DNA of 62,239 nt, filler included, from Jimgerdemannia flammicorona (taxonomy: Eukaryota), in NCBI GenBank assembly GCA_003990765.1. It is 3 parts of 3 records of this genome, joined end to end, with 100 filler letters (N's around TTAATTAATTAA, not from the genome) between each part and the next. Parts side by side here need not be neighbours in the genome. Positions count along the whole stretch, not along the records: positions 1 to 20,681 come from RBNJ01001614.1; 2 more parts are not named here. One strand, given 5' to 3'. Positions 1-62,239 of the stretch are shown here, in pieces; within the stretch, counting starts at the first letter, position 1; each line of letters opens with the position of its first letter. The notes below the pieces were generated by a model. It had not been told where the DNA came from, searched no databases, and saw nothing but the letters and a program-made list of their open reading frames with translations. Both the position numbers and the translations under genes were made by a program.

Positions 1-180
1 TCGAAATAAGTTCAAAGCAAAGAGATAGCAAAGGAACTAGTAAGCCTGCGGGCAGATACACTTCGAACTCACCCACCCTTCCCCTGCCACTTCAAGAGAC
101 TCTGCGAGAGTCAGAACAGTCAAGTTTTCAAGATACAGAAATCCGACGTACTTTCAAGAGTAAGCGTCCGCTACGTTACA
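1..180 (+). mobile_element. Probable 3' end of a young LTR inserted into older TE debris
   Basis: CpG-containing segment ends in ...CTACGTTACA (LTR-type CA terminus), then switches abruptly to CpG-free AT-rich sequence at 181. The other end is outside the window. Confidence 0.4.
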
Positions 181-3100
181 CTATATTATATATAGTATTT
201 ATAACTACTTATAGAAAATTCTATTAAAATTTCTATTAGAATTTCTATTGAGAATTCTAATAGCTTATTAATATATTTTATAAAAATTCTGTTAAAATTT
301 TTATTGAAATTTCCAATAGCTTTGTTAGAATATAATAATTGTTACATTCTTATCTTCTTTATTAGAACTTACTAATTAAGATTAGTACTAATTATAGATA
401 CTCTTTAAACTGAAGAACTGTATACTAGACTACTTAGAAGGTGATATCACTCTAGTATTCATTGGTCAGATTGATAATATTCTCTGAAAATATTCCATAA
501 AGGTGATCAAAGACTTGAAGCCAAGTACAGAAAAGGATATATAATTATTTTGTGATAATATAGATATAGTTATCAATAAATAGGTAGAATAGTTACTTGG
601 CTTTACGAGAGTTACTTGTTGGTAAATGAGTTATCTAATCTCATAATATTCCTTCAATTCTTATTAATAGTAAAAGACTTAGAAATGTTAGATTCTTCTA
701 AGATATTATTGGGCTTCATTTGGATCAAGATTTCTAAAAATTTGTATATTGATAAAGAATAGTTCTGTAGAGGTCTATTGGTATTTAATAGTTATAAAAA
801 TAGCTATAGTAATCTTATTCTTAATCTATTCTAGTATCATTACTAGTTATTTATATTATAGTAAATTATCTTATAAATATCTTAGGATATTTATACTTCT
901 CTTTATCAAGAGTATATCTATCTTTTGAAAATTCTATTATAATTTTCATTATATAAGATATTTGTATTGAGCTACTGCTTCTTTTATATTTAGTAAAAGA
1001 TTATCTTCTTTTTCCCAAGTAGTATCATATTTAGAATAGCCTTTCTATTTTATAAGATAGTATTAGATAAACTTGGTAGCTTATCCAAATTATCAGTCCT
1101 TGTAATTCAAAATATAATCAACTTTATATTCTAGTTTTTGATTAATGATAATTAGATCTAGAGATAGTATTATTCTTTCTTTAAAGGTATTTTCAGTATA
1201 TAGCTAGAGTTGAGATATATAAAACATTGAGTGGATTTTTTTTAGAGTTGCTAGAAGGTTCAACTTATATACAATAGAACTATACTTTTTTAAGATCTTA
1301 AATAGTCTAATATAGTAGAATCTGAGTTTCTTCTTTAATTTTGTATTATCTAGAGTTAAGTATTATATATTGAGTAATACTCATTCACCTTTTTCATAAG
1401 TAACTTCTCTTCTATTTTTTTTTTTAAAAAAAAGCAGAGTACTCTTCTCATTAAGTACTCTATCTTATCATGCCTCACCCTTCTTATCTGAAGAAGCCTA
1501 GACAGATACTTAGTAGGTCTCTCAACTTTCTCAAGTCTTTATCACTATAGCTAAGCTATTATATTCTATATACATGCCTTCTCCTCCTCTCTCAACACTC
1601 TCTTCAATCTCTTTACTTCCAGCTGGATCTATCTTAGGCTCTAATCTTTCACATCCTCCTACTCTAATATCTTTGCCTACTCTAACTATAATAACTCTAT
1701 CCTATAAGAGACCCATCTCTCTCACTATCTCTGCTGAGCTCTTTTAAACCTACTAGCTTTACTTCAATATATTTTGGCAGTCTTCTTCAACTTCACTCAA
1801 TAGATCCCTACTGGAGACCTCTCATATTTTCAGCAAACAATCTTCATCTCAATATTCTCTATCTAAGTATTCTACAACTCCTTCTTCTCTAATAAGGAGA
1901 AATTAAAATACTAATATTCAGATCTATCTCCACTCTCTCCAAACTGACTATACTCTAATAGTCTCTAATGATCAGATCATAGATACTACTCTATCTCTAA
2001 GTCATTCAAACATCTATCCCCCAGTAGTCACCAGTCAATATCTAGTCAATTTTTGTCCTAAGTCTATTCACTTAATGAGTATAAACTCTCTGATCACCCT
2101 ATACCATTCTGTCAGTATCTATTAATGAACTTAGAATACTTTATTTTCTCAGACTACTACTATAGCCCACTATATATCTTCCTCCATCAATTCTATTTAA
2201 TAGTATATTTTGCACTATATTAAAGTTCTCATTCAGTATATCTACACTAACTTCAGTAAGTATATCATACTCATAAAGTTTATCTAGCTACTCTACTCAG
2301 TTACTCTTAATTACTGAGCAATAACAAGAGCCTACTACTACTAGATCTTACCTAGTCTTTGCTATTTTCTCCAAACCAGGTGGTCTCTCTATCTTCCAAT
2401 CTTATATAATTCTCTCTTACCTCTCTGTATCAGAATTTCCACCTTATCTCTCTAAATCACTGTATTACCCCACTCTCTCATTTATATTAATTTATCTAAT
2501 TTCTCCTTATAATATTTATCTTATAGTAGAAAAAGATCTATCTTCAAACTCTATAGTCAAGTAAAAATGGTTTGATGCCTTACAGAGCTCCATAGACTAT
2601 TTATATTTAATAAGAAAATGCTAGTTATACTATTTATAAAAAAATATTATTATATTATAGTCCTATTCTCTTTATAGTTTTATACTTATCTTCTTCTGAG
2701 CCAAGTTTAGATTATATTCTGTAATTACTTCCTCCTCCTCAACCTTCTTAGCATCCAATCTAGCTAGTATCTCAGTAATCTCCTCATTATTCTTAGTCTT
2801 TATCTCTTCTATATACTTCTCACATACCATCTGTCAGAGCTACAATTTATATCTCTACTTTCATTAGAAAGCAGTATACTCTCTAGCAACTACTACTAAT
2901 TTAGCCTTTTTTACTATATCTACCTTATAATCTTTCTCTTTCAAAAATATAGTCAAAACCTCAGCCTTCAGCTTTTCCACTACTCTATTACTCTACAATA
3001 CCTCTCTCTCTTCTATTTTTGTTAGTATATATTACTTATATTCTTTATACTTCTATGAGGACATCATATGCTTGCTAGATAATATCTTATATAATATTAG

Positions 3101-5800
3101 CAACTTCTTATATCATTAATACTATTACCCATATGATAGTTGTGAGAGTTTAAAGATATTATCTATAGTTTAGATAGAATGAAATTATTTTTATACTTAT
3201 ACTTATACTATTATTATATATAAATTTAACTAGAGTTAAGTTTTCATTTCAATCATTCTACTTATAGCTATAGTAGATATTAAGTATCTGCTTCAGGATT
3301 TAATTAATTCATTCTATTTAGCTATCTCTATAGATGATAAACAGTAGATATCTTAAGTTATATTTCTAGACTTTTTAAAGAGTACTTATCAGAAGTTACT
3401 TATAAATTTCATATCTCTATCAGAGATAATTATTAATAGTAACCTATAGAGATAAGATATATTATTAATAAACAATTGTACTGTTTCTAAAGCTATTATA
3501 GTAGTAATAGTTATAATAAAATAAGTTTACTTACTGAGATAATTAATAAAGACAATAATCACATCTCTTATCTTCTTTATTTTTGACAGTTGGACAATAA
3601 AGTCTATTCTGATATAGTCTTAATTTTAGATGAAAATTAGTAGTAGCTATAGTATTCTAGCTAAAGCTTAGTTACTAAACTAATATCTTTAGTAAATATT
3701 ACAGAATACAATGTAGTTCTTGATGTTAGCTATTATCTTGAATCAGTAGAAATCTTAGGTAATATATTAATATATTTTGTCAAATCTCATATAACTAGCT
3801 ATGAGTATATCATGTAATTTTTATAGGATTCACAGATAAATAGAGATATTAGAAATATTCTTATATATCTTCTTTAGAATATTACTTTCTTCTTTGAGAA
3901 TTTGCTTAGCAATTTCTTATATATTAGTATTCTTGATATACTCTTTTTTTAACTTCTTTAAATAGGCTGATAGTAATATTACTAATTACTATAATATCAT
4001 TTTTCTGAGTACTGCATTAGCTACTTTATTCTTAGTATTTAATTTTAACATTAAAGAGTACAAGAATCTTATGTATTATATCTGTCTTTTAGTAAGAATT
4101 AGATATATCTGAATATATTATAGAGCTTAATAGTCTATTTATAAGATGAATTTCTTGCTAAAGAGGAAATATCTTCATAATTGTGAAGATCATATGATAG
4201 TAAGGAGTTTCTTATCTTATATATATAGTTCTTTCTATACTTATTTAGCTTCTGAGACAAGTATGTAACTAGATATTTATATTGAGTCAATATGGCTCTA
4301 ATAGTGATATTTAAGATATATATCTATAGTAATAGTAAAAAGTTCTATAGAGTCTGGGCTAATTAGGATTAGTGTATTGATCAGAGTATTTATTACTATA
4401 GTGTATTCTTCTATCTATTCTTTTTTAATATTGATTCTCTTTTTGTAAAGACTTATAAGTGAGGAGGCAATTACTGAGAATTCTTGAATATATCTTTAGT
4501 AGTATCCAGCTAATCTATTGAATCCACATTGAGACTTGAGGGTCTTTAGAATAGATCAGTTGCAGATTGCTTCAGTCTTTTTGAAATTAATAGTAATACT
4601 ATTTACTGAGATAATATATCCTAGATATTTGATTTTCTCTTAAAAAAGTAGCACTTCTTTCTTTTTGCTGAAAGCTTGTATTCTTAGAGTATATATATAT
4701 ATCAAAAATCATCTATAGATATATTAGTAAATAGTACTGCTTATACTATATATTAGAATATTATTGAAGTATGCTAGAATAAATACTCTAAGATATTTTT
4801 TAAATATGATATTTATCAGTATCTGGAAGATTACTGATATATTATTGAGTCTGAAAGATATTATACAGAATTTATAATATCTAAATCTTATTCAAAATAC
4901 TATCTTTAGAATATCTTCTTTCTTGGTAATATCTAAATATAAGATTGTTAAGTAAAAAGATCTTAGTATTATATACTTAATTAAGTTATTTATCAATTTG
5001 TAAAAGTATATATTAGTTCTTAATAGATATTTTATTGAGTACTTGGTAATCAATACATATGTAGAGACTATTATCTTTCTTGTAAATAAAGAGAATTAGT
5101 ATACTATATAGTAATTTTTAAGATATATAAGGCCTTTGTTTGACAGATCTGCTAGCTATTTCTTGAGAGTTTCTATCTTAGACTGAGCTAGTCAGTAGAT
5201 TCTACAGTAAGAGTATTTACTCCTAGAGTGATTTCAATATTATAGTTGATAGATAGTAGTCTTTGAGTAGTTTTTAAAGAGTTTCTTCATTATCATCTTT
5301 ATTCTTCAATAGTTCAGAAAGATCATTATCATCATTATCTTCTGTTAATAGCTATAATAAAACTATATACTGATAGAATTAATATATTGTAGATAATTAA
5401 GATAACTATTAGTTCTAAGTTCTGAGTTCTTATAAGAAAGTATTGAGTTCCAATTGTCTGTTGTAGTAGTAAGTATTACTTTTGAATTCTTATGCTGATA
5501 GCAGAGATACCATACTTATATCTCAAGTTAATTAGGCTTAAAATCATTAACAAGTCAGATCTGAGAGTTCTATGATAAGAATATTTCTTTATTTTTATAT
5601 TTAGGAAAAGTAGAGCTGAGGTTATAATATATATACTCAGTATAGAGAGTATTTATATAGATTTGAGACTTTGGCTAAATATAGTATACTGAATATATTT
5701 ATATATAATTATACTATATAGAATATTTATAACTAGTAGTTGTAAATTCTGTAGAAATTTCAGTAGCTTGTAGGTATATAATAATTTATTAGACTCTTCT
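181..5800 (-). mobile_element. Degenerate Ty3/Gypsy (chromovirus) retrotransposon, pol remnant RT-RH-IN-chromodomain, interrupted at 1420-3006
   Basis: Minus strand: RT motif decayed to FILAYFNNILIYS (YFNN at 4760-4771, from YFDD); KFCIISFRLNN (from MPFGL) near 4840-4875; integrase C-terminal IHSMFYISQL near 1205-1237; chromodomain YLIK*KGYSKYDTTWEKEDNL near 1000-1060. Many stops. Confidence 0.85.
1420..3006 (-). mobile_element. Non-LTR-type insertion with 14-bp target-site duplication inside the Gypsy integrase
   Basis: TCTCTTCTATTTTT at 1406-1419 and 3007-3020; T-run at the left end. The paralogous Gypsy copy near 6340-6365 is uninterrupted here. No coding identity could be read. Confidence 0.6.
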
Positions 5801-5819
5801 TTTTTTTATCTAAACCTAC

Positions 5820-8255
5820 TCATTAGATTTAGTACTAAACTTTAGATACTTATTAAACTGAAGACTAGTATACTAGACTACTTGAAAGATAATATTACTC
5901 TATTATTCATTACTCAAATTAATAATATTTTCAAGAGATACTCTATGGATTCCTAGATAGTATTATATATAGGATATCTTTTTTATTTTATAAGATAGTA
6001 CTAGATAGGCTTGGCAGCTCATCCAAATTAATAGTCCTTGTAATCTAAAATGAAATCAACTTCATATTCTAGTTCTTGATTAATAATAATCAGATCTAAA
6101 AATAGTACTATTCTTTCTTTAAAGATATTTTTAGTATATGACTAGAGTTGAGATATATGAAATACTGAGTGGAATTTTCTTAAAGTTACTAAGAGATCTA
6201 ACTTATATATAATAAAACCATATTTCTCTATAATCTTGAATAGTCTAATATAGTAGAGTCTGAGTTTCATTTTTGATCCTATATTATTTAAGATTAGATA
6301 TTATATATTGAGTAATATCTATTTATCTTTTTCATATGTAACTTCTCTTTTATTTTTATTAGTATATATACTACTTATATTCTTTATACTTCTATAAGAA
6401 TATTATATACTTACTAGATAGTATCTTATATAGTATCAGTGACTTTTTGTACTATTGGTACTATTACTCATATGATAGTTGTAAAGGTTCAGAGATATTA
6501 TCTATAGTTCAGATAGAATAGATTCATTTTTGTACTTATATTTACATATATTGTTATTATATATAAATTTAGCTAAGATCAGTTTTTTATTTTAATAATT
6601 CTACTTATAGTCATAGTAGATACTAGTGCTCTCAATGAATTGAATCAAATCAAATTTGGCCCAAACTCAATTTGATTCAATTGAATCAAGGGTCCAATTC
6701 GATTTGATTCAATTGAATCAAGGGTCCAATTCAATTTGATTCGAATCAAATCAAAGGTCCAATTTGATTCGAAGTTTGATTCAAACCTTAATTTTCAAAA
6801 TGTAATAACTCGACGAAAACTCATCCAAATTTAACATATTTTAGCTTGTTAGATTCACTGTATTAATGTGATTCTAACAAGCTAAAGTATATTAGATTTG
6901 GATGAGTTTACGCTGAGTTATTGCATTTTGAAAATTAGGGTTCGAATCAGACCCTCAATTCGATTTGACTTTTGATTCAATTCGAATTGATTTGAATTGA
7001 AAAATCCCCAATTCGATTCGACTCATTTAACCCTCAATTCGATTTGATTCGAATTGATTTGACTTGTTTGGAAGCACTAGTAGATACTAAGTATTTACTT
7101 CAGAGTTTGATTAGTTCATTCTGTTTGACTGTCTGTCTGTCTGTGAGATAAGTAGTAGTTATCATGAGTTATATCTTTAATTCTTTAAAAAGTATCTGCT
7201 AGAAGTTACTTGTGAATTTTATATTTCTATCAGAGATGATTGCTAATAATAATCTATAAAGGTAGAATATATTGTCAATAAATAATTATACTATTTCTGA
7301 CACTATTATAGTAGTGGTTATTATAATGAAATAAGTCTGCTTAATAAGATAATTGATAAAAACAATAATTATATTCTTTTTCTTCTTTATTTTTGATAGT
7401 TGAATAATAAAGTTCATTCTGATATAGTCTCAATTTTGGATAGAAATTGATAATATATAGCTATAGCATTTCTGCTAGAGCTTAGTTGTTAGATATATAT
7501 CTTTGACAAATATACAGAATACAATATAGTTCTTAATATCAGCTATCATCTTGGTCCAATAAAAATCTTAGACAATATATTACATATCTTATCAAATCTT
7601 ATATAACTGGCTATAGATATGTTATATAATTCTTATAAGATTTGTAAGCAGATAGTAGTATCAAAAACCCAAATTCTTGTATTATTAAGATACATATATT
7701 TATTTTAAATAGAAATATTCTTATATATCTTCTTCAAAATATTGCTTCTTTCTTTGAGAATTTGTTTAGTAATTTCTTATATATTGATATCCTTGGTATA
7801 CTTCTTTTGAACTTCTTCAAATAGACTAGTAGTGATATTACTAATTGCTATAAGATCATCCTTTTGAATACTTCAGAAAAGTATATATATTAGCTACTTT
7901 ATTTTTAGTATCAGCAATGTGCTTAATTTTAATATTGAAGAGTATAAGGATCTGTATCTATTATGCTTATCTTTCTATAAGAATTAGTTATATCTAAATA
8001 TATTACAGAGTTTGATAGTCTATCTATAAGATAAATTTCTTACTAAAGAAAAAGTATCTCTATAATTACAGAGATTAGATAATAGTAAGAAGTTTCTTAT
8101 CTTATATTATATAGTTTATTTTATACTCATTCAGCTTTTGGAACAGACATATAACTAGATATTCATACTGGATCAATATAGCTCTAATAGTAATATTTGA
8201 GATATCTATAGTGATGGTAAAGAGTCCTGTAGATCTGGGCTGATTAGGATTGATG
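5820..8255 (-). mobile_element. Second degenerate copy of the same Gypsy element (3' region, chromodomain, integrase, RNase H)
   Basis: 5835-5950 repeats 405-500; 5980-6620 repeats 1040-1420 plus 3020-3280; 7080-8255 repeats 3280-4370. Differences are mostly C/T and G/A. Confidence 0.85.
6624..7079. mobile_element. hAT-type MITE with 8-bp TSD, subterminal repeats and a central palindrome
   Basis: Termini TAGTGCT...AGCACTA; TSD GTAGATAC at 6616-6623 and 7080-7087; the empty site is a single GTAGATAT in the first Gypsy copy near 3272; repeated ATTCGATTTGATTC-type motifs; ~150-bp inverted repeat at 6790-6937. Confidence 0.85.
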
Positions 8256-9314
8256 CCCATAACTCTATCTCTGCAAGCAAGAAGGAATTGAGGCACTAAT
8301 ATCCAGGCCCATTCCCACTCCCCCCAAACTGACCACACTCCAATAGCCCCCAATGATCTGACCATGGGTACCACTCAACCTCCAGATCTATTCAGACATC
8401 TATCTCCCAGCACTGATAATTGAGGCTATGCAGAAAATATTAACCAACCGCATCTCACCTCTGCAACCATCAATGGCTTAAATCTTTGGCGGCCACATAG
8501 TACTCTATTGATTTCACAAAAACATATACCTGGTAAACTTTTGCAAAGCCGCCTTCGGCAAGTTGTTGAATACCATATAGATTATTGGGCAAGGTATGGC
8601 TCCACACGGAGTGCTTGGATACCGATTCTTCCTGCCATGATTTCTGTTTTGTGGGCTTCGTGCAGGTCGCCCCAGGGTTTGATTCTGATCAGCAAGTCCT
8701 GTAGGCCGTCGAACATATTCTCTCAACACTATCACGTGACCGCCATATTCTGTCAATCTGTCACACCACCCAGTTATTGGGTTATTCGACTTTGTTTAAC
8801 ATAATTACGTATTAGCCCTAAAAGTATATCTGCGCCGACTGATCGACAGGTCACTTTCGTTCAAGCCATTAGCTTTGGATCTCGTCTGACGTTAGCATCG
8901 TCTACGCCCCGTTTCCAAGGCCTGGAACCTTTTCATTTATAATCTTGACGTTGATACTATGTATACGCGTTCCCTAGGCATAAAGATTCTTTCCATTTAT
9001 GACCCTGTGAATTAGGATAGAAAAAAATATGTGTTATCTGGAACGGGGCCCGGAAAAGCCCTTGCCCCATGTCTTGGTGCTATGAAGGCCTCCAATGGAA
9101 TCATCCCGCTCACAAACATACACCATAGTTCAGATGTCTTTTTTAATATTTTTTTCTGGGAAGACAATGAGACAGAGGCTCTATCTTGACATGAATATTT
9201 TTTTATTTTACCTGCAGTTATTGTCCGAGAATTAACTCATTACCGTCCAAGCAGCACAGCATATCTCAATCTATGAACCATTTTCGACTTTCATACAATA
9301 CCTAAGACGTTTTT

Positions 9315-9315
<1 letters not shown>

Positions 9316-9360
<45 letters not shown>
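9316..9360 (+). repeat. Poly(A) tract, possible retroposon tail
   Basis: About 45 consecutive A. Confidence 0.6.
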
Positions 9361-9365
<5 letters not shown>

Positions 9366-12300
9366 GCATTTAAGTACAGACCAAAAGTTCCTGTTTCCCC
9401 GTGCAATTGATTTCCTTGACTATCCCATGGATTCCCATCTTAACCCAGAAAATTGGTTAGAGTTCTACAAACGATTTAGTACTATCCCACAGTACAAAAT
9501 ACTCTCCCCCTACAATGGCTACTTGAATAACTGTTCGAATTTATATACTAGTTTATCATAGACCTCATGGAATTCATTTTGCCTTTCTATTGAATTATAT
9601 TTTAACACCCATATTCCTAAAATAAACAATAGCTTCACACAGAAGAATTAGAGCTCCCTCCAAACCTAAAAGATCTGCATCACTGTCTACCATATCTTCC
9701 ACAAATGACTAAAAATATTCCGTTAGAATATCAATGGCCGCAACATATATGACAAAACACCGCTGTCCATGAGCAAGTTTCATGAAACATTATCCACCCC
9801 ACACGGCCAAGTGACGTCTCTAATCCTCCACGTAACTTCTCGCCTGTCGAGCTGTCGAGCCTTAGGATAGTGAGGGGATCTAAAACGGCAAACAAAGAAC
9901 TATTGATATTCTATGCTGTTTGCGCTCTAACCATACGGAGATGAATATTGTGCAGTAAAAATGTTATGGGATTGCGATTTCGGAGTAAAGGAATCCCACC
10001 TTCGCCTAATCCCACCAATGCACCGTAGGCCATATGGATGGGATGTGTGCTGCCTGTTTTATTATCTCAATCTGACATCCACACGACCTTTTCAAGATAT
10101 GGAAGAAATGTTTCAAATTCATTTTTCTCAACACCCACTAAAAGGTAGTCGTCATGCTATAAGGTGTCTTGAGTTCTGCCAAATTGAGGTTCAAAAGTCG
10201 CTGCTTTTTTTTTTTTTTTTTTAGTCCCCTCTCATGGATTCTCGTGCTGATACGATTTTTTATTTGAATTCAGTCATTTTCTTGCAGAAGTATGTGAGTT
10301 TGTATCCTGGGCAAGAACGTTTAATTAGTTTGTTCAAAGGTAAGCGGTATCTATTTGTTATCAACATTCTAACGAAAGTGGCGTACTAGTATAAGATCTG
10401 ATTACAGTATATAAAATTCACTCTGTAGATAGCTCTCGAACCCCTCGATAAGCACTCGTTCATCCTGGCCGTCATTCTAATTATATCTGCCATTGCCTTT
10501 CACCATGTGCGGCCAGGGTTATCGGGGAATATTGAACGTGCTCCTATCCTGACCACGATTCTCGACTCTGGCATATGTTCCCTCCACGGCAAACACTACA
10601 TGCACTTTGAAATTTATTCTTGCCATCACGCAGAGTACATCGCACTTGCTAACTCATGCTCCGATAGATTTCGCTTACGTACAGCACGACAATTAGAGGT
10701 ACGATCACAGCGTCACCAACCTGTCATACCAATCTGACAACACTACCGTAAGAAGGAAGCCAACACGGAGTCTGAATCATCTGCTTTGATCCGTCTGGGG
10801 TTAGAATCTCGCATTCGAAATGGATGAAAAGGCAAACAAAAGAATGGTTGCACGAAGTCGGGAACTGTTGGATTGACTGATGCTTTGAACTTCGTAAATG
10901 GCATCAACGGTGGCAGATTAGAAACGCTTGTGGGATTGATGTTATCAATCATGGTGGGTAATAATGAAAAATGAGCATGGCGGTGTATGTGATTAGCATT
11001 CCTATGTAGTTGATTTTTTTTTTTTTGCCATGCTTCACATGACAGATTAAGGTCGAGGCTCCGTATTTCAAAATACCCAAGTTGCCTTTATTTCAGATTC
11101 TCTATGTGCGCAATTTTTGATGACAGACGTGCATCCTGGAAATTGCAGACGGGGAGCTTTGCACGCTCTGCGCCATAGGAGCCACGGTTTTTCAACACGC
11201 GACTGGGGTCGGCAATAAGCCGATGTTAGTTTCATGTTTTATTTATTTTATTTTTTAAAATGCGAAAAAATTATTGATGCATTCGATGTTTTCATTTGTG
11301 AATCCCACAACGCGAATCCCGCGAGCCATGACGCACATGAAGACGTTGTTCCAACAAAGATACAGAAGGATCCTAGTCTCTAACCTTTTTTTTTTTTTTC
11401 TAACGTCGTCTAGCAGATTCAATTGGTGCGGTGAGAGGGTGGCCTGCAGACGTGTTTTTTAGGTTAACGATGCGAAAATCGCAGTTCCTGCGTAAGGCTC
11501 TGCTCGGTGGAGGATTTTATTTTATTTGTCATATTTTATTTATTTATTTATTATCTATAAGTAATTACCTCTTGGTCAGTGCGCTAAACGATCATGATAC
11601 AACAACAGAAATATAAAAATATGTAGACATTGGCAAGGTAATGGTAATACACGAATTTGGAACAAGGTGTAACTGTTCGATATAAAGTAAGCTTCACAGG
11701 TTATGCGGTGCTGTGGATACCCGGATCCAGAGCTTTAGACTAGCGTAAATATGGGCCTGGATTCGTTTGTTCATAACATGTCCACGACATAATTGGTGCC
11801 GAGATAATAATTTGATGACACATATATACATATATAGTCATACCAAGAGAGAATCAGTTTAGGGACACATTATTTAATGCACGTCCTTGTCAATTGGCTA
11901 GGCAAACTGTCTTCCCGCGCCGTCCAACGCTCGCCGTGTGACTCCAATTCAATAGTATAAACCTCGTTTCATAATAAGCCATACCCCCGTTCTGAGTGTC
12001 AGAGATAGGATGCATATTGAGCCATAAACGCGCTCTCTCCAAAGTAAACTTCAATATAAGCGGCTAATCGTAAAGCCGCTCTCTCGAAATCAAACTCCCT
12101 TTTTCCCTCGATACTGACACACACTTTACTGCAATTTCAAGCAAGTATTGAATGTTATACGTGGATGGATAATGAAACGTACACCATCAAAACTTCATGG
12201 CTACGTGGTCTATCGTCCTGGATCCGATGCGACGACTTGCATTATTGTTTGACCCGGCTTGTGGATCACAACCCAATGTCGTTATTACGTGAACGAAATG

Positions 12301-12450
12301 TCTTACTTATCGAGTTTACTCTTCTAATGAATCACCCAACAAAAATTGATTATTCAATTCGAATTCCACAGCCGAACACCCTCATTGTAAACAGTAGTTT
12401 CCATGCGCTAAATAAAACCCCTCTCCACCTATTTCAATACAGCAGCATTA

Positions 12451-13104
12451 TTATATTTCATCCTCCCCTCTACGAGTCACTCGCCACCGCTTCACCTCGT
12501 CAAAAAGATACCTCGTCCCCGGTGCCTCGGCCGACTCCACCTTTTCGTACAACACCACATCCCACTCCGTCATCTCAGTTTCTTCCTTTTCCAGATTCAC
12601 TGTCTCTTGCGCTATCCGCTCCATCTCCTCCATCACCTCCGGAGCCAAGCTCCCCTCACCCTTCTCCGGGTAAAGGGCCAAACTTATATGGTTGATGTTC
12701 TTTTTACGCACGTGCGCCCCAACCTCGGAACCCGTCGCTGCTTCTACCAACGCATCCATCACCTCGTGGTACACCAGCGGAGCCTTTAACCCGACCAGCA
12801 GCTCCCCGGGAGCCTGTTTCCGACGTATGAAACCCGTTAACCGCGGTGGCGGAAACGGCAGACGCTTTTGGATCGCATCGTCGAGGGCCTGAACCATCGT
12901 TGCCGTGGTGCACGCCAGGGTTGGATCGGAGTTGCTGGGGGTAACGTCGAAGAAGCCGGTTATGGTGCAATGCGGATAGTAGCGTTGGGCTGAGTTGGGG
13001 CCGAAGCGGGAGAGAGTCATGGTAATGAAGGCATCGAGGCGGTTGAAAAAGGAGGAGGTTGGGGAGGGCTCAAGGTAGAGGATGAAGCGCCGAAGAGAGG
13101 ACAT
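12451..13104 (-). CDS. Stand-alone 2H phosphoesterase-superfamily protein (217 aa, intronless)
   Basis: Intact ORF with two HxT/S motifs, YPHCTITGFF and NHISLA, about 90 aa apart. Resembles the 2H domain of UBASH3/Sts proteins. Confidence 0.75.
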   Translation of the reverse strand: MSSLRRFILYLEPSPTSSFFNRLDAFITMTLSRFGPNSAQRYYPHCTITGFFDVTPSNSDPTLACTTATMVQALDDAIQKRLPFPPPRLTGFIRRKQAPGELLVGLKAPLVYHEVMDALVEAATGSEVGAHVRKKNINHISLALYPEKGEGSLAPEVMEEMERIAQETVNLEKEETEMTEWDVVLYEKVESAEAPGTRYLFDEVKRWRVTRRGEDEI

Positions 13105-14924
13105 GCTGACTAGGGAAGGAGGTTCAGAAAGTGTTTAGGAGAGCTATACTTAAGTAATCACGTTCCGTTTAAAGTGTCCTGACACAATCGGAGAAGAGGC
13201 GTGCGTGGCTTAGCGGTTGAGAAAGAAATTATAAAACATCCCATTACCGTCGGCTTTAGCGTTTCTCATATTAAGCATTCGGTAACAATTTCACATCTTA
13301 GGCTGGCTGAATTTCTCACTACTTCTGTGACCTCAAACCCTTCCGTTGGACGGAGACCGCATGTATGTACTTGCAAAACTTGCGCTTTAACCAAAATCCA
13401 GGCCAATATAACATCCTGTGGGATGGCTTTTTCCCATTGACACCATACTTTGGACCACGCCGTCTTGTTTGTGTCAGATGTTCCATCTGGTCGACCAATA
13501 ATGAACTAACGTATGACTTTGACTAGCTGGTCTGCTAATTACATACCACAATTTCAGTCATCGGAAATTCGTTCGGGTCTCCAGGTGTTTATGGCCACAT
13601 CGAGTACACTGAAGCCTCCGAATTTGGCAGGTAATTGCCGGCGTTCCCTCTCCGTGGACATGCAGGGTTGGTACGAGAGGACGGGTTTTGTGAAGATCTC
13701 CCTCCCGGTAGGCTGCTGGAGCCCTGACCAAGCGAAGCGACCTTCCATAAATGATCTTTTAGATCTGTTGATCGAGTGTAAAAACGATCTCCGGAGCAGT
13801 CGAAATGCGGGCCTGTATCATGGAGAGACGAGAGCATTGGGGATACTAGTCAGGAGACAGCTTTTCATTTGCCGTCTGCAAAAGCTTAGCCACCTCCAGT
13901 AAATTCTACGAATTTGAGCACCTGAAGAGAATGGCACACAGATGGGAGGATGAGATCAACGAAGAGGCAGAGACCGAGTCCAACGACGTGAAGATCCCAT
14001 GTTATTTCTGATGATTCGGAAGAGGGAATAAAAATAATGAAAAAGGAGTAGAGGGGCGAGCGTTTAGGGCAGCAACGTGTAAATTCCATGTTGTCGCCAA
14101 GAATTGAAAGCACATTTAAAATAGTCAACAGGTGGTGAGAGTAATCTAATTAGCAGTAATATTTAATCACAATGCAACGGGTGTACATTATGCCTGACCC
14201 TTGTTGCAAGAGCACATCATCTACGTCATGTTTCACCATTGCATGAAATTAAATCACACCTGTATATAATTACTTACATCATGTGGCATCTAGTCGTATG
14301 AACGTGTGGGCCCATGGCTATCACTACTCCTTGCCTTATTCTTCGCAAACACCAAAGTGTCGTGTCAGCCGAGGTGCCGAGGTGTATATACATCTTATAC
14401 ATCCCGAGAAACCGGCGCCAACAGACGCAACCGATGCCAATAGCTGCAACATACGCCAATACGCCAACAGATGAAACCAACGCAATAGGTGTAACCGAAG
14501 ACGTCATCAATTTTTTTTTTTTGCTCACTTATATACCGCCCTCTGCGTTCGCCTATCTCTCGAAAGTTCAAGACCCCAGTAACTTACATATCCATGTACT
14601 CCAGTAACATGTCATGTGTTGTTATTTACACGCGTAAATACCGCTCCCATATCTCAGCAATGGCTAACCGACTCGGTCGACAAGCGTTGGGATATGGTTT
14701 CTTACGGATAGTAAGTTAAAATCTAGGCGGGTTTACTCGTGGTATGAGGCTTGACAAGTGGATTTTTTCTTATTTTAAGAGTTAAGTTTTGACAGTTAAG
14801 TAAAGTTTTTATTTCTGGTAAAGTCTTCGATTTCTGTTTGTTTTCAACTCGTATTCTTATTCAGAACGCATATACTGACTTAACTATGACTGGCGCGTAG
14901 CGCGTGGCGCGAGTGGCCACGCCC

Positions 14925-14985
14925 GCCGGTCTTGGTTGCTTCGTATAGCCAACTGATGAGCCCCTTGAGCAAGGGCGAAACCGGT
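14925..14985 (+). ncRNA. Type III hammerhead ribozyme
   Basis: GCCGGU-C (cleavage after 14931); stem I UUGGUUG/UAGCCAA with a 7-nt loop; CUGAUGA at 14953-14959; stem II GCCCCUU-GAGC-AAGGGC; GAAA at 14977-14980; ACCGGU closes stem III. Confidence 0.9.
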
Positions 14986-16227
14986 CTACTCCATAGCCTT
15001 TTATCTGTAATAACATAGCTATAGATGTTACCAAATAAATAAAATAATAAAAACAACACCAAAAAAGTGAAAAGGGAGACACGTCTCGAGATTGTTTACG
15101 TCGCGTTTATAAGCGCTTACGAAATGACTGTCACCCTGAACGCGAAGGGATATCACGCGACTCGTCAGCATGACCGTTCACGGTCCTAATCTCAAACCCG
15201 CCACACCCATGCCGCTGCATACACACACGCCCACACGGCATCTCAACCACGGACACAGGCCTGAATGCGCAACCAGCTTGGCTCCGATTTGATTTCGTAC
15301 CCGCCCATCCTTCTTACAGACATGTTCCTCGCTCACCGTCAAACCCGCAGACCGGCCCTATGCAGGGATCAATATACGCCATGACCGCGGGCAGTACTTG
15401 GCGACCAAGAAGCGCGTGCTGTGCTACGAGTTCGAGCGGAGCTCCAGGCAAGACCACCATATCATTTTGGCATGGTGACGAAAATGGCTACAAGTTCGCG
15501 ACAACTACAATGTCTCACTCGTTCCTAACATATATGCATGTCTTCGGCTTCAACGGCAAACGTCATCTCTCGCGAACTACTCATTTTCCGGAACCCAATG
15601 GTCAGCAAGAACCCCGAAGAAGGCGTTCGAGGAGCGGGCGAGAGTGCTGCGGGCGCTTGTGGAGGAGAAAAAGGCGGCATGTTGAAAGGTGGTGCGATAG
15701 CGATGGGGGACATGTAGGCAATCGATGGGTAACATGCAGGAAGTCGCTGGGGGACATGCGGTACGTGCGGAACATGGTGGTGCCGCTAGACGGAGTTGTA
15801 CGCGTCTGACGGGGAGGTACATCAAAGTGGAGCGTTCGGCCAGGTGGGCGAAGAGGTTGGGGTTTGGGGTTTGGGGGTTGCCGAGATATGGAGTGGCATG
15901 CATAAGTAGGGAAGTGGTTTTTATACTGATATACGTAGTAATGGACAACACAATAATATTGGCGAGAATTCAGTTGCGACGAATCAAAAATAATACAGCG
16001 AATAACCCAATAATTACAATAGTCAAACGTTTGAGTTTAGTGATCTTAATTCGCCGGTATAATAAAAGGAGCCCTTTCTCTCGCCTCGCATCCTACAAGA
16101 ACCTAAACACGGAATCGGTCCCCTCTCGCCTTGAACTTCGCATACGACCTACATAGTCCCCACAGCACGATCGATCCCACGACCTAAACTACAAGGTACA
16201 GTAACCCCAAGGTCGACTCTCCCGTCG

Positions 16228-17987
16228 TTAACCACGCCAGATCACATTCGCGGCCCCAGCATACAGATACATATGTAGGATATAGTGGACCGTGCGTAAT
16301 CGAGCAAGGACCCTCCGTGACAAATTTGTAAAAGCAATTTGCGGACCCCGTTGGGATGACGTAGAACGCTGTGAAGAGAAGGTGGTTGACAGCAAGGTAG
16401 AGGGCTGGGTAGGCGATGTCCGGAACGTACTTGACGGCGTTGAAGAAAGTCTGGGGAGAGGCGAGGTAGGGATTATTGAAAGGCGTGCTTGGGAGAGCTG
16501 GCTGGAGGAGGAAGAGGGAGAGGAGGATGGAGAGGTGCTGATGGTGTTGGTGTGGTGGTTAATGCGTGGAAAATGGATAGGCCAGTTAACCAGGCGATTC
16601 ATACTGAAATATCGAGGTCAAAACACACTATCTCTGGCCCTATTGTTACGCTTGTTCTTGATCATGACGTACCCGAACGCGACGCCGTACAGCGTGACCC
16701 CAATCTAGTTCAAGGGCGGATATGTGGAGTAGAAGAAGCCCGATACCTACGATATGGGGACGCATACAAGTCAGACATCGGGTCACACCACATAAAAACA
16801 CAGGCACAGGCAAGCACCCCCTTAATCACTCCTCCTCCCCCTCCCCCCCTCCAAAAAAAAAAAAAAAAAAAAAAACCCCACCAGGCAAATACAGCAAATA
16901 CCATCACAACCCGTACCTCTCCACGATTCCATTCTCAACCGGTTCCGGCAGGAGCACGACATTATTCACACAGAACGTGACCACAAGGACTAAAAATCCG
17001 AAAATGCGGATGCGAGCGGCGCGCGCCTCGGCCTCGACGATCCACGGAACACCGGTTTTATTGTGCGTGGTCAACGAGTGGACTGTGCGGGTATAGAGGT
17101 GGTTGGCCAGGAGAGAGGCGAGGGCGCCGAAAAGGAAGTTGATGCCTAGGACGAAGAGGACTATCGTGACGAAGTGGTGAGGAAAGAATAATTGTTAAGG
17201 AGTATGCCTTCGGCATGACCTGGAATTTGCGTGGGTCCAGGCGCTGTTTCTTTGTTCTTTTCGCGGTCTCCCGGACCCACAGCCGCACGAAAACATCAGA
17301 ATTCAAAACTCACACCAAATCACAATCGACTTTAACCACATATCTGGTTTCATGAGATGATTGGCCACGACCAGCAACGCGCCCTGACGAAGAATTGTCG
17401 CACGAGCCGGCCATCCGTCCATCCGAGCCCCTTACGCGAGCGGACAAAATGCACGATGCATATGCCAATCAGGAGGGCGAGGGCGAATCCTGAGTGTGGG
17501 AGTGTGAGAGATTCGAATTTTTGGGTATGTGATTGAGGCGTGTGAAGGAGGACGTACTGGGAGCGCAGGAATGTGTGACGAAGCGGAGGAGGAATAGAAC
17601 AATGGCCTGAGCTCGTGCCAAGTCTCGTGGGGACCGTACTGGGGAGGGGGGCGGTGTCAATTAAAATGGGGTACGGGGAAAGGCTTGGTGTAGCTCGGAG
17701 ACTATGAATGAAATTAAACGTATATACCCACTTGTCAAGGCGCGTCTTGGAATTTGATGAATACAGGACGATAAAGGTCAAGGTTCAACGCAGGGGGTGA
17801 GTGGGATGTTTTTGAATGGCAGGACTGGCGAAGATGGGGTGGTTACTTGGGTGCAGAAGAGTACTTCAAACGCTGTCGTTTGGTCGGTTGCGCCGCGGTG
17901 AATGTGGCGCAGTGGTGACATCACCATCATTTCTGACAAACAGTCGCAGCATTGTGCTTTCCGTGCTTGTGGCTCCAGCAGTTCCAC
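16228..17987 (-). pseudogene. Disrupted DUF1624/HGSNAT-like multi-pass membrane protein gene
   Basis: Fragments in order across frames and introns: LDLYR..FQ, LRFVTHSCAP, GFALALLIGICIVHFVRSRKGLGW, YPPLN*IGVTLYGVAFG (TAG at 16705-16707), FFNAVKYVPDIAY, HMYLY. Frameshifts present; boundaries approximate. Confidence 0.6.
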
Positions 17988-18327
17988 TCTATGTGTACGT
18001 TTGCAATGCTTAGTTTTGCAATGACCATTTTATAATTTTAAATGCTAATTATATAAAAGTCAAAATATCCCCTCATTCTTGGCGGGACCACCAACCTGTT
18101 CGCGGACAAAATTACCAATGTCCTGGGATGCTTGGGTATTGCCGTCGACCAGGAGCGACTCGAGCATCTGATCCCGGCTCTGACAGACAAAAAATCCATT
18201 GTGTGCTGGATTTGAATTTTACCGCGATCACGGATTGTTGAAATTGACATCTCGATAATGTGGCTTATAACTACGTCATCTTTGAGATACGCACTATCTG
18301 GAATAATAAACAATGCTCCCTCTTCAA

Positions 18328-18594
18328 GGTCCTTTCTCTGCTACCATACCAGTCACAAGGTTTTGGTAGACAACCTTCCAAGTCCCCTTTTCCCTACTTT
18401 TAGCCTCTCTACCTTAGGTTGGTTTGTTGTATCTGTAAGAATATAGTAGGAGAGAGGTAATAGTGATAAGTTGTCTCTTTATTGGTATCAGATCAGTGTT
18501 TTCTCTACTTTTTTGTAGTTTCTGATGTCTCTAGCTATATCTGAGGTGTATTCATTTTGGTGTAGTGTTTATTCCTTTTGCTATCATCAATAAG

Positions 18595-18636
<42 letters not shown>

Positions 18637-18638
18637 AG

Positions 18639-18670
<32 letters not shown>

Positions 18671-19667
18671 CACTTAGACTCATCCTTTATTACACCCATC
18701 TAATCTATATAAATACATTAAACCCAATCCCCCTAGGGGGGCCCCTCCCCCCTACCCCTTCTTGACAAAACACTACTCTATCAAATACAATTCCCACCCT
18801 TCCACCACTCTATTCATCAATAAGATATTATCATAGAGTATTATAGACTATATAGAGAGTTAGTCAGGTTTAAGTATTAAGTATTAGTATAGGGTCTCAG
18901 TATCTGTAGTGGGGTCCTCTGGGCTTTGGTGAGCTTCTTGGCAAGTACAGTACTGGTAGAGGTAACTATTTTTTCAGATAGAATTAAGATAGGAGAGGAG
19001 ATGACTATTATAGATAGATAGAAGAGTAATTATAATAGATTAGTTAAATACTAGGCTAGTGATAATTATTAAGACTGAAGTGGATACTGCATCAGTGAGG
19101 CCTTCTGATTGATAAGATAGTAGGTATCACTCTTTGCTACTTTTAGCAATATATGAGATTAGGCCCTAGTTATTAGAAATAGTCAGAGAGCCCAAGGCTA
19201 TCTAGATCAAATGTCTTGGCTATACTTAACTAAAATTAGAAGCTGATATAGCAATATAATCAAGGTCTGCAGACTTGAGTAATAGGGTATTAGAGATCTC
19301 TTTTTACATATCTTATATATAAGTTCTCTACTTATCTCATTAGGAAGAACTAGGTTCTATCTACTATTCTATACTTTGATAGAGATTTTTCTTTATCTAT
19401 CACTTCATTTGGAGTAGTGGAGACTATTTTATTTAGCTCAGACATGGTCTTATATATATATATATTAGAGTGTTGAATATATACTTTTAGTATTAGTATA
19501 TAATCACTTTCTCTCTAGTAGTAGAGAGAGCATAATATATAGAATAAGATATAGGCTAATATAAGCCCTGCTATATCTAATATAGTCAAGCTGCTAGATA
19601 ATACTTAATTTAGATTTAATAGAAGTATAGTACTCAGAGAGTAGTAGGAGAGATTTTTGATCTATAT
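18328..19667 (+). mobile_element. Poly(A) retroposon family copy 1 (most decayed), truncated by hAT insertion at 19668
   Basis: Colinear with 32917-34050 from the same 5' end (GGTCCTTTCTCTGCTAC) to TTTTGATCTATAT. Confidence 0.8.
18600..18813 (-). mobile_element. Short 5'-truncated poly(A) retroposon insertion
   Basis: ~65-nt poly(T) at the left end; 16-bp TSD TCATCAATAAG(G/A)TATT at 18584-18599 and 18814-18829; absent from the paralogous copies. Confidence 0.8.
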
Positions 19668-20106
19668 TAGTACTCTAAATAAGTTAATTTAATCTGGATT
19701 AGATTTGGATTGAATTCAGATTGAATCTCATCTAGATTAACTTGGATAGAAAATAGGCTAATCCAGATCAATTTAAATTGATCATTGTTTTGATTTCCAA
19801 ATTAGACAATTAAATATTTATATCAATAACTTAATAAATAATTATCCAATTTTGATAATTCTGATGTTATTTGAAAGTCCTTAATAAGTCCTTTCTAATG
19901 ATACCAAGACTATTAAAATCAGATTATATATTGCTGAGCTATTAAGAAAAATATTCTTTTGAAGAAATTTCCAAAATTGGTAAGTTGGATATTTTTCTTG
20001 ATAACTCAGCAATGTATAATCCAATTTTAATATTCTTGGTATCATTAGAAAAGTCTTATTAAGGGCTTTTAAATAACACCAAGATTATTAAAATTTAATG
20101 ATTATT
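19668..20106. mobile_element. hAT-like MITE left part with a long palindrome, interrupted by an LTR
   Basis: TAGTACTCTAAATAAGTTAATTTAATC resembles the TIR of the 6624-7079 MITE; inverted arms of ~118 bp at 19838-19956 and 19988-20106. Confidence 0.6.
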
Positions 20107-20326
20107 TGTAACAATTTCACAGTCATATTTAGTCTTAGTATATTTTTGCATCTTTTAGTTAGTCTTTTCTTGTTATTTCTTAAACATTCTACTATGTTCT
20201 GCTATCTTTTACTTGCTTAGAAACCTTCTCTTGATATCCAGATACTACTAAAACATTTTTGTCTTTCCTTGACACCAAGTATCTTATCTTAGCTAGTTAT
20301 AGAACCTTTTAAAACATTATAGAATA
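20107..20326 (+). mobile_element. Partial LTR of the dUTPase chromovirus family (same as 35046 and 40654)
   Basis: Starts TGTAACAATTTCACAGTCATATTTAGTC and aligns with the first 220 nt of the 464-bp LTR. Confidence 0.9.
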
Positions 20327-20681
20327 GTGTTTGCTGTGCCTGCATGGGCATGGTGGGAGAAGGACAATGGTGATGAGTTGCCCCTTTATCGGTGTCAGAT
20401 CGGTGTCTTCTTCACTTTTTCGCGGTTTCTGGTGTCTTCGGCTGCGTCTGGAGTGCATCCGTTTTGGTGCGGCACCTTCTTCCTTTTGCCGTCGTCAACA
20501 AGGTGCTGTCTCGGTGTGTCTCGGGCTACGTAGGGAGTCGGCCGACCTTGGGCGTCAAGTGCTCAGTGTAGGTTACCTGCAGGTCCTCGGTGCCTGTGGT
20601 GGGGCCCTCTGGCTTTGGCGAGCTTCCCGGCGAGCGCGGTTCTGGCGTAGGTGACTGCTTTTCGGGTGATGTCGGGATGGG
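20327..20681 (+). mobile_element. Poly(A) retroposon family copy 2 (young, CpG intact, 5'-truncated, runs into the gap)
   Basis: Aligns to ~33015-33368 and ~18422-18990 but retains CpGs. Confidence 0.85.
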
Positions 20682-20781
20682 NNNNNNNNNNNNNNNNNNN
20701 NNNNNNNNNNNNNNNNNNNNNNNNNTTAATTAATTAANNNNNNNNNNNNNNNNNNNNNNNNNNNNNNNNNNNNNNNNNNNN
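20682..20781. other. Artificial contig spacer
   Basis: 100 nt of N with a central TTAATTAATTAA. Confidence 0.95.
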
Positions 20782-21159
20782 TTTTGATATGCTAGTTTAG
20801 CGAATTCTTAAGGTTCTATTTGATAGCTACCAGTACCTCCCAACGCTTTTCTATGGGCTGGCGAGATGGCTTGTAAATCTTCTCGCATATTTATTTGACC
20901 AGCACATAACGAACACTGCGAGCCCCTGATTTAAACTATATACATACATGTCGTCAGACTGTCATACCTGCCCAAACGCTTTTTCCACTCGCTAGCTTAC
21001 ATGCATCCACGTTACTAGTCTACACACGTCCATGTCGCCAGCCCACACAATTACCACTCCGTAGAGGTACTAATCACTATACTATTCATATTAAAAAGGA
21101 GCTTGAGAATTCTCTAGACTAGCTATAAAGCGACAAGCGGTAATAATAGGGGCATCTCG

Positions 21160-21530
21160 ACCGCCTGCACGCATCTCACCCGCCCGCACGCATCTCGCAG
21201 CCCGCCAGCTCGCATACGCAATTCGTCAGCCTATACGCATCTCGCCCGCACACATCTCCCAGCCCGTACGTAATTATATCACCAACCCGCACACAACTCG
21301 CCGACCCGCAACTCGTCAAGCTACACACACATCGCCCGCCCAGCCTACACGCATCTCATACGCAATGCCAGCCTACAGGCACCTCGCACGCCCGCACTCC
21401 CGTACGTATATCACTAGCCAACCCGCACACATCTTGATAACCCGCACAAATATCGACAGCCCGCGCATCTCGCATCACCATCCATCTGGCCAGCCTACAC
21501 GCATCTGGCCAGCTCGCACGCATCTTGCCA
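21160..21530. repeat. Degenerate C-rich tandem repeat (CGCCCGCACGCATCT-like units)
   Basis: Recurring CGCATCT, GCCCGCAC and CAGCCTACAC motifs. Confidence 0.6.
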
Positions 21531-22461
21531 ACCATAAGGGGAGGAGTTAGCATAGCGACAGTTGAAACATTCGCCAACTGGTGGTTCTTTTCATATATCA
21601 CGCTATCATCCAAACGCACCTATACATGCCTCTTGTACGTACCTGTGATCGGAAGGCTCGGACGGAAACGTCCGTGTAAGACCGGTTTTAAAACATATGA
21701 ACACGTGCCTTCTTGTCAGTGTCGGAGAAATGGAGGAGAGTCTTGCGAAGGTCACTTTGGCCTATGAATGCAAAAGAGTGCATATTACGCTGAATGTGGA
21801 CTAGTAAAGCGAATGTGGATACTTTTTTTTGCTTTTTTCAATAAAAGGGCAGGAAGGCTCCATTTCCACAAAAATCCTACCCAATAAATAGGACTATCGT
21901 GTGGCTTATAAAAGTTATATGAGATTAGGTTTCAATGGAACTTTGTTCTAGCATTAAAAAAAAAAACTCCCTTGCGTATGTGTATAACTAGCGCAACGCC
22001 ACGCGTGAAAGTGAAGTCGGATTTGGCACTGACCTGCATAATTTTTAACTGGCTCAGAATTATTCTCTATTGCATATAAGCAAGGAAAAGAGACGGAGGC
22101 CGATTTCCTGCTACCTCCCTAGTTTAACCTCCTAGTAATTGTTTCTCTCTCTCAAGGTCATCTTTTTACGTCGTATAAAGAGATAACTGTTAAATTTAAC
22201 AATTATAGAGATAAATGCAATAGAGAGGAGAAGAATCTATAGCAATCATGTCATGTCTATGCAAGTATGTATGTCTAAGAAAATAGTTTAACATAAGTAA
22301 CGAACAGCCTACCCATTTCTGCACCTTTTGCTGTAAAGCATTATCACAAAGCTCATGTGCTTCAAAAATGACAAAATCTCCGATGCATGATCACATTCCC
22401 ACACATCATAAGCTAGTGAAATTCCCCCCTTTCCTTCCATTGCCCATCGTCTCTTGACTTA

Positions 22462-24177
22462 ATGTATCAGGCACTCGTTATCTCTTCCTTGGTCGGTGTT
22501 GTCTTTCTACAAAGCATGACCGATGGGAACTATAATCTGACTTGGTTATTTCTCGGCTTCATGCTTTCGCAAATCTGTTGGTCGCCGTCCTCAACTCAGC
22601 GGGTAACCTCATCACCTTACATAACCTCGCCAAGCACCCCCAACACGACGCACGCTGACGTTCAAGCTACCATCCAGACCCCGCCTAGCATCCAGACCCC
22701 ACCTAGCAACCAAACCCCGCCTAGCGCCCCTAACATGGCGCAAGCTAGCATCCAGACCCTGGCAGATGAGCTTGTGAAAAGGGTATTATATTTTCGTTCG
22801 GGTATATCACTTGCGCGCTTTCGCTCTGAGCTCTTGAACATCCCCTAAAACTCTTTTTGTCCTTCATCGGACTATCCTCTGGATAGCTTGCAGCCGCCCA
22901 GGATGATATCGCGAGTGCCAAGAATATGACAGAAACACTTTTAAACCAGGTTGGTACAGTACAAAACTCCGCCAACAAAACGCGGGCCACAGACTTTGCG
23001 CCTTCTCCTCAGAAAAAAAAAAATAAAAAAAAAATAAAAATAAAAATAAAAATAAAAAAAACAGCGATGTAATCGTATCAGTTGCTATACTGTGCCGTGT
23101 GGATCGGCATAATAGTTGACCGCGATATTGATTTTGTAGAGCTCCGCTCTCAAAAACCCAGACCCTCTGACTTAACAGCTTCCATCATATTCTTATTTCA
23201 AGTGTAACAATTCTCTCAAAAGCACATCAAACGAAGATGAATTGAAAAAGAAGTTGGAACATTTACAGAACGCGGTAATACGAAATGTTTAAGGACTCCT
23301 AAGCTACTTTGTTGTACGGTGTCTCATTCAAAATCTATTTCATTTTATTTATTTATTTCAAGTACAACAAGGCCCTTCAGAAAGTGAAACACGAAGAAGA
23401 ACTGGGGCGAATCCAGAGGGAGAAAGAAATACGGCTCAAGCAGCTTCTCGAACAGCTTCAGAAGGAGAAATCCGCTAACGAGAGAAACTTCTTAGAGAAC
23501 CTAGAGTCGGTGAAGATTGAAAACGTCACGTGGTGGGCAAAGGTTCAAGAGAAAGTGGAGCATCTTCAGAAAGAGGTAAGATAATGGCCTTCCAAAGGAG
23601 CGAAGTTATTGTATAGTTCCTATTCATTGATATGCTATCCTTTAAACTTCAAGTCTGCCCAAGTCTCCCAAGACAAAGAGAAGGAGATAAAAGCTGCACA
23701 GACTTTGCGTAACCAAGTAAGATGACAATCAAGACATGTTGGGAGTTTGCGTTTAGTTCTTTTTTAAGGGGTGTAGCGGTTTCCAAAAACTTACGTAGCT
23801 TTACTATGCAGCTTACCGAAGCCCAAAAATTACAAAACGAATACAAGACGATAATAAGCCAGCTGGAAGCAAATGTTGGTCCCGTGTCACTTCACTGAAA
23901 TTTCTAATTTGTTAAGCAAATCCTCGACCTACAATCTACATGCCCCTATCTCTTTTTCCAGTTGGCCGGAGCCAAACGCCAGTACCAGAATCTTCACGAT
24001 AAAGTAACACGACAACTTCAAATTTATTACGTTGCTCGTAACAAAATACGAATTCGATCTCTGATTCGACCTTCTTCAAAATCAAATGTAGCTTATAAAA
24101 GCACAATATCTTGGCCGTGAGGATCAATGCCGCATTGAAGAATTAAACAAGAGCGTGAGTTTGGAATTGAACTCAAT

Positions 24178-24210
<33 letters not shown>

Positions 24211-25769
24211 CAAAAGAATGAGCGGATTTGTCTTCGTTGGCATATCGCTTCCCACTCGACCAACTCAAACGGCAAAATGCATTCCATTTTACCACATAGC
24301 TGAACGACGTCAAAGCCAAAAATGACGACACCATAAAACTAGCGAAAGAAGAAATACAAGCCCTTAAATCGTTAGAATCACAACTACTTGCCAAGGTTAG
24401 TTCGAGCAGATTTCCTCCGTTTCGCTTCGGTGTGCAATCCCTCGATGGCATCGCCTTGACGTATTGAGCCACGGAACAAAACACCAGGACAAGGGAGCGA
24501 AAGAAGAAATCGAGAGGCTAAAAGAAGAGCTACAGAAGTCGAAGGTTTGTTCGATGTTAAAATGTGAAGAGTACAGAGTATTATTTAAGAATTGTGCTTT
24601 GCGTGAATATATAATATAATAATCCTCTCCCTCTCTCGGTTTTTTTTTTTTTTTTTTTTTTTTTTTTGTGCAATAGATTCTTTTGACCGAAGCCCGTTTG
24701 GAAAAGGTATATAATTAGCATTTCATTGTGGTTCAGGCGTGGTAGGCCGACAATGACACTTTCCGGCTGACAAATTGTAACCCTCATCTGGTATGTTAAT
24801 TTTTGCAGCTTAACAGGCTAAAGGAGGACGGTAATGCTGCATACAAGGCTGGAAAGCTTCAAATAGCATGTGGACACTGGACGGCGGCACTGGAAATCGA
24901 CCAGGAGAACGCGGACATAAATGCAAAATTGTATTCGAATAGGGCAGCAGTGTTTACTAAGGTAAGATTTTATGTTGGTGCTTTTTTTTTCCCGTGAAAC
25001 GGTATTTTGGAGATGATAGAGATGTTGTGATGGGAATGACCAACGCGACGCTTTTAAAAACTAAGCTTGGTAAATACGCGGAGGCAATGAAAGATTGTGA
25101 CGCAGCCATCAAGCTGGACACAAAATTTGCAAAGGTATACGCTCGACGGGCGCAATGTCACACTCATATGCTCAACTTTGAGGATGCCATACGAGACTTA
25201 AAGCGGGCGACAGATCTCGACAAAAGTCAAGGTGCGAAATAAATTTCATAATCAACTTTCGCACCACGGCGTTTTTTTGCTAAAATTCACCTGGCTCGTT
25301 TTTTTTTTTTTTTAAAAAAAAAAAAAAACAACAAAAAAAAGAATTCAAAAAACAACTCGATGAAGCTCAGCAGAAGTTTGTAGAATCTCTAGAAAAAGAC
25401 CCTTACGAAATCCTGGGCCTTAAATGCCATTGCACCGACGGCGAAATACGGAATGCGTACCGCCGGCTTGCACTGCAACACCACCCTGACAAGAATGGCG
25501 GTGACATTGTGGCGGAGATACGCTTCAAGTGGATCGCCGAGGCCTACACGATGCTGAATAAGGCCGAAAATCGACGTGCATTCGCTGTGGTTCCTGAATG
25601 GTTTCGCCAACAATGGGACCGGTCCGATTGCGAACAGTTCAGGTCCGAGTCCGATGTCGATGCCAGGAGAAATTGGGAAGGCACCAATGAAAATAGTGCC
25701 GGTACCCAGAGCAATCCTACGAACGAGGGATCGAAAAAGAAGAAGAAGAAGAAGAAGGGAGGGAGATGA
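22462..25769 (+). CDS. Multi-exon J-domain co-chaperone: N-terminal hydrophobic segments, coiled coil, 3 TPR, J domain (DNAJC7-like C-terminal half)
   Basis: About 14 exons with GT-AG introns. TPR exons LKEDGNAAYKAG..LYSNRAAVFTK and LGKYAEAMKDCDAAIKLD..YARRAQC; J domain DPYEILGL..AYRRLALQHHPDKNGG (HPD 25482-25490)..FKWIAEAYTML; stop at 25769. Confidence 0.75.
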
Positions 25770-28700
25770 GACCACCGTTAGCTATAGCCTTGTTAGATTT
25801 GCATGTCTTTACAATACCAATTGCCAGTTCCAATACGTGTTTTGATGTCATGTCATGTGTGTCTCTGTATCTGCTTCGGGCAACTTTGTCATCTTTGTAG
25901 ATCTGTAGATATGCACTCATAAACGTCAGAGTATTCCAGTATCAAATGATCTTTTTTGTTGCTGTTCTTTGCACATTCTCTGACAATTAAAATTGCATAG
26001 TTTTGGTAATCACTGCATCATGATTATTCCGATCAAATAGCAACTATATTGACTGTATATTTTAGACTATGGAAATTCTTTAAGACTTATCGTAATATAT
26101 TACTTTTTAATGTAACATATTTGTTATAATTAGTATCTATAATTTTATATATTTTTTACTTTAGATTGTTATTTTGAATTTTATTTCTGAGCTTATACTC
26201 TTTAGAGATAATTTCTTATTATTATAGATTTTATTATCTTTGTTTTTCTTAATTGGTATAGATTGTCTAATTAATACTGTCTATAATACTATTTGTAGTA
26301 CTTTTGATATTTTAAAATTATTTGACTTTATAACTAGAGATACTGGTACTGATTATTACTCCTTTAGTAGTTATTATAGTTCTTTTTATTCATTTAGAGA
26401 TCAAAAATTATTCTCAAAACTATTATCTATATAGATTTGTATTATTTATAGTTACTACAGATTTCTCCTTTATGAGTATAGATTACTATAGATATTATAT
26501 CTGTATTAATTATAATTTTTATACTTTCTAGTATAATAAGTTAGTAGAAAAATATACCAAGTTACTATTTAAATTAGTTATTATAATTTAGTTATATATT
26601 ATATTAAGTATACTATTAGTTTGTATAAATAGCCCAGATAGCTTAATAAGAGCACAAAATATTCCTAGCTAGTATGCCATATCAGAATTTGAGATTAGCA
26701 TTTCTAGCTAATATACTATATTAGAATTTGAGATTTATATTCCTAATAGAAATTGCTAAATATTATCAAAAATATCAATTAATAGTTAGCTACATAGTAA
26801 CCAGATAGCAACTAACTTATATAAAATATCTTAGAGATAAGAGTGAATAAACCTTAGTTCAAAAAGTTCTAAAGCAAAAGATAAGTCTGCTAACTATACT
26901 TTGAGAAAAACATCTGCTCTGAAGCTACTACTTGGAGATTATGAGCTTACTTTCTACTCTAGTTAACTTTCTGATATAAAGCCTGAGCTTACTACTAAGT
27001 TTGAGTAAAGAACTTTACTGCTATTTAAAGAGAAATTTACTACTAAAAAGTTATTATAGGAACTTTGCTACAAAATCAGTCTAATATAAAATATATCTTC
27101 ACAGTGAAGCCAGTCCCTCAATATAATCTCATACAAATGAAGTAGTCTTTGATGTAACTTTGTTAGTCAAGAAACATCTAAGTTATTTTCAGGAGAATCT
27201 ACATTCTCTATTATTTTTAAGAGAAATCTACTAATTTAGAAAGAATCTGCATCCTTCAAATAGTCTACCAAATCTGCTTAATATTGAATTCTGTCAAGAT
27301 CATTATATAAAAATTATATACTTTTGAAAATATAATTATTATACAGAAATTACATACTTAAGAAAATCACTTGTATTATATACAAATTACCACTTACTCC
27401 CAAGAATCTATCCTAATAATAAAATTGACTACTCTATCCAGATTTATCTATTATACTGCTAAATATCAACATTAGAAATTATAGAACATTTTATTACTTT
27501 TTGACAAAGTAATTGAAAGCTCAAGACAAAATATATAAATCTCTCAATCTTATAATTTATCTCTATTGAGTCAGCATATTATATTTAAGAGCTCAACTAC
27601 AAAGATTTTCTTTAAATCTATATGACTTTCTAGCTTACAAGAATCCAATAACCAAACTGGATATATTTGATATAATACCAATCTCTATCACTATAAGAGA
27701 ATAAGGCATTATCAGTATTTAGACAGAAAGAGAAATAATTATCTCAAGACTTACCAATTATTCAGTATCAGGAGAATTCCAACCCAAAGTCAGTATAGTA
27801 TAGAATTATCAATCAGTATTAATAGACTTAATATTAGGATACTTAACTAAACCAGATAAAAATACAAACAGCCTTGTCAGAAACTTTTATAAACTTATTA
27901 AGAACTCAAGGACCTCATTGTACAATCCCAGTTTCTCTCAGAAGCTCCACCAGTCTCTCCTAATGAAGTACTACTAGGACTAGTAACTATAGAATCAGAA
28001 GAATCAAAAATAGCTTTTTCAAAACTATCCAGATCTCCTATACCTCACTCAAGATCAATAATACTATCTTCAGAATACCAAAGTATTCAAGCTTCAGCAA
28101 CAACTTATAAAGTGAATCAGAACTAGAATCAGAACTAGAAGACAGTAATAATGAAATGATCACTTTAATGTCTATCTTTGCAGAATATCCAGAAGAAGAC
28201 CTAAGAGAATTTCTTAATAGAATTGAAGAAATTACAGCTTTTAAAAATCTCTCTGTCTAGAGAAAAGTCACTATCTATAAGACTCAACTCAGAGAACCAG
28301 CTAAGGGAATCTTCAACTAAGTAATAAGTAATACATATTTAGACCTTAGAATAGTCATTCATATAGTACAATTCTGGAAAGTAAAATATGAAGTCATAAC
28401 CTACTATCTTATTGAGAAATATACAGAAAATGAAATCTATCATAAGGCCCAAGAATTTGTTATAGAAATGAAGATAAATCTCAGAGAATTACTCAGGACA
28501 TTCTTTACTAGAATTCAGAAAAGAATATATATAGTCAGATTCAATACTACCAACTAAGATATTATAGATCCAATGACCTTTATGAATGGAATTCCCCTAA
28601 ATATTATCTAGTATATCTATACTATAGATATCAGTAAGTCTAAAGAATAAGTAAATATAGCTCAAGAATTTTTCAATATTAGATAAGAAATCACCTAGAG

Positions 28701-30985
28701 TGATCATAATAAGAAAGATAACAAGGAAAGACCTCTTAATTAAAACCCTGTAAGGACTTTTTCAAGAATGTTGGGAATTAGAAGAAAGAAAACTTGCCAA
28801 GAAATAGAAGAAGAAGAGAAATAAAATCCAAGACCTTAACTCTAAGTTGGACAAATTAGTTGGATAAATCAAAAACTCACCACATATAAAAATTGAAGCT
28901 ACTCACAGGACAGCAGAGGGTATATACTATAAAGAAATAAAGACTATCTATCTAGAGATAACAGAGGCTATCAGCTATAAGAAGAAAGAAGATATCTAGT
29001 CTGAGACAGAGCCCAAGTCTAATACTTTTACTATAGATAGTTTGGACACTATACTATAGAATATAATAATAGAAAAAGTGATTGAAGAGACTTAGAACTA
29101 CTAAATTGAAAAAATGAAACTCAGTATAAGAAGACTGAAGCTCATTCTATCAAAGACTTTGAAGAAGAAAGTAATAGTAAAGTCTATAGTGACTTAGACC
29201 TATATCTAACCAAGGTTATCATCAGAAAAACAGTCTATATAGCTGAGAAAAGACAGAGACCAGTAGGGAGGCCATCTAGAAACACTAGCAGAAGAATTAT
29301 CTAAGAAAAAGATAAAGAAAATAAAGAAGAGTAGGTTGAAATATCTCCTTAATCTCTCTTACCTTTTGTCTCTGAAATAAATGAACTATTATCAGAGAAT
29401 AAAGAGATAGAGCAAGAAGAGCAACATTCTATCATTCTAAAGCCCAAGAAGAAGTACACTCTAAAGAATATATCTAGAGATATCTACAATAAAGTCTAGT
29501 AAAAGATTCAAAAAGCCAAGATAGAAGTCTCTCTCCTATAGTTCCTACAACTGATATCTATTGGAGTTTGAAATAAACTATTAAGAACTACCAGGTCTGA
29601 TACTGGTCAAGTCTCAATCTTATAACAAGAACTAGTTCCAACTATTATCTAGGCTGTAGAAAAATATATCAGCATATATCTGCATAGAGATATTAGAGGA
29701 CAGAAGGTAATAATCCTTATTGACATAAGAGTAGCTATCTGTATTATTATCAAATAATTCCTAGACACCCTCCAGTGACCCATTATTGGACTATCCAATT
29801 TCAGAATTATAGTAGTAGATAGAGCTTGAACTCAATCTCTTAAAGAAGTATGAAATATTACTATCTCTCTGAAATACATTCAGTTTTCTATTTCAAAAGC
29901 TATTATTATCAAAGCTATTATCTATAATATGATCCTTGGTACCAACTGGATAAAGGAAATAAATATAGTTATTGGTATTGATCAACAGATGTCCAAATTT
30001 AACTATAGAGAAAAGAAATATAGAATCAAGATAATTAGCTATAAGTAATTGAAGAAGAAGAAGAAGGTCACTATCTAGGAAGAGTATACCAATAGTGATG
30101 AATCTACTATAGAAAAAGAAGAAGAATCTGAAGATAGAAATGATTCCAGACTTAATTCATAAATCAATTTAATAAATGATAAGTCAGAATACCAAAGATA
30201 TGATCTCTATTATAATTAGAGCTATTACAGGATAAGCCAGAGGATATCTATCTGTCTCAAAAGATACAAGTACTCTAAATATTTCTCCAAGATTATTGGA
30301 ATAAGGAATTTGTCTGGTATAGTCTGCTCTGAGTATAGAAAAAGAAAGAAGAAATACAACTACTCTTCAATAATACCTATAACTAAAGCTGCAGAAGTAC
30401 AGGCAATCTGGGGTCAAGAAATATCTAAAGAAAAAACCCCTGAACAAGAAGTTCCCAAACAGGAGGAGCTCTCTGAACTTATCTCCTAAGATGATCTCTG
30501 CTGAATACTGCTAGAAGATAATGACCTCTGGAATATTAAAGAAGAACCAAACATAGTCACTATCATTTAAAGATAAGAAATACACCAGGAGAGAGCCTTT
30601 TAGCTAGAAAGATATCAGTATCAAATGGTCTTTCACTCTTCTCAAAACTATTGCTATTAGTACTATTTATTAAACTAGTAAGAAAGATAGAGATACTGTA
30701 GACTACTAATTATAATTGTACAGATTACTACCTTTCAAAAAACTACTATAATATTAAAAAGACAAGCCAATAGATAAAGACACTTCATCTGAATAAAAGT
30801 ACAGCCCCTAGTTACTCTTCTTCTAATTTATGATAAGGATGGATACTGATTCCCAAGATAGTAAAAAATTAATAACTAAGAACTATATTTTCAAGTAATA
30901 GAATATTATAATTATAAAAAAACACCCAGATTGCTGAGACTGTCTATATTAGAAGATTTATCTCAGCTAAGATATTACTATATAT

Positions 30986-32438
30986 TGTAATGGTGACCCC
31001 AGAATGATGATATCAGCACAGGAGACAGTCTTTCTTTATAAGCCACCAGATCAGAGTATAAGAAGATCATACAGTATACGAGATGAGCAATGATGACCAA
31101 CTGTGAGTCATTGTGACCACAGCACAAGCATTCTGAAGAATATAAAAGAAGGATCAAGGAACTGCAGTAGCAGCAACAAGAACCCCCAATCCCAAAATAG
31201 CTCAAAGACTTACCACAAACAAAATGCCTACTGCTCGTCAAACCTCAAGGTCAAGGAATCATCAAGGTATCTTGGTCGAGGAAAGGATGTTCCAAGACAT
31301 CAGAAGAGCCATGAGGACCCACTCAAGAAGGACTCCTAGCGTCAACCTGGGTACTGCAGACCCTTATCACATTATCCTCTACTGCTGTGAAATGGAAATA
31401 AGGATCACCATTGCCACTGAATGCCTCCAAATGTGGCAGGAGTATGAAATAGGAAACCTCCTCTGCCGGGAGTTCCCACAGGCCAGCCCTCAAGAGCTAC
31501 CAGATGCCACCCCCATGGACCTATGTGAGGCAAGGACAGCAAAGAAGATCCATCAGATCTTCAGGCATACACTATGGTCGATCCCCAACTTGGAGTATGT
31601 TAGAGTCTCAGACTTCAGAGATCTGTCATCCCACTGTATCAATGCACTAGAAGCCAGGGTAGCCACAGAAGCCCAGTCCACCATCACCCTCAATAGTGAA
31701 GAAGTAGAAGACTTCTGATACCCTATCCTTCAGGACAACCCAGACCAATTCCTGCAAGAATTGATCTCAGTATTCCAAGGCCCAAGCATCCGGGTTAGAT
31801 CTCCCCAAGACCCCACATTTGTCCCCTATTTTGTGGAAGAGAACCTCATAGACTGGAGAGCTCCAGACCTTGTTCCCAATTTTCCCGCCACACCCGAACG
31901 TGATGACATCATCGATGACGTCATCCCGCATGACATCGAAGCATGCGAAAATGACGAAGTACGCAAGACGCGCAGCCTGCATGACGAATTCGTGGACCTC
32001 ATCTCCTTTAGTGATGATGATGATGATGATGACGAAGCTCTCATGATCCTGAACTTTCTGCTCTAAGTTCTTTGTTACACTGGATAATGCCAGCACTGGT
32101 ATTTTGATGTGGTACTAAATAATGCCAGCCCTGGAACTTAGTAGTTTTAGTTATTGGAATTTATATTTAGCTTTATATCTTAGCAACCATTGAATTATAT
32201 TTTGTATAAATACCTCTCTTATTTCCTCTGAAATAAAGTCAGTCAAGTTCACTTACACACTTCCTTGCAAGCAATCTAAGAGATAACTAGACAGTTAAAG
32301 ATAAGAAGTTTGAGGACTATAAGACCTTGGGAAGGCACTCCAATAAGAACTTGCTTATAACAAACTTGAGTTAGTCTAAGAGATACACCTTGAAGAGAAT
32401 CTGGCATATTCGAAGGACTCAGTGACCACTACATGACA
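30986..32438 (+). mobile_element. Solo long LTR (1453 bp) containing an ORF
   Basis: Termini TGTAATG...CATGACA, flanked by ATAT(AT) on both sides; TATAAATA at 32205; AATAAA at 32232. Less decayed than the flanks. Confidence 0.7.
31224..32066 (+). pseudogene. LTR-encoded ORF A, 280 aa with one premature stop, acidic C-terminus
   Basis: ORFs 31224-31718 and 31761-32066 are in frame, joined through a single TGA (31716-31718, likely from CGA). Confidence 0.7.
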
Positions 32439-32759
32439 ATATATATTAAAGAAAGGAGACAACAGAGCTCAGATCTAAAGAAACCAGATTAAGAAATCAA
32501 AAAAGAAGACTCTCAAGATCAATAATCTGGAAGATGACATTCTAACTCTCATCAGATATACAACTTATCAAAAATGGATAAAAGATACTATCAACTTTAT
32601 AGAAGCCCTAGATTTTATAGAAAAAAGAGGAATCAATTATCTCTGAGACTCCTCTACCAGAGTCAGATAGCTATATCTTAAGCTTAGAGTCTAGGGGCTT
32701 ATCTTTACTGAAGCCTTAGCCCAAGGTCAACTCAAACTCAGTAAAATGGTGCTCAGTAT

Positions 32760-34480
<1,721 letters not shown>

Positions 34481-35045
34481 AAAGAAGTATATCTCCTCTA
34501 GGTTAACTACTTTAAGAAGAATATCTCTCAATAAGTATACTACCAATCAGTCAAGCTATATAAGAACCTCATTATAGAACTAAGAGAGCAGACTATCTTC
34601 AAAATTTTTGTATTACTCAATTCTAGAAATCTCTTCTTTAAATTCAATGAGGACATCAAGAACCTGGATATAGAAGGATATATATTTTCTGATAAAATGA
34701 ACTCTATATACTCTCAAGCAATTAACCAAAGCTGAGAAAGTCTCATTCTGTTAAAAAAAAACTATCATAGGTCATCTGGTACTCTATCTCAACTAGAGAT
34801 ATAGAGAATTTTATGAACTAAACCTATTGGGAAATAGTAGAAGATCTCAGAAGAAAGAAAAGATCTTTCTGTAATCCAAGAGAAAGTAAAGCCTTTTACC
34901 AATATTAGAGAAGAATTGATACCTTAGCAATAGTACCAACTAGGAGAACTTCTTTATAAATATCAAAATATCTTTATTATAGACTATATAATCTATTATA
35001 TAACTAATTATATTACTATAGTATAAATATAGAAAATATAATACC

Positions 35046-35509
35046 TGTAACAATTTCACAGTCATATTTAGTCTTAGTATATTTTCACATCTTTTAGTTA
35101 GTCTTTTCTTATCATTTCTTGAATATTCTACTATGTTCTGCCACCTTCTACTTACTTAGAAATCTTCTCTTGGTGCCCAGACACTACTAGAACATTCTTG
35201 TCTCTCCTTGGTACCAAGTATCTTATCTTAGCTAGTCATGAAATCTTTTAGAACATTGTAGAATAGTATTAGTCAGCTTTGTGGGGAATCTATTTTTTGG
35301 CATTTCTCTTTCTTTCCAAAATCCTTCAAGATCTTTCTTTCAGATTATATATAAATATCCTTATTCTCTATCTAAATAAAGTTCAGAATATTTTCTCTCA
35401 GAAATCCTTCAAGAACACTTGAACCTTTAAGTATCTCTTTGAACTACTTTAGGCCAACTAGAACTTCCAGATTTAGCTGCTTCCTCTTAAAGAAACTAGA
35501 ACCATTATA
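35046..35509 (+). repeat. 5' LTR
   Basis: Direct repeat of 40654-41117 with the same length. Confidence 0.95.
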
Positions 35510-36559
35510 CTTAGTAGCAGTGGTGTCATTATATCTTGTCTTATTAAAAAACCTTATACAAATTCAGAAACCAGTTACAACTAGTCATATAAACTTGAAA
35601 TGAGCCATGAAGAGTCAGCCTATTAGCCAGACCTCTCTGGAGAAGTAGGAGAACTACAAGCCAGTATAGAGGACATAATCAATACTATGGCCCACCAAAT
35701 CCAAGAACTTTTAGAACAGCAGAAAACAAGAACTACAAGTATATTACATTCTACCATAGGACTAGTTAGTTTCAAGCCACTCAAGCTAGTTACCTTTGAT
35801 AGTCATTGAGGAGGATTATCTACAGATGCATAGACCTTCTAGTTAGATTAATACTTTGAGCTTATAAGAATAGAAGAAGATATGTAAGTCTAATTTACTA
35901 CTACACTTCTTTGAGAAAATGCAGCCATTTGGTAGTACAATTACATTATGACTATATCTATATACTCATATGTATAAATCAAGAATTGGGAAACTTTCAA
36001 GAGAGCCCTTTATAGGCAGTTCAAGCCTACTAATGCTACCAAGCTAGCCAGAGATAAGCTAGTAAACATCAAGCAACTCAAGTCTGTGTAAAGCTACAAT
36101 ACACAATTCCTATCAATCCTACTTAAACTACCAGTGATAGTAGAGGATGAAAAGATAGACCACTATGTCCAAGATCTGAAAGGAAATACATGAGTCAAGA
36201 TCAAGCTAGAAGAGCCACAAAGCCTTAATAAAGTTATGAGGATTGCTAATAGATTTGATATCATCACCTTTGGTAACTACTTTGAACTAAAACACTATAA
36301 GAAGAACCACTTTAAGAACTGCTACAAGAACCAACCAAGGATAGTTGGCCCAGCACTAATGGACTTAGACATTATGAACAAAAAGAACACCAAGCTCACT
36401 TCTGAAGAAAAGAACCATTTGAAGAAATCTGGAGTCTGTTTCTTCTATTACCAAATAGGACATATTGCAACCAAATGTTCTAAGAAGACTAGCAAACCCT
36501 CAAGATCAGTCACCATGTTGTCCAAGGACACATCTGTCAACCTCACTACCAGTCAACCC

Positions 36560-36970
36560 AAGTTCAAGATCAAGAAGCTTCATCTGAAGGCCCAGGTCCC
36601 TCAATATCAAACAGAAGAAGCCATTGGTCTTGACCTATACTCAGTCAAACAAGTCACTATTCCAGCTAAGGGCTGAACTCTAATGTCTACTAGAATTACA
36701 GTTCAATGTCCTGAAGAACATTATGCCAGAATTGTATCAGGATCAGGACTCAGTGTCAAATATCATTTAGATATAGGTACTGGTATCATTGACCCAGACT
36801 TTTGAGGACAAGTTCAAGTTCTACTTATTAACCAGAAGGATCAAGACTACACAGTTAAGGAAGGAGACCAAGTCATATAAATGATCCTAGAAAAAGCCAG
36901 TTAACTCAATTATAGAAGTTCAAGAACTCCCTGAAACCAAATAAGATCAAAAAGATTTTGACAGTATTGA
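36560..36970 (+). pseudogene. dUTPase domain between gag and protease of the inner chromovirus
   Basis: AIGLDLYS (I), ARIVSGSGLS (II), GIIDPDF*G at 36782 (III), EGDQVI (IV), *DQKDFDS (V). In frame with the gag zinc knuckle in ORF 36236-36676. Confidence 0.9.
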
Positions 36971-39900
36971 TCAAGCTGCAAGTCTTAGTAAAAATCAAGC
37001 TCAAGCTATACTTATTTTCAAAGGCCTAGTCAAAGAAAAAGAAATTCAAGTACTCATAGACAGCAGAGCTGCAGAGAACTTTATCAATTAGAATCTCATT
37101 GAAAGCCTCAAGATCCTTACCAAGCCTATACTCAAGAATAATAGCATAGTCACTGCAGATAGTATGCTGTACCCCATTGAGTCAATTGCTACCAAACTAC
37201 TCATCAAGATTAAGAAATATTGAGAACAAGTAGACTTCAAAGTTGCACTACTAGGAGATCATAATCTGATCTTAGAAAAACCCTGGCTTATGAAACACAA
37301 CCCAGATATTGATTGGTGTAAGAATGAAGTCACTCTACTCTAAGATAGAGCCAACATCACTATCAAGACAGACAAGACCATGAGCAAGACCCAGATTGCA
37401 ATACTGTCAGCTATATAGTATAAGAGAGTACTCAAGAAGACAATGCATATCTATATTATAATGGTCTATCTCAAGAAATAAGACAAGAGACTATCAGTCA
37501 ATGAAAGTGTCAAGTTACTGCTAGAAGAATTCAAGAATGTCTTTCCAGACAAGCTATCTGGTCTACCACCTATATAAGAAGTTGATCATGAAATCAAACT
37601 GACCCCAGAAGCTGTACCACCCAAGAAATATATGTACTATATATTGCTACTCAAAATTGAAGTAGTCAAGAAGGAACTAGAAGAACTACTTATATAAGGA
37701 GCTATCTAGCCAAGTAAATCTCCTTATGGCTCACCAGTCTTATTCATCAAAAAGAAGGATAGTACTCTATAAATATACATAGACTATCATATACTCAATA
37801 AATTCACTATCAAGAACTGCTATCTGCTATCCTTGATTGATCAAATCTTTGATACTCTTAAGAATACCTTATATTAGAATACCACCAGATTTAAATCAAG
37901 CCAAAAGACATTCTCAAGACTGTATTCATGACTCCCTTTGGACTTTACAAATTCCTGGTCTTAGCATTTGGTCTTACCAATATACCCACCATATTCCAGA
38001 CCCTAATGAACAAGATATTCAAGGATCAACTATTTATTTTCCTGTTGGTATATCTTGATGACATCCTGATCTTTAGTACAATTAAAGAAGAATACCTCAA
38101 ATACATTCAAATAGTCTTAGAGATCCTGTGAAAACACAAGTTTTATATCAAGCTCAAGAAGTGTGAATTCTTCAAGAAACAAGTCGAATACCTTGACCAC
38201 ATTGTCTCTGTACAAGGAATTCAAGTAGACCTATACAAGATAAAAACAATTGAAAAATGACCCATTCTGTTGAACCTTATAGAACTTTGATTCTTCCTTG
38301 GTCTAGCTGGCTACTACTGTCACTTTATCAGAAACTTCTCTGGTATTGCTGAGCTACTGACTAACCTCATGAGGAAGACTCCACACTCAGACCACTATAT
38401 ATCCTACACCTGGGACCACTTCTGTCAATAAGCCTTTCAAGAACTCAAGAACTGCCTGACCCATGCTCTAGTCCTGTGTAATACAGATTAAGGCCTAAAA
38501 TTCATGATCACTACTGATGTATCAAATTTTACCATTGGAGCAGTTCTGTTACAAGATGATGGCAAAGAACATTATTCTATTGCTTTTGAGTTCCATAAGT
38601 TGGCCCCAGCTGAACAAAAGCTAGCTACTCACAAGAAGGAACTACTGGCAATAATATATACACTAGACTACTGGCAATGCTATCTAGAAGATATTGAGTT
38701 TGATGTCATTACTGATCATCAATCCCTCAAGTACATCAACACTCAACCTACTCTGTTATATCTACAAGCCAAGTGGAGCCTCAAGCTTCAAACCTTTAAC
38801 CTGATAATTATCTACAAGCCTGATAAGATACTTGTAGTATCAGATGCCTTATCAAGATGCCCTGACCTTACCACAATTATACAAGTCACCTTGGCATCAG
38901 AATTCCTAGACAAAATCAGATAAGCTTATAAAGAAGACATAGTTGCCACTAGAGTTTTCTTGAACAAGCTCAAGGATATATATACTATCAAGAATAATCT
39001 GATCTATCATCAAGATCAAGTCTATCTACCTGAAAACATAAATCTACACTATAAGGTTTTGCAAGAACACTATAACTCTCCTCTTACTGATTATCTGGGA
39101 ATCAAAAAGACTGTTAAAAATATCTAATGCCACTACTATTGGCTAAGTATAGTCAAGAAAATCAAGAACTATATTGCCAGCTATGATCTATGTCAGCACA
39201 ATAAGTCTATCAACTAAGTGCCAGCTAGTTTTCTATAACCACTGCCAATTTCTACTAAGAAATTCAAGTAAGTTACTATAGACTTTGTAACTTAACTACC
39301 ACAAACTCAATCTGATACTAATGCTATCATCATATTTGTTGACCACCTGATCAAGACCATAGTTACTGAACTAACCACTACTACTACTACTGCACCTGAG
39401 ATTGCAAAAATCTTCTTCAAGTCCATCTTCTATCACTATGGCCTATTATGAGTAATTGTCAGTAATCATGACCCCAAGTTTACCAGTTACTTCTGGAAAA
39501 CTCTCTTCAAGACTCTGGAAACCCAATTAGCTATGTCTACTGCCTTTTATCTAAAAACTAATGGATAAACCAAGTACATGAACAGAACTCTAGAACAAAT
39601 GATAGAATCTATATTTCTTATGAGTAAGATAATTGGGACCATTATCTGACTTATGCAGAGTTTGCATACAACAACACTGTCCAATTATCTACTGGTCTTT
39701 CCCCTTTCCAGTTACTCCATAGTTAAGATTCCAAGACCTCTGTAAGTCTATTCCCTTTCAAGAAAAGTAGTCAAATACAAGTTCTTACCACCAAGAACCT
39801 TATAGAAAAAATAGACAAACTACTCAAGATTGCCACTGTGAATCTTTAGAAAGCTCAACAGTATCAAGCCAAGTATGCTGACAAGAAATACCATGATGTT

Positions 39901-40653
39901 GCTTACACTGTTAGAGATCAAGTCCTACTGTCTACTGAGAATCTCAAGATATAATCTCAAGTCAACTACTCTTCAAACAAGTTTTAACCCAAATATATTG
40001 GACCTTTCAAGATCACTGAACAAGTCTCTGCATTCTTCTACTGCCTCAAGCTACCTGAAACTATAAGAGTACACCCAGTCTTTCATATGTCATACCTCAA
40101 GACCTAGAACCAGTCATATCCTACTCTGGTCAAATTCCTAAGCCTTCTGCTCTTGTGATTATTGAAGATCATATTGAGTATAAAGCTGAGAAAATTCTTG
40201 ACAAATAAATCTGCTACTACTATCCTGAATACCTAGTCAAGTAGATGGATTACTCTAAATATGATACTACCTGGGAACCACTGGTCAACCTCAAGAACTC
40301 TCAAGATCTAGTTCAAGACTTTAAGATAAAATATATTGTCCAATCCCTATAGTGACTTCATTGGATTGTTGATGATCTATAGTAATGACTAGTGTCTTAT
40401 GCATCAGAAGTTTACTTTGGGACCCCAGAACCAGCAGAACATTTAATAAATAAGAAGTCCACTGAAATGAAGCTACTAGCTGGATTTAAACCCCTCTCAG
40501 TTAGTTAGTCTAGTAATAGGCCCTCTGTCTTATATAAGGATAGCTAATCTTCACCAATATACTGATATAAGTTTGAGAAATTTTGGTTAAATATATCTAG
40601 TCTTGTGTTACCTAAGAACTCAACAAGGATGTTAGTTCTTAAAGAGAAAGAGA

Positions 40654-41117
40654 TGTAATAATTTTACAGCCATATTTAGTCTTAGTATATTTTCACATTT
40701 TTTAATTAGTCTTTTCTTATCATTTCTTGAATATTCTACTATGTTCTGCTATCTTCTACTTGCTTAGAAACCTTCTCTCAGTACTCAGATACTACTAGAA
40801 TATTCTTATTCCTCCTTAGTATTAAGTATCTTGTCTTAGCTAGTTATGAAACCTTTCAGAACATTGTAGAATAGTATTAGTCAGCTTTGCCAAGAATCTA
40901 TTTCTTGGCATTTCTCTTTCTTTCTAAGATCCTTCTGAATCTTTCTTTCAGATCATATATAAATATCCTTATTCTCTGCCTAAATAAAGCTCAGAATATT
41001 TTCTCCCAGAAATCCTTTGAGAATACTTGAACCCTTAAGTATCTCTTTGAGCTACTTTAGACTAACTAGAACTTCCAGATTTAGCTGCTTTCTCTTAAAG
41101 AAACTAGAACTATTATA
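40654..41117 (+). repeat. 3' LTR
   Basis: Direct repeat of 35046-35509, preceded by the PPT. Confidence 0.95.
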
Positions 41118-41461
41118 ATATCCATTTGACAGAAGTCTTATAGAATACCCTATTATTTAAAGATATTTAAGAAGAAATATATTTAGAAACTCTTAGACAA
41201 TACAGTTGTCTAACTCTTTACCAGTCCCTGGATCAGCTCTATATTTATTGTACCCAAGAAAGAAGAATGGAGACTCTGCATATATTATAGAAAACTCAAC
41301 TTAGTTATAGAAATAGATGCTTACTCCTTGTTCAGAATTGATAATCTCCTAGATCAATTACAAGATATCAGATACTCAGTAGTATAGATCTCTTTGCAGG
41401 ATTCTACAAAATCTCCATGGATCTTAAGGAAATTCAGAAGACAGCTTTTCTTATCCTAGAA

Positions 41462-41561
41462 NNNNNNNNNNNNNNNNNNNNNNNNNNNNNNNNNNNNNNN
41501 NNNNNTTAATTAATTAANNNNNNNNNNNNNNNNNNNNNNNNNNNNNNNNNNNNNNNNNNNN
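41462..41561. other. Artificial contig spacer
   Basis: 100 nt of N with a central TTAATTAATTAA. Confidence 0.95.
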
Positions 41562-42284
41562 GAGGGGGGAGGGGGGAGGGGGGAGGGGGGAAGGGTTCAC
41601 TTACTCTGGACCTTTGCGGACTGGAAGGCGTTCCGGAGGGAGACGGACATTATTTCTCAAATGGTGGTGGCAAGCGATGGGGCGATTTTTCAGTATATAT
41701 ATATATATGGAAATGATCTCCGAGCAAGTCACAAGTCACCCTGACTACATCGCTGTTGTCTGACTCACCATTAGAATTATATTCGCCGTGCCCCTTTTAC
41801 TCCCGCCGATCAAGATCATTGCTCGAGTTCAGATCAGATTGGTCGAGCCAATTGATTTCACAAAGGATTGAAAGGATTGGTGCAGCCATTTCTTGTTCTA
41901 CAATCTGATTTTGGCACTGGATAATTCTTGTTCTTCAACCCGGCATAGAACGTCTTATGCGACAGAGGTGCGCTAGAAGAAACAAAAAAAAAAAAAAAAA
42001 AAAAAAGGAAATTCCTCCTGCGATTGGTTTCAAAACGCTAGATAATATTAGATGGTCCACAGTAACCAACAATGGACTAGAAACCCATGCTGAATGACAA
42101 AGGATTCTTGAACGGATTTTCACGTTTACACTTTTGATTGCTCGGGTGATGTCAGGTTCAAGTAATTATTTGGGATGATTGTGTGTGGATGTGGCCCATG
42201 CACGTGCGTCACTTAGAATGAATCAGGAAATCCGATTTTTGGCCCACCCCTGTCTTCTCTCCGCTCCCATAGCGTACTCGCACA

Positions 42285-43597
42285 ATGGACTACCTCCTCA
42301 ACGCCGCTGATCACCTGGTCCTCGATGCCGTCTATGCCACCCTTTTCCCCCTCGCCACAAATGCCACCACCACCACCACCGCTAGCGCCTTCCTTTCGAG
42401 CCTGCCGCGCGACAATGACCTCCGCATATGGCTTTCTCTCTTCGTTCTGGTCTCCCTCGGTGGCTGGATCTTTTACTTCGCGCTCGCCTCCGTCTCCTAC
42501 TTCCTATTTTATGACAAGGAGCAAATGAAGCACCCGCGCTTCCTCAAGGATCAGATCAAGCTCGAAATCATCTGCGCCTCCACTGCCATCCCTGGGTTCA
42601 CTATCCTGACCGTTCCATTCTTCTGGCTAGAGTTGAAGGGATACTCGAGGCTTTACGAGGATCCCGCCGAGTATGGTTACGTGTATCTCGCGCTCTCCGT
42701 GGCAATGTTCTTGTTCTTCACTGACATGGGCATCTACTTCATCCACCGTGCTGAGCATCATCCTTCGATCTACAAGCGTGTGCACAAGGTATGACCCGTT
42801 TCAACGAATGAGCAAAGACTTGGTTTTCGAAACATGTTCAACCGAGCTTGTCGTACAATGCGAGCCGAGCTTTTATGTACTCTAATACAGACTATTCTTC
42901 AAATTCCTCTCTAACATAGCCGCACCACAAATGGATCGGTGAGTTTCATCTGCCAATCTTATCTCTTGCCTGCAACCACCTTTCGATCATCGCTAACATT
43001 TATTCTGTATATTTTCAAACAGTTCCGACTCCCTTCGCCTCGCATGCCTTCCATCCCGTAGATGGCTGGCTTCAGTCTCTTCCCTACCACATTTTCCCCT
43101 TCGTTTTTCCATTGCACAAGGCCCTATATCTCATTTTATTCGTCTTAGTCAATGCGTGGACTGTCATGATTCATGATGGTGGGTAGCGTTATCTTTGACA
43201 TTAAGGCGCTGTGGGGTAAAGGAAAGAAGCGGGGGGAAGAACCACGGGATTTGCATGCAATTTCGGGGTCGTCGATCTCGTATGATCACCTATGTGTGGC
43301 GGCCATCATTTCCACACATCACCTCACATTTCTCCTTTCGTCCCGACCTCATCAGGCAACTACTTCCTTCGCTCAAGCGTCATCAACTCATCCGCACATC
43401 ACACAGTTCACCACCTCTACTTCAATTACAACTACGGTCAATACTTCACCCTGTGGGACCGTATCGGTGGATCTCATCGCCAGCCCACGGACGAACAATA
43501 CAATACTGAGCTCAGGAACGACCGCAAGATTTGGCAGAAACAAGCGAAAGATTCGGACAGTATTGATGCTAAAACTGAGGTCAAGAAGACTAATTAA
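42285..43597 (+). CDS. ERG3: C-5 sterol desaturase; exons 42285-42788, 42920-42938, 43023-43178, 43356-43597
   Basis: His boxes [62 protein letters not shown] introns give a continuous frame. Confidence 0.95.
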
Positions 43598-43859
43598 TGG
43601 AAGATCTGGGTTCGGTCCCAGTGTAATGGAGCCTTAAGAATTCGGTGTGGTTTGTTGGACAGGCAGTGAATCAGAAATACCCAGATAAAAGTATCTATAA
43701 AATAGAAGTATTGGAGGGTTTTGGTATTTATTTCCATTTATTTTGTAATCTATACAAATGTACCTTCAGACCTGGTTTCCTGGGCCTATAATGGGATAGA
43801 AATAACACATTACATCCTGAGCCATCATAACCGTCGTGCGATTTTGTCATCAATTATCC

Positions 43860-46800
43860 TTATTCAGTCATCAATACATCATCCAAATCCTCTTGTCCCC
43901 CTTTCCCGTCTTCGTCTCCCTTCTCCTTGCTCTGTCTGGATTCATCATCTCGTTTCTCCACCTCCCCGTTCTCAGTTTCATCTTCTTGATCATCCTCTTC
44001 GGTCTCTGTGTCCAACACCAACATCCTCTTCCGATCTCGCGCCAGGAGCCCCACAATCCGCCGACCCTCACGCCCATTCGTTGCCAGCGTCACCGCTTCA
44101 AACTGGGTGAGGACACGGGAGCGGGCCGCTATGAAACCCGGCTGGTCGGAGACGAGCTAATATAAAAGGAGTCGAATCAAATTTCCAAAGTAAACGATGA
44201 AATAGCCGAATAAGTAATCCTAAAAAGCAAGTGCCACGAGTTTTTTTTTTTTTGGAACAAAAAATGTACCAGATGCTTCATCGCATGATCCACCATGCTA
44301 AAATCTACACTTTCTCCCATGTCAACGCCCCTGCCAAAGGTGTTTTCGGATGTCATTGATCGGTAGTCTGCTTCCGTGTAAGCAAAAGACGCAAGATGAC
44401 GTTTCTCGTTACCTTAGAAGACAATAAAAACACAAAGGGAGTCAGTTCCAGGCAAGTAAACAGGAGTGTCCCGTTGGTCATTCAATTTCTACCAAATACA
44501 ATTAGGGTTGATCTACGGTCGTAGTCAGAACCTTCGTCAAACCTACCATCATCGCCCACTTCTCTGAGCACAACGCACAATATTTCGTCATCGTAGAACT
44601 CCATATCTAAGAGATCCAGCGATCCCGAGCCTTGCGCTCCTTCGTCGTCCTCTGCGGATATACTCTTAAGCAGGACACATGCGACCTCGACATGCCAATG
44701 AACTGGCGTCGTTATGGATATAGTAGATGGTGGTAAATGACGGAAGCGAGCGACCCAAACTATAAAGAGAAGAATTCCGAAGGACAGGTATCGCGAAGCA
44801 TCGATCGGGTTAGAGAATAGTGAAGGAGAATCTTTTGGGAAGTGGGCAAAGATCATGCAGCCAAACAATGACTAACGTGAGGGAGGTGTTGCGTCTACAC
44901 CTTGTAATCCTCTTGGTCGAACATACGCTACATATTGATATACCGCGGCGTCCTATGAAATACACAGATAACAATATCCAATATGAACACGCCCAATACA
45001 AATCGTCAATGCCAAATGAAGAATATTCAAAATTTAACGGCGAGAACGCGTACCTTTTCTACTATTCTCATCTGCGTCAGTAACCCTCTCCTTTGCTCAT
45101 GTTCGTTCCCGCCCTCGCCCTCGACCCCGTTATGGATTTCCTCTTCTCCAGATTTCGTCAGCTCGACGCTCCCCAACATTCGCAGGCTCTGGCCAATCAG
45201 GTTCGCCGACGTATCGAACACCCGCCCGCACATATCCCCGAGCCGGTCCGAGAAACCGCGAAGGGTAGGACGCGTCATGTTGGACGGTAGTTCCGATGGG
45301 AAGACAAAAGTATACGGGTATGCTGGTCGGCGAAGTTGCCTTGCTGGCTCCGGCTGCGACCGGAGGTTGCGAGGTGGTGGGATGGACGTCTGCGCCGAGG
45401 AAGTGTCGAGATCGCCGCCGGGTCGGAGGGGGAATTCGCAAGGCGGTAGGAACGGTTCGAGAGACTCGTCAGGCTGGCGGACAAAAAAGGATGCGAGACG
45501 GTCGGATGTGAAGGAGGTCTGGAGGAATTCTGCGACGCGGATGGTGTCAATGGCGACGTACGGGCGATCGGACGGGATCTGTTCCGTAGGTTGGACCGAC
45601 TCGACAACTGTTGCGTGGGAAGGATGTCTCATGAGAGCTAAGAGGGCAGCTCGTACTTGGAGTAGGAGTCGTCAACATGACGGTATTGCTACATACTTAC
45701 TGACATGTAACCATTTCGCAAATTCCTTGAAATTCCGCAACTCCACGTTCAGCATTTTCAGAAGCTCTTGGAGTCGTCCAACGAAACTTCCCGCGAGCAT
45801 AATACACGAGTGCACAAACGGCTCTTCGAGGCCCACGGGACCGAATCGTTCGTACCTTTGAATGCAAGCGGGTTTGCGAATTGCATTGAAAACATTGTAT
45901 ATAGAGAAAATTTAAAACCACACCTGCCTAAACTGACCAAACCATTCCTCTCTTGAAAATAATAATAATAATGCAAGAAAATCGTTGAATACCATCTGCT
46001 ATATCCGTTTATGTCGCTTAAATGAACAATCAGTCGTTCGCACGCCGGTTGGATGTATTCATGTACCAGTTTGCGCATGTTCAGGTATCCACTCTCGGCT
46101 TGACGTTCCCATTTTTTTAGGCCCTGTTATACGAATGAGAGTTGGGCACAGGAACGAAAAGAGACGATTCGAGAAGCACACGACATAACGTTAATTTCAG
46201 GTAGAGCTTTGAGGGATTTACAAGAGACCAAGGGAGACCATACCCGTTCCGTGAGTTCTCGTTGCAAGTACTGTTGAAGCGGCTCACTGGGGGTACCAGT
46301 GGCAAGTATTCCCAAAAACTCAATCGTCGGTGTCGTTGAAGTTTCTATAAATTGCGATGCCAGATATCCGAATGATAGTTCGTCCTCACAATATAACTCA
46401 CATCTCTGTCGCCTTCGTCTTCATCCACGATTACGGAAATGCGTGCTCCATCCAGGTAAATACCCACAAAGAGCCTAGAGAGCGGTCACCCACCATTATG
46501 GTCCAGGAGAACTCGTTCAAACACCTCCAGATTCTTTTTCGTCAGTTCTACCACCCGATCGTAATCCTCTTCCGTGGCCCGTACGCCCTCGGCAATGTAA
46601 TTGATGAGGAAGTTCACCTGCGTGCTCTTGAGGCTAAGGGAGCGAATCTCGGACTTACGGGTGTGCAGTAGATTGGTGTCGAGCATGAGCATGCGTTGCT
46701 GCGAGGAGTTAGCTTCATGTATGACGAGGTTGATGGCGGACAGGTCAGGGGTTACGGAGGCTCGAACAATATTGGGGTGCTGAAGAACTCACGATCATTA

Positions 46801-47901
46801 GCGACGTGAGCTGCGGTTGTCAGGAAAAGCCGGAAGGATGATGACGACGCAAGATTCGATTTACCCTCAATGGGAGCTTCGTTATTTTGGACAAGGAAAC
46901 GACGCCAAGGTAGAAAATTCCAAAGACACTGTCGTATTCACGCGGAACGGCGCAAGGAAATATTGCAACATCCCTTTAGCATCAATTGAAAACTCAACCC
47001 ATATGCAATGTCCTCCCAGCTGATCTCATCACCGTGATAGAATTGTCCGTCAATACCTCGCTCACCTCAGATGGAAATTCCCCTCGCTGTCGCCTGCCAC
47101 AAGCAAATTCATGGAACCTCCTGCCTCGTCCTGGACGATGGCGCGGTTGGCGGTACCTTCTCGCTGGGTAGAGGCGAAGACGCCTGCGCTGATATCAAAC
47201 AATTGGGTGTCCAATGAGCATCAGGGAAAACACGTAGGACATGAGAACATGGCGAAGCTTGAATGAACCGGTGCTCACCCTGACGTTGCGTTGGGTATTA
47301 CGCTCAGTTGCGGCATGTATTGCGTCATTTCGAAACGGCGAAGAGCAGATTCCTGTAAAAGGGGAATGGGTACAAAGTGCGAATGGCGGATTTAAAGACT
47401 TTTAGCAGCTTTCCCTCAAAATTAACTTCAAAGTATTTAGGCTCGGTTTCAATGTCCTACCAAATGATGCATGGTCCTTTTTTTCACACTTTCCTCGGCC
47501 CAATGGAGACAGGTGACAGGAGCTGGATTCTCGGAGCCAGACGTGCCGAGAATGGTGTGAACAACCTCTGCGGTATTCACGTCGTAGAGCTTGACCACAC
47601 CAGTTGAATAGCCGATGGCGAGAACCTTGCCTGCACGTGGCAATAGCAGGGAGTTTAGATGTTGTCAATGCTGCCGGGCACCCTAAATAAGATATATACC
47701 GTCTGGTCTCCACGCCACGGCGCCCACGGTTGTGTCCTTTGGAGGGGGCAAGGACCAGACTTTCTGCCAGGTGATGATGAACCTGTAGAGGGCAAGGTCG
47801 CCGAGGGTGGACAGAGTGATCAGCAGGTCCATTGTGGGACACCATGAGAAGAATCGAACACGTTCGGGGAAGGCCTTGTCGGAGAGGAGGTGGTAAGGCA
47901 T
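43860..47901 (-). CDS. APC4: Anaphase-promoting complex subunit 4 (multi-exon)
   Basis: N-terminal WD40 SWCPTMDLL..WRPDG/KVLAIGYSTGVVKLYDV; central LLATGTPSEPLQQYL and LVHEYIQPACERLIVHLSDING; C-terminal DMEFYDDEILCVVL, LATNGREGRR and an acidic tail. Confidence 0.9.
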
Positions 47902-48071
47902 TTTCGGTGGTAAGCAACAAGGCGAGAAACGCGAAGTCAGTCACATAAGGTAATTAAATGAATAAAATGACGTCACATGCTTGGTCTCCCTCTTCAACTT
48001 CCCTTCCTCACCTCCTCACCTCCTCACCTCACCTCCTCACCTCCTCACCTGAACCCCTTGGACCTCAAGCC

Positions 48072-51000
48072 ATGGGAGACACAACAACCCACCTCCTCTA
48101 CGACATAAACATCTCCGCAACATGGTCAACCGAACAAGACACCACAAACTCCCATGACTCACCCGCACTCTCTTACCGTCGCGTCGCAAACGTGCTCGCG
48201 CGTGAGCTCGACGGCATTATCGTTTCAACTACCGTCCCTCCAGCTTTACTCCAGACGCTTCCAAAACTCAGAAGCGATTGGCAGCTCTCCCTCTCTCCTG
48301 ACGGTCAACTTCTTGCCGTCTTTCAGGAGAGCAGAATAGAGATTCGCCCCAAAAAGAGCGAGTTTGAAACTGCGCACGCTTACTACAACACAGGGCGGGA
48401 TCCCTTTTCCAAATGGCGCAAGCTGGCCTGGAGTCCCGACTCAAAGCTGGTGGTCGCATCGAGGAGCGACGGGACCGTCGAGGTTCTAGACACCGAAGGA
48501 AAGCTCGTGTGCGCAATCATGTCCAAACTGGCAGCCAATACCTCCGCCACAGCTTTTGCGGAGCCGACCGACCCTGCAACCGACTCCAACAACGATACGG
48601 GTCACACTGCGTCTCCGCCCTCCAATCAATTGGATTTTGCTTCTTCCCGCACCTTTTTCATCGAACCTTTTGCCCACGTCGCGTTCGTGGACCCCCGCCG
48701 TGGTCTCCGTAAACCTCGTACTGTCGAGGGTCACGTGTATGCCTACGAATTGCTCACCGTTACCTATAACGGCACGGTGCGAAGTTACCTCCTGAACACC
48801 GCCGAAACCGCCGCCTCGTCTTCAGGCAATCCCGCGATGCGTCTACCGCGGTCTACGACCACATACGTCACTGATCAACAGAACTCCGATCCGAATTACT
48901 TCGTGTTCCATCATCGCTTCTCGGTGGCGCCGTGTATGGCGGCCGTGACGTGCGGTGTTGTGGACGCACAAAAAGGGGTGTTGTGCTTGGGTGGGAGGCT
49001 ACGTGGGCCGCACGTGAAAGCTGGATTAAACGAAAAGGGAGAGGACGACGAATATGTGGCTTCGGGGATGACATTTTGGAAGATGACGTATGAGCAGCCG
49101 TATTACCAGAGATTAGAGTCATCCGATGGGGGTGAAAGCGTTGGTGCGGACGGCGACGATGCGATGAGCTATCTGGCTCAATTCAAGGGTGCGGTGGCGA
49201 GCCTGACCCATTACGGTGCCCGCGCACACTGGAACGAACTCGTACTGACGATCGTTCCCTCACCAGATTACCAGCATGTTGTGACGCTAGACCTTTCGGG
49301 CACTGTTCGAGTTTGGCGAACCTTATGGCATCACAAGGATCACAAGTCCGGCGATCATCCGGCCGTGGCACTCTCGCATACTTGGGACCGCTCCCAGCTC
49401 AACCACTTTGCGCGGTCTAAAGAGTACTCAGATCTGTCTTCATCCGCTCTCGCGAAACAGATTGAATCCCATCATCGCGATGGCGATGACCTTGCAATGA
49501 TACCTGGGCTGGAGAACGGACGGGTGGTATCCATTCAGTGGTGGTCCGCGGATGCATTGATTCTTGGCTACGCCCGTGGCACCGTCATTATCGCGCGATT
49601 GCCCCTCATGAATAATATATTGGGCACACAGCCAGAGATCTTTCGCTCGTGCCTTGAGATCGCCGCGACATCAGCACACGATCAGTTCTTGGTGTTAGAG
49701 TACGCCACGAAACGACTCAAGGCTCAGGTGCAGGGCGAGAGACTCGTGGCCCTCCCGCAAGACTCCGAACCGGAATCCAACAATGACCTGCCAGCTCTCG
49801 ACTTTGATGTGGAGCTTTCGACCTCTCCTCTCTCGACCCCACTCGTGCGCGTCGTCACCGCGCTTGCACGCTCGCTCCTACGGCTCCTCTCCTCTCAGCC
49901 GACCGTTGACATCACCATTTCACAACGTCACGTGCGCCTCATTCGCGCAACCTTGATCCTACCACTAGAGTACCTGCACCAAAAGATTTCCGCGGAAGAG
50001 TACGACGCCGCGCTGATAGTGGCGAAGGATTTCGGGCTCGACGCCGACGTAGTGTTCCAGGCGCAGTGGCGAACGGTAAAGGTCGTCGACATGGAGGTCG
50101 TAGGACGGGTGTTGGGGAGTATCAAGAACAAGGAGTGGGTCGTTCGCGCGTGTTTGGAGCGCGTTCCCAGAAACCTGGAGGAGGCGAAGACATTGTTCGA
50201 ATACGGGCTGAGACAGACAGATGTAATGATGAGACAGGTAGTCGAGAAGGTTGGGGGGGGGGCGGGGGCGGGTCGCGGGGAGATTCAGGTGGTGCTGTCG
50301 AAAGAGGAAAGAGTGATGCTGCGCAGTCGTCTGCGCTTCTTGACATACTTGGACCGCCTGAAAACGTTTGAGGAGATTACGAAACCCCGCGCGGAGCTTG
50401 CAAAGAATGAACACGGGGTGCAACATGATCAAGATACGACGCATGACGGGGGCGCGTTAGGAGTAGGGGATGGCTTAGACTCCTATTTTGTATCAGGTTA
50501 CACCCGCTTCCGCAATGCCGACCTTGTGTCGGAAGCTGTTGCCTTTGCGCGCTCAGAAGACTTTGATGCGCTCGCTGGGTTGTTCACGCGACATGGTGAG
50601 GAGGTATTGCCTTACCGGCTCGCAATTTTGGAAAATGTTCCCGAGACAACAGACCCCGACGTGTACGAGCGATTTTTACCCAGAGTGGTGTGCTCGGACG
50701 ACGACGAGGAGGAACAGGAGGAGGAGGAAAGGCAAGAGGCGCGTTGGCGCGAGGAGCCGTGGCGAGAGAAAGATTGGATCGAGCGAGAGGCAGTAAGAAA
50801 GTTGGTGGTTGGATTAGATGATGAAGATGAGGATCAGCCTCGCAAAGGAGCGACCGAAGCGCTTGAGCCGACGCCCTATCCGGCCCCTGCCTCGACCATC
50901 ACGCAGTGGTACGTGGCGCGTGCGCACGCCATCGACGAGCACTCGGGACAGGTGAATCATGCGCTCACGCTGGTGCAACAGGGTGTTGCGGGTGGAGTAC

Positions 51001-53079
51001 GGGGTTTGGAGCGGTTGGAGGAGGATCTGACAGCGTTGTCGAGGCTCGTGTATGAGTGTTGTCCGGACACATCGAGCGTGGCGACTGAGCTGGATTTGGT
51101 TGCGTTCGAGGCATTGGCGGAACCGGAAGTAGTGGAGCTGTATTTGAGGGGTACGAATGCCGAGAGGATTGTGGAGGATATGCGGAGGTTCGTTGTACCG
51201 TATTTGAGAGCGATACGGAGACGGAGGGCGAGAGAAGGAAAAGGAAAACTGAAGGATGGAAAACTGGAGGACGTCATGGAGCTATTATATCAATACTTGC
51301 TCAATGTGTCAGTCGAGCATCTGGATAGGTGCTGCCTCGTGATCGAGGCGTCCAAGCCAACACTGTCGTATGAAGAACGTGTCATTACAGACGACGTGGA
51401 GCTTGCAAGAGTCGCCTTGGCCGTTCTATACGGCAGCGATGCTGTCGATCAACTCCCTCTCGTAACTCGCATCTTCGAATCGCTTCCCGTATTCGAAGAC
51501 ATTGACGATGCCTCCGCCGCAGAAGAGAACCAAGTCTCACCCATCAACATTCGCACTCTGTCCCCGCGTCTTGGGCCACACGACTTCTTCCCCGCCCTTC
51601 GCACCTTCGATGAACGTGCCTTGACCAGCGCCATTGACCAGCTTGAGATCCACCTCAACGCTGCTGAGATATTATCCCGCTACTTGGCTGCCGTGCCGTT
51701 GCGATGGTTTTTGCAGAGCAGTGGCGATGTAGATGCTCAACGCAAGCTCTGCGTCAGGCTAGCAGCGCAGGCTGCTGGGGGTGTAGAGAAGGGCGGAGAG
51801 CGGCTTGAGAGCGAGGACGAGTGGATGCTGTTGCTAGAGGACATGCTCAAGTTACAGGATGGTGGAGCGGGAGTGTTAGGCACAATACCGGAGGAGGAGA
51901 TGCATACACATTTCGTGACCAGTTTATTGCGATGTGGCAGTATCCTTTCGAAAAGTGCGAGTCCCAATGGCTGTCGATACTTGTTTTAATACTAATCCCA
52001 TGTTATATTCTGCATTCATCTTTGACCCTTGATTTTGTCCTATGGATTTTTCGAAACCTTTCCTCTGATAGGATTCCGACTTGCACGCGAAGTTCTTTTC
52101 CCTCAGGACCGGCCAAGACCTCTGGACCTTCAAGTGACGGAAAAACTGGTCATCGATGCTTCTAGAGAGTTCTTTGATAATGCTGAATCCGGAAACATGA
52201 ATACCGGGAACCTCAAGTTGGCATATGAGTGGTTGGTATCTAATCTTTGTACATGAGATATATGTTTTGTCTTTCTAACAAAAGGTATCGTACTGGCACT
52301 CGTTCTTCCGCAGTCTTAAGATCGTTTCTGCATCGCCAGCGATCCGAGCGGAGCTCGACCTGATTGAAGCGACGCATCAGCTTACCGAGTACAAAGTATA
52401 TCACCGCCCAGGCATACGCATAATGCCGATACAAATCCGCCAGGCATCCAACCGCCTGGACCTCATCTCTCGCCTCCTGAGTACGAATCCAGAAGCCTAC
52501 CGACAATCCTCCCGGATTGTTGAGCTCGCACGAAAACTTGGATACCGCAATGATCGTGTTGCAGAGATCCGCGTGATGGCGATGCTGGCCGACGCCGCCC
52601 TGCGTGACGAGCATTATGAGGTCACGTACCACATGTGCATGGATTTGGTCGAAAAGGGACGCAAGGCTGCTACTCCCTTAGGCAATTCCACGACCAAAAC
52701 CGAGATCAACGACGTTTCGTGGCGGATATGCTACGAAGTAGGTAAAAACGAGGCTTATCGCGATCTTGAGAAACGCATGACGCTGATCGCTCTTGCGTTG
52801 ACCATGTGCCCGCGCGAGCATGCGGTCGACATCTTGAATGTTTGGCGGCGGCTTGAGGTCGAGATGGCGGCGTCCATCACAGCGCAGGCCGCCGCTGCGC
52901 AGAAATCAAGTTCCACCAGCCTGTTAAATCAATGGGCGACGCTTGGTGGAGTTCTTTCGTCGGGAGATACTGATGCACATCGTCACGCGCACAAGGGACA
53001 GCAGCCGCATCAGGAGGGAGTAGAGACGGGTAGAAAGAGAGATCAGATAAAGAAAATTGTGGGCGGATGGTTGTGGTAG
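48072..53079 (+). CDS. NBAS: NBAS/Sec39 tethering-complex subunit; exons ~48072-51939, 52072-52231, 52314-53079 (alternative in-frame ATG at 47958)
   Basis: N-terminal beta-propeller DPFSKWRKLAWSPD; LTYLDRLKTFE; HGEEVLPYRLAILENVPETTDP; WYVARAHAIDEHSGQV; LVIDASREFFDNAESGN; MPIQIR. Confidence 0.9.
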
Positions 53080-53313
53080 ATGGGCTCAGTTAACATTGTT
53101 GTCTTTGTACTCAGGAACAACAATAATGGAGCTTTTTGTGGTTGAGCTCTCATAGTTTTTGACCAATTGTATTTTAGTAATCATGCAATATCTCGAGTAT
53201 AATTGTATTCTCTATTGCTTTTAGTGTTTCTGAGTCGAGAGAGAGATATATAGAATATACATTGTATTAATCCGGATCAAGATTGATCCCGTCACGAATG
53301 TCTGGTCGGATCC

Positions 53314-53802
53314 TCATGAAGACTCCCTCATCTTCTTTGCCTTCACGCCAGCAGCTTCTATCGCAATTGGAGGTTTATAAGAGTAATTCCACCCTTCCGT
53401 CGCCGGCGTCTCTGTAGGTATCTTCATTTGTCTTGGGAATGTGACATGTCTGTTTCCCAACATGGCCCCACGGAACAGCTTCGGGTTCGTCCGCTCGAGC
53501 TCCACCATGGCCTCGCGCATCTTGCGAAACTTGCGTTCGAGGTCCGCATCACGCGCCTCCCGCTCCAACATTTTGACGAGCTTCCAAGCTCTCTCGATTG
53601 TCTCATGTCGCTCTTGGTCTTCCTCGGAGAGTTCGAGGGGTTCGCGGGGGGGCAGCTCGAAAAGGACCTTTTTGATCAGATCAGTCCGAACGTCGGGGGA
53701 GGAAGAGGAGGAGGAGGAGGGCTGAGCAGCAGCGCGAAGTAGGAAGACACGGGTGGTGGAGAGGGTTGATAGCGCGGCTCGGCGTAGGAAAGGGCTGGCC
53801 AT
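53314..53802 (-). CDS. MRPL28: Mitochondrial ribosomal protein mL40 (yeast Mrpl28 family), intronless
   Basis: Arg/Ser-rich presequence MASPFLRRAALS; ERHETIERAW; MREAMVEL; FPRQMKIPTETP..GW. Confidence 0.85.
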   Translation of the reverse strand: MASPFLRRAALSTLSTTRVFLLRAAAQPSSSSSSSPDVRTDLIKKVLFELPPREPLELSEEDQERHETIERAWKLVKMLEREARDADLERKFRKMREAMVELERTNPKLFRGAMLGNRHVTFPRQMKIPTETPATEGWNYSYKPPIAIEAAGVKAKKMRESS

Positions 53803-54142
53803 GGTTCGATTCTGTTTGCCCTCAGTCGCGTCGCTATTTCCCAAAATTTTGTCGACTCTGACGTCATCAGTGTTCCACGCACGTGGCGTGAAGGAAGGTC
53901 CTGCGCCACAGTTAGATGTATACTACATAGTGATCTACATCTTACAAGTGACGAATCGATATATGACACTCTAATCTAGTTAATCAAATAGGTGGTGCTT
54001 TTTAACTATGACGGAATTTTGTAGGCGTGGCATTTCTTGTTCTCAAGCACACCACTAGTAATTTCAAATGCTACGAGGTTTTCCATCATTGTTCAGATTA
54101 CGTATGTCAACTGCCAACCCTTCGTGAATTCCACAACCACAA

Positions 54143-56285
54143 CTACCATGTAGGCCGCGAGTCGTACTTGGCCATTTCCATTACCCTCCAGCCACTCGTT
54201 ATCGGGTTTTGAACATCATCTGGATGCTTCGTTAGCACGCAGGCGTATGTTACTTGCTCGATATGATCCTGAACGATGGATTTTGATGAAGATAGAGAAA
54301 GAGGGAGATGCAAGATAATAAGAAATCACGCTGATGCTTCGATTAAATCCCGTACTCGGTAAACCTATTCTTTCGCCCTTCCAGGTATATATTTCAAGTA
54401 TATTTCCTGCAAGTGCACAATCGACTGTATCTCAATTCACAGAAAGGAAATATTGAACCAACATACCTCCTTGCCATATTTAATCATTCCCGTATTACCG
54501 TCTCTAAAAAGAATCACCTCTTGGGTTCTGAACGACAGGACCAGAACCGGGACATCATTGTCTAAGATTTTGGCCGTCAACAACTACCAAATGATACATG
54601 ACATATATATACAAAAAAAATCGGAAAGGTTTGTTTAGGTGAAGGAGTATTAAAACATCTGCCTTTCGGCGACGCACGGGTTATTGTCGACGTCACGATT
54701 TGAATATTGCAATCCGCAACATCCGAGAGACCATCCTTTCGCTACCCTCAAACCGAAAGACAAAAACAAGAACTCACGTCAACATCTCGTAGATCCAGAA
54801 TCTTGCAGTCGCTCACAACATTTTCCTGCATTTGCGCCTGGGCCACACCCGTCAGGACGCTATATGCCTAGTGTACATGAAAGTTCGGAAGGTGCGTAAA
54901 AATTAGCTTCAATATGGATTTCTTTTCTATCCTTTGTCTGATATTACAACATCCTTGCTCACCGCCTCCGAGCACCATTCCCGCAATGTTTCAAAGTCAC
55001 TCTTGAGGTAAGCGTCCAACAACTCCGGGATGATATATCCGCGCGCTTCCTTCATAAAGCTCTCCATATTGAATCGTGGGTCGATCAATTGTAACGCCTT
55101 AATTGCCTGTGCTTGGTCGGATTCCTCAAATAGAGAACCTAAGAATGGCAGAAGGTGAAACCCAAACCCGACGTTTAAGAAATAGGGACTTTGCATAGTA
55201 GTGATTTCAAGAGGGGGAGGGGGAGGGGAGGAGGGAAATTGGAATACTAGTACATACCGAACGTGTCCTGGACACGATCCGTGAAGGCGCGGGTATATGA
55301 AATAAAAATGTTATCACTCTCTTGGTAAGATTTGCCAGCTCGAAATACACCTGCAAAGGAAGAAAAAGGTATCAATCCTGGTACTATTTACTACATGCAG
55401 ATCAAACATACACATTCCCTATGACGTACCTTGAATGAATGAATTGTTCTCTTTAAAATTGTTCCAACTCTCCTTCCACGCCGAATCCTTGTGAATCACG
55501 ATCGACGAGCCGGCGTTCGGATCCGCCTCAACGTGTCTGCTGTGATGTCCCTGGGTGGTGTTACCGGGCCCGTCACCTGACGCGGCTTTCTTACGTAGTT
55601 TCCGTCGCGTCTCCTTATCAACGTAACCCGTGTACCTGCCTGACGAATCCTGAGCAACTGTTTTGACAGATTCAGATATTTTACCCACGACGGGGTTCTT
55701 TGTCAACGGCTCGGCGGCTTTTGAGACCGTCTCACCGGCCCTCTTCAACTTCTCTTGCGTCTCCTTCACGAATTCAGCTTCTGATGCTTCCTTGAATGTT
55801 TGTGAGACGGTCTCGCCGACTTGCGACGCGGCTTTTGAGATTGTTTCGGACGCCTGTTTGAACTTCTCGGCGCCAATATGTGTTGTCGATGCGGTGCCCT
55901 CCTGAAAAGTGAAAAGAACGAGAAACACGTGTTCAATAACAAGAAGCCAGACTTGTCGATGCAAGAAAATAACAACAGCTCGACATACCTTGGCCTTCTC
56001 AAAGACCTCTTTTGCCCTTTTCAAGGTGTCGCTTTCGGCCATTTTCCCCGTCTCATCCTGGAGCTGCTTGATGTTCTGCTGGATGTCCTTGTTCTTTTTC
56101 AATTGCTCTTTGAATACATCAATGAAGGCTTTGACTGGGGAGGTGTAGTGACGGACGGCGGTGGCGGTTGTGGAGGAGACACGTAACGAAGTTGGGGTTT
56201 TTACCAATAGCAAGGTTCGTGAGGATCGAGCAGGCACAGTATTGAGGAATGGACGTGAGGATGTGAGAAGCCTGTATGCGAACAT
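54143..56285 (-). CDS. TIM44: Mitochondrial import translocase subunit Tim44 (multi-exon)
   Basis: Presequence; SPVKAFIDVFKEQLKKNKDIQQNIKQLQDE; HKDSAWKESWNNFKE; IDPRFNMESFMKEARGYIIPELLDAY..EWCSEA; VPVLVLSFRTQEV; GWRVMEMAK..TW*. Confidence 0.95.
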
Positions 56286-56443
56286 GGTGTGCGGAGAGAG
56301 CAGTGCGGTTGATACCGGAAAGAGGAAAGAGGAAAGAGGAAAGAGTCATTCCAAAAGATTTTTTGCGCCGTCACCCCAAGCCACCCACAATTCCCCATTA
56401 GTTCATTATTCCTTTAGTCCATTAGTGCGCGTCCGATTTAAAC

Positions 56444-58112
56444 ATGGCCTACAACCCTCAGTTTCCACACCCAAAGGCAAAGCTCTTCTTGTCGCACTCC
56501 TCCTTTTCAGCAAAGAATCCTCGCCACCAGGCGATAATATCGACCCACCCCTTCAACCACGAGGTGAGCCCTCCCCCTCCTCTCTCTCGCAACTCAGTAT
56601 TGCCATAGTACTGAGCTGACCGCCTACCTTTTTACAGGCCGAGGTCTTCTTACCAAACACATCCATAAAAGATATCGAAAAGATCTTTGATGGGATAAGT
56701 GGGTTTTACTATCGGGTGGACTTGCCTCTGTCCTTCTTCCTCAGTCAGAAAGTCATTAACCAGTACGTAAGATCTGGTAAGGTGGCCATGGGTCTGGCCC
56801 GGTACAACGCAGAGATGAGTTTAATTACAACTTCAAGACTAAGCCACTCTATCCTTTGTCAGGAAATCTGATAGCACAGAGTATCGGAGGTGGAATTGAT
56901 ACGGACGATGTCGTAGCTCTAGAAGGAAATGGTACCACGCCACATCCTGATGTAGTGCTGCTATTCAGCCCCATTTTTTTTTTTTTTTGGTTCCTTCATC
57001 TAATCATCGAAACCCATATACATGTACAGGAAACCTTATCCTTAGTGTCACCAAAGATACGTACGAGCAGCTTGGATTGCCCGGGAAAGCAGCTCAATTC
57101 GGACCTGACAAACAGCGATTCGGTACGTTGTTTTTGTGTTTCCTGTATTGATTTTTCCGGTTGGGCTTGGGACGGTCAAACTCAGCAGTACCCCTCTCGC
57201 TTCAGTTGTCCAAATCGACTTGACGGCAAAGTCAATGGTTCCCGGGAAGAAAGGCTACGATCGGATAAAATGGTGCTTTGAAAACACTCTCAACAAGAAG
57301 TTCACATTTTTCATCGCCTCGGTCAATTCTTGTAAGTTGTTTTGCCAGATGCCACATTTTCCACATTTATTGGTATCTCGATATTCAGTGTACAATTTAA
57401 CAGCAACAGGTGTCACTGAAGAAATAGAGTTCCCGGGCGAAGTCGAGCCGAGCAAGATACCTTTGAAGAGGACACTGCACGAATCAAGGGGTATCTTGAT
57501 CCCCGACCTCAATGGTATCAAAACCATCTCGACGGAGGACGAATGGAAGCAGGAAGCGCTCGACTTTTATGAGTGGTTGGGTTTGGCCAGTTTGCGAGCG
57601 AGAAGGTATGCGCCTTTCTTCATCTTATCGTATGTCAAGTTCATCTCTTCGCCAATGCTCGAAAATCGTCATCCGTGCAACTGAATCAATGGCAAAATGT
57701 ACAGAATAACATCAAGCGATCGTGTAGATCCGTTCGTTTCATTATACCGATCGCCCGAGCCCAATTCGATAGGAAACGGATGCACAATACGATGGACTGG
57801 CTTCATACCAACCTTCCTTCTAGAACAAATTCTCGTTATATTACGGTATACTTGTATTTTACTTCAATCACGGCAGCCTCATCCTTAATACTGGCTTACC
57901 ACATTTGTGCTTATTCCAGCCAAAATCTAAATCCGACACATGCGCTCTGGGCATCCTTCACTGTCTGGGGTTTCCAAGACTCGCCTATCTCGTGGCGGCA
58001 TCAAGAGCATGGGCACCTCGTCAGCGGCGAGAACCATTACACCTTTGTGACATGGCCGGACGAGACGTATGTGTTGTATCAACAGCTGGGAACTTTGGAT
58101 GCGTATTCGTGA
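56444..58112 (+). CDS. RPP40: RNase P/MRP subunit p40 (multi-exon)
   Basis: HPFNHE; GGGIDTDDVVAL; LSVTKDTYEQLGLPGK; PGKKGYDRIKWCF; DFYEWLGLA; DRVDPFVSLY; WASFTVWGFQDSPISW..HGHLVSGENHYTF. Confidence 0.9.
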
Positions 58113-59400
58113 GCGGATGGTGCGGGACATGATATTTGACGAGGAAGATGGCGGATTGGGCAAATTGTTGGAGAATAACGGTAATAGTAAATAGTTTGCA
58201 TCAGATCACAGTGACGTGTTGACATGGGAATTTTTTGTTATTTCTGAATAAATAATAGTTCATAATCTTAAGTTATAATAATGCTGTAACTGTATACCTC
58301 TGTCAATAAAATATATTATTTATATAGTATAAGTTTTGTAACCTCCTTTTTAAAAATAAATAAAAATTATATCAATCTTTATTAATATTATAAAAATATT
58401 ATAAGAAATAATATAGTAAATTAAATATACTCTTAGCTTAATTTAAATAAAAAAATAAAATAAAATAAAAAATTATTTAATAAACTTATCTATATTCAAT
58501 AAACTTATTTATATTTAATATAAAAATAATTAAATCAATATTATCTATTCTAATTTATAAAATTACTAATAGTAGCTAAAAAAAAAAAATCTATTTAAGA
58601 ATAATAATTATATATTTTAATAAATAGCTTATATTAATATTATCTTTTAACTATTTTATATTTAAATATAAAATAAATATTTTTTTAATTAATAAATTAT
58701 ATAAATATAGTATTTTGTAAAAAAAATAAAAATAAAAAATAAAAAATAAAAATTATTAAGCTAGTTTAGAGTATCATATTATAGATTAAATGTACTATAC
58801 TTTTATTAGTGATCTTGTAAGTAAGTAATATTTGTATATTGAGATTTTATTTACTATACCAATCTAGAGAGAAGCTTCTCAAATATCAACAACTTTTAGA
58901 ATATTTCATTTTTATCTAACTTTTAGTAATAAATATATATATTCTTATCTAACAAAAAGATGAAGAGTTCATCCCTCTATTGCTTGAAAAATCTCAAACA
59001 GACTTTAATGATAAAGTATTCTAAACATCAGATTAAAAAAACAAACTATCTTAAAAGAGGAGTGAGTGTTTTCAGAAAAGTGAGAGACTTGGCTTAGGGG
59101 AGGGGTCAAGGTTGTAATAGAGATAGTATACAAATTTATATTAAAGGTAATTTTTTATTTTTTATCCTTCCTTTTTGAGCTGAATAAAATAAAGTAATAG
59201 ATATATATCAATAATAGATATCTGGAGACTGTAGGGAGAAAAGATACCAAAGTATATAAGCTATTATATTTAAATCTTAGCTCATAAAACAACTTTACTA
59301 GACTGTTTTTGTTAGTTATTTTAGATTTGTCAATATTACTTTATATTTATTTATTTATTTAGATAGTTACAATAAATAACTTAGAAGAGAGCATCTTATT

Positions 59401-59750
59401 TAGTGCTCTGCAAATCTGATCTAATTAACTCAAAACCCAACCTATAAAACAACTAACCTGGAATTACATATATAATCTGTCTTTAACCCAATCTAGAAAT
59501 ATATATCACTCATCTTTAACCTAACTCATATATATCACCTATCTTTAATCTAACCCAGAATTAAATATCACCCATCTTTAATCTGACCTGGAAATATATA
59601 TCACTTGTCTTTAACCCAACTTGAAATTATATATAATCTATCTTTAACCTAATCTAAGAAATATATATAATCTGACTTAAGAAATATATGTGACCTAACT
59701 CTGATCTGATCCTGATCTTATATAGATCTGTCTTTAATCTACCTTTAAGC
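59401..59750. mobile_element. hAT-like terminus with ~40-bp degenerate subterminal tandem repeats
   Basis: Starts TAGTGCTCTG (compare TAGTGCTCTC at 6624); repeats of TATATCACCCATCTTTAACCCAACCTGGAA type. Confidence 0.5.
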
Positions 59751-59929
59751 TATAAGGTATAAAAAATATATATTATATATCTAAGATATATATTTAGAAT
59801 AAATAAATAAAAATATAATTAAGAATCAGAAATTAAAATAAAATTAGAAATAAATAAGAAATAAATTAGAAAAATAAAGAACTTACTAGTATGAATAGAT
59901 CTTACTCTTTATTGCTATAAACCAACTGA

Positions 59930-60290
59930 TCCTCCTCCTTCTCATATTCCAAACTATCTTCCTTCATATATTCTAAACTACTTTTCTCTATATTCTCCTT
60001 CTCTATATTATTCTCCTCTATATTCTTCTCTGTACTAATCTCTTCTACACTAACCATACTGACCTTATGTTTCTCTATGCCAACCTCCTCTGCACCAACC
60101 TCTCTACACTGATCTCTCCTATATTGATCTTCTCTATACCAACCTCTCCCATATCAACCTCTTCTATACTAACCTTCCCTGTGCTGACCTCTCTATACTA
60201 ACCTCTCCACCAACCTCTCTATCAGCACTAACCTCTTCACTAGTACTAATCTCTCTCATCTCTCTATCTTCTCTACTACCATCTCTCTCT
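59930..60290. repeat. Degenerate ~15-bp pyrimidine-rich tandem repeat (CCTCTCTATACTAA-like)
   Basis: Visible periodic repeats. Confidence 0.6.
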
Positions 60291-60449
60291 TTCTTGATAT
60301 CAATCAAATATACTAGTCTGCTATTTATTAGTCACATATAAAGTATTTTATCATTCTTCATCAATACTTATTCAAATATGACCAGTAGTTTTTTGTATTC
60401 ATCTATGATGATAATTCTATCTAGACAATCTCACTTATTCTATACTTTG

Positions 60450-62239
60450 TGTAAGTGCACAACCTCCAAGCCACTGAAATTACACATTACCCTCTGAACA
60501 AGCCACCGAAATTACACGTGACCTCCAAACAAATCTGGAAATCACCTGCTTGATCACGAAGCTGAGTCAAACTGAAGTCACAGTGCACAAAGCTGAGTCA
60601 ATACGAAGTCACAGAATACAAGATTTACACAAACAGAATCTTACCAATCAGGACCAAATACATATATACCAAGCACCGAGATGCATCGAATCAGAAAACC
60701 AAAACAAACAACAACCACAACTTCCAAACACACAAACATGACCACTGAGATCTACAACCATATCCGTGCTGATATTTGGAATGCCATTATCAACCGAGCC
60801 ACACCCCCTCTACCCCTTATGAATATCCATAGCCTAGCACCCCTCTACTTCATGGAAGCCTGATGGAATGCCCTGAACATGCTTAGCGAGGCCCACCGAA
60901 TTGGACAAATCTCAAGCTACTACCAGATCGGCCACCTCCTGGAAGATATGGTCGAACACCACCACGATACAGACATTACCCAGATGTCTCAACACCAGAA
61001 GCTCATCGCCTGCAAACATCGAGAACTCTTCTATGAGTACAACATCTTTATTCCCCACCTCCAAGTCACTACCAGCGAAATGGTTACTACCCTGTCCTAT
61101 GGCCAAATCGATGACATGATACAAGAACTCAACCACAAGTACCTCGAATATGTCCAGACCACAGACAGAACCTTCCCGCACCCTGATGACCATATTCTGC
61201 AAATACCTCAAGTCAGATATGCTATGAAGGATGTCTACGATATAATCCACTTCGATGAAGATGAAGCAGAAGACAATGATCCCTCTGATGCTGACATGAC
61301 CTCTAGCCAAGGATCTCTACCAACTCTGATCATACCGCCAAACTTGCCGATAAACTTGCAATAGTTCATAACTGCATACGAGATTTATTGGGACAATGAC
61401 CACTGGCATGAATACCAATCCGCATTTACTCCCAATTACTTCAATTACAATGAAGAGACCGAAGAACACAACCTGTATCTTCAGACAACCCTCGAGATCG
61501 AACCAACCACTCCACCACCCGAGTACGAGTGACATGAACTACAGCTGCCAGCATATTATAACCCTGCAACTCATAGTGCCGTAACCTATAGAAGGTATGC
61601 AGATAGTGAATCTGATGAAAGCGAAGACAATACACCCATCCTTCATCCACCAATACCTTATCCAGCCTACGAGACAGACGATGCTATCCTGTGGGACGGA
61701 GATAAAGTCCCAATGTATTACTACCTCAGCCAACAAGGAGAAGTAATCTGCGAACCACTCTTCCTAGACAACTACTTCATCAGAGATAATGCAATCGATG
61801 GTGATGTCATCGAGGACTACCCAGACAGCGCCTAAACCCATAAATAGCCTAGCAGTCATAGTATAGTTAGATTAGCATTATACGACGTGACTGTGAACTG
61901 ACTCAGCAGTCAGACGATCTCTTGATATGTCAGATCACACTTGTACTACGTGACTGCATTCCAACTCAGCAAGGTACTTAGTGCTACATCCATATTCAGC
62001 ATAGTCCAGATAGCCCTTCACTAGTATAAATACCCCCTCCCCCAGACCTCAGAATCTCAGACTTAAACAATCCGAACACAACTCCTGAGCACTTCCTCAC
62101 AATATCCCTTTACACAACTACTCCTAGTATAGCAATATCATGAATAGCAAATAAACCTATTCCATAACCCATAAACCACTCTTAAGTAAATCCACTCCCT
62201 GTTAGGTCCCACTCCTAACCCCATCACGAAATTTCCTAA
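60450..62239 (+). mobile_element. Probable long LTR (>1.79 kb, runs off the window) containing an ORF
   Basis: Begins TGTAAG at a composition switch; short direct repeats at 60470-60610; ORF; TATAAATA at 62025; AATAAA at 62150. Same layout as 30986-32438. Confidence 0.6.
60738..61835 (+). pseudogene. LTR-encoded ORF B, 365 aa with three premature stops, acidic/Pro-rich C-terminus
   Basis: One frame from ATG 60738 to TAA 61835, with stops at 60861 (TGA), 61362 (TAG) and 61530 (TGA), each explainable by a single C>T. Confidence 0.7.

Follow-up and report, generated by a model that had tools for sequence, protein, structure and literature searches.

The plant LTR retrozymes are the closest described precedent for a type III hammerhead ribozyme that is encoded in DNA and lies in a non-coding setting. 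According to their primary description (Cervera, Urbina & de la Pena, 2016; PMC4918200), these elements carry the ribozyme in a pair of direct repeats (300-400 bp) that enclose a non-coding core of 300-600 bp, show a 4-bp target-site duplication, and have a tRNA-Met primer site and a polypurine tract beside the LTRs. They use the machinery of Ty3/Gypsy elements, leave numerous solitary LTRs behind, and are present as many dispersed genomic copies with abundant unit-length circular RNA (PMC4918200). The hammerheads of metazoan non-LTR retrozymes and of Penelope-like elements are of type I or minimal, and are found either as tandem units of 150-400 bp or within the terminal repeats of Penelope elements that have an RT/GIY-YIG ORF (PMC7229834; PMC4209133). 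In fungi, hammerheads encoded in repeats of Yarrowia lipolytica were reported as the first cases (Perreault et al., 2011; PMC3088659), and type III hammerheads are carried by fungal ambiviruses, circular mitoviruses, and viroid-like RNAs. The latter agents are replicons that exist only as RNA and that usually combine ribozymes in both polarities with strongly paired genomes (PMC13725137; PMC11721086; PMC13343976). Type III hammerheads in fungi have so far been discussed within such replicons, and retrozymes have been described for plants and animals. In the open literature, supplements aside, we found no report that Mucoromycota carry a family of type III hammerheads in their chromosomes; no description of fungal retrozymes was found there either, judged by titles and the beginnings of abstracts, nor any mention of fungi in three reviews of hammerheads or retrozymes.

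Here, we analysed a type III hammerhead motif encoded in the genome of Jimgerdemannia flammicorona, an early-diverging mycorrhizal fungus of the Endogonales (Mucoromycota). The window, by which we mean the whole stretch of DNA analysed (62,239 nucleotides including filler, joined from three parts of assembly GCA_003990765.1), contains the motif on its plus strand, and the coordinates of all parts are collected in Table 1. The initial annotation had read the segment 14925..14985 as a complete type III hammerhead in an intergenic region, with stems I and II closed by loops and stem III open, and this reading was borne out. Three helices surround the core in the arrangement that defines type III, all core nucleotides are in place, and the 15 pairs proposed for the stems are standard throughout. 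When folded alone, the segment (63-70 nt) adopts a three-way junction as its minimum-energy structure. The isolated motif is not more stable than its shuffles (z 0.09 and -0.51), and no excess stability over shuffles is usual for RNA so short. The ribozyme is located within a stretch lacking recognisable coding sequence, and no plus-strand gene model includes it.

Table 1. Parts of the hammerhead motif and its flanking features (positions in the window).
Feature	Position	Strand	Evidence and details
GC-rich hairpin competing with the active fold	14888..14931	+	-26.3 kcal/mol, z -2.31
Type III hammerhead ribozyme	14924..14986	+	RF00008 38.5 bits, full-length; R1 79.3 bits; 15/15 stem pairs
Stem III 5' strand and cleavage triplet GUC	14925..14931	+	Sequence; pairs with 14980-14985; open stem of 6 bp (14925-14930 with 14980-14985), outermost pair G-U; GUC at 14929-14931, scissile C17 = C14931
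Stem I, 5 bp (UUGGU/GCCAA) and 11-nt loop	14932..14952	+	Sequence, pairing check; 14932-14936 with 14948-14952
Conserved core CUGAUGA	14953..14959	+	Sequence, Rfam alignment, pattern search
Stem II: 4 bp, bulged C, 2 bp, GAGC loop	14960..14976	+	Sequence; 14960-14963 with 14973-14976, then bulged C, two U-A pairs, GAGC loop; starts with conserved G10.1-C11.1 closing pair at 14960/14976
Core GAAA and stem III 3' strand	14977..14985	+	GAAA 14977-14980; stem III 3' strand 14980-14985
A-rich tract	15034..15067	+	Sequence; begins 48 nt past the motif; membership in an element uncertain

The Rfam family Hammerhead_3 (RF00008) aligns with the motif over model positions 1-54 of 54, with E = 6.9e-7 when 501 bases were searched and 8.6e-5 when the whole window was compared with 4227 Rfam families. 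In this check, which had been proposed for the motif, the match runs end to end, and its 38.5 bits fall below the gathering score of 48.5, which is why a default Rfam scan is blank at this position. As seen in the printed alignment, the shortfall is mostly due to an 8-nt insertion in loop 1. Scores under the gathering value were likewise obtained for all 11 of the Hammerhead_3 matches in eight metagenomic loci described below (29.3-45 bits). The bare core pattern matches once in the window (shuffle mean 0.08, with at least one match in 8 of 100 shuffles), and the hammerhead is the sole ribozyme family match of Rfam on either strand. From its sequence, we consider it very probable that 14924-14986 is a genuine hammerhead ribozyme; as such, it is an unexceptional representative of a class of ribozymes that is found very widely.

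The locus resembles plant LTR retrozymes in several respects: its type III hammerhead is encoded in DNA and lies amid non-coding sequence, the copy is solitary, as is common among the plant elements, its host is rich in Ty3/Gypsy elements, and several ribozyme variants are present in RNA. Unlike the plant elements (PMC4918200), it resides in a fungus; neither a pair of 300-400 bp LTRs nor a tRNA-Met primer site was found at the locus, and candidate 4-bp duplications did not exceed chance there. With the metazoan retrozymes and Penelope-like elements, it would share the organisation as a ribozyme-bearing repeat family with RNA expression (PMC7229834; PMC4209133); it differs from them in that the motif is of type III, has no tandem array, and is accompanied by no RT/GIY-YIG domain in the 71 ORFs (at least 45 aa) of the interval 13.1-18.6 kb, none of which contains a Pfam domain above the cut-off or a reverse transcriptase. 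A suggested association with Penelope or DIRS elements finds no support in these observations, given that the motif is type III rather than type I and no such ORF is present. Similar to the Yarrowia lipolytica hammerheads (PMC3088659), the ribozyme is encoded in fungal DNA and tied to multi-copy sequence, and it is distinguished from them by a host in the Mucoromycota instead of an ascomycete yeast. The type III form and the fungal host are also features of the ambiviruses, circular mitoviruses, and viroid-like RNAs introduced above, whereas the window's hammerhead is located in chromosomal DNA, in one polarity, and between weakly structured flanks: the folds of 14600-15100 and 14357-15054 are modestly more stable than those of shuffles (z -2.46 and -2.12).

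A second hammerhead was found on neither strand of the 62-kb window, be it with the core pattern, with Rfam, or with the family covariance model R1, which was run without filters and gave 10.8 bits (E 0.59) for the best match after the motif itself. The flanks (13200-15300) are repeated nowhere in the window, and neither an LTR partner nor a tandem array was found for the hammerhead there. Ends of the type TG..CA with duplications of 4-6 bp yielded nine candidates around the motif, compared with a mean of 6.8 in shuffles, and 77 of 300 shuffles reached nine; with these candidates at chance level, we dropped the reading of the locus as a solitary LTR delimited by such ends. Matches to a tRNA-Met primer-site motif, with up to two mismatches allowed, number four in the window, which corresponds to chance level, and the nearest of them is at 18335, 3.4 kb away. 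A 9-nt direct repeat (14348-14356 and 15055-15063) frames the 698-nt segment 14357-15054 and is equalled in 565 of 1000 shuffles. This segment, with its A-rich tail and flanking repeat, was also considered as a SINE, a reading that we rejected with the repeat at chance and with no tRNA-like part; no tRNA gene was found near the motif. The annotation had placed the motif in the terminal repeat of an element spanning roughly 14640-15067. This span finds no support, with boundary signals at chance, and LTR-like, tandem, or target-site arrangements within the window were either not found or at chance. A single copy without element boundaries had been named beforehand as the observation that would contradict a retrozyme terminal repeat, and a single copy without boundaries is what the window contains. 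The A-rich tract that had been taken as the tail of the element is present, but starts closer to the motif than the approximately 60 nt given for it (Table 1). Taken by itself, the window's copy is solitary and boundary-less, and possibly a solitary LTR.

Hammerheads cleave by attack of the 2'-OH of the scissile nucleotide on the next phosphate, which produces a 2',3'-cyclic phosphate and a 5'-OH. By analogy, in a plus-strand transcript across the motif the three-way junction would form, and the 2'-OH of C14931 would attack the phosphate that follows, with the predicted cut between C14931 and U14932. The cut would leave the 2',3'-cyclic phosphate at the end of the upstream fragment and a 5'-OH on U14932, the first nucleotide of the downstream one. 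A cut after C14931 had been forecast from the start, and the position of the GUC triplet agrees with the layout of the class. Similarly, the GC-rich self-complementary stretch that had been noticed in front of the motif was confirmed as the hairpin 14888-14931, and only 3 of 200 shuffles fold into a structure as stable. Its outer stem takes up the 5' strand of stem III and the cleavage site. In a context of 106 nt, the minimum-energy fold contains this hairpin and lacks stem III, and the best fold that is constrained to the active hammerhead lies 6.1 kcal/mol above the minimum, which translates into an active share of about 4e-6 at predicted equilibrium. The hairpin is thus predicted to sequester the cleavage site and to out-compete the active fold of this copy, and since it is made first in transcription, it should restrain the copy unless opened. 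Given that energy models ignore the tertiary contacts of hammerheads, as well as co-transcriptional or multimeric folding, the blocking by the hairpin is a prediction only.

Evidence for further copies comes from assembled contigs (Logan) of four sequencing runs, which were compared with positions 12000-18000 and each of which contained only a small share, less than half, of the words of a 1.2-kb query. Contigs of one run, here X2, have no differences to the neighbouring genes over pieces of 773 nt and 435 nt and therefore stem from the same species, and those of a further run, X1, differ at a few sites. In X1 and X2 alike, a contig joins position 17160 to 17314 and omits the 153 nt between them, which on the minus strand are bounded by GT..AG and thus form one canonical minus-strand intron at 17161-17313, and we take this as evidence that both runs are RNA, a nature that is only guessed in the run record. 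At the ribozyme, the contigs of these runs agree with the window only over 14947-14983, the 3' two-thirds of the motif. Upstream of 14947 they diverge into at least eight contexts in X1 and at least seven in X2, and downstream of 14983 four contigs of X1 diverge as well. The consensus of the upstream-diverging contigs retains the cleavage triplet and the 5' strand of stem I, and in other contigs the alignment extends across loop 1, with one base or another missing at 14941-14946; stem I and its loop are the variable part in the other copies of the species as represented in these contigs.

Logan contigs are pieces of a graph that overlap at shared words, and the pattern is therefore the one expected of a single core residing in several sequences. 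On the strength of these contig sequences, the ribozyme motif is likely to be multi-copy in the RNA material of this species. The additional contexts need not be genomic, as the contigs are short graph pieces and the material may also include other organisms or free RNA replicons. With regard to the earlier proposal that the motif belongs to a repeated element, the recurrence of the core in several run-contig contexts speaks for it, if indirectly, and the locus itself offers no terminal-repeat feature of a retrozyme. The summed word depth in the bin of the ribozyme (2168 and 2521) is a total over many contigs and should not be equated with expression, and parts of 13.2-14.6 kb as well as 15.0-15.2 kb have little or no cover by run contigs.

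Relatives outside the species were sought in viral contigs and metagenomes with a pattern that fixed the core and the ends of stem I, which returned 18 loci (one viral and 17 metagenomic) with 23 motif instances. Fifteen of the 17 metagenomic loci were set aside, being other hammerheads that share only the imposed search pattern. The viral match, on a 23-kb contig, has a different stem II, and neither the exact nor degenerate patterns of stem II had any match in the viral contigs. The closest sequences found are the soil contigs L002 and L014, which have the stem I ends and the stem II hairpin of the window's motif and are 83.6% identical to it over 55 nt (BLAST, E 2e-9). In stem II, they are separated from the window by a compensatory double change (C-G to U-A) under which pairing is maintained. 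Their sequences are also different in loop 1 and in stem III, which still pairs. Both contigs are AT-rich (35-37% GC), contain internal tandem repeats and no long ORFs, and show no similarity to the window beyond the ribozyme. This stem II variant had no matches in 185,579 prokaryote genomes and none in the viral contigs. In an alignment of ten hammerheads, hand-picked from the 18 loci, 91.3% of the cells pair and changes on both sides are present in 6 of the 15 pairs, and none of 500 shuffles reached its covariation score. Only stems II and III are informative in this respect, because the search pattern fixes the core and the ends of stem I.

Some of the loci recovered by this search are noteworthy in their own right. 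One of them (L010, 1-1189) had been considered a relative of the host family, as its stem I loop resembles host variants, and proved to be an unrelated, strongly paired circular element: an exact terminal redundancy of 123 nt indicates a circular or tandem unit of 1066 nt with one type III hammerhead. Its circular fold has -447 kcal/mol, compared with -318 +/- 9.6 for shuffles (z about -13), with 73% of the bases paired, and stop-free runs of 359 and 222 aa are found on opposite strands. In these features, the element resembles an Obelisk-like or viroid-like coding circular RNA. Two ribozymes share a strand of a 1032-nt contig (L005, 343-400 and 886-956), namely a type III hammerhead and a twister of type P1 that scores below gathering (54.7 bits). 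Three related contigs (L011 2501-3947, L012 43-1487, and L018 8-1450) have hammerheads every 490-540 nt on one strand, and L011 contains further hammerhead-like matches on the other strand.

The reading that we favour, and to which we give an even chance, sees in the window's copy a solitary representative of a family of hammerhead repeats that is transcribed and retrozyme-like. The hammerhead at 14924-14986 would be one copy of a family whose core sits in several contexts in the RNA of the species. This family would most likely be a non-autonomous, retrozyme-like repeat, in which the ribozyme trims transcripts to unit length, and its setting would be a repeat-rich genome dominated by Ty3/Gypsy elements. 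A review describes Jimgerdemannia genomes as obtained from field-collected fruiting bodies, about 240 Mb in size, and composed of more than 77% repeats, with Ty3/Gypsy elements dominant in these fungi (PMC10386755). The window's copy itself would be a solitary, boundary-less insertion whose own cutting is held back by the upstream hairpin. What the data show directly is the motif with its fit to the class, the compensatory changes relative to its relatives, the several contexts in run contigs, and the fungal host; that the RNA cleaves itself, that the family is a retroelement, and that circular RNA may exist is what we infer from them. A wider formulation, namely that Endogonales carry a transcribed, DNA-encoded type III hammerhead family that represents fungal retrozymes, with unit-length or circular RNAs and mobilisation by Ty3/Gypsy elements, is tentative, and we regard it as rather doubtful at this point.

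Other explanations account for parts of these observations. The ribozyme might belong to the RNA-processing repertoire of the host, with paralogues in ordinary transcripts (UTRs or non-coding RNAs of a gene family), where it would set the end or the stability of the RNA independently of any mobile element. We consider this unlikely. The motif is intact and non-repetitive at the locus, the adjoining region at 15.2-17.9 kb is a paralogue-rich transcribed family with relatives elsewhere, the hairpin over the cleavage site could serve as a switch, and gene-linked hammerheads are known in other lineages (PMC3088659); yet no plus-strand gene model includes the motif, the intron at 17161-17313 and the CPDase-like gene described below are both on the minus strand, and the sequences on either side of the shared core vary, a pattern more in keeping with dispersed repeats than with a single conserved gene position. 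A fragment of an endogenised RNA replicon is a further candidate: the contexts in the runs would represent viroid-like or ambivirus-like circular RNAs, and the window would hold a reverse-transcribed fossil of one of them. Type III is the form present in fungal ambiviruses, circular mitoviruses, and viroid-like RNAs (PMC13725137), the sequenced material of such fungi was collected in the field (PMC10386755), and the many variants of one ribozyme in the run contigs could reflect a replicon swarm. The locus, however, has a single ribozyme in a single polarity, its fold z-scores (-2.1 to -2.5) contrast with the value of about -13 for the true circular element L010, Pfam revealed no replicase-like ORF, although it may miss such proteins, and the viral contigs contained no matches. 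This origin appears quite improbable, and the related suggestion that the window contains an integrated viroid-like RNA finds no support either, given its one ribozyme, one polarity, and modest fold z-scores.

The least eventful explanation would be a dead relic or a chance look-alike without activity, locked by the upstream hairpin and with no plus-strand transcription. The RF00008 score below gathering, the active-fold share of about 4e-6 predicted for the 106-nt context, and a stability no higher than that of shuffles would all be in line with such a relic. Against it stand the window-wide E value of 8.6e-5 with every core base intact, the presence of the same core in the run contigs of the species, and the double change relative to L002 and L014 that leaves stem II paired, and the energy models behind the low active share leave out tertiary contacts as well as co-transcriptional or multimeric folding. 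We judge a relic or look-alike to be very unlikely.

According to one review, single-ribozyme circular RNAs from RNA surveys might be unrecognised retrozymes (PMC11721086). This idea finds a concrete test case in an early-diverging mycorrhizal fungus that has a type III hammerhead in its chromosomal DNA and the same core in several RNA contexts, and the case also bears on the view that viroid-like RNAs originated by escape from cellular genomes. The observations hint at a ribozyme-bearing repeat family in fungi. If true, a fungal retrozyme family would add fungi to the plants and animals for which retrozymes are described, and a cellular source would be at hand for some of the circular RNAs with one ribozyme that appear as 'viroid-like' in soil and fungal surveys. 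Should the window's copy be a lone relic, it would only add one example to a ribozyme already found very widely.

The surroundings of the motif contain additional features. A gene resembling 2H phosphoesterases, or 2',3'-cyclic-nucleotide phosphodiesterases (CPDase), is located at 12451-13134 on the minus strand, opposite to the ribozyme and 1.8 kb from it. Its ORF is 99% identical to a protein of Jimgerdemannia flammicorona and 48% identical to one of an Endogone species, which assigns the DNA to an Endogonales host and led us to reject an initial reading as an ascomycete with RIP-mutated repeats. The CPDase-like call derives from Protein Atlas leads and the source name of a relative, with no Pfam match. 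While hammerhead cleavage leaves a 2',3'-cyclic phosphate, the position of such a gene beside the ribozyme is probably a coincidence. On the other side, 15200-17900 is a transcribed region with many partial run-contig matches at 85-95% identity, which suggests that the region has paralogues. The exon ORF at 16187-16558 (minus strand) has nine relatives (E 3.7e-11 to 3.9e-5), eight of them without a Pfam domain; the family comprises proteins of roughly 160-460 aa, and none with 'longer' lengths was found in the homologue search.

Farther away, a long hairpin at 6727-6999 has arms of 132 nt that are 81% complementary and 9 nt apart. It matches a plant microRNA precursor family of Rfam below threshold (54 versus 83 bits), and is probably a foldback or MITE-like repeat within an AT-rich block. 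Such blocks (23-32% GC) extend over 1-8100, 18000-20700, 33000-35400, and 40650-40950, and contain dispersed repeats that are 72-88% identical to one another. Homopolymer tracts of A or T, from 45 to more than 100 nt in length, are found at 9316-9360, 18598-18670, and 34090-34215. The window also includes two eukaryotic genes, Sec39/Nbas at 47958-53079 and Rpp40 at 57109-57684, as well as a short tandem array at 59468-59685, which consists of about five copies with a period of 33 nt.

Follow-up and report, generated by a model that had tools for sequence, protein, structure and literature searches.

A putative accessory gene within the long terminal repeats of a retrotransposon family of Jimgerdemannia flammicorona

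Structure of the LTR-like segments

The window, by which we mean the whole stretch of 62,239 nucleotides of Jimgerdemannia flammicorona DNA that was analysed, comprises at positions 30986–32438 (+ strand) a segment of 1,453 bp, hereafter LTR A. It begins with TGTAATG at 30986 and ends with CATGACA at 32438, which gives an imperfect 7-nt inverted terminus (6 of 7 positions match) around the TG..CA ends expected of an LTR. Its GC content is 44%, compared with 30–33% in the flanks. A copy of ATAT is present on the left, at 30982–30985, as seen in the sequence and in the empty-site joint, and another on the right, at 32439–32442, as seen in the sequence and in contig joints; this target-site duplication falls within the 4–6 bp usual for LTR elements and marks a discrete insertion. 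The empty site itself is found in run X1, where two contigs join 30981 to 32439 and skip 1457 nt, with four ambiguous letters. LTR A carries, on the + strand, a single open reading frame of 280 codons (ORF A, 31224–32066) with one in-frame TGA at 31716–31718.

In other copies of LTR A, the best-supported loose end 5' of position 30986 ends in a PPT-like run of 10 purines, whereas the loose end 3' of position 32438 starts with TGG 2 nt past the terminal CA, is identical in runs X1 and X4, and resembles a tRNA primer-binding site in its sequence. No tRNA or Rfam family that could be the source of a primer tRNA was found in the window. A total of 1705 X1 contig pieces map on LTR A, and many of the variable sites are covered by 20–39 distinct contigs each. 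Because of the discrete TG..CA termini, the 4-bp duplication, the empty site, and the purine tract before and primer-binding-like site after other copies, segment A is, on this sequence evidence, a true and solo LTR that belongs to an LTR retrotransposon family of high copy number. This status is based on the empty-site joint and on loose ends in short contigs of metagenome runs, coverage outside the LTR playing no part in it. The 1.45-kb unit could instead be a small mobile gene or part of a host gene, its TG..CA ends being coincidental, as it is present in single copy in the window, with no partner LTR and no gag-pol alongside (neither segment A nor the segment B described below has a second copy there by blastn with a word size of 7 and E ≤ 0.01). 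This is very unlikely, as the purine tract and the TGG-starting sequence recur around other copies in two runs, the empty site shows a 4-bp duplication, the core promoter is common to the unit and to bona fide LTRs, and, among 1.84 billion proteins, no homologue was found off LTR-sized contigs.

A decayed Ty3/Gypsy chromovirus, 2.6 kb downstream at 35046–41117 (+ strand), was used as comparator. Its LTRs of 464 bp (35046–35509 and 40654–41117) are 89.4% identical, and its genes comprise gag, dUTPase, protease, RT, RNase H, integrase, and a chromodomain. Its 3' LTR is preceded by a purine tract and starts with TGTAAT. Features common to LTR A and this chromovirus are the TGTAA start, a purine tract that precedes the LTR, a resemblance in the sequence downstream of the 5' LTR, and a TATAAATAYC..AATAAA..TCAG block. 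In contrast, the chromovirus LTRs contain no ORF within their 464 bp, and the extra length of the 1,453-bp LTR A corresponds to the gene. The LTR A family thus likely belongs to a Ty3/Gypsy chromovirus lineage related to this element, an affiliation which is based on the similarity of the core promoter, termini and post-LTR sequence to the chromovirus in the window.

A second LTR-like segment, segment B, starts with TGTAAG at position 60450 (+ strand), where the GC content changes from 29% to 44%, and is cut off by the window end at 62239. It would represent the first 1.8 kb, on the 5' side, of another LTR, unrelated in appearance but organised like LTR A, with its 3' end outside the window. 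It carries, on the + strand, ORF B (365 codons, 60738–61835), which is interrupted by in-frame stops at 60861–60863 (TGA), 61362–61364 (TAG), and 61530–61532 (TGA). The earlier note had reported no obvious nucleotide similarity between the two segments, and blastn indeed detected none (word size 7, E ≤ 0.01).

Promoter and poly(A) signals

Upstream of ORF A, the TATA-like box TATAAAAG at 31141–31148 (+ strand) is a candidate internal promoter, 83 nt 5' of the start of the ORF. The 11 nt around this box are identical in L001, a relative with 61% identity, in which the distance from box to ATG is 65 nt. The TATATA at 60663–60668 (+ strand), 75 nt 5' of the start of ORF B, is, by comparison with A and L001, the candidate internal promoter of segment B.

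Downstream of ORF A, a core promoter-like block at 32205–32244 (+ strand) comprises TATAAATACC, 17 nt, AATAAA, and an initiator-like TCAGTC. The composite TATA..AATAAA..TCAG pattern, for which the chance expectation is 0, occurs three times in the window and is confined to LTR A and the two chromovirus LTRs (at 35350 and 40958); L001 also exhibits this block. In segment B, TCAG repeats lie downstream of TATAAATA at 62025–62032 (+ strand), as does AATAAA at 62150–62155, 125 nt past the TATA box. The exact 11-mer GTATAAATACC has just two occurrences in the 62-kb window. One, at 32204, is 139 nt past ORF A, and the other, at 62024, is 190 nt past ORF B; AATAAA lies downstream of each, at 32232 and 62150, respectively. 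A candidate poly(A) signal of LTR A is AATAAG at 32342–32347 (+ strand), 137 nt after the TATA box, a spacing analogous to that in segment B. The single layout previously described for A and B (a TG start, a long ORF, the shared 11-mer, and AATAAA) is therefore present in all its elements. For LTR A, the internal promoter and poly(A) signals expected of an LTR are thus found at the motif level.

Based on this arrangement, about 840 bp of the U3 region of LTR A would be a sense-strand accessory gene with its own conserved start codon, located upstream of the TATA/initiator block. Located in U3, an ORF precedes the LTR promoter and needs an additional promoter or splicing for its translation. 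Transcription would start from the TATA-like box 65–83 nt 5' of the ATG, within U3, and the mRNA would end at the poly(A) site of the LTR, each LTR being a self-contained gene.

The signals could also be read the other way round, with the upstream TATA as the only LTR promoter and TATAAATA..AATAAA as a 3'-end signal. The ORF would then be located in an R region of about 1 kb rather than in U3, and both the genomic RNA and a short LTR-only mRNA would carry it as their first cistron. The conservation of the TATAAAAG box 5' of the ATG fits this arrangement, and fungal poly(A) signals also combine a TATA-type element with an A-rich one downstream of it. Nevertheless, in the neighbouring chromovirus this block is located 305 nt inside a 464-bp LTR, where it reads naturally as a promoter followed by an initiator-like TCAG, and an upstream ORF of 280 codons would be expected to impede gag translation. 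We therefore regard both the R-region location and the first-cistron role as improbable. According to the accessible part of PMC3601003, a TATA motif can serve as a poly(A) signal as well, and the borders within an LTR can be set only with RNA data, which is a further point in favour of the R-region arrangement.

Conservation and relationship of ORF A and ORF B

The copy of ORF A in the window is, judging from its sequence, a dead one, with one TGG to TGA change and transition damage. All eight relatives aligned at the stop position exhibit a W, and the base at 31718 is a G in nearly all contigs placed on LTR A. Among the X1 contigs on LTR A, 110 of 126 changes (87%) are transitions. RIP was considered as the source of this damage, but the sequence contexts at the listed sites are mixed despite this high proportion of transitions, and the damage is not attributed to it. 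This copy, a solo LTR whose ORF is dead, does not bear out the idea that solo LTRs would spread functional 'orphan' genes.

In the relatives of ORF A, 20 including cluster members, the frame is open, with 41–85% identity among those compared. They derive from 6 of 403 candidates and from 5 representatives in 1.84 billion proteins, and the 17 compared by sequence fall into approximately seven subfamilies. Each full-length relative examined at its N-terminus (P0004, P0011, P0012, P0016, and P0018) starts with MP. A metagenome scan yielded at least one locus of the family, on a 1,345-bp contig, whereas a scan of viral contigs with the A alignment gave 332 pattern matches and no relatives. The source records label the relatives as 'hypothetical protein', and P0012 is encoded on a 4,848-bp contig.

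Between ORF A and L001, codons 1–215 show a pN of 0.22 and a pS of 0.68, corresponding to a dN/dS of about 0.15, a value that is approximate because dS is near saturation. A dN/dS near 1, which the earlier note had named as an outcome that would speak against its proposal, was thus not observed. The acidic-tail part shows a higher omega (about 0.66), and the 3' non-coding part of the LTR is alignable with that of L001 only at the core promoter. Pointing the other way, among near copies of LTR A the 30 best-supported variable sites in the ORF comprise 15 synonymous and 15 non-synonymous sites, which corresponds to an omega of roughly 0.5, the damage of the window copy included. The open frames of the relatives and the comparison with L001 support ORF A being a real, selected protein family, kept open under purifying selection across subfamily splits.

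The A protein is basic and rich in arginine at its N-terminus, where the first 45 residues carry a net charge of +6 to +8 in three of the four A members. It also comprises a predicted helical domain, a conserved central block, and a long, probably disordered tail, which is acidic (net charge of −14 to −27 in four A members). ORF B is likewise supported, by its intact relatives, as a real but decayed coding frame. P0014 is 88% identical to its N-terminal 128 residues and exhibits an R at the first stop, and P0009 is 64% identical to its C-terminal 247 residues and exhibits a Q at the other two. Residues 133–365 of ORF B carry a net charge of −40, and the acidic tails previously noted in both proteins are thus real.

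With regard to known families, no Pfam match was found for A, B or their relatives at E ≤ 0.01, and this includes the retroviral U3 genes Sag and Nef, which were also absent at E ≤ 5 for 11 A members. ATG5_HBR in 3 of 11 A members (best E 0.028) and NpmA in 1 of 11 (E 0.026) were taken as noise, as were the two PDB rows matched by the B profile at E 0.43, both of them SKA1. The A profile gave no match in a PDB sequence search at E ≤ 1. A Foldseek search of the PDB with the A model gave a best E of 0.83, which is meaningless at a pLDDT of 50. In the ESM Atlas, where the model of P0004 has a pLDDT of 0.35, the best feature score was 0.83, with a structural TM of at most 0.33 by query and 0.41 by target.

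The relationship between ORF A and ORF B is remote. Plain BLASTP gives no significant similarity (E 0.86), whereas hhalign, which had been proposed as a check, aligns residues 41–150 of A with residues 26–132 of B, that is about 105 N-terminal residues, with 16% identity over 107 columns, a score of 36.0, a P of 2.3e-4, and a probability of 44%. In 229 column shuffles, the score averaged 14.5 (sd 2.6) with a maximum of 26.4, so that none reached the observed score; reversed controls gave 12.3 and 12.8. The region is the same as in the alignment made by eye in the earlier note, which is therefore above chance. The hhalign probability rose from 2.6% to 44% with the addition of more distant A members. 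In hmmsearch, the A profile scored 16.0 bits on P0014, and none of 1000 residue shuffles exceeded 8.5 bits. Among the 711 ORFs of the window, its best non-self match is ORF B (E 0.0021), the runner-up having an E of 0.75. The B profile, built from a 3-row alignment, misses the ORF A of the window and picks P0007 (E 3e-5) and P0012 (E 1.8e-4), these E values being per comparison. The three aligned motifs are located in predicted helices in both AlphaFold models, which are of low confidence (mean pLDDT of 50.5 for A and 33.6 for B). A second similarity, at the PYFVEEN and PLFLDNY motifs, was discarded, as the alternative hhalign alignment gave it no support.

We considered whether A and B are unrelated, independent ORFs in two LTR families, with a common pattern arising from chance and similar composition. 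The BLASTP result, the low identity and the 44% hhalign probability point in this direction, as do the lack of A–B similarity outside the N-domain and the fact that the A profile, searched against the library of 1.84 billion proteins, did not reach the B family. Chance and composition are, however, at odds with the column and residue shuffles, with the position of B as a single outlier among 711 ORFs, and with a score that climbs as the diversity of A grows. Moreover, position, strand, start context, and the downstream TATAAATACC block are alike in A and B. An independent origin is thus unlikely, and the profile similarity expected within one family is found, limited to the N-domain. The sharing of a remote N-terminal domain of about 105 residues by ORF A and ORF B is supported by these profile comparisons. 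From this shared helical domain, A and B would therefore be divergent members of one LTR-borne gene superfamily.

Possible function of the LTR-borne gene

Genes within LTRs are known from retroviruses, in which accessory genes distinguish complex from simple viruses. MMTV sag is an ORF in U3, and lentiviral nef overlaps the 3' U3. Like them, ORF A would be a sense-strand gene in U3, duplicated with the LTR and placed 3'-terminally in the genomic RNA. In contrast to them, it shows no sequence or family match and no sign of a membrane protein, and it resides in a retrotransposon of a fungus-like eukaryote, whereas MMTV and lentiviruses are infectious retroviruses. To our knowledge, accessory genes are rare in LTR retrotransposons and almost unknown in fungi.

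Among plant elements with long LTRs, Retrosat2, RIRE3, and RIRE8 carry an accessory ORF0 between the 5' LTR and gag. In the accessible part of PMC3485330, ORF0 is described as diverging much faster than pol, with about 10% similarity between related elements and a Ka well below Ks. It resembles A and B as a lineage-specific accessory ORF of long-LTR elements whose fast divergence parallels that between A and B, but it is located outside the LTR and has no sequence relation to them. In Botrytis cinerea, Boty-like Gypsy elements carry an extra antisense gene, brtn (Zhao et al. 2011, as cited in the accessible part of PMC8365987). As described there, brtn is an accessory gene of a fungal Ty3/Gypsy element, as A and B would be, but it differs in its antisense orientation from ORFs A and B, which are sense-strand and would reside inside the LTR. 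The earlier statement that no LTR-resident gene is known in fungal Gypsy elements thus stands in part: brtn is a reported accessory gene, while a search of the main text of open-access articles yielded no description of a protein-coding ORF within a retrotransposon LTR. We have accordingly not found this arrangement described for fungal retrotransposons.

We propose that the protein would work in the nucleus for the element, most likely by raising LTR transcription or by opposing silencing. VANC proteins are anti-silencing proteins of Arabidopsis VANDAL transposons. They are comparable to this proposed role as transposon-borne, fast-evolving accessory proteins serving their own family, but they come from a DNA transposon and show no detected similarity to A or B. 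The assignment as a transactivator or anti-silencer, drawn from the charge pattern, the helical domain, and the layout, is tentative.

Alternatively, the gene could be real and LTR-borne but serve replication, as an RNA or Gag chaperone, as an accessory for particles or nuclear import, or as a targeting partner of the chromodomain integrase. Any function required by the element would be compatible with purifying selection and with the retention of the gene across subfamilies, the arginine-rich N-terminus might be an RNA-binding region as easily as a nuclear signal, and other LTR elements carry extra ORFs, such as the ORF0 of Retrosat2 (PMC3485330, accessible part). The A and B proteins nevertheless contain no zinc knuckles and match no Gag, capsid, or nucleic-acid-binding family. 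Nucleic-acid chaperones, moreover, do not typically have a long acidic tail, and a role in replication appears rather unlikely.

For the whole account, namely an LTR-borne, selected accessory gene in U3 that belongs to an A–B superfamily and acts for the element, we estimate a probability of about 0.6. A selected LTR gene is copied twice per element and persists in solo LTRs, and it could therefore act in trans for the whole family. In its most far-reaching form, which we consider doubtful, the LTR of this fungal chromovirus-like superfamily would be a complete gene, with an internal promoter, an ORF of approximately 270–365 aa, and its own poly(A) site, and every LTR, solo ones included, would supply in trans a fast-evolving nuclear LTR activator or silencing blocker.

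An LTR-borne gene could shape the silencing and expression of nearby host genes, and it could be mis-annotated as lineage-specific orphan genes. With two LTR families whose DNA similarity is gone and which would share a protein domain and a core promoter, A and B offer a testable case of the gain of a regulator by retroelements. If every LTR did supply such a factor in trans, retrotransposons would have an equivalent of VANC and of the transactivators of retroviruses, and 'orphan' genes would readily arise from it.

ORF A and its family

ORF A (31224-32066, + strand, 280 codons) runs in one frame from an ATG at 31224 to a TAA at 32064-32066, and its sole break is a TGA at 31716-31718. A word-indexed search returned relatives with 57-85% identity (6 of 403 candidates), and five came from a profile search across 1.84 billion representatives. 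In all, cluster members included, there are 20 relatives. The 17 whose sequences were read form about seven subfamilies, with 41-85% identity where they were aligned to the window copy or to P0004. All relatives lie on contigs of 0.5-4.8 kb, and the named ones are all labelled 'hypothetical protein'. Each full-length relative whose N-terminus was read (P0004, P0011, P0012, P0016, P0018) starts with MP. All eight relatives aligned at the window's TGA exhibit a W at this position, and 31718 is a G in nearly all run contigs placed on segment A, the LTR-like stretch carrying ORF A. The window copy is dead.

The upstream TATA box contains an in-frame stop that bounds the frame upstream, both in the window and in L001, a 61%-identical metagenome relative; ORF A is therefore not a run-on of pol. 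The ORF of L001 is intact, with 323 codons. The dN/dS check proposed in the earlier note, made between ORF A and L001 over codons 1-215 (Nei-Gojobori), gives pN 0.22, pS 0.68, dN 0.26, dS 1.78 and an omega of about 0.15, which is rough since dS is near saturation. For the acidic tail, omega is about 0.66, and the 3' non-coding LTR is alignable at the core promoter only. In ORF A of near copies, 15 of the 30 best-supported variable sites, a set that includes the window copy's own damage, are synonymous, one third being expected for random transitions. The gene of the ORF A family is real and constrained.

ORF A (31224-32063) and ORF B (60738-61832) differ from their nearest intact relatives by many changes of R to C/H/Q, W to stop, P to L and A to T, which are C-to-T or G-to-A transitions. 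Between segment A and the contigs of X1, a public run, transitions make up 110 of 126 change types. Their sequence context is mixed, with RIP or CpG decay as candidate causes.

Segment A as an LTR and its surroundings

Segment A (30986-32438) starts with TGTAATG, ends with CATGACA, is adjoined by ATAT at each end and has a G+C content of 44%, versus 30-33% in its flanks. No second copy of it, or of segment B (60450-62239), is found in the window by blastn (word size 7, E<=0.01). Contigs from four public runs were placed on 30786-32638. Segment A is covered by 1705 contig pieces from X1, and many variable sites have 20-39 distinct contigs, so the family it represents has many copies and is diversified. 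In two contigs of X1, position 30981 is fused directly to 32439, which leaves out 1457 nt, with 4 letters ambiguous. This joint is the target site in its empty state, with ATAT present once, and we conclude that the insertion of LTR A is polymorphic. Among the 24 loose ends listed of 137 in the four runs, the one with the best support before 30986 terminates in a ten-purine run; the one with the best support after 32438 reads TGG two bases past the terminal CA and has the same sequence in four X1 records and a single 122-nt X4 record. As a polypurine tract before and a primer-binding-like site after the segment are expected of other LTR copies, we conclude from these junctions in short contigs that segment A is a solo LTR.

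An element at 35046-41117, which starts 2.6 kb downstream of LTR A, is bounded by LTRs of 464 bp with 89.4% identity to each other. Translated through many stops, it exhibits Ty3 capsid/gag, dUTPase, protease, RT, RNase H, integrase and chromodomain, and is therefore a decayed chromovirus. Its dUTPase domain (Pfam PF00692, E 4.9e-23) sits between gag and protease, and a third, partial copy of its LTR lies at 20107-20331. The composite TATAAATAYC, 10-25 nt, AATAAA, 1-4 nt, TCAG matches three times in the window, once in LTR A and once in each chromovirus LTR, with none expected by chance; the TATA/AATAAA/TCAG block is also present in L001. The chromovirus LTRs start with TGTAA, as LTR A does, a purine run precedes the 3' LTR, and the sequence past the 5' LTR resembles the junction past A-type LTRs. 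This indirect but coherent evidence suggests membership of the A element in a Gypsy lineage related to the chromovirus. Unlike LTR A, the LTRs of the chromovirus carry no ORF, and it is the gene that makes up the additional kilobase of LTR A.

Pieces of another repeat family (18327-20681 and 32916-33995, 67-82% identical) lie on either side of the LTR A region and adjoin chromovirus LTR copies, which suggests nested or rearranged old insertions. Paired 44-N runs directly past LTR-related repeats (20682-20781 and 41462-41561) have the positions of the filler between joined records. Several direct repeat families at 390-8107, 78-81% identical and spaced by 3.3-5.4 kb in a block of 24-28% G+C, look like tandem or nested decayed repeats. 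AT-rich blocks contain long homopolymer or low-complexity A/T runs at 34083-34220, 9316-9360, 18598-18665, 23013-23061 and 24640-24667. Blocks of 45-56% G+C hold host genes; the window encodes an NBAS/Sec39-like tethering protein (47958-53076, +), split across two frames, probably by an intron, mitochondrial ribosomal protein L28 (53317-53922, -) and a DnaJ-domain protein (25284-25766, +).

Shared layout and probable relationship of ORF A and ORF B

ORF B (60738-61835, +) occupies one frame of 365 codons with three in-frame stops. Its relative P0014 (128 aa, 88% identity) spans the N-terminus with R at the first stop, and P0009 (247 aa, 64% identity) spans the C-terminal two thirds with Q at the two remaining stops. 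As both read residues at its stops, ORF B too derives from a genuine coding frame that has decayed.

The description in the earlier note is confirmed: its layout, with one long ORF, no DNA similarity and a shared motif downstream, is found at both segments. The TATA-like box precedes the ATG by 83 nt in A, 65 nt in L001 and 75 nt in B; an 11-base stretch around it is the same in A and L001, and the leader after it is poorly conserved. TATAAATACC and an initiator-like TCAG come 139 nt (A) and 190 nt (B) past the ORF, with AATAAA or AATAAG a further 125-137 nt on. On a plain reading of this order, the ORF would be part of U3 and precede the start of the genomic RNA. Alternatively, it may lie within a very long R region; according to PMC3601003, LTR borders can be fixed only with RNA data, and a TATA motif may also serve as a poly(A) signal. 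A U3 location would leave the ORF out of the 5' end of the genomic RNA, and its expression would require splicing or a promoter of its own, for which the upstream TATA box is the candidate. Should that box be functional and drive the ORF, each LTR would be a complete gene ending at the LTR poly(A) site.

Segments A and B share no DNA similarity under the same blastn settings, and the exact 11-mer GTATAAATACC occurs in the window only at 32204 and 62024, shortly past each ORF. BLASTP of ORF A against ORF B is not significant (E 0.86). With hhalign, a first 7-row A alignment against B gives a probability of 2.6% (P 0.018), an 11-row one including distant members reaches 40.7%, and three B rows yield 44% (P 2.3e-4) over 107 columns (A 41-150, B 26-132). 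The region previously aligned by eye is thereby recovered, limited to the N-terminal domain, beyond which hhalign finds no A-B alignment. As controls, 229 column shuffles of B give a mean of 14.5 (sd 2.6, maximum 26.4) versus 36.0 observed, and the two reversed controls give 12.3 and 12.8. In hmmsearch, the A profile scores 16.0 bits against the intact P0014, with none of 1000 shuffles exceeding 8.5 bits, and among 711 window stop-to-stop ORFs of at least 40 codons, ORF B is its only non-self match (E 0.0021; next E 0.75). The B profile does not retrieve ORF A among these ORFs, and the A profile search of 1.84 billion representatives does not reach the ORF B family. AlphaFold models are poor (pLDDT 50.5 and 33.6); the three aligned motifs are helical in both, the remainder being largely unstructured. 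We consider the N-domains of A and B homologous with a probability of about three in four. The earlier interpretation is supported in part: it holds for the gene family, the LTR location of A and the A-B link, and its function, its expression and the LTR status of segment B are inferred.

Possible role and known systems

At its N-terminus the ORF A protein is rich in arginine (net charge +6 to +8 in three of four A members); it further has a helical domain, a central block that is conserved, and an acidic tail with a net charge of -14 to -27 in A members and -40 in B. ORF A, ORF B and their relatives match no Pfam family, the A profile matches no PDB sequence, and the B profile gives just two rows at E 0.43. 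The ORF A model has no fold match, and its family has no ESM Atlas neighbour. The composition fits a regulator that works in the nucleus and carries an acidic activation region, acting as a transactivator of the family's LTRs or as a counter-silencing factor, a reading we rate as less likely than not; the composition also fits other element-serving roles.

Retroviruses have U3-resident genes, such as sag and nef. Plant LTR elements carry extra ORFs between LTR and gag, for example Retrosat2 ORF0, which diverges far faster than pol, as described in PMC3485330; ORF A, in contrast, is inside the LTR. An antisense extra gene, brtn, is reported for Boty-like fungal Gypsy elements, as cited in PMC8365987. 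A search covering the main text of openly accessible articles turned up no description of a sense-strand protein gene within a retrotransposon LTR.
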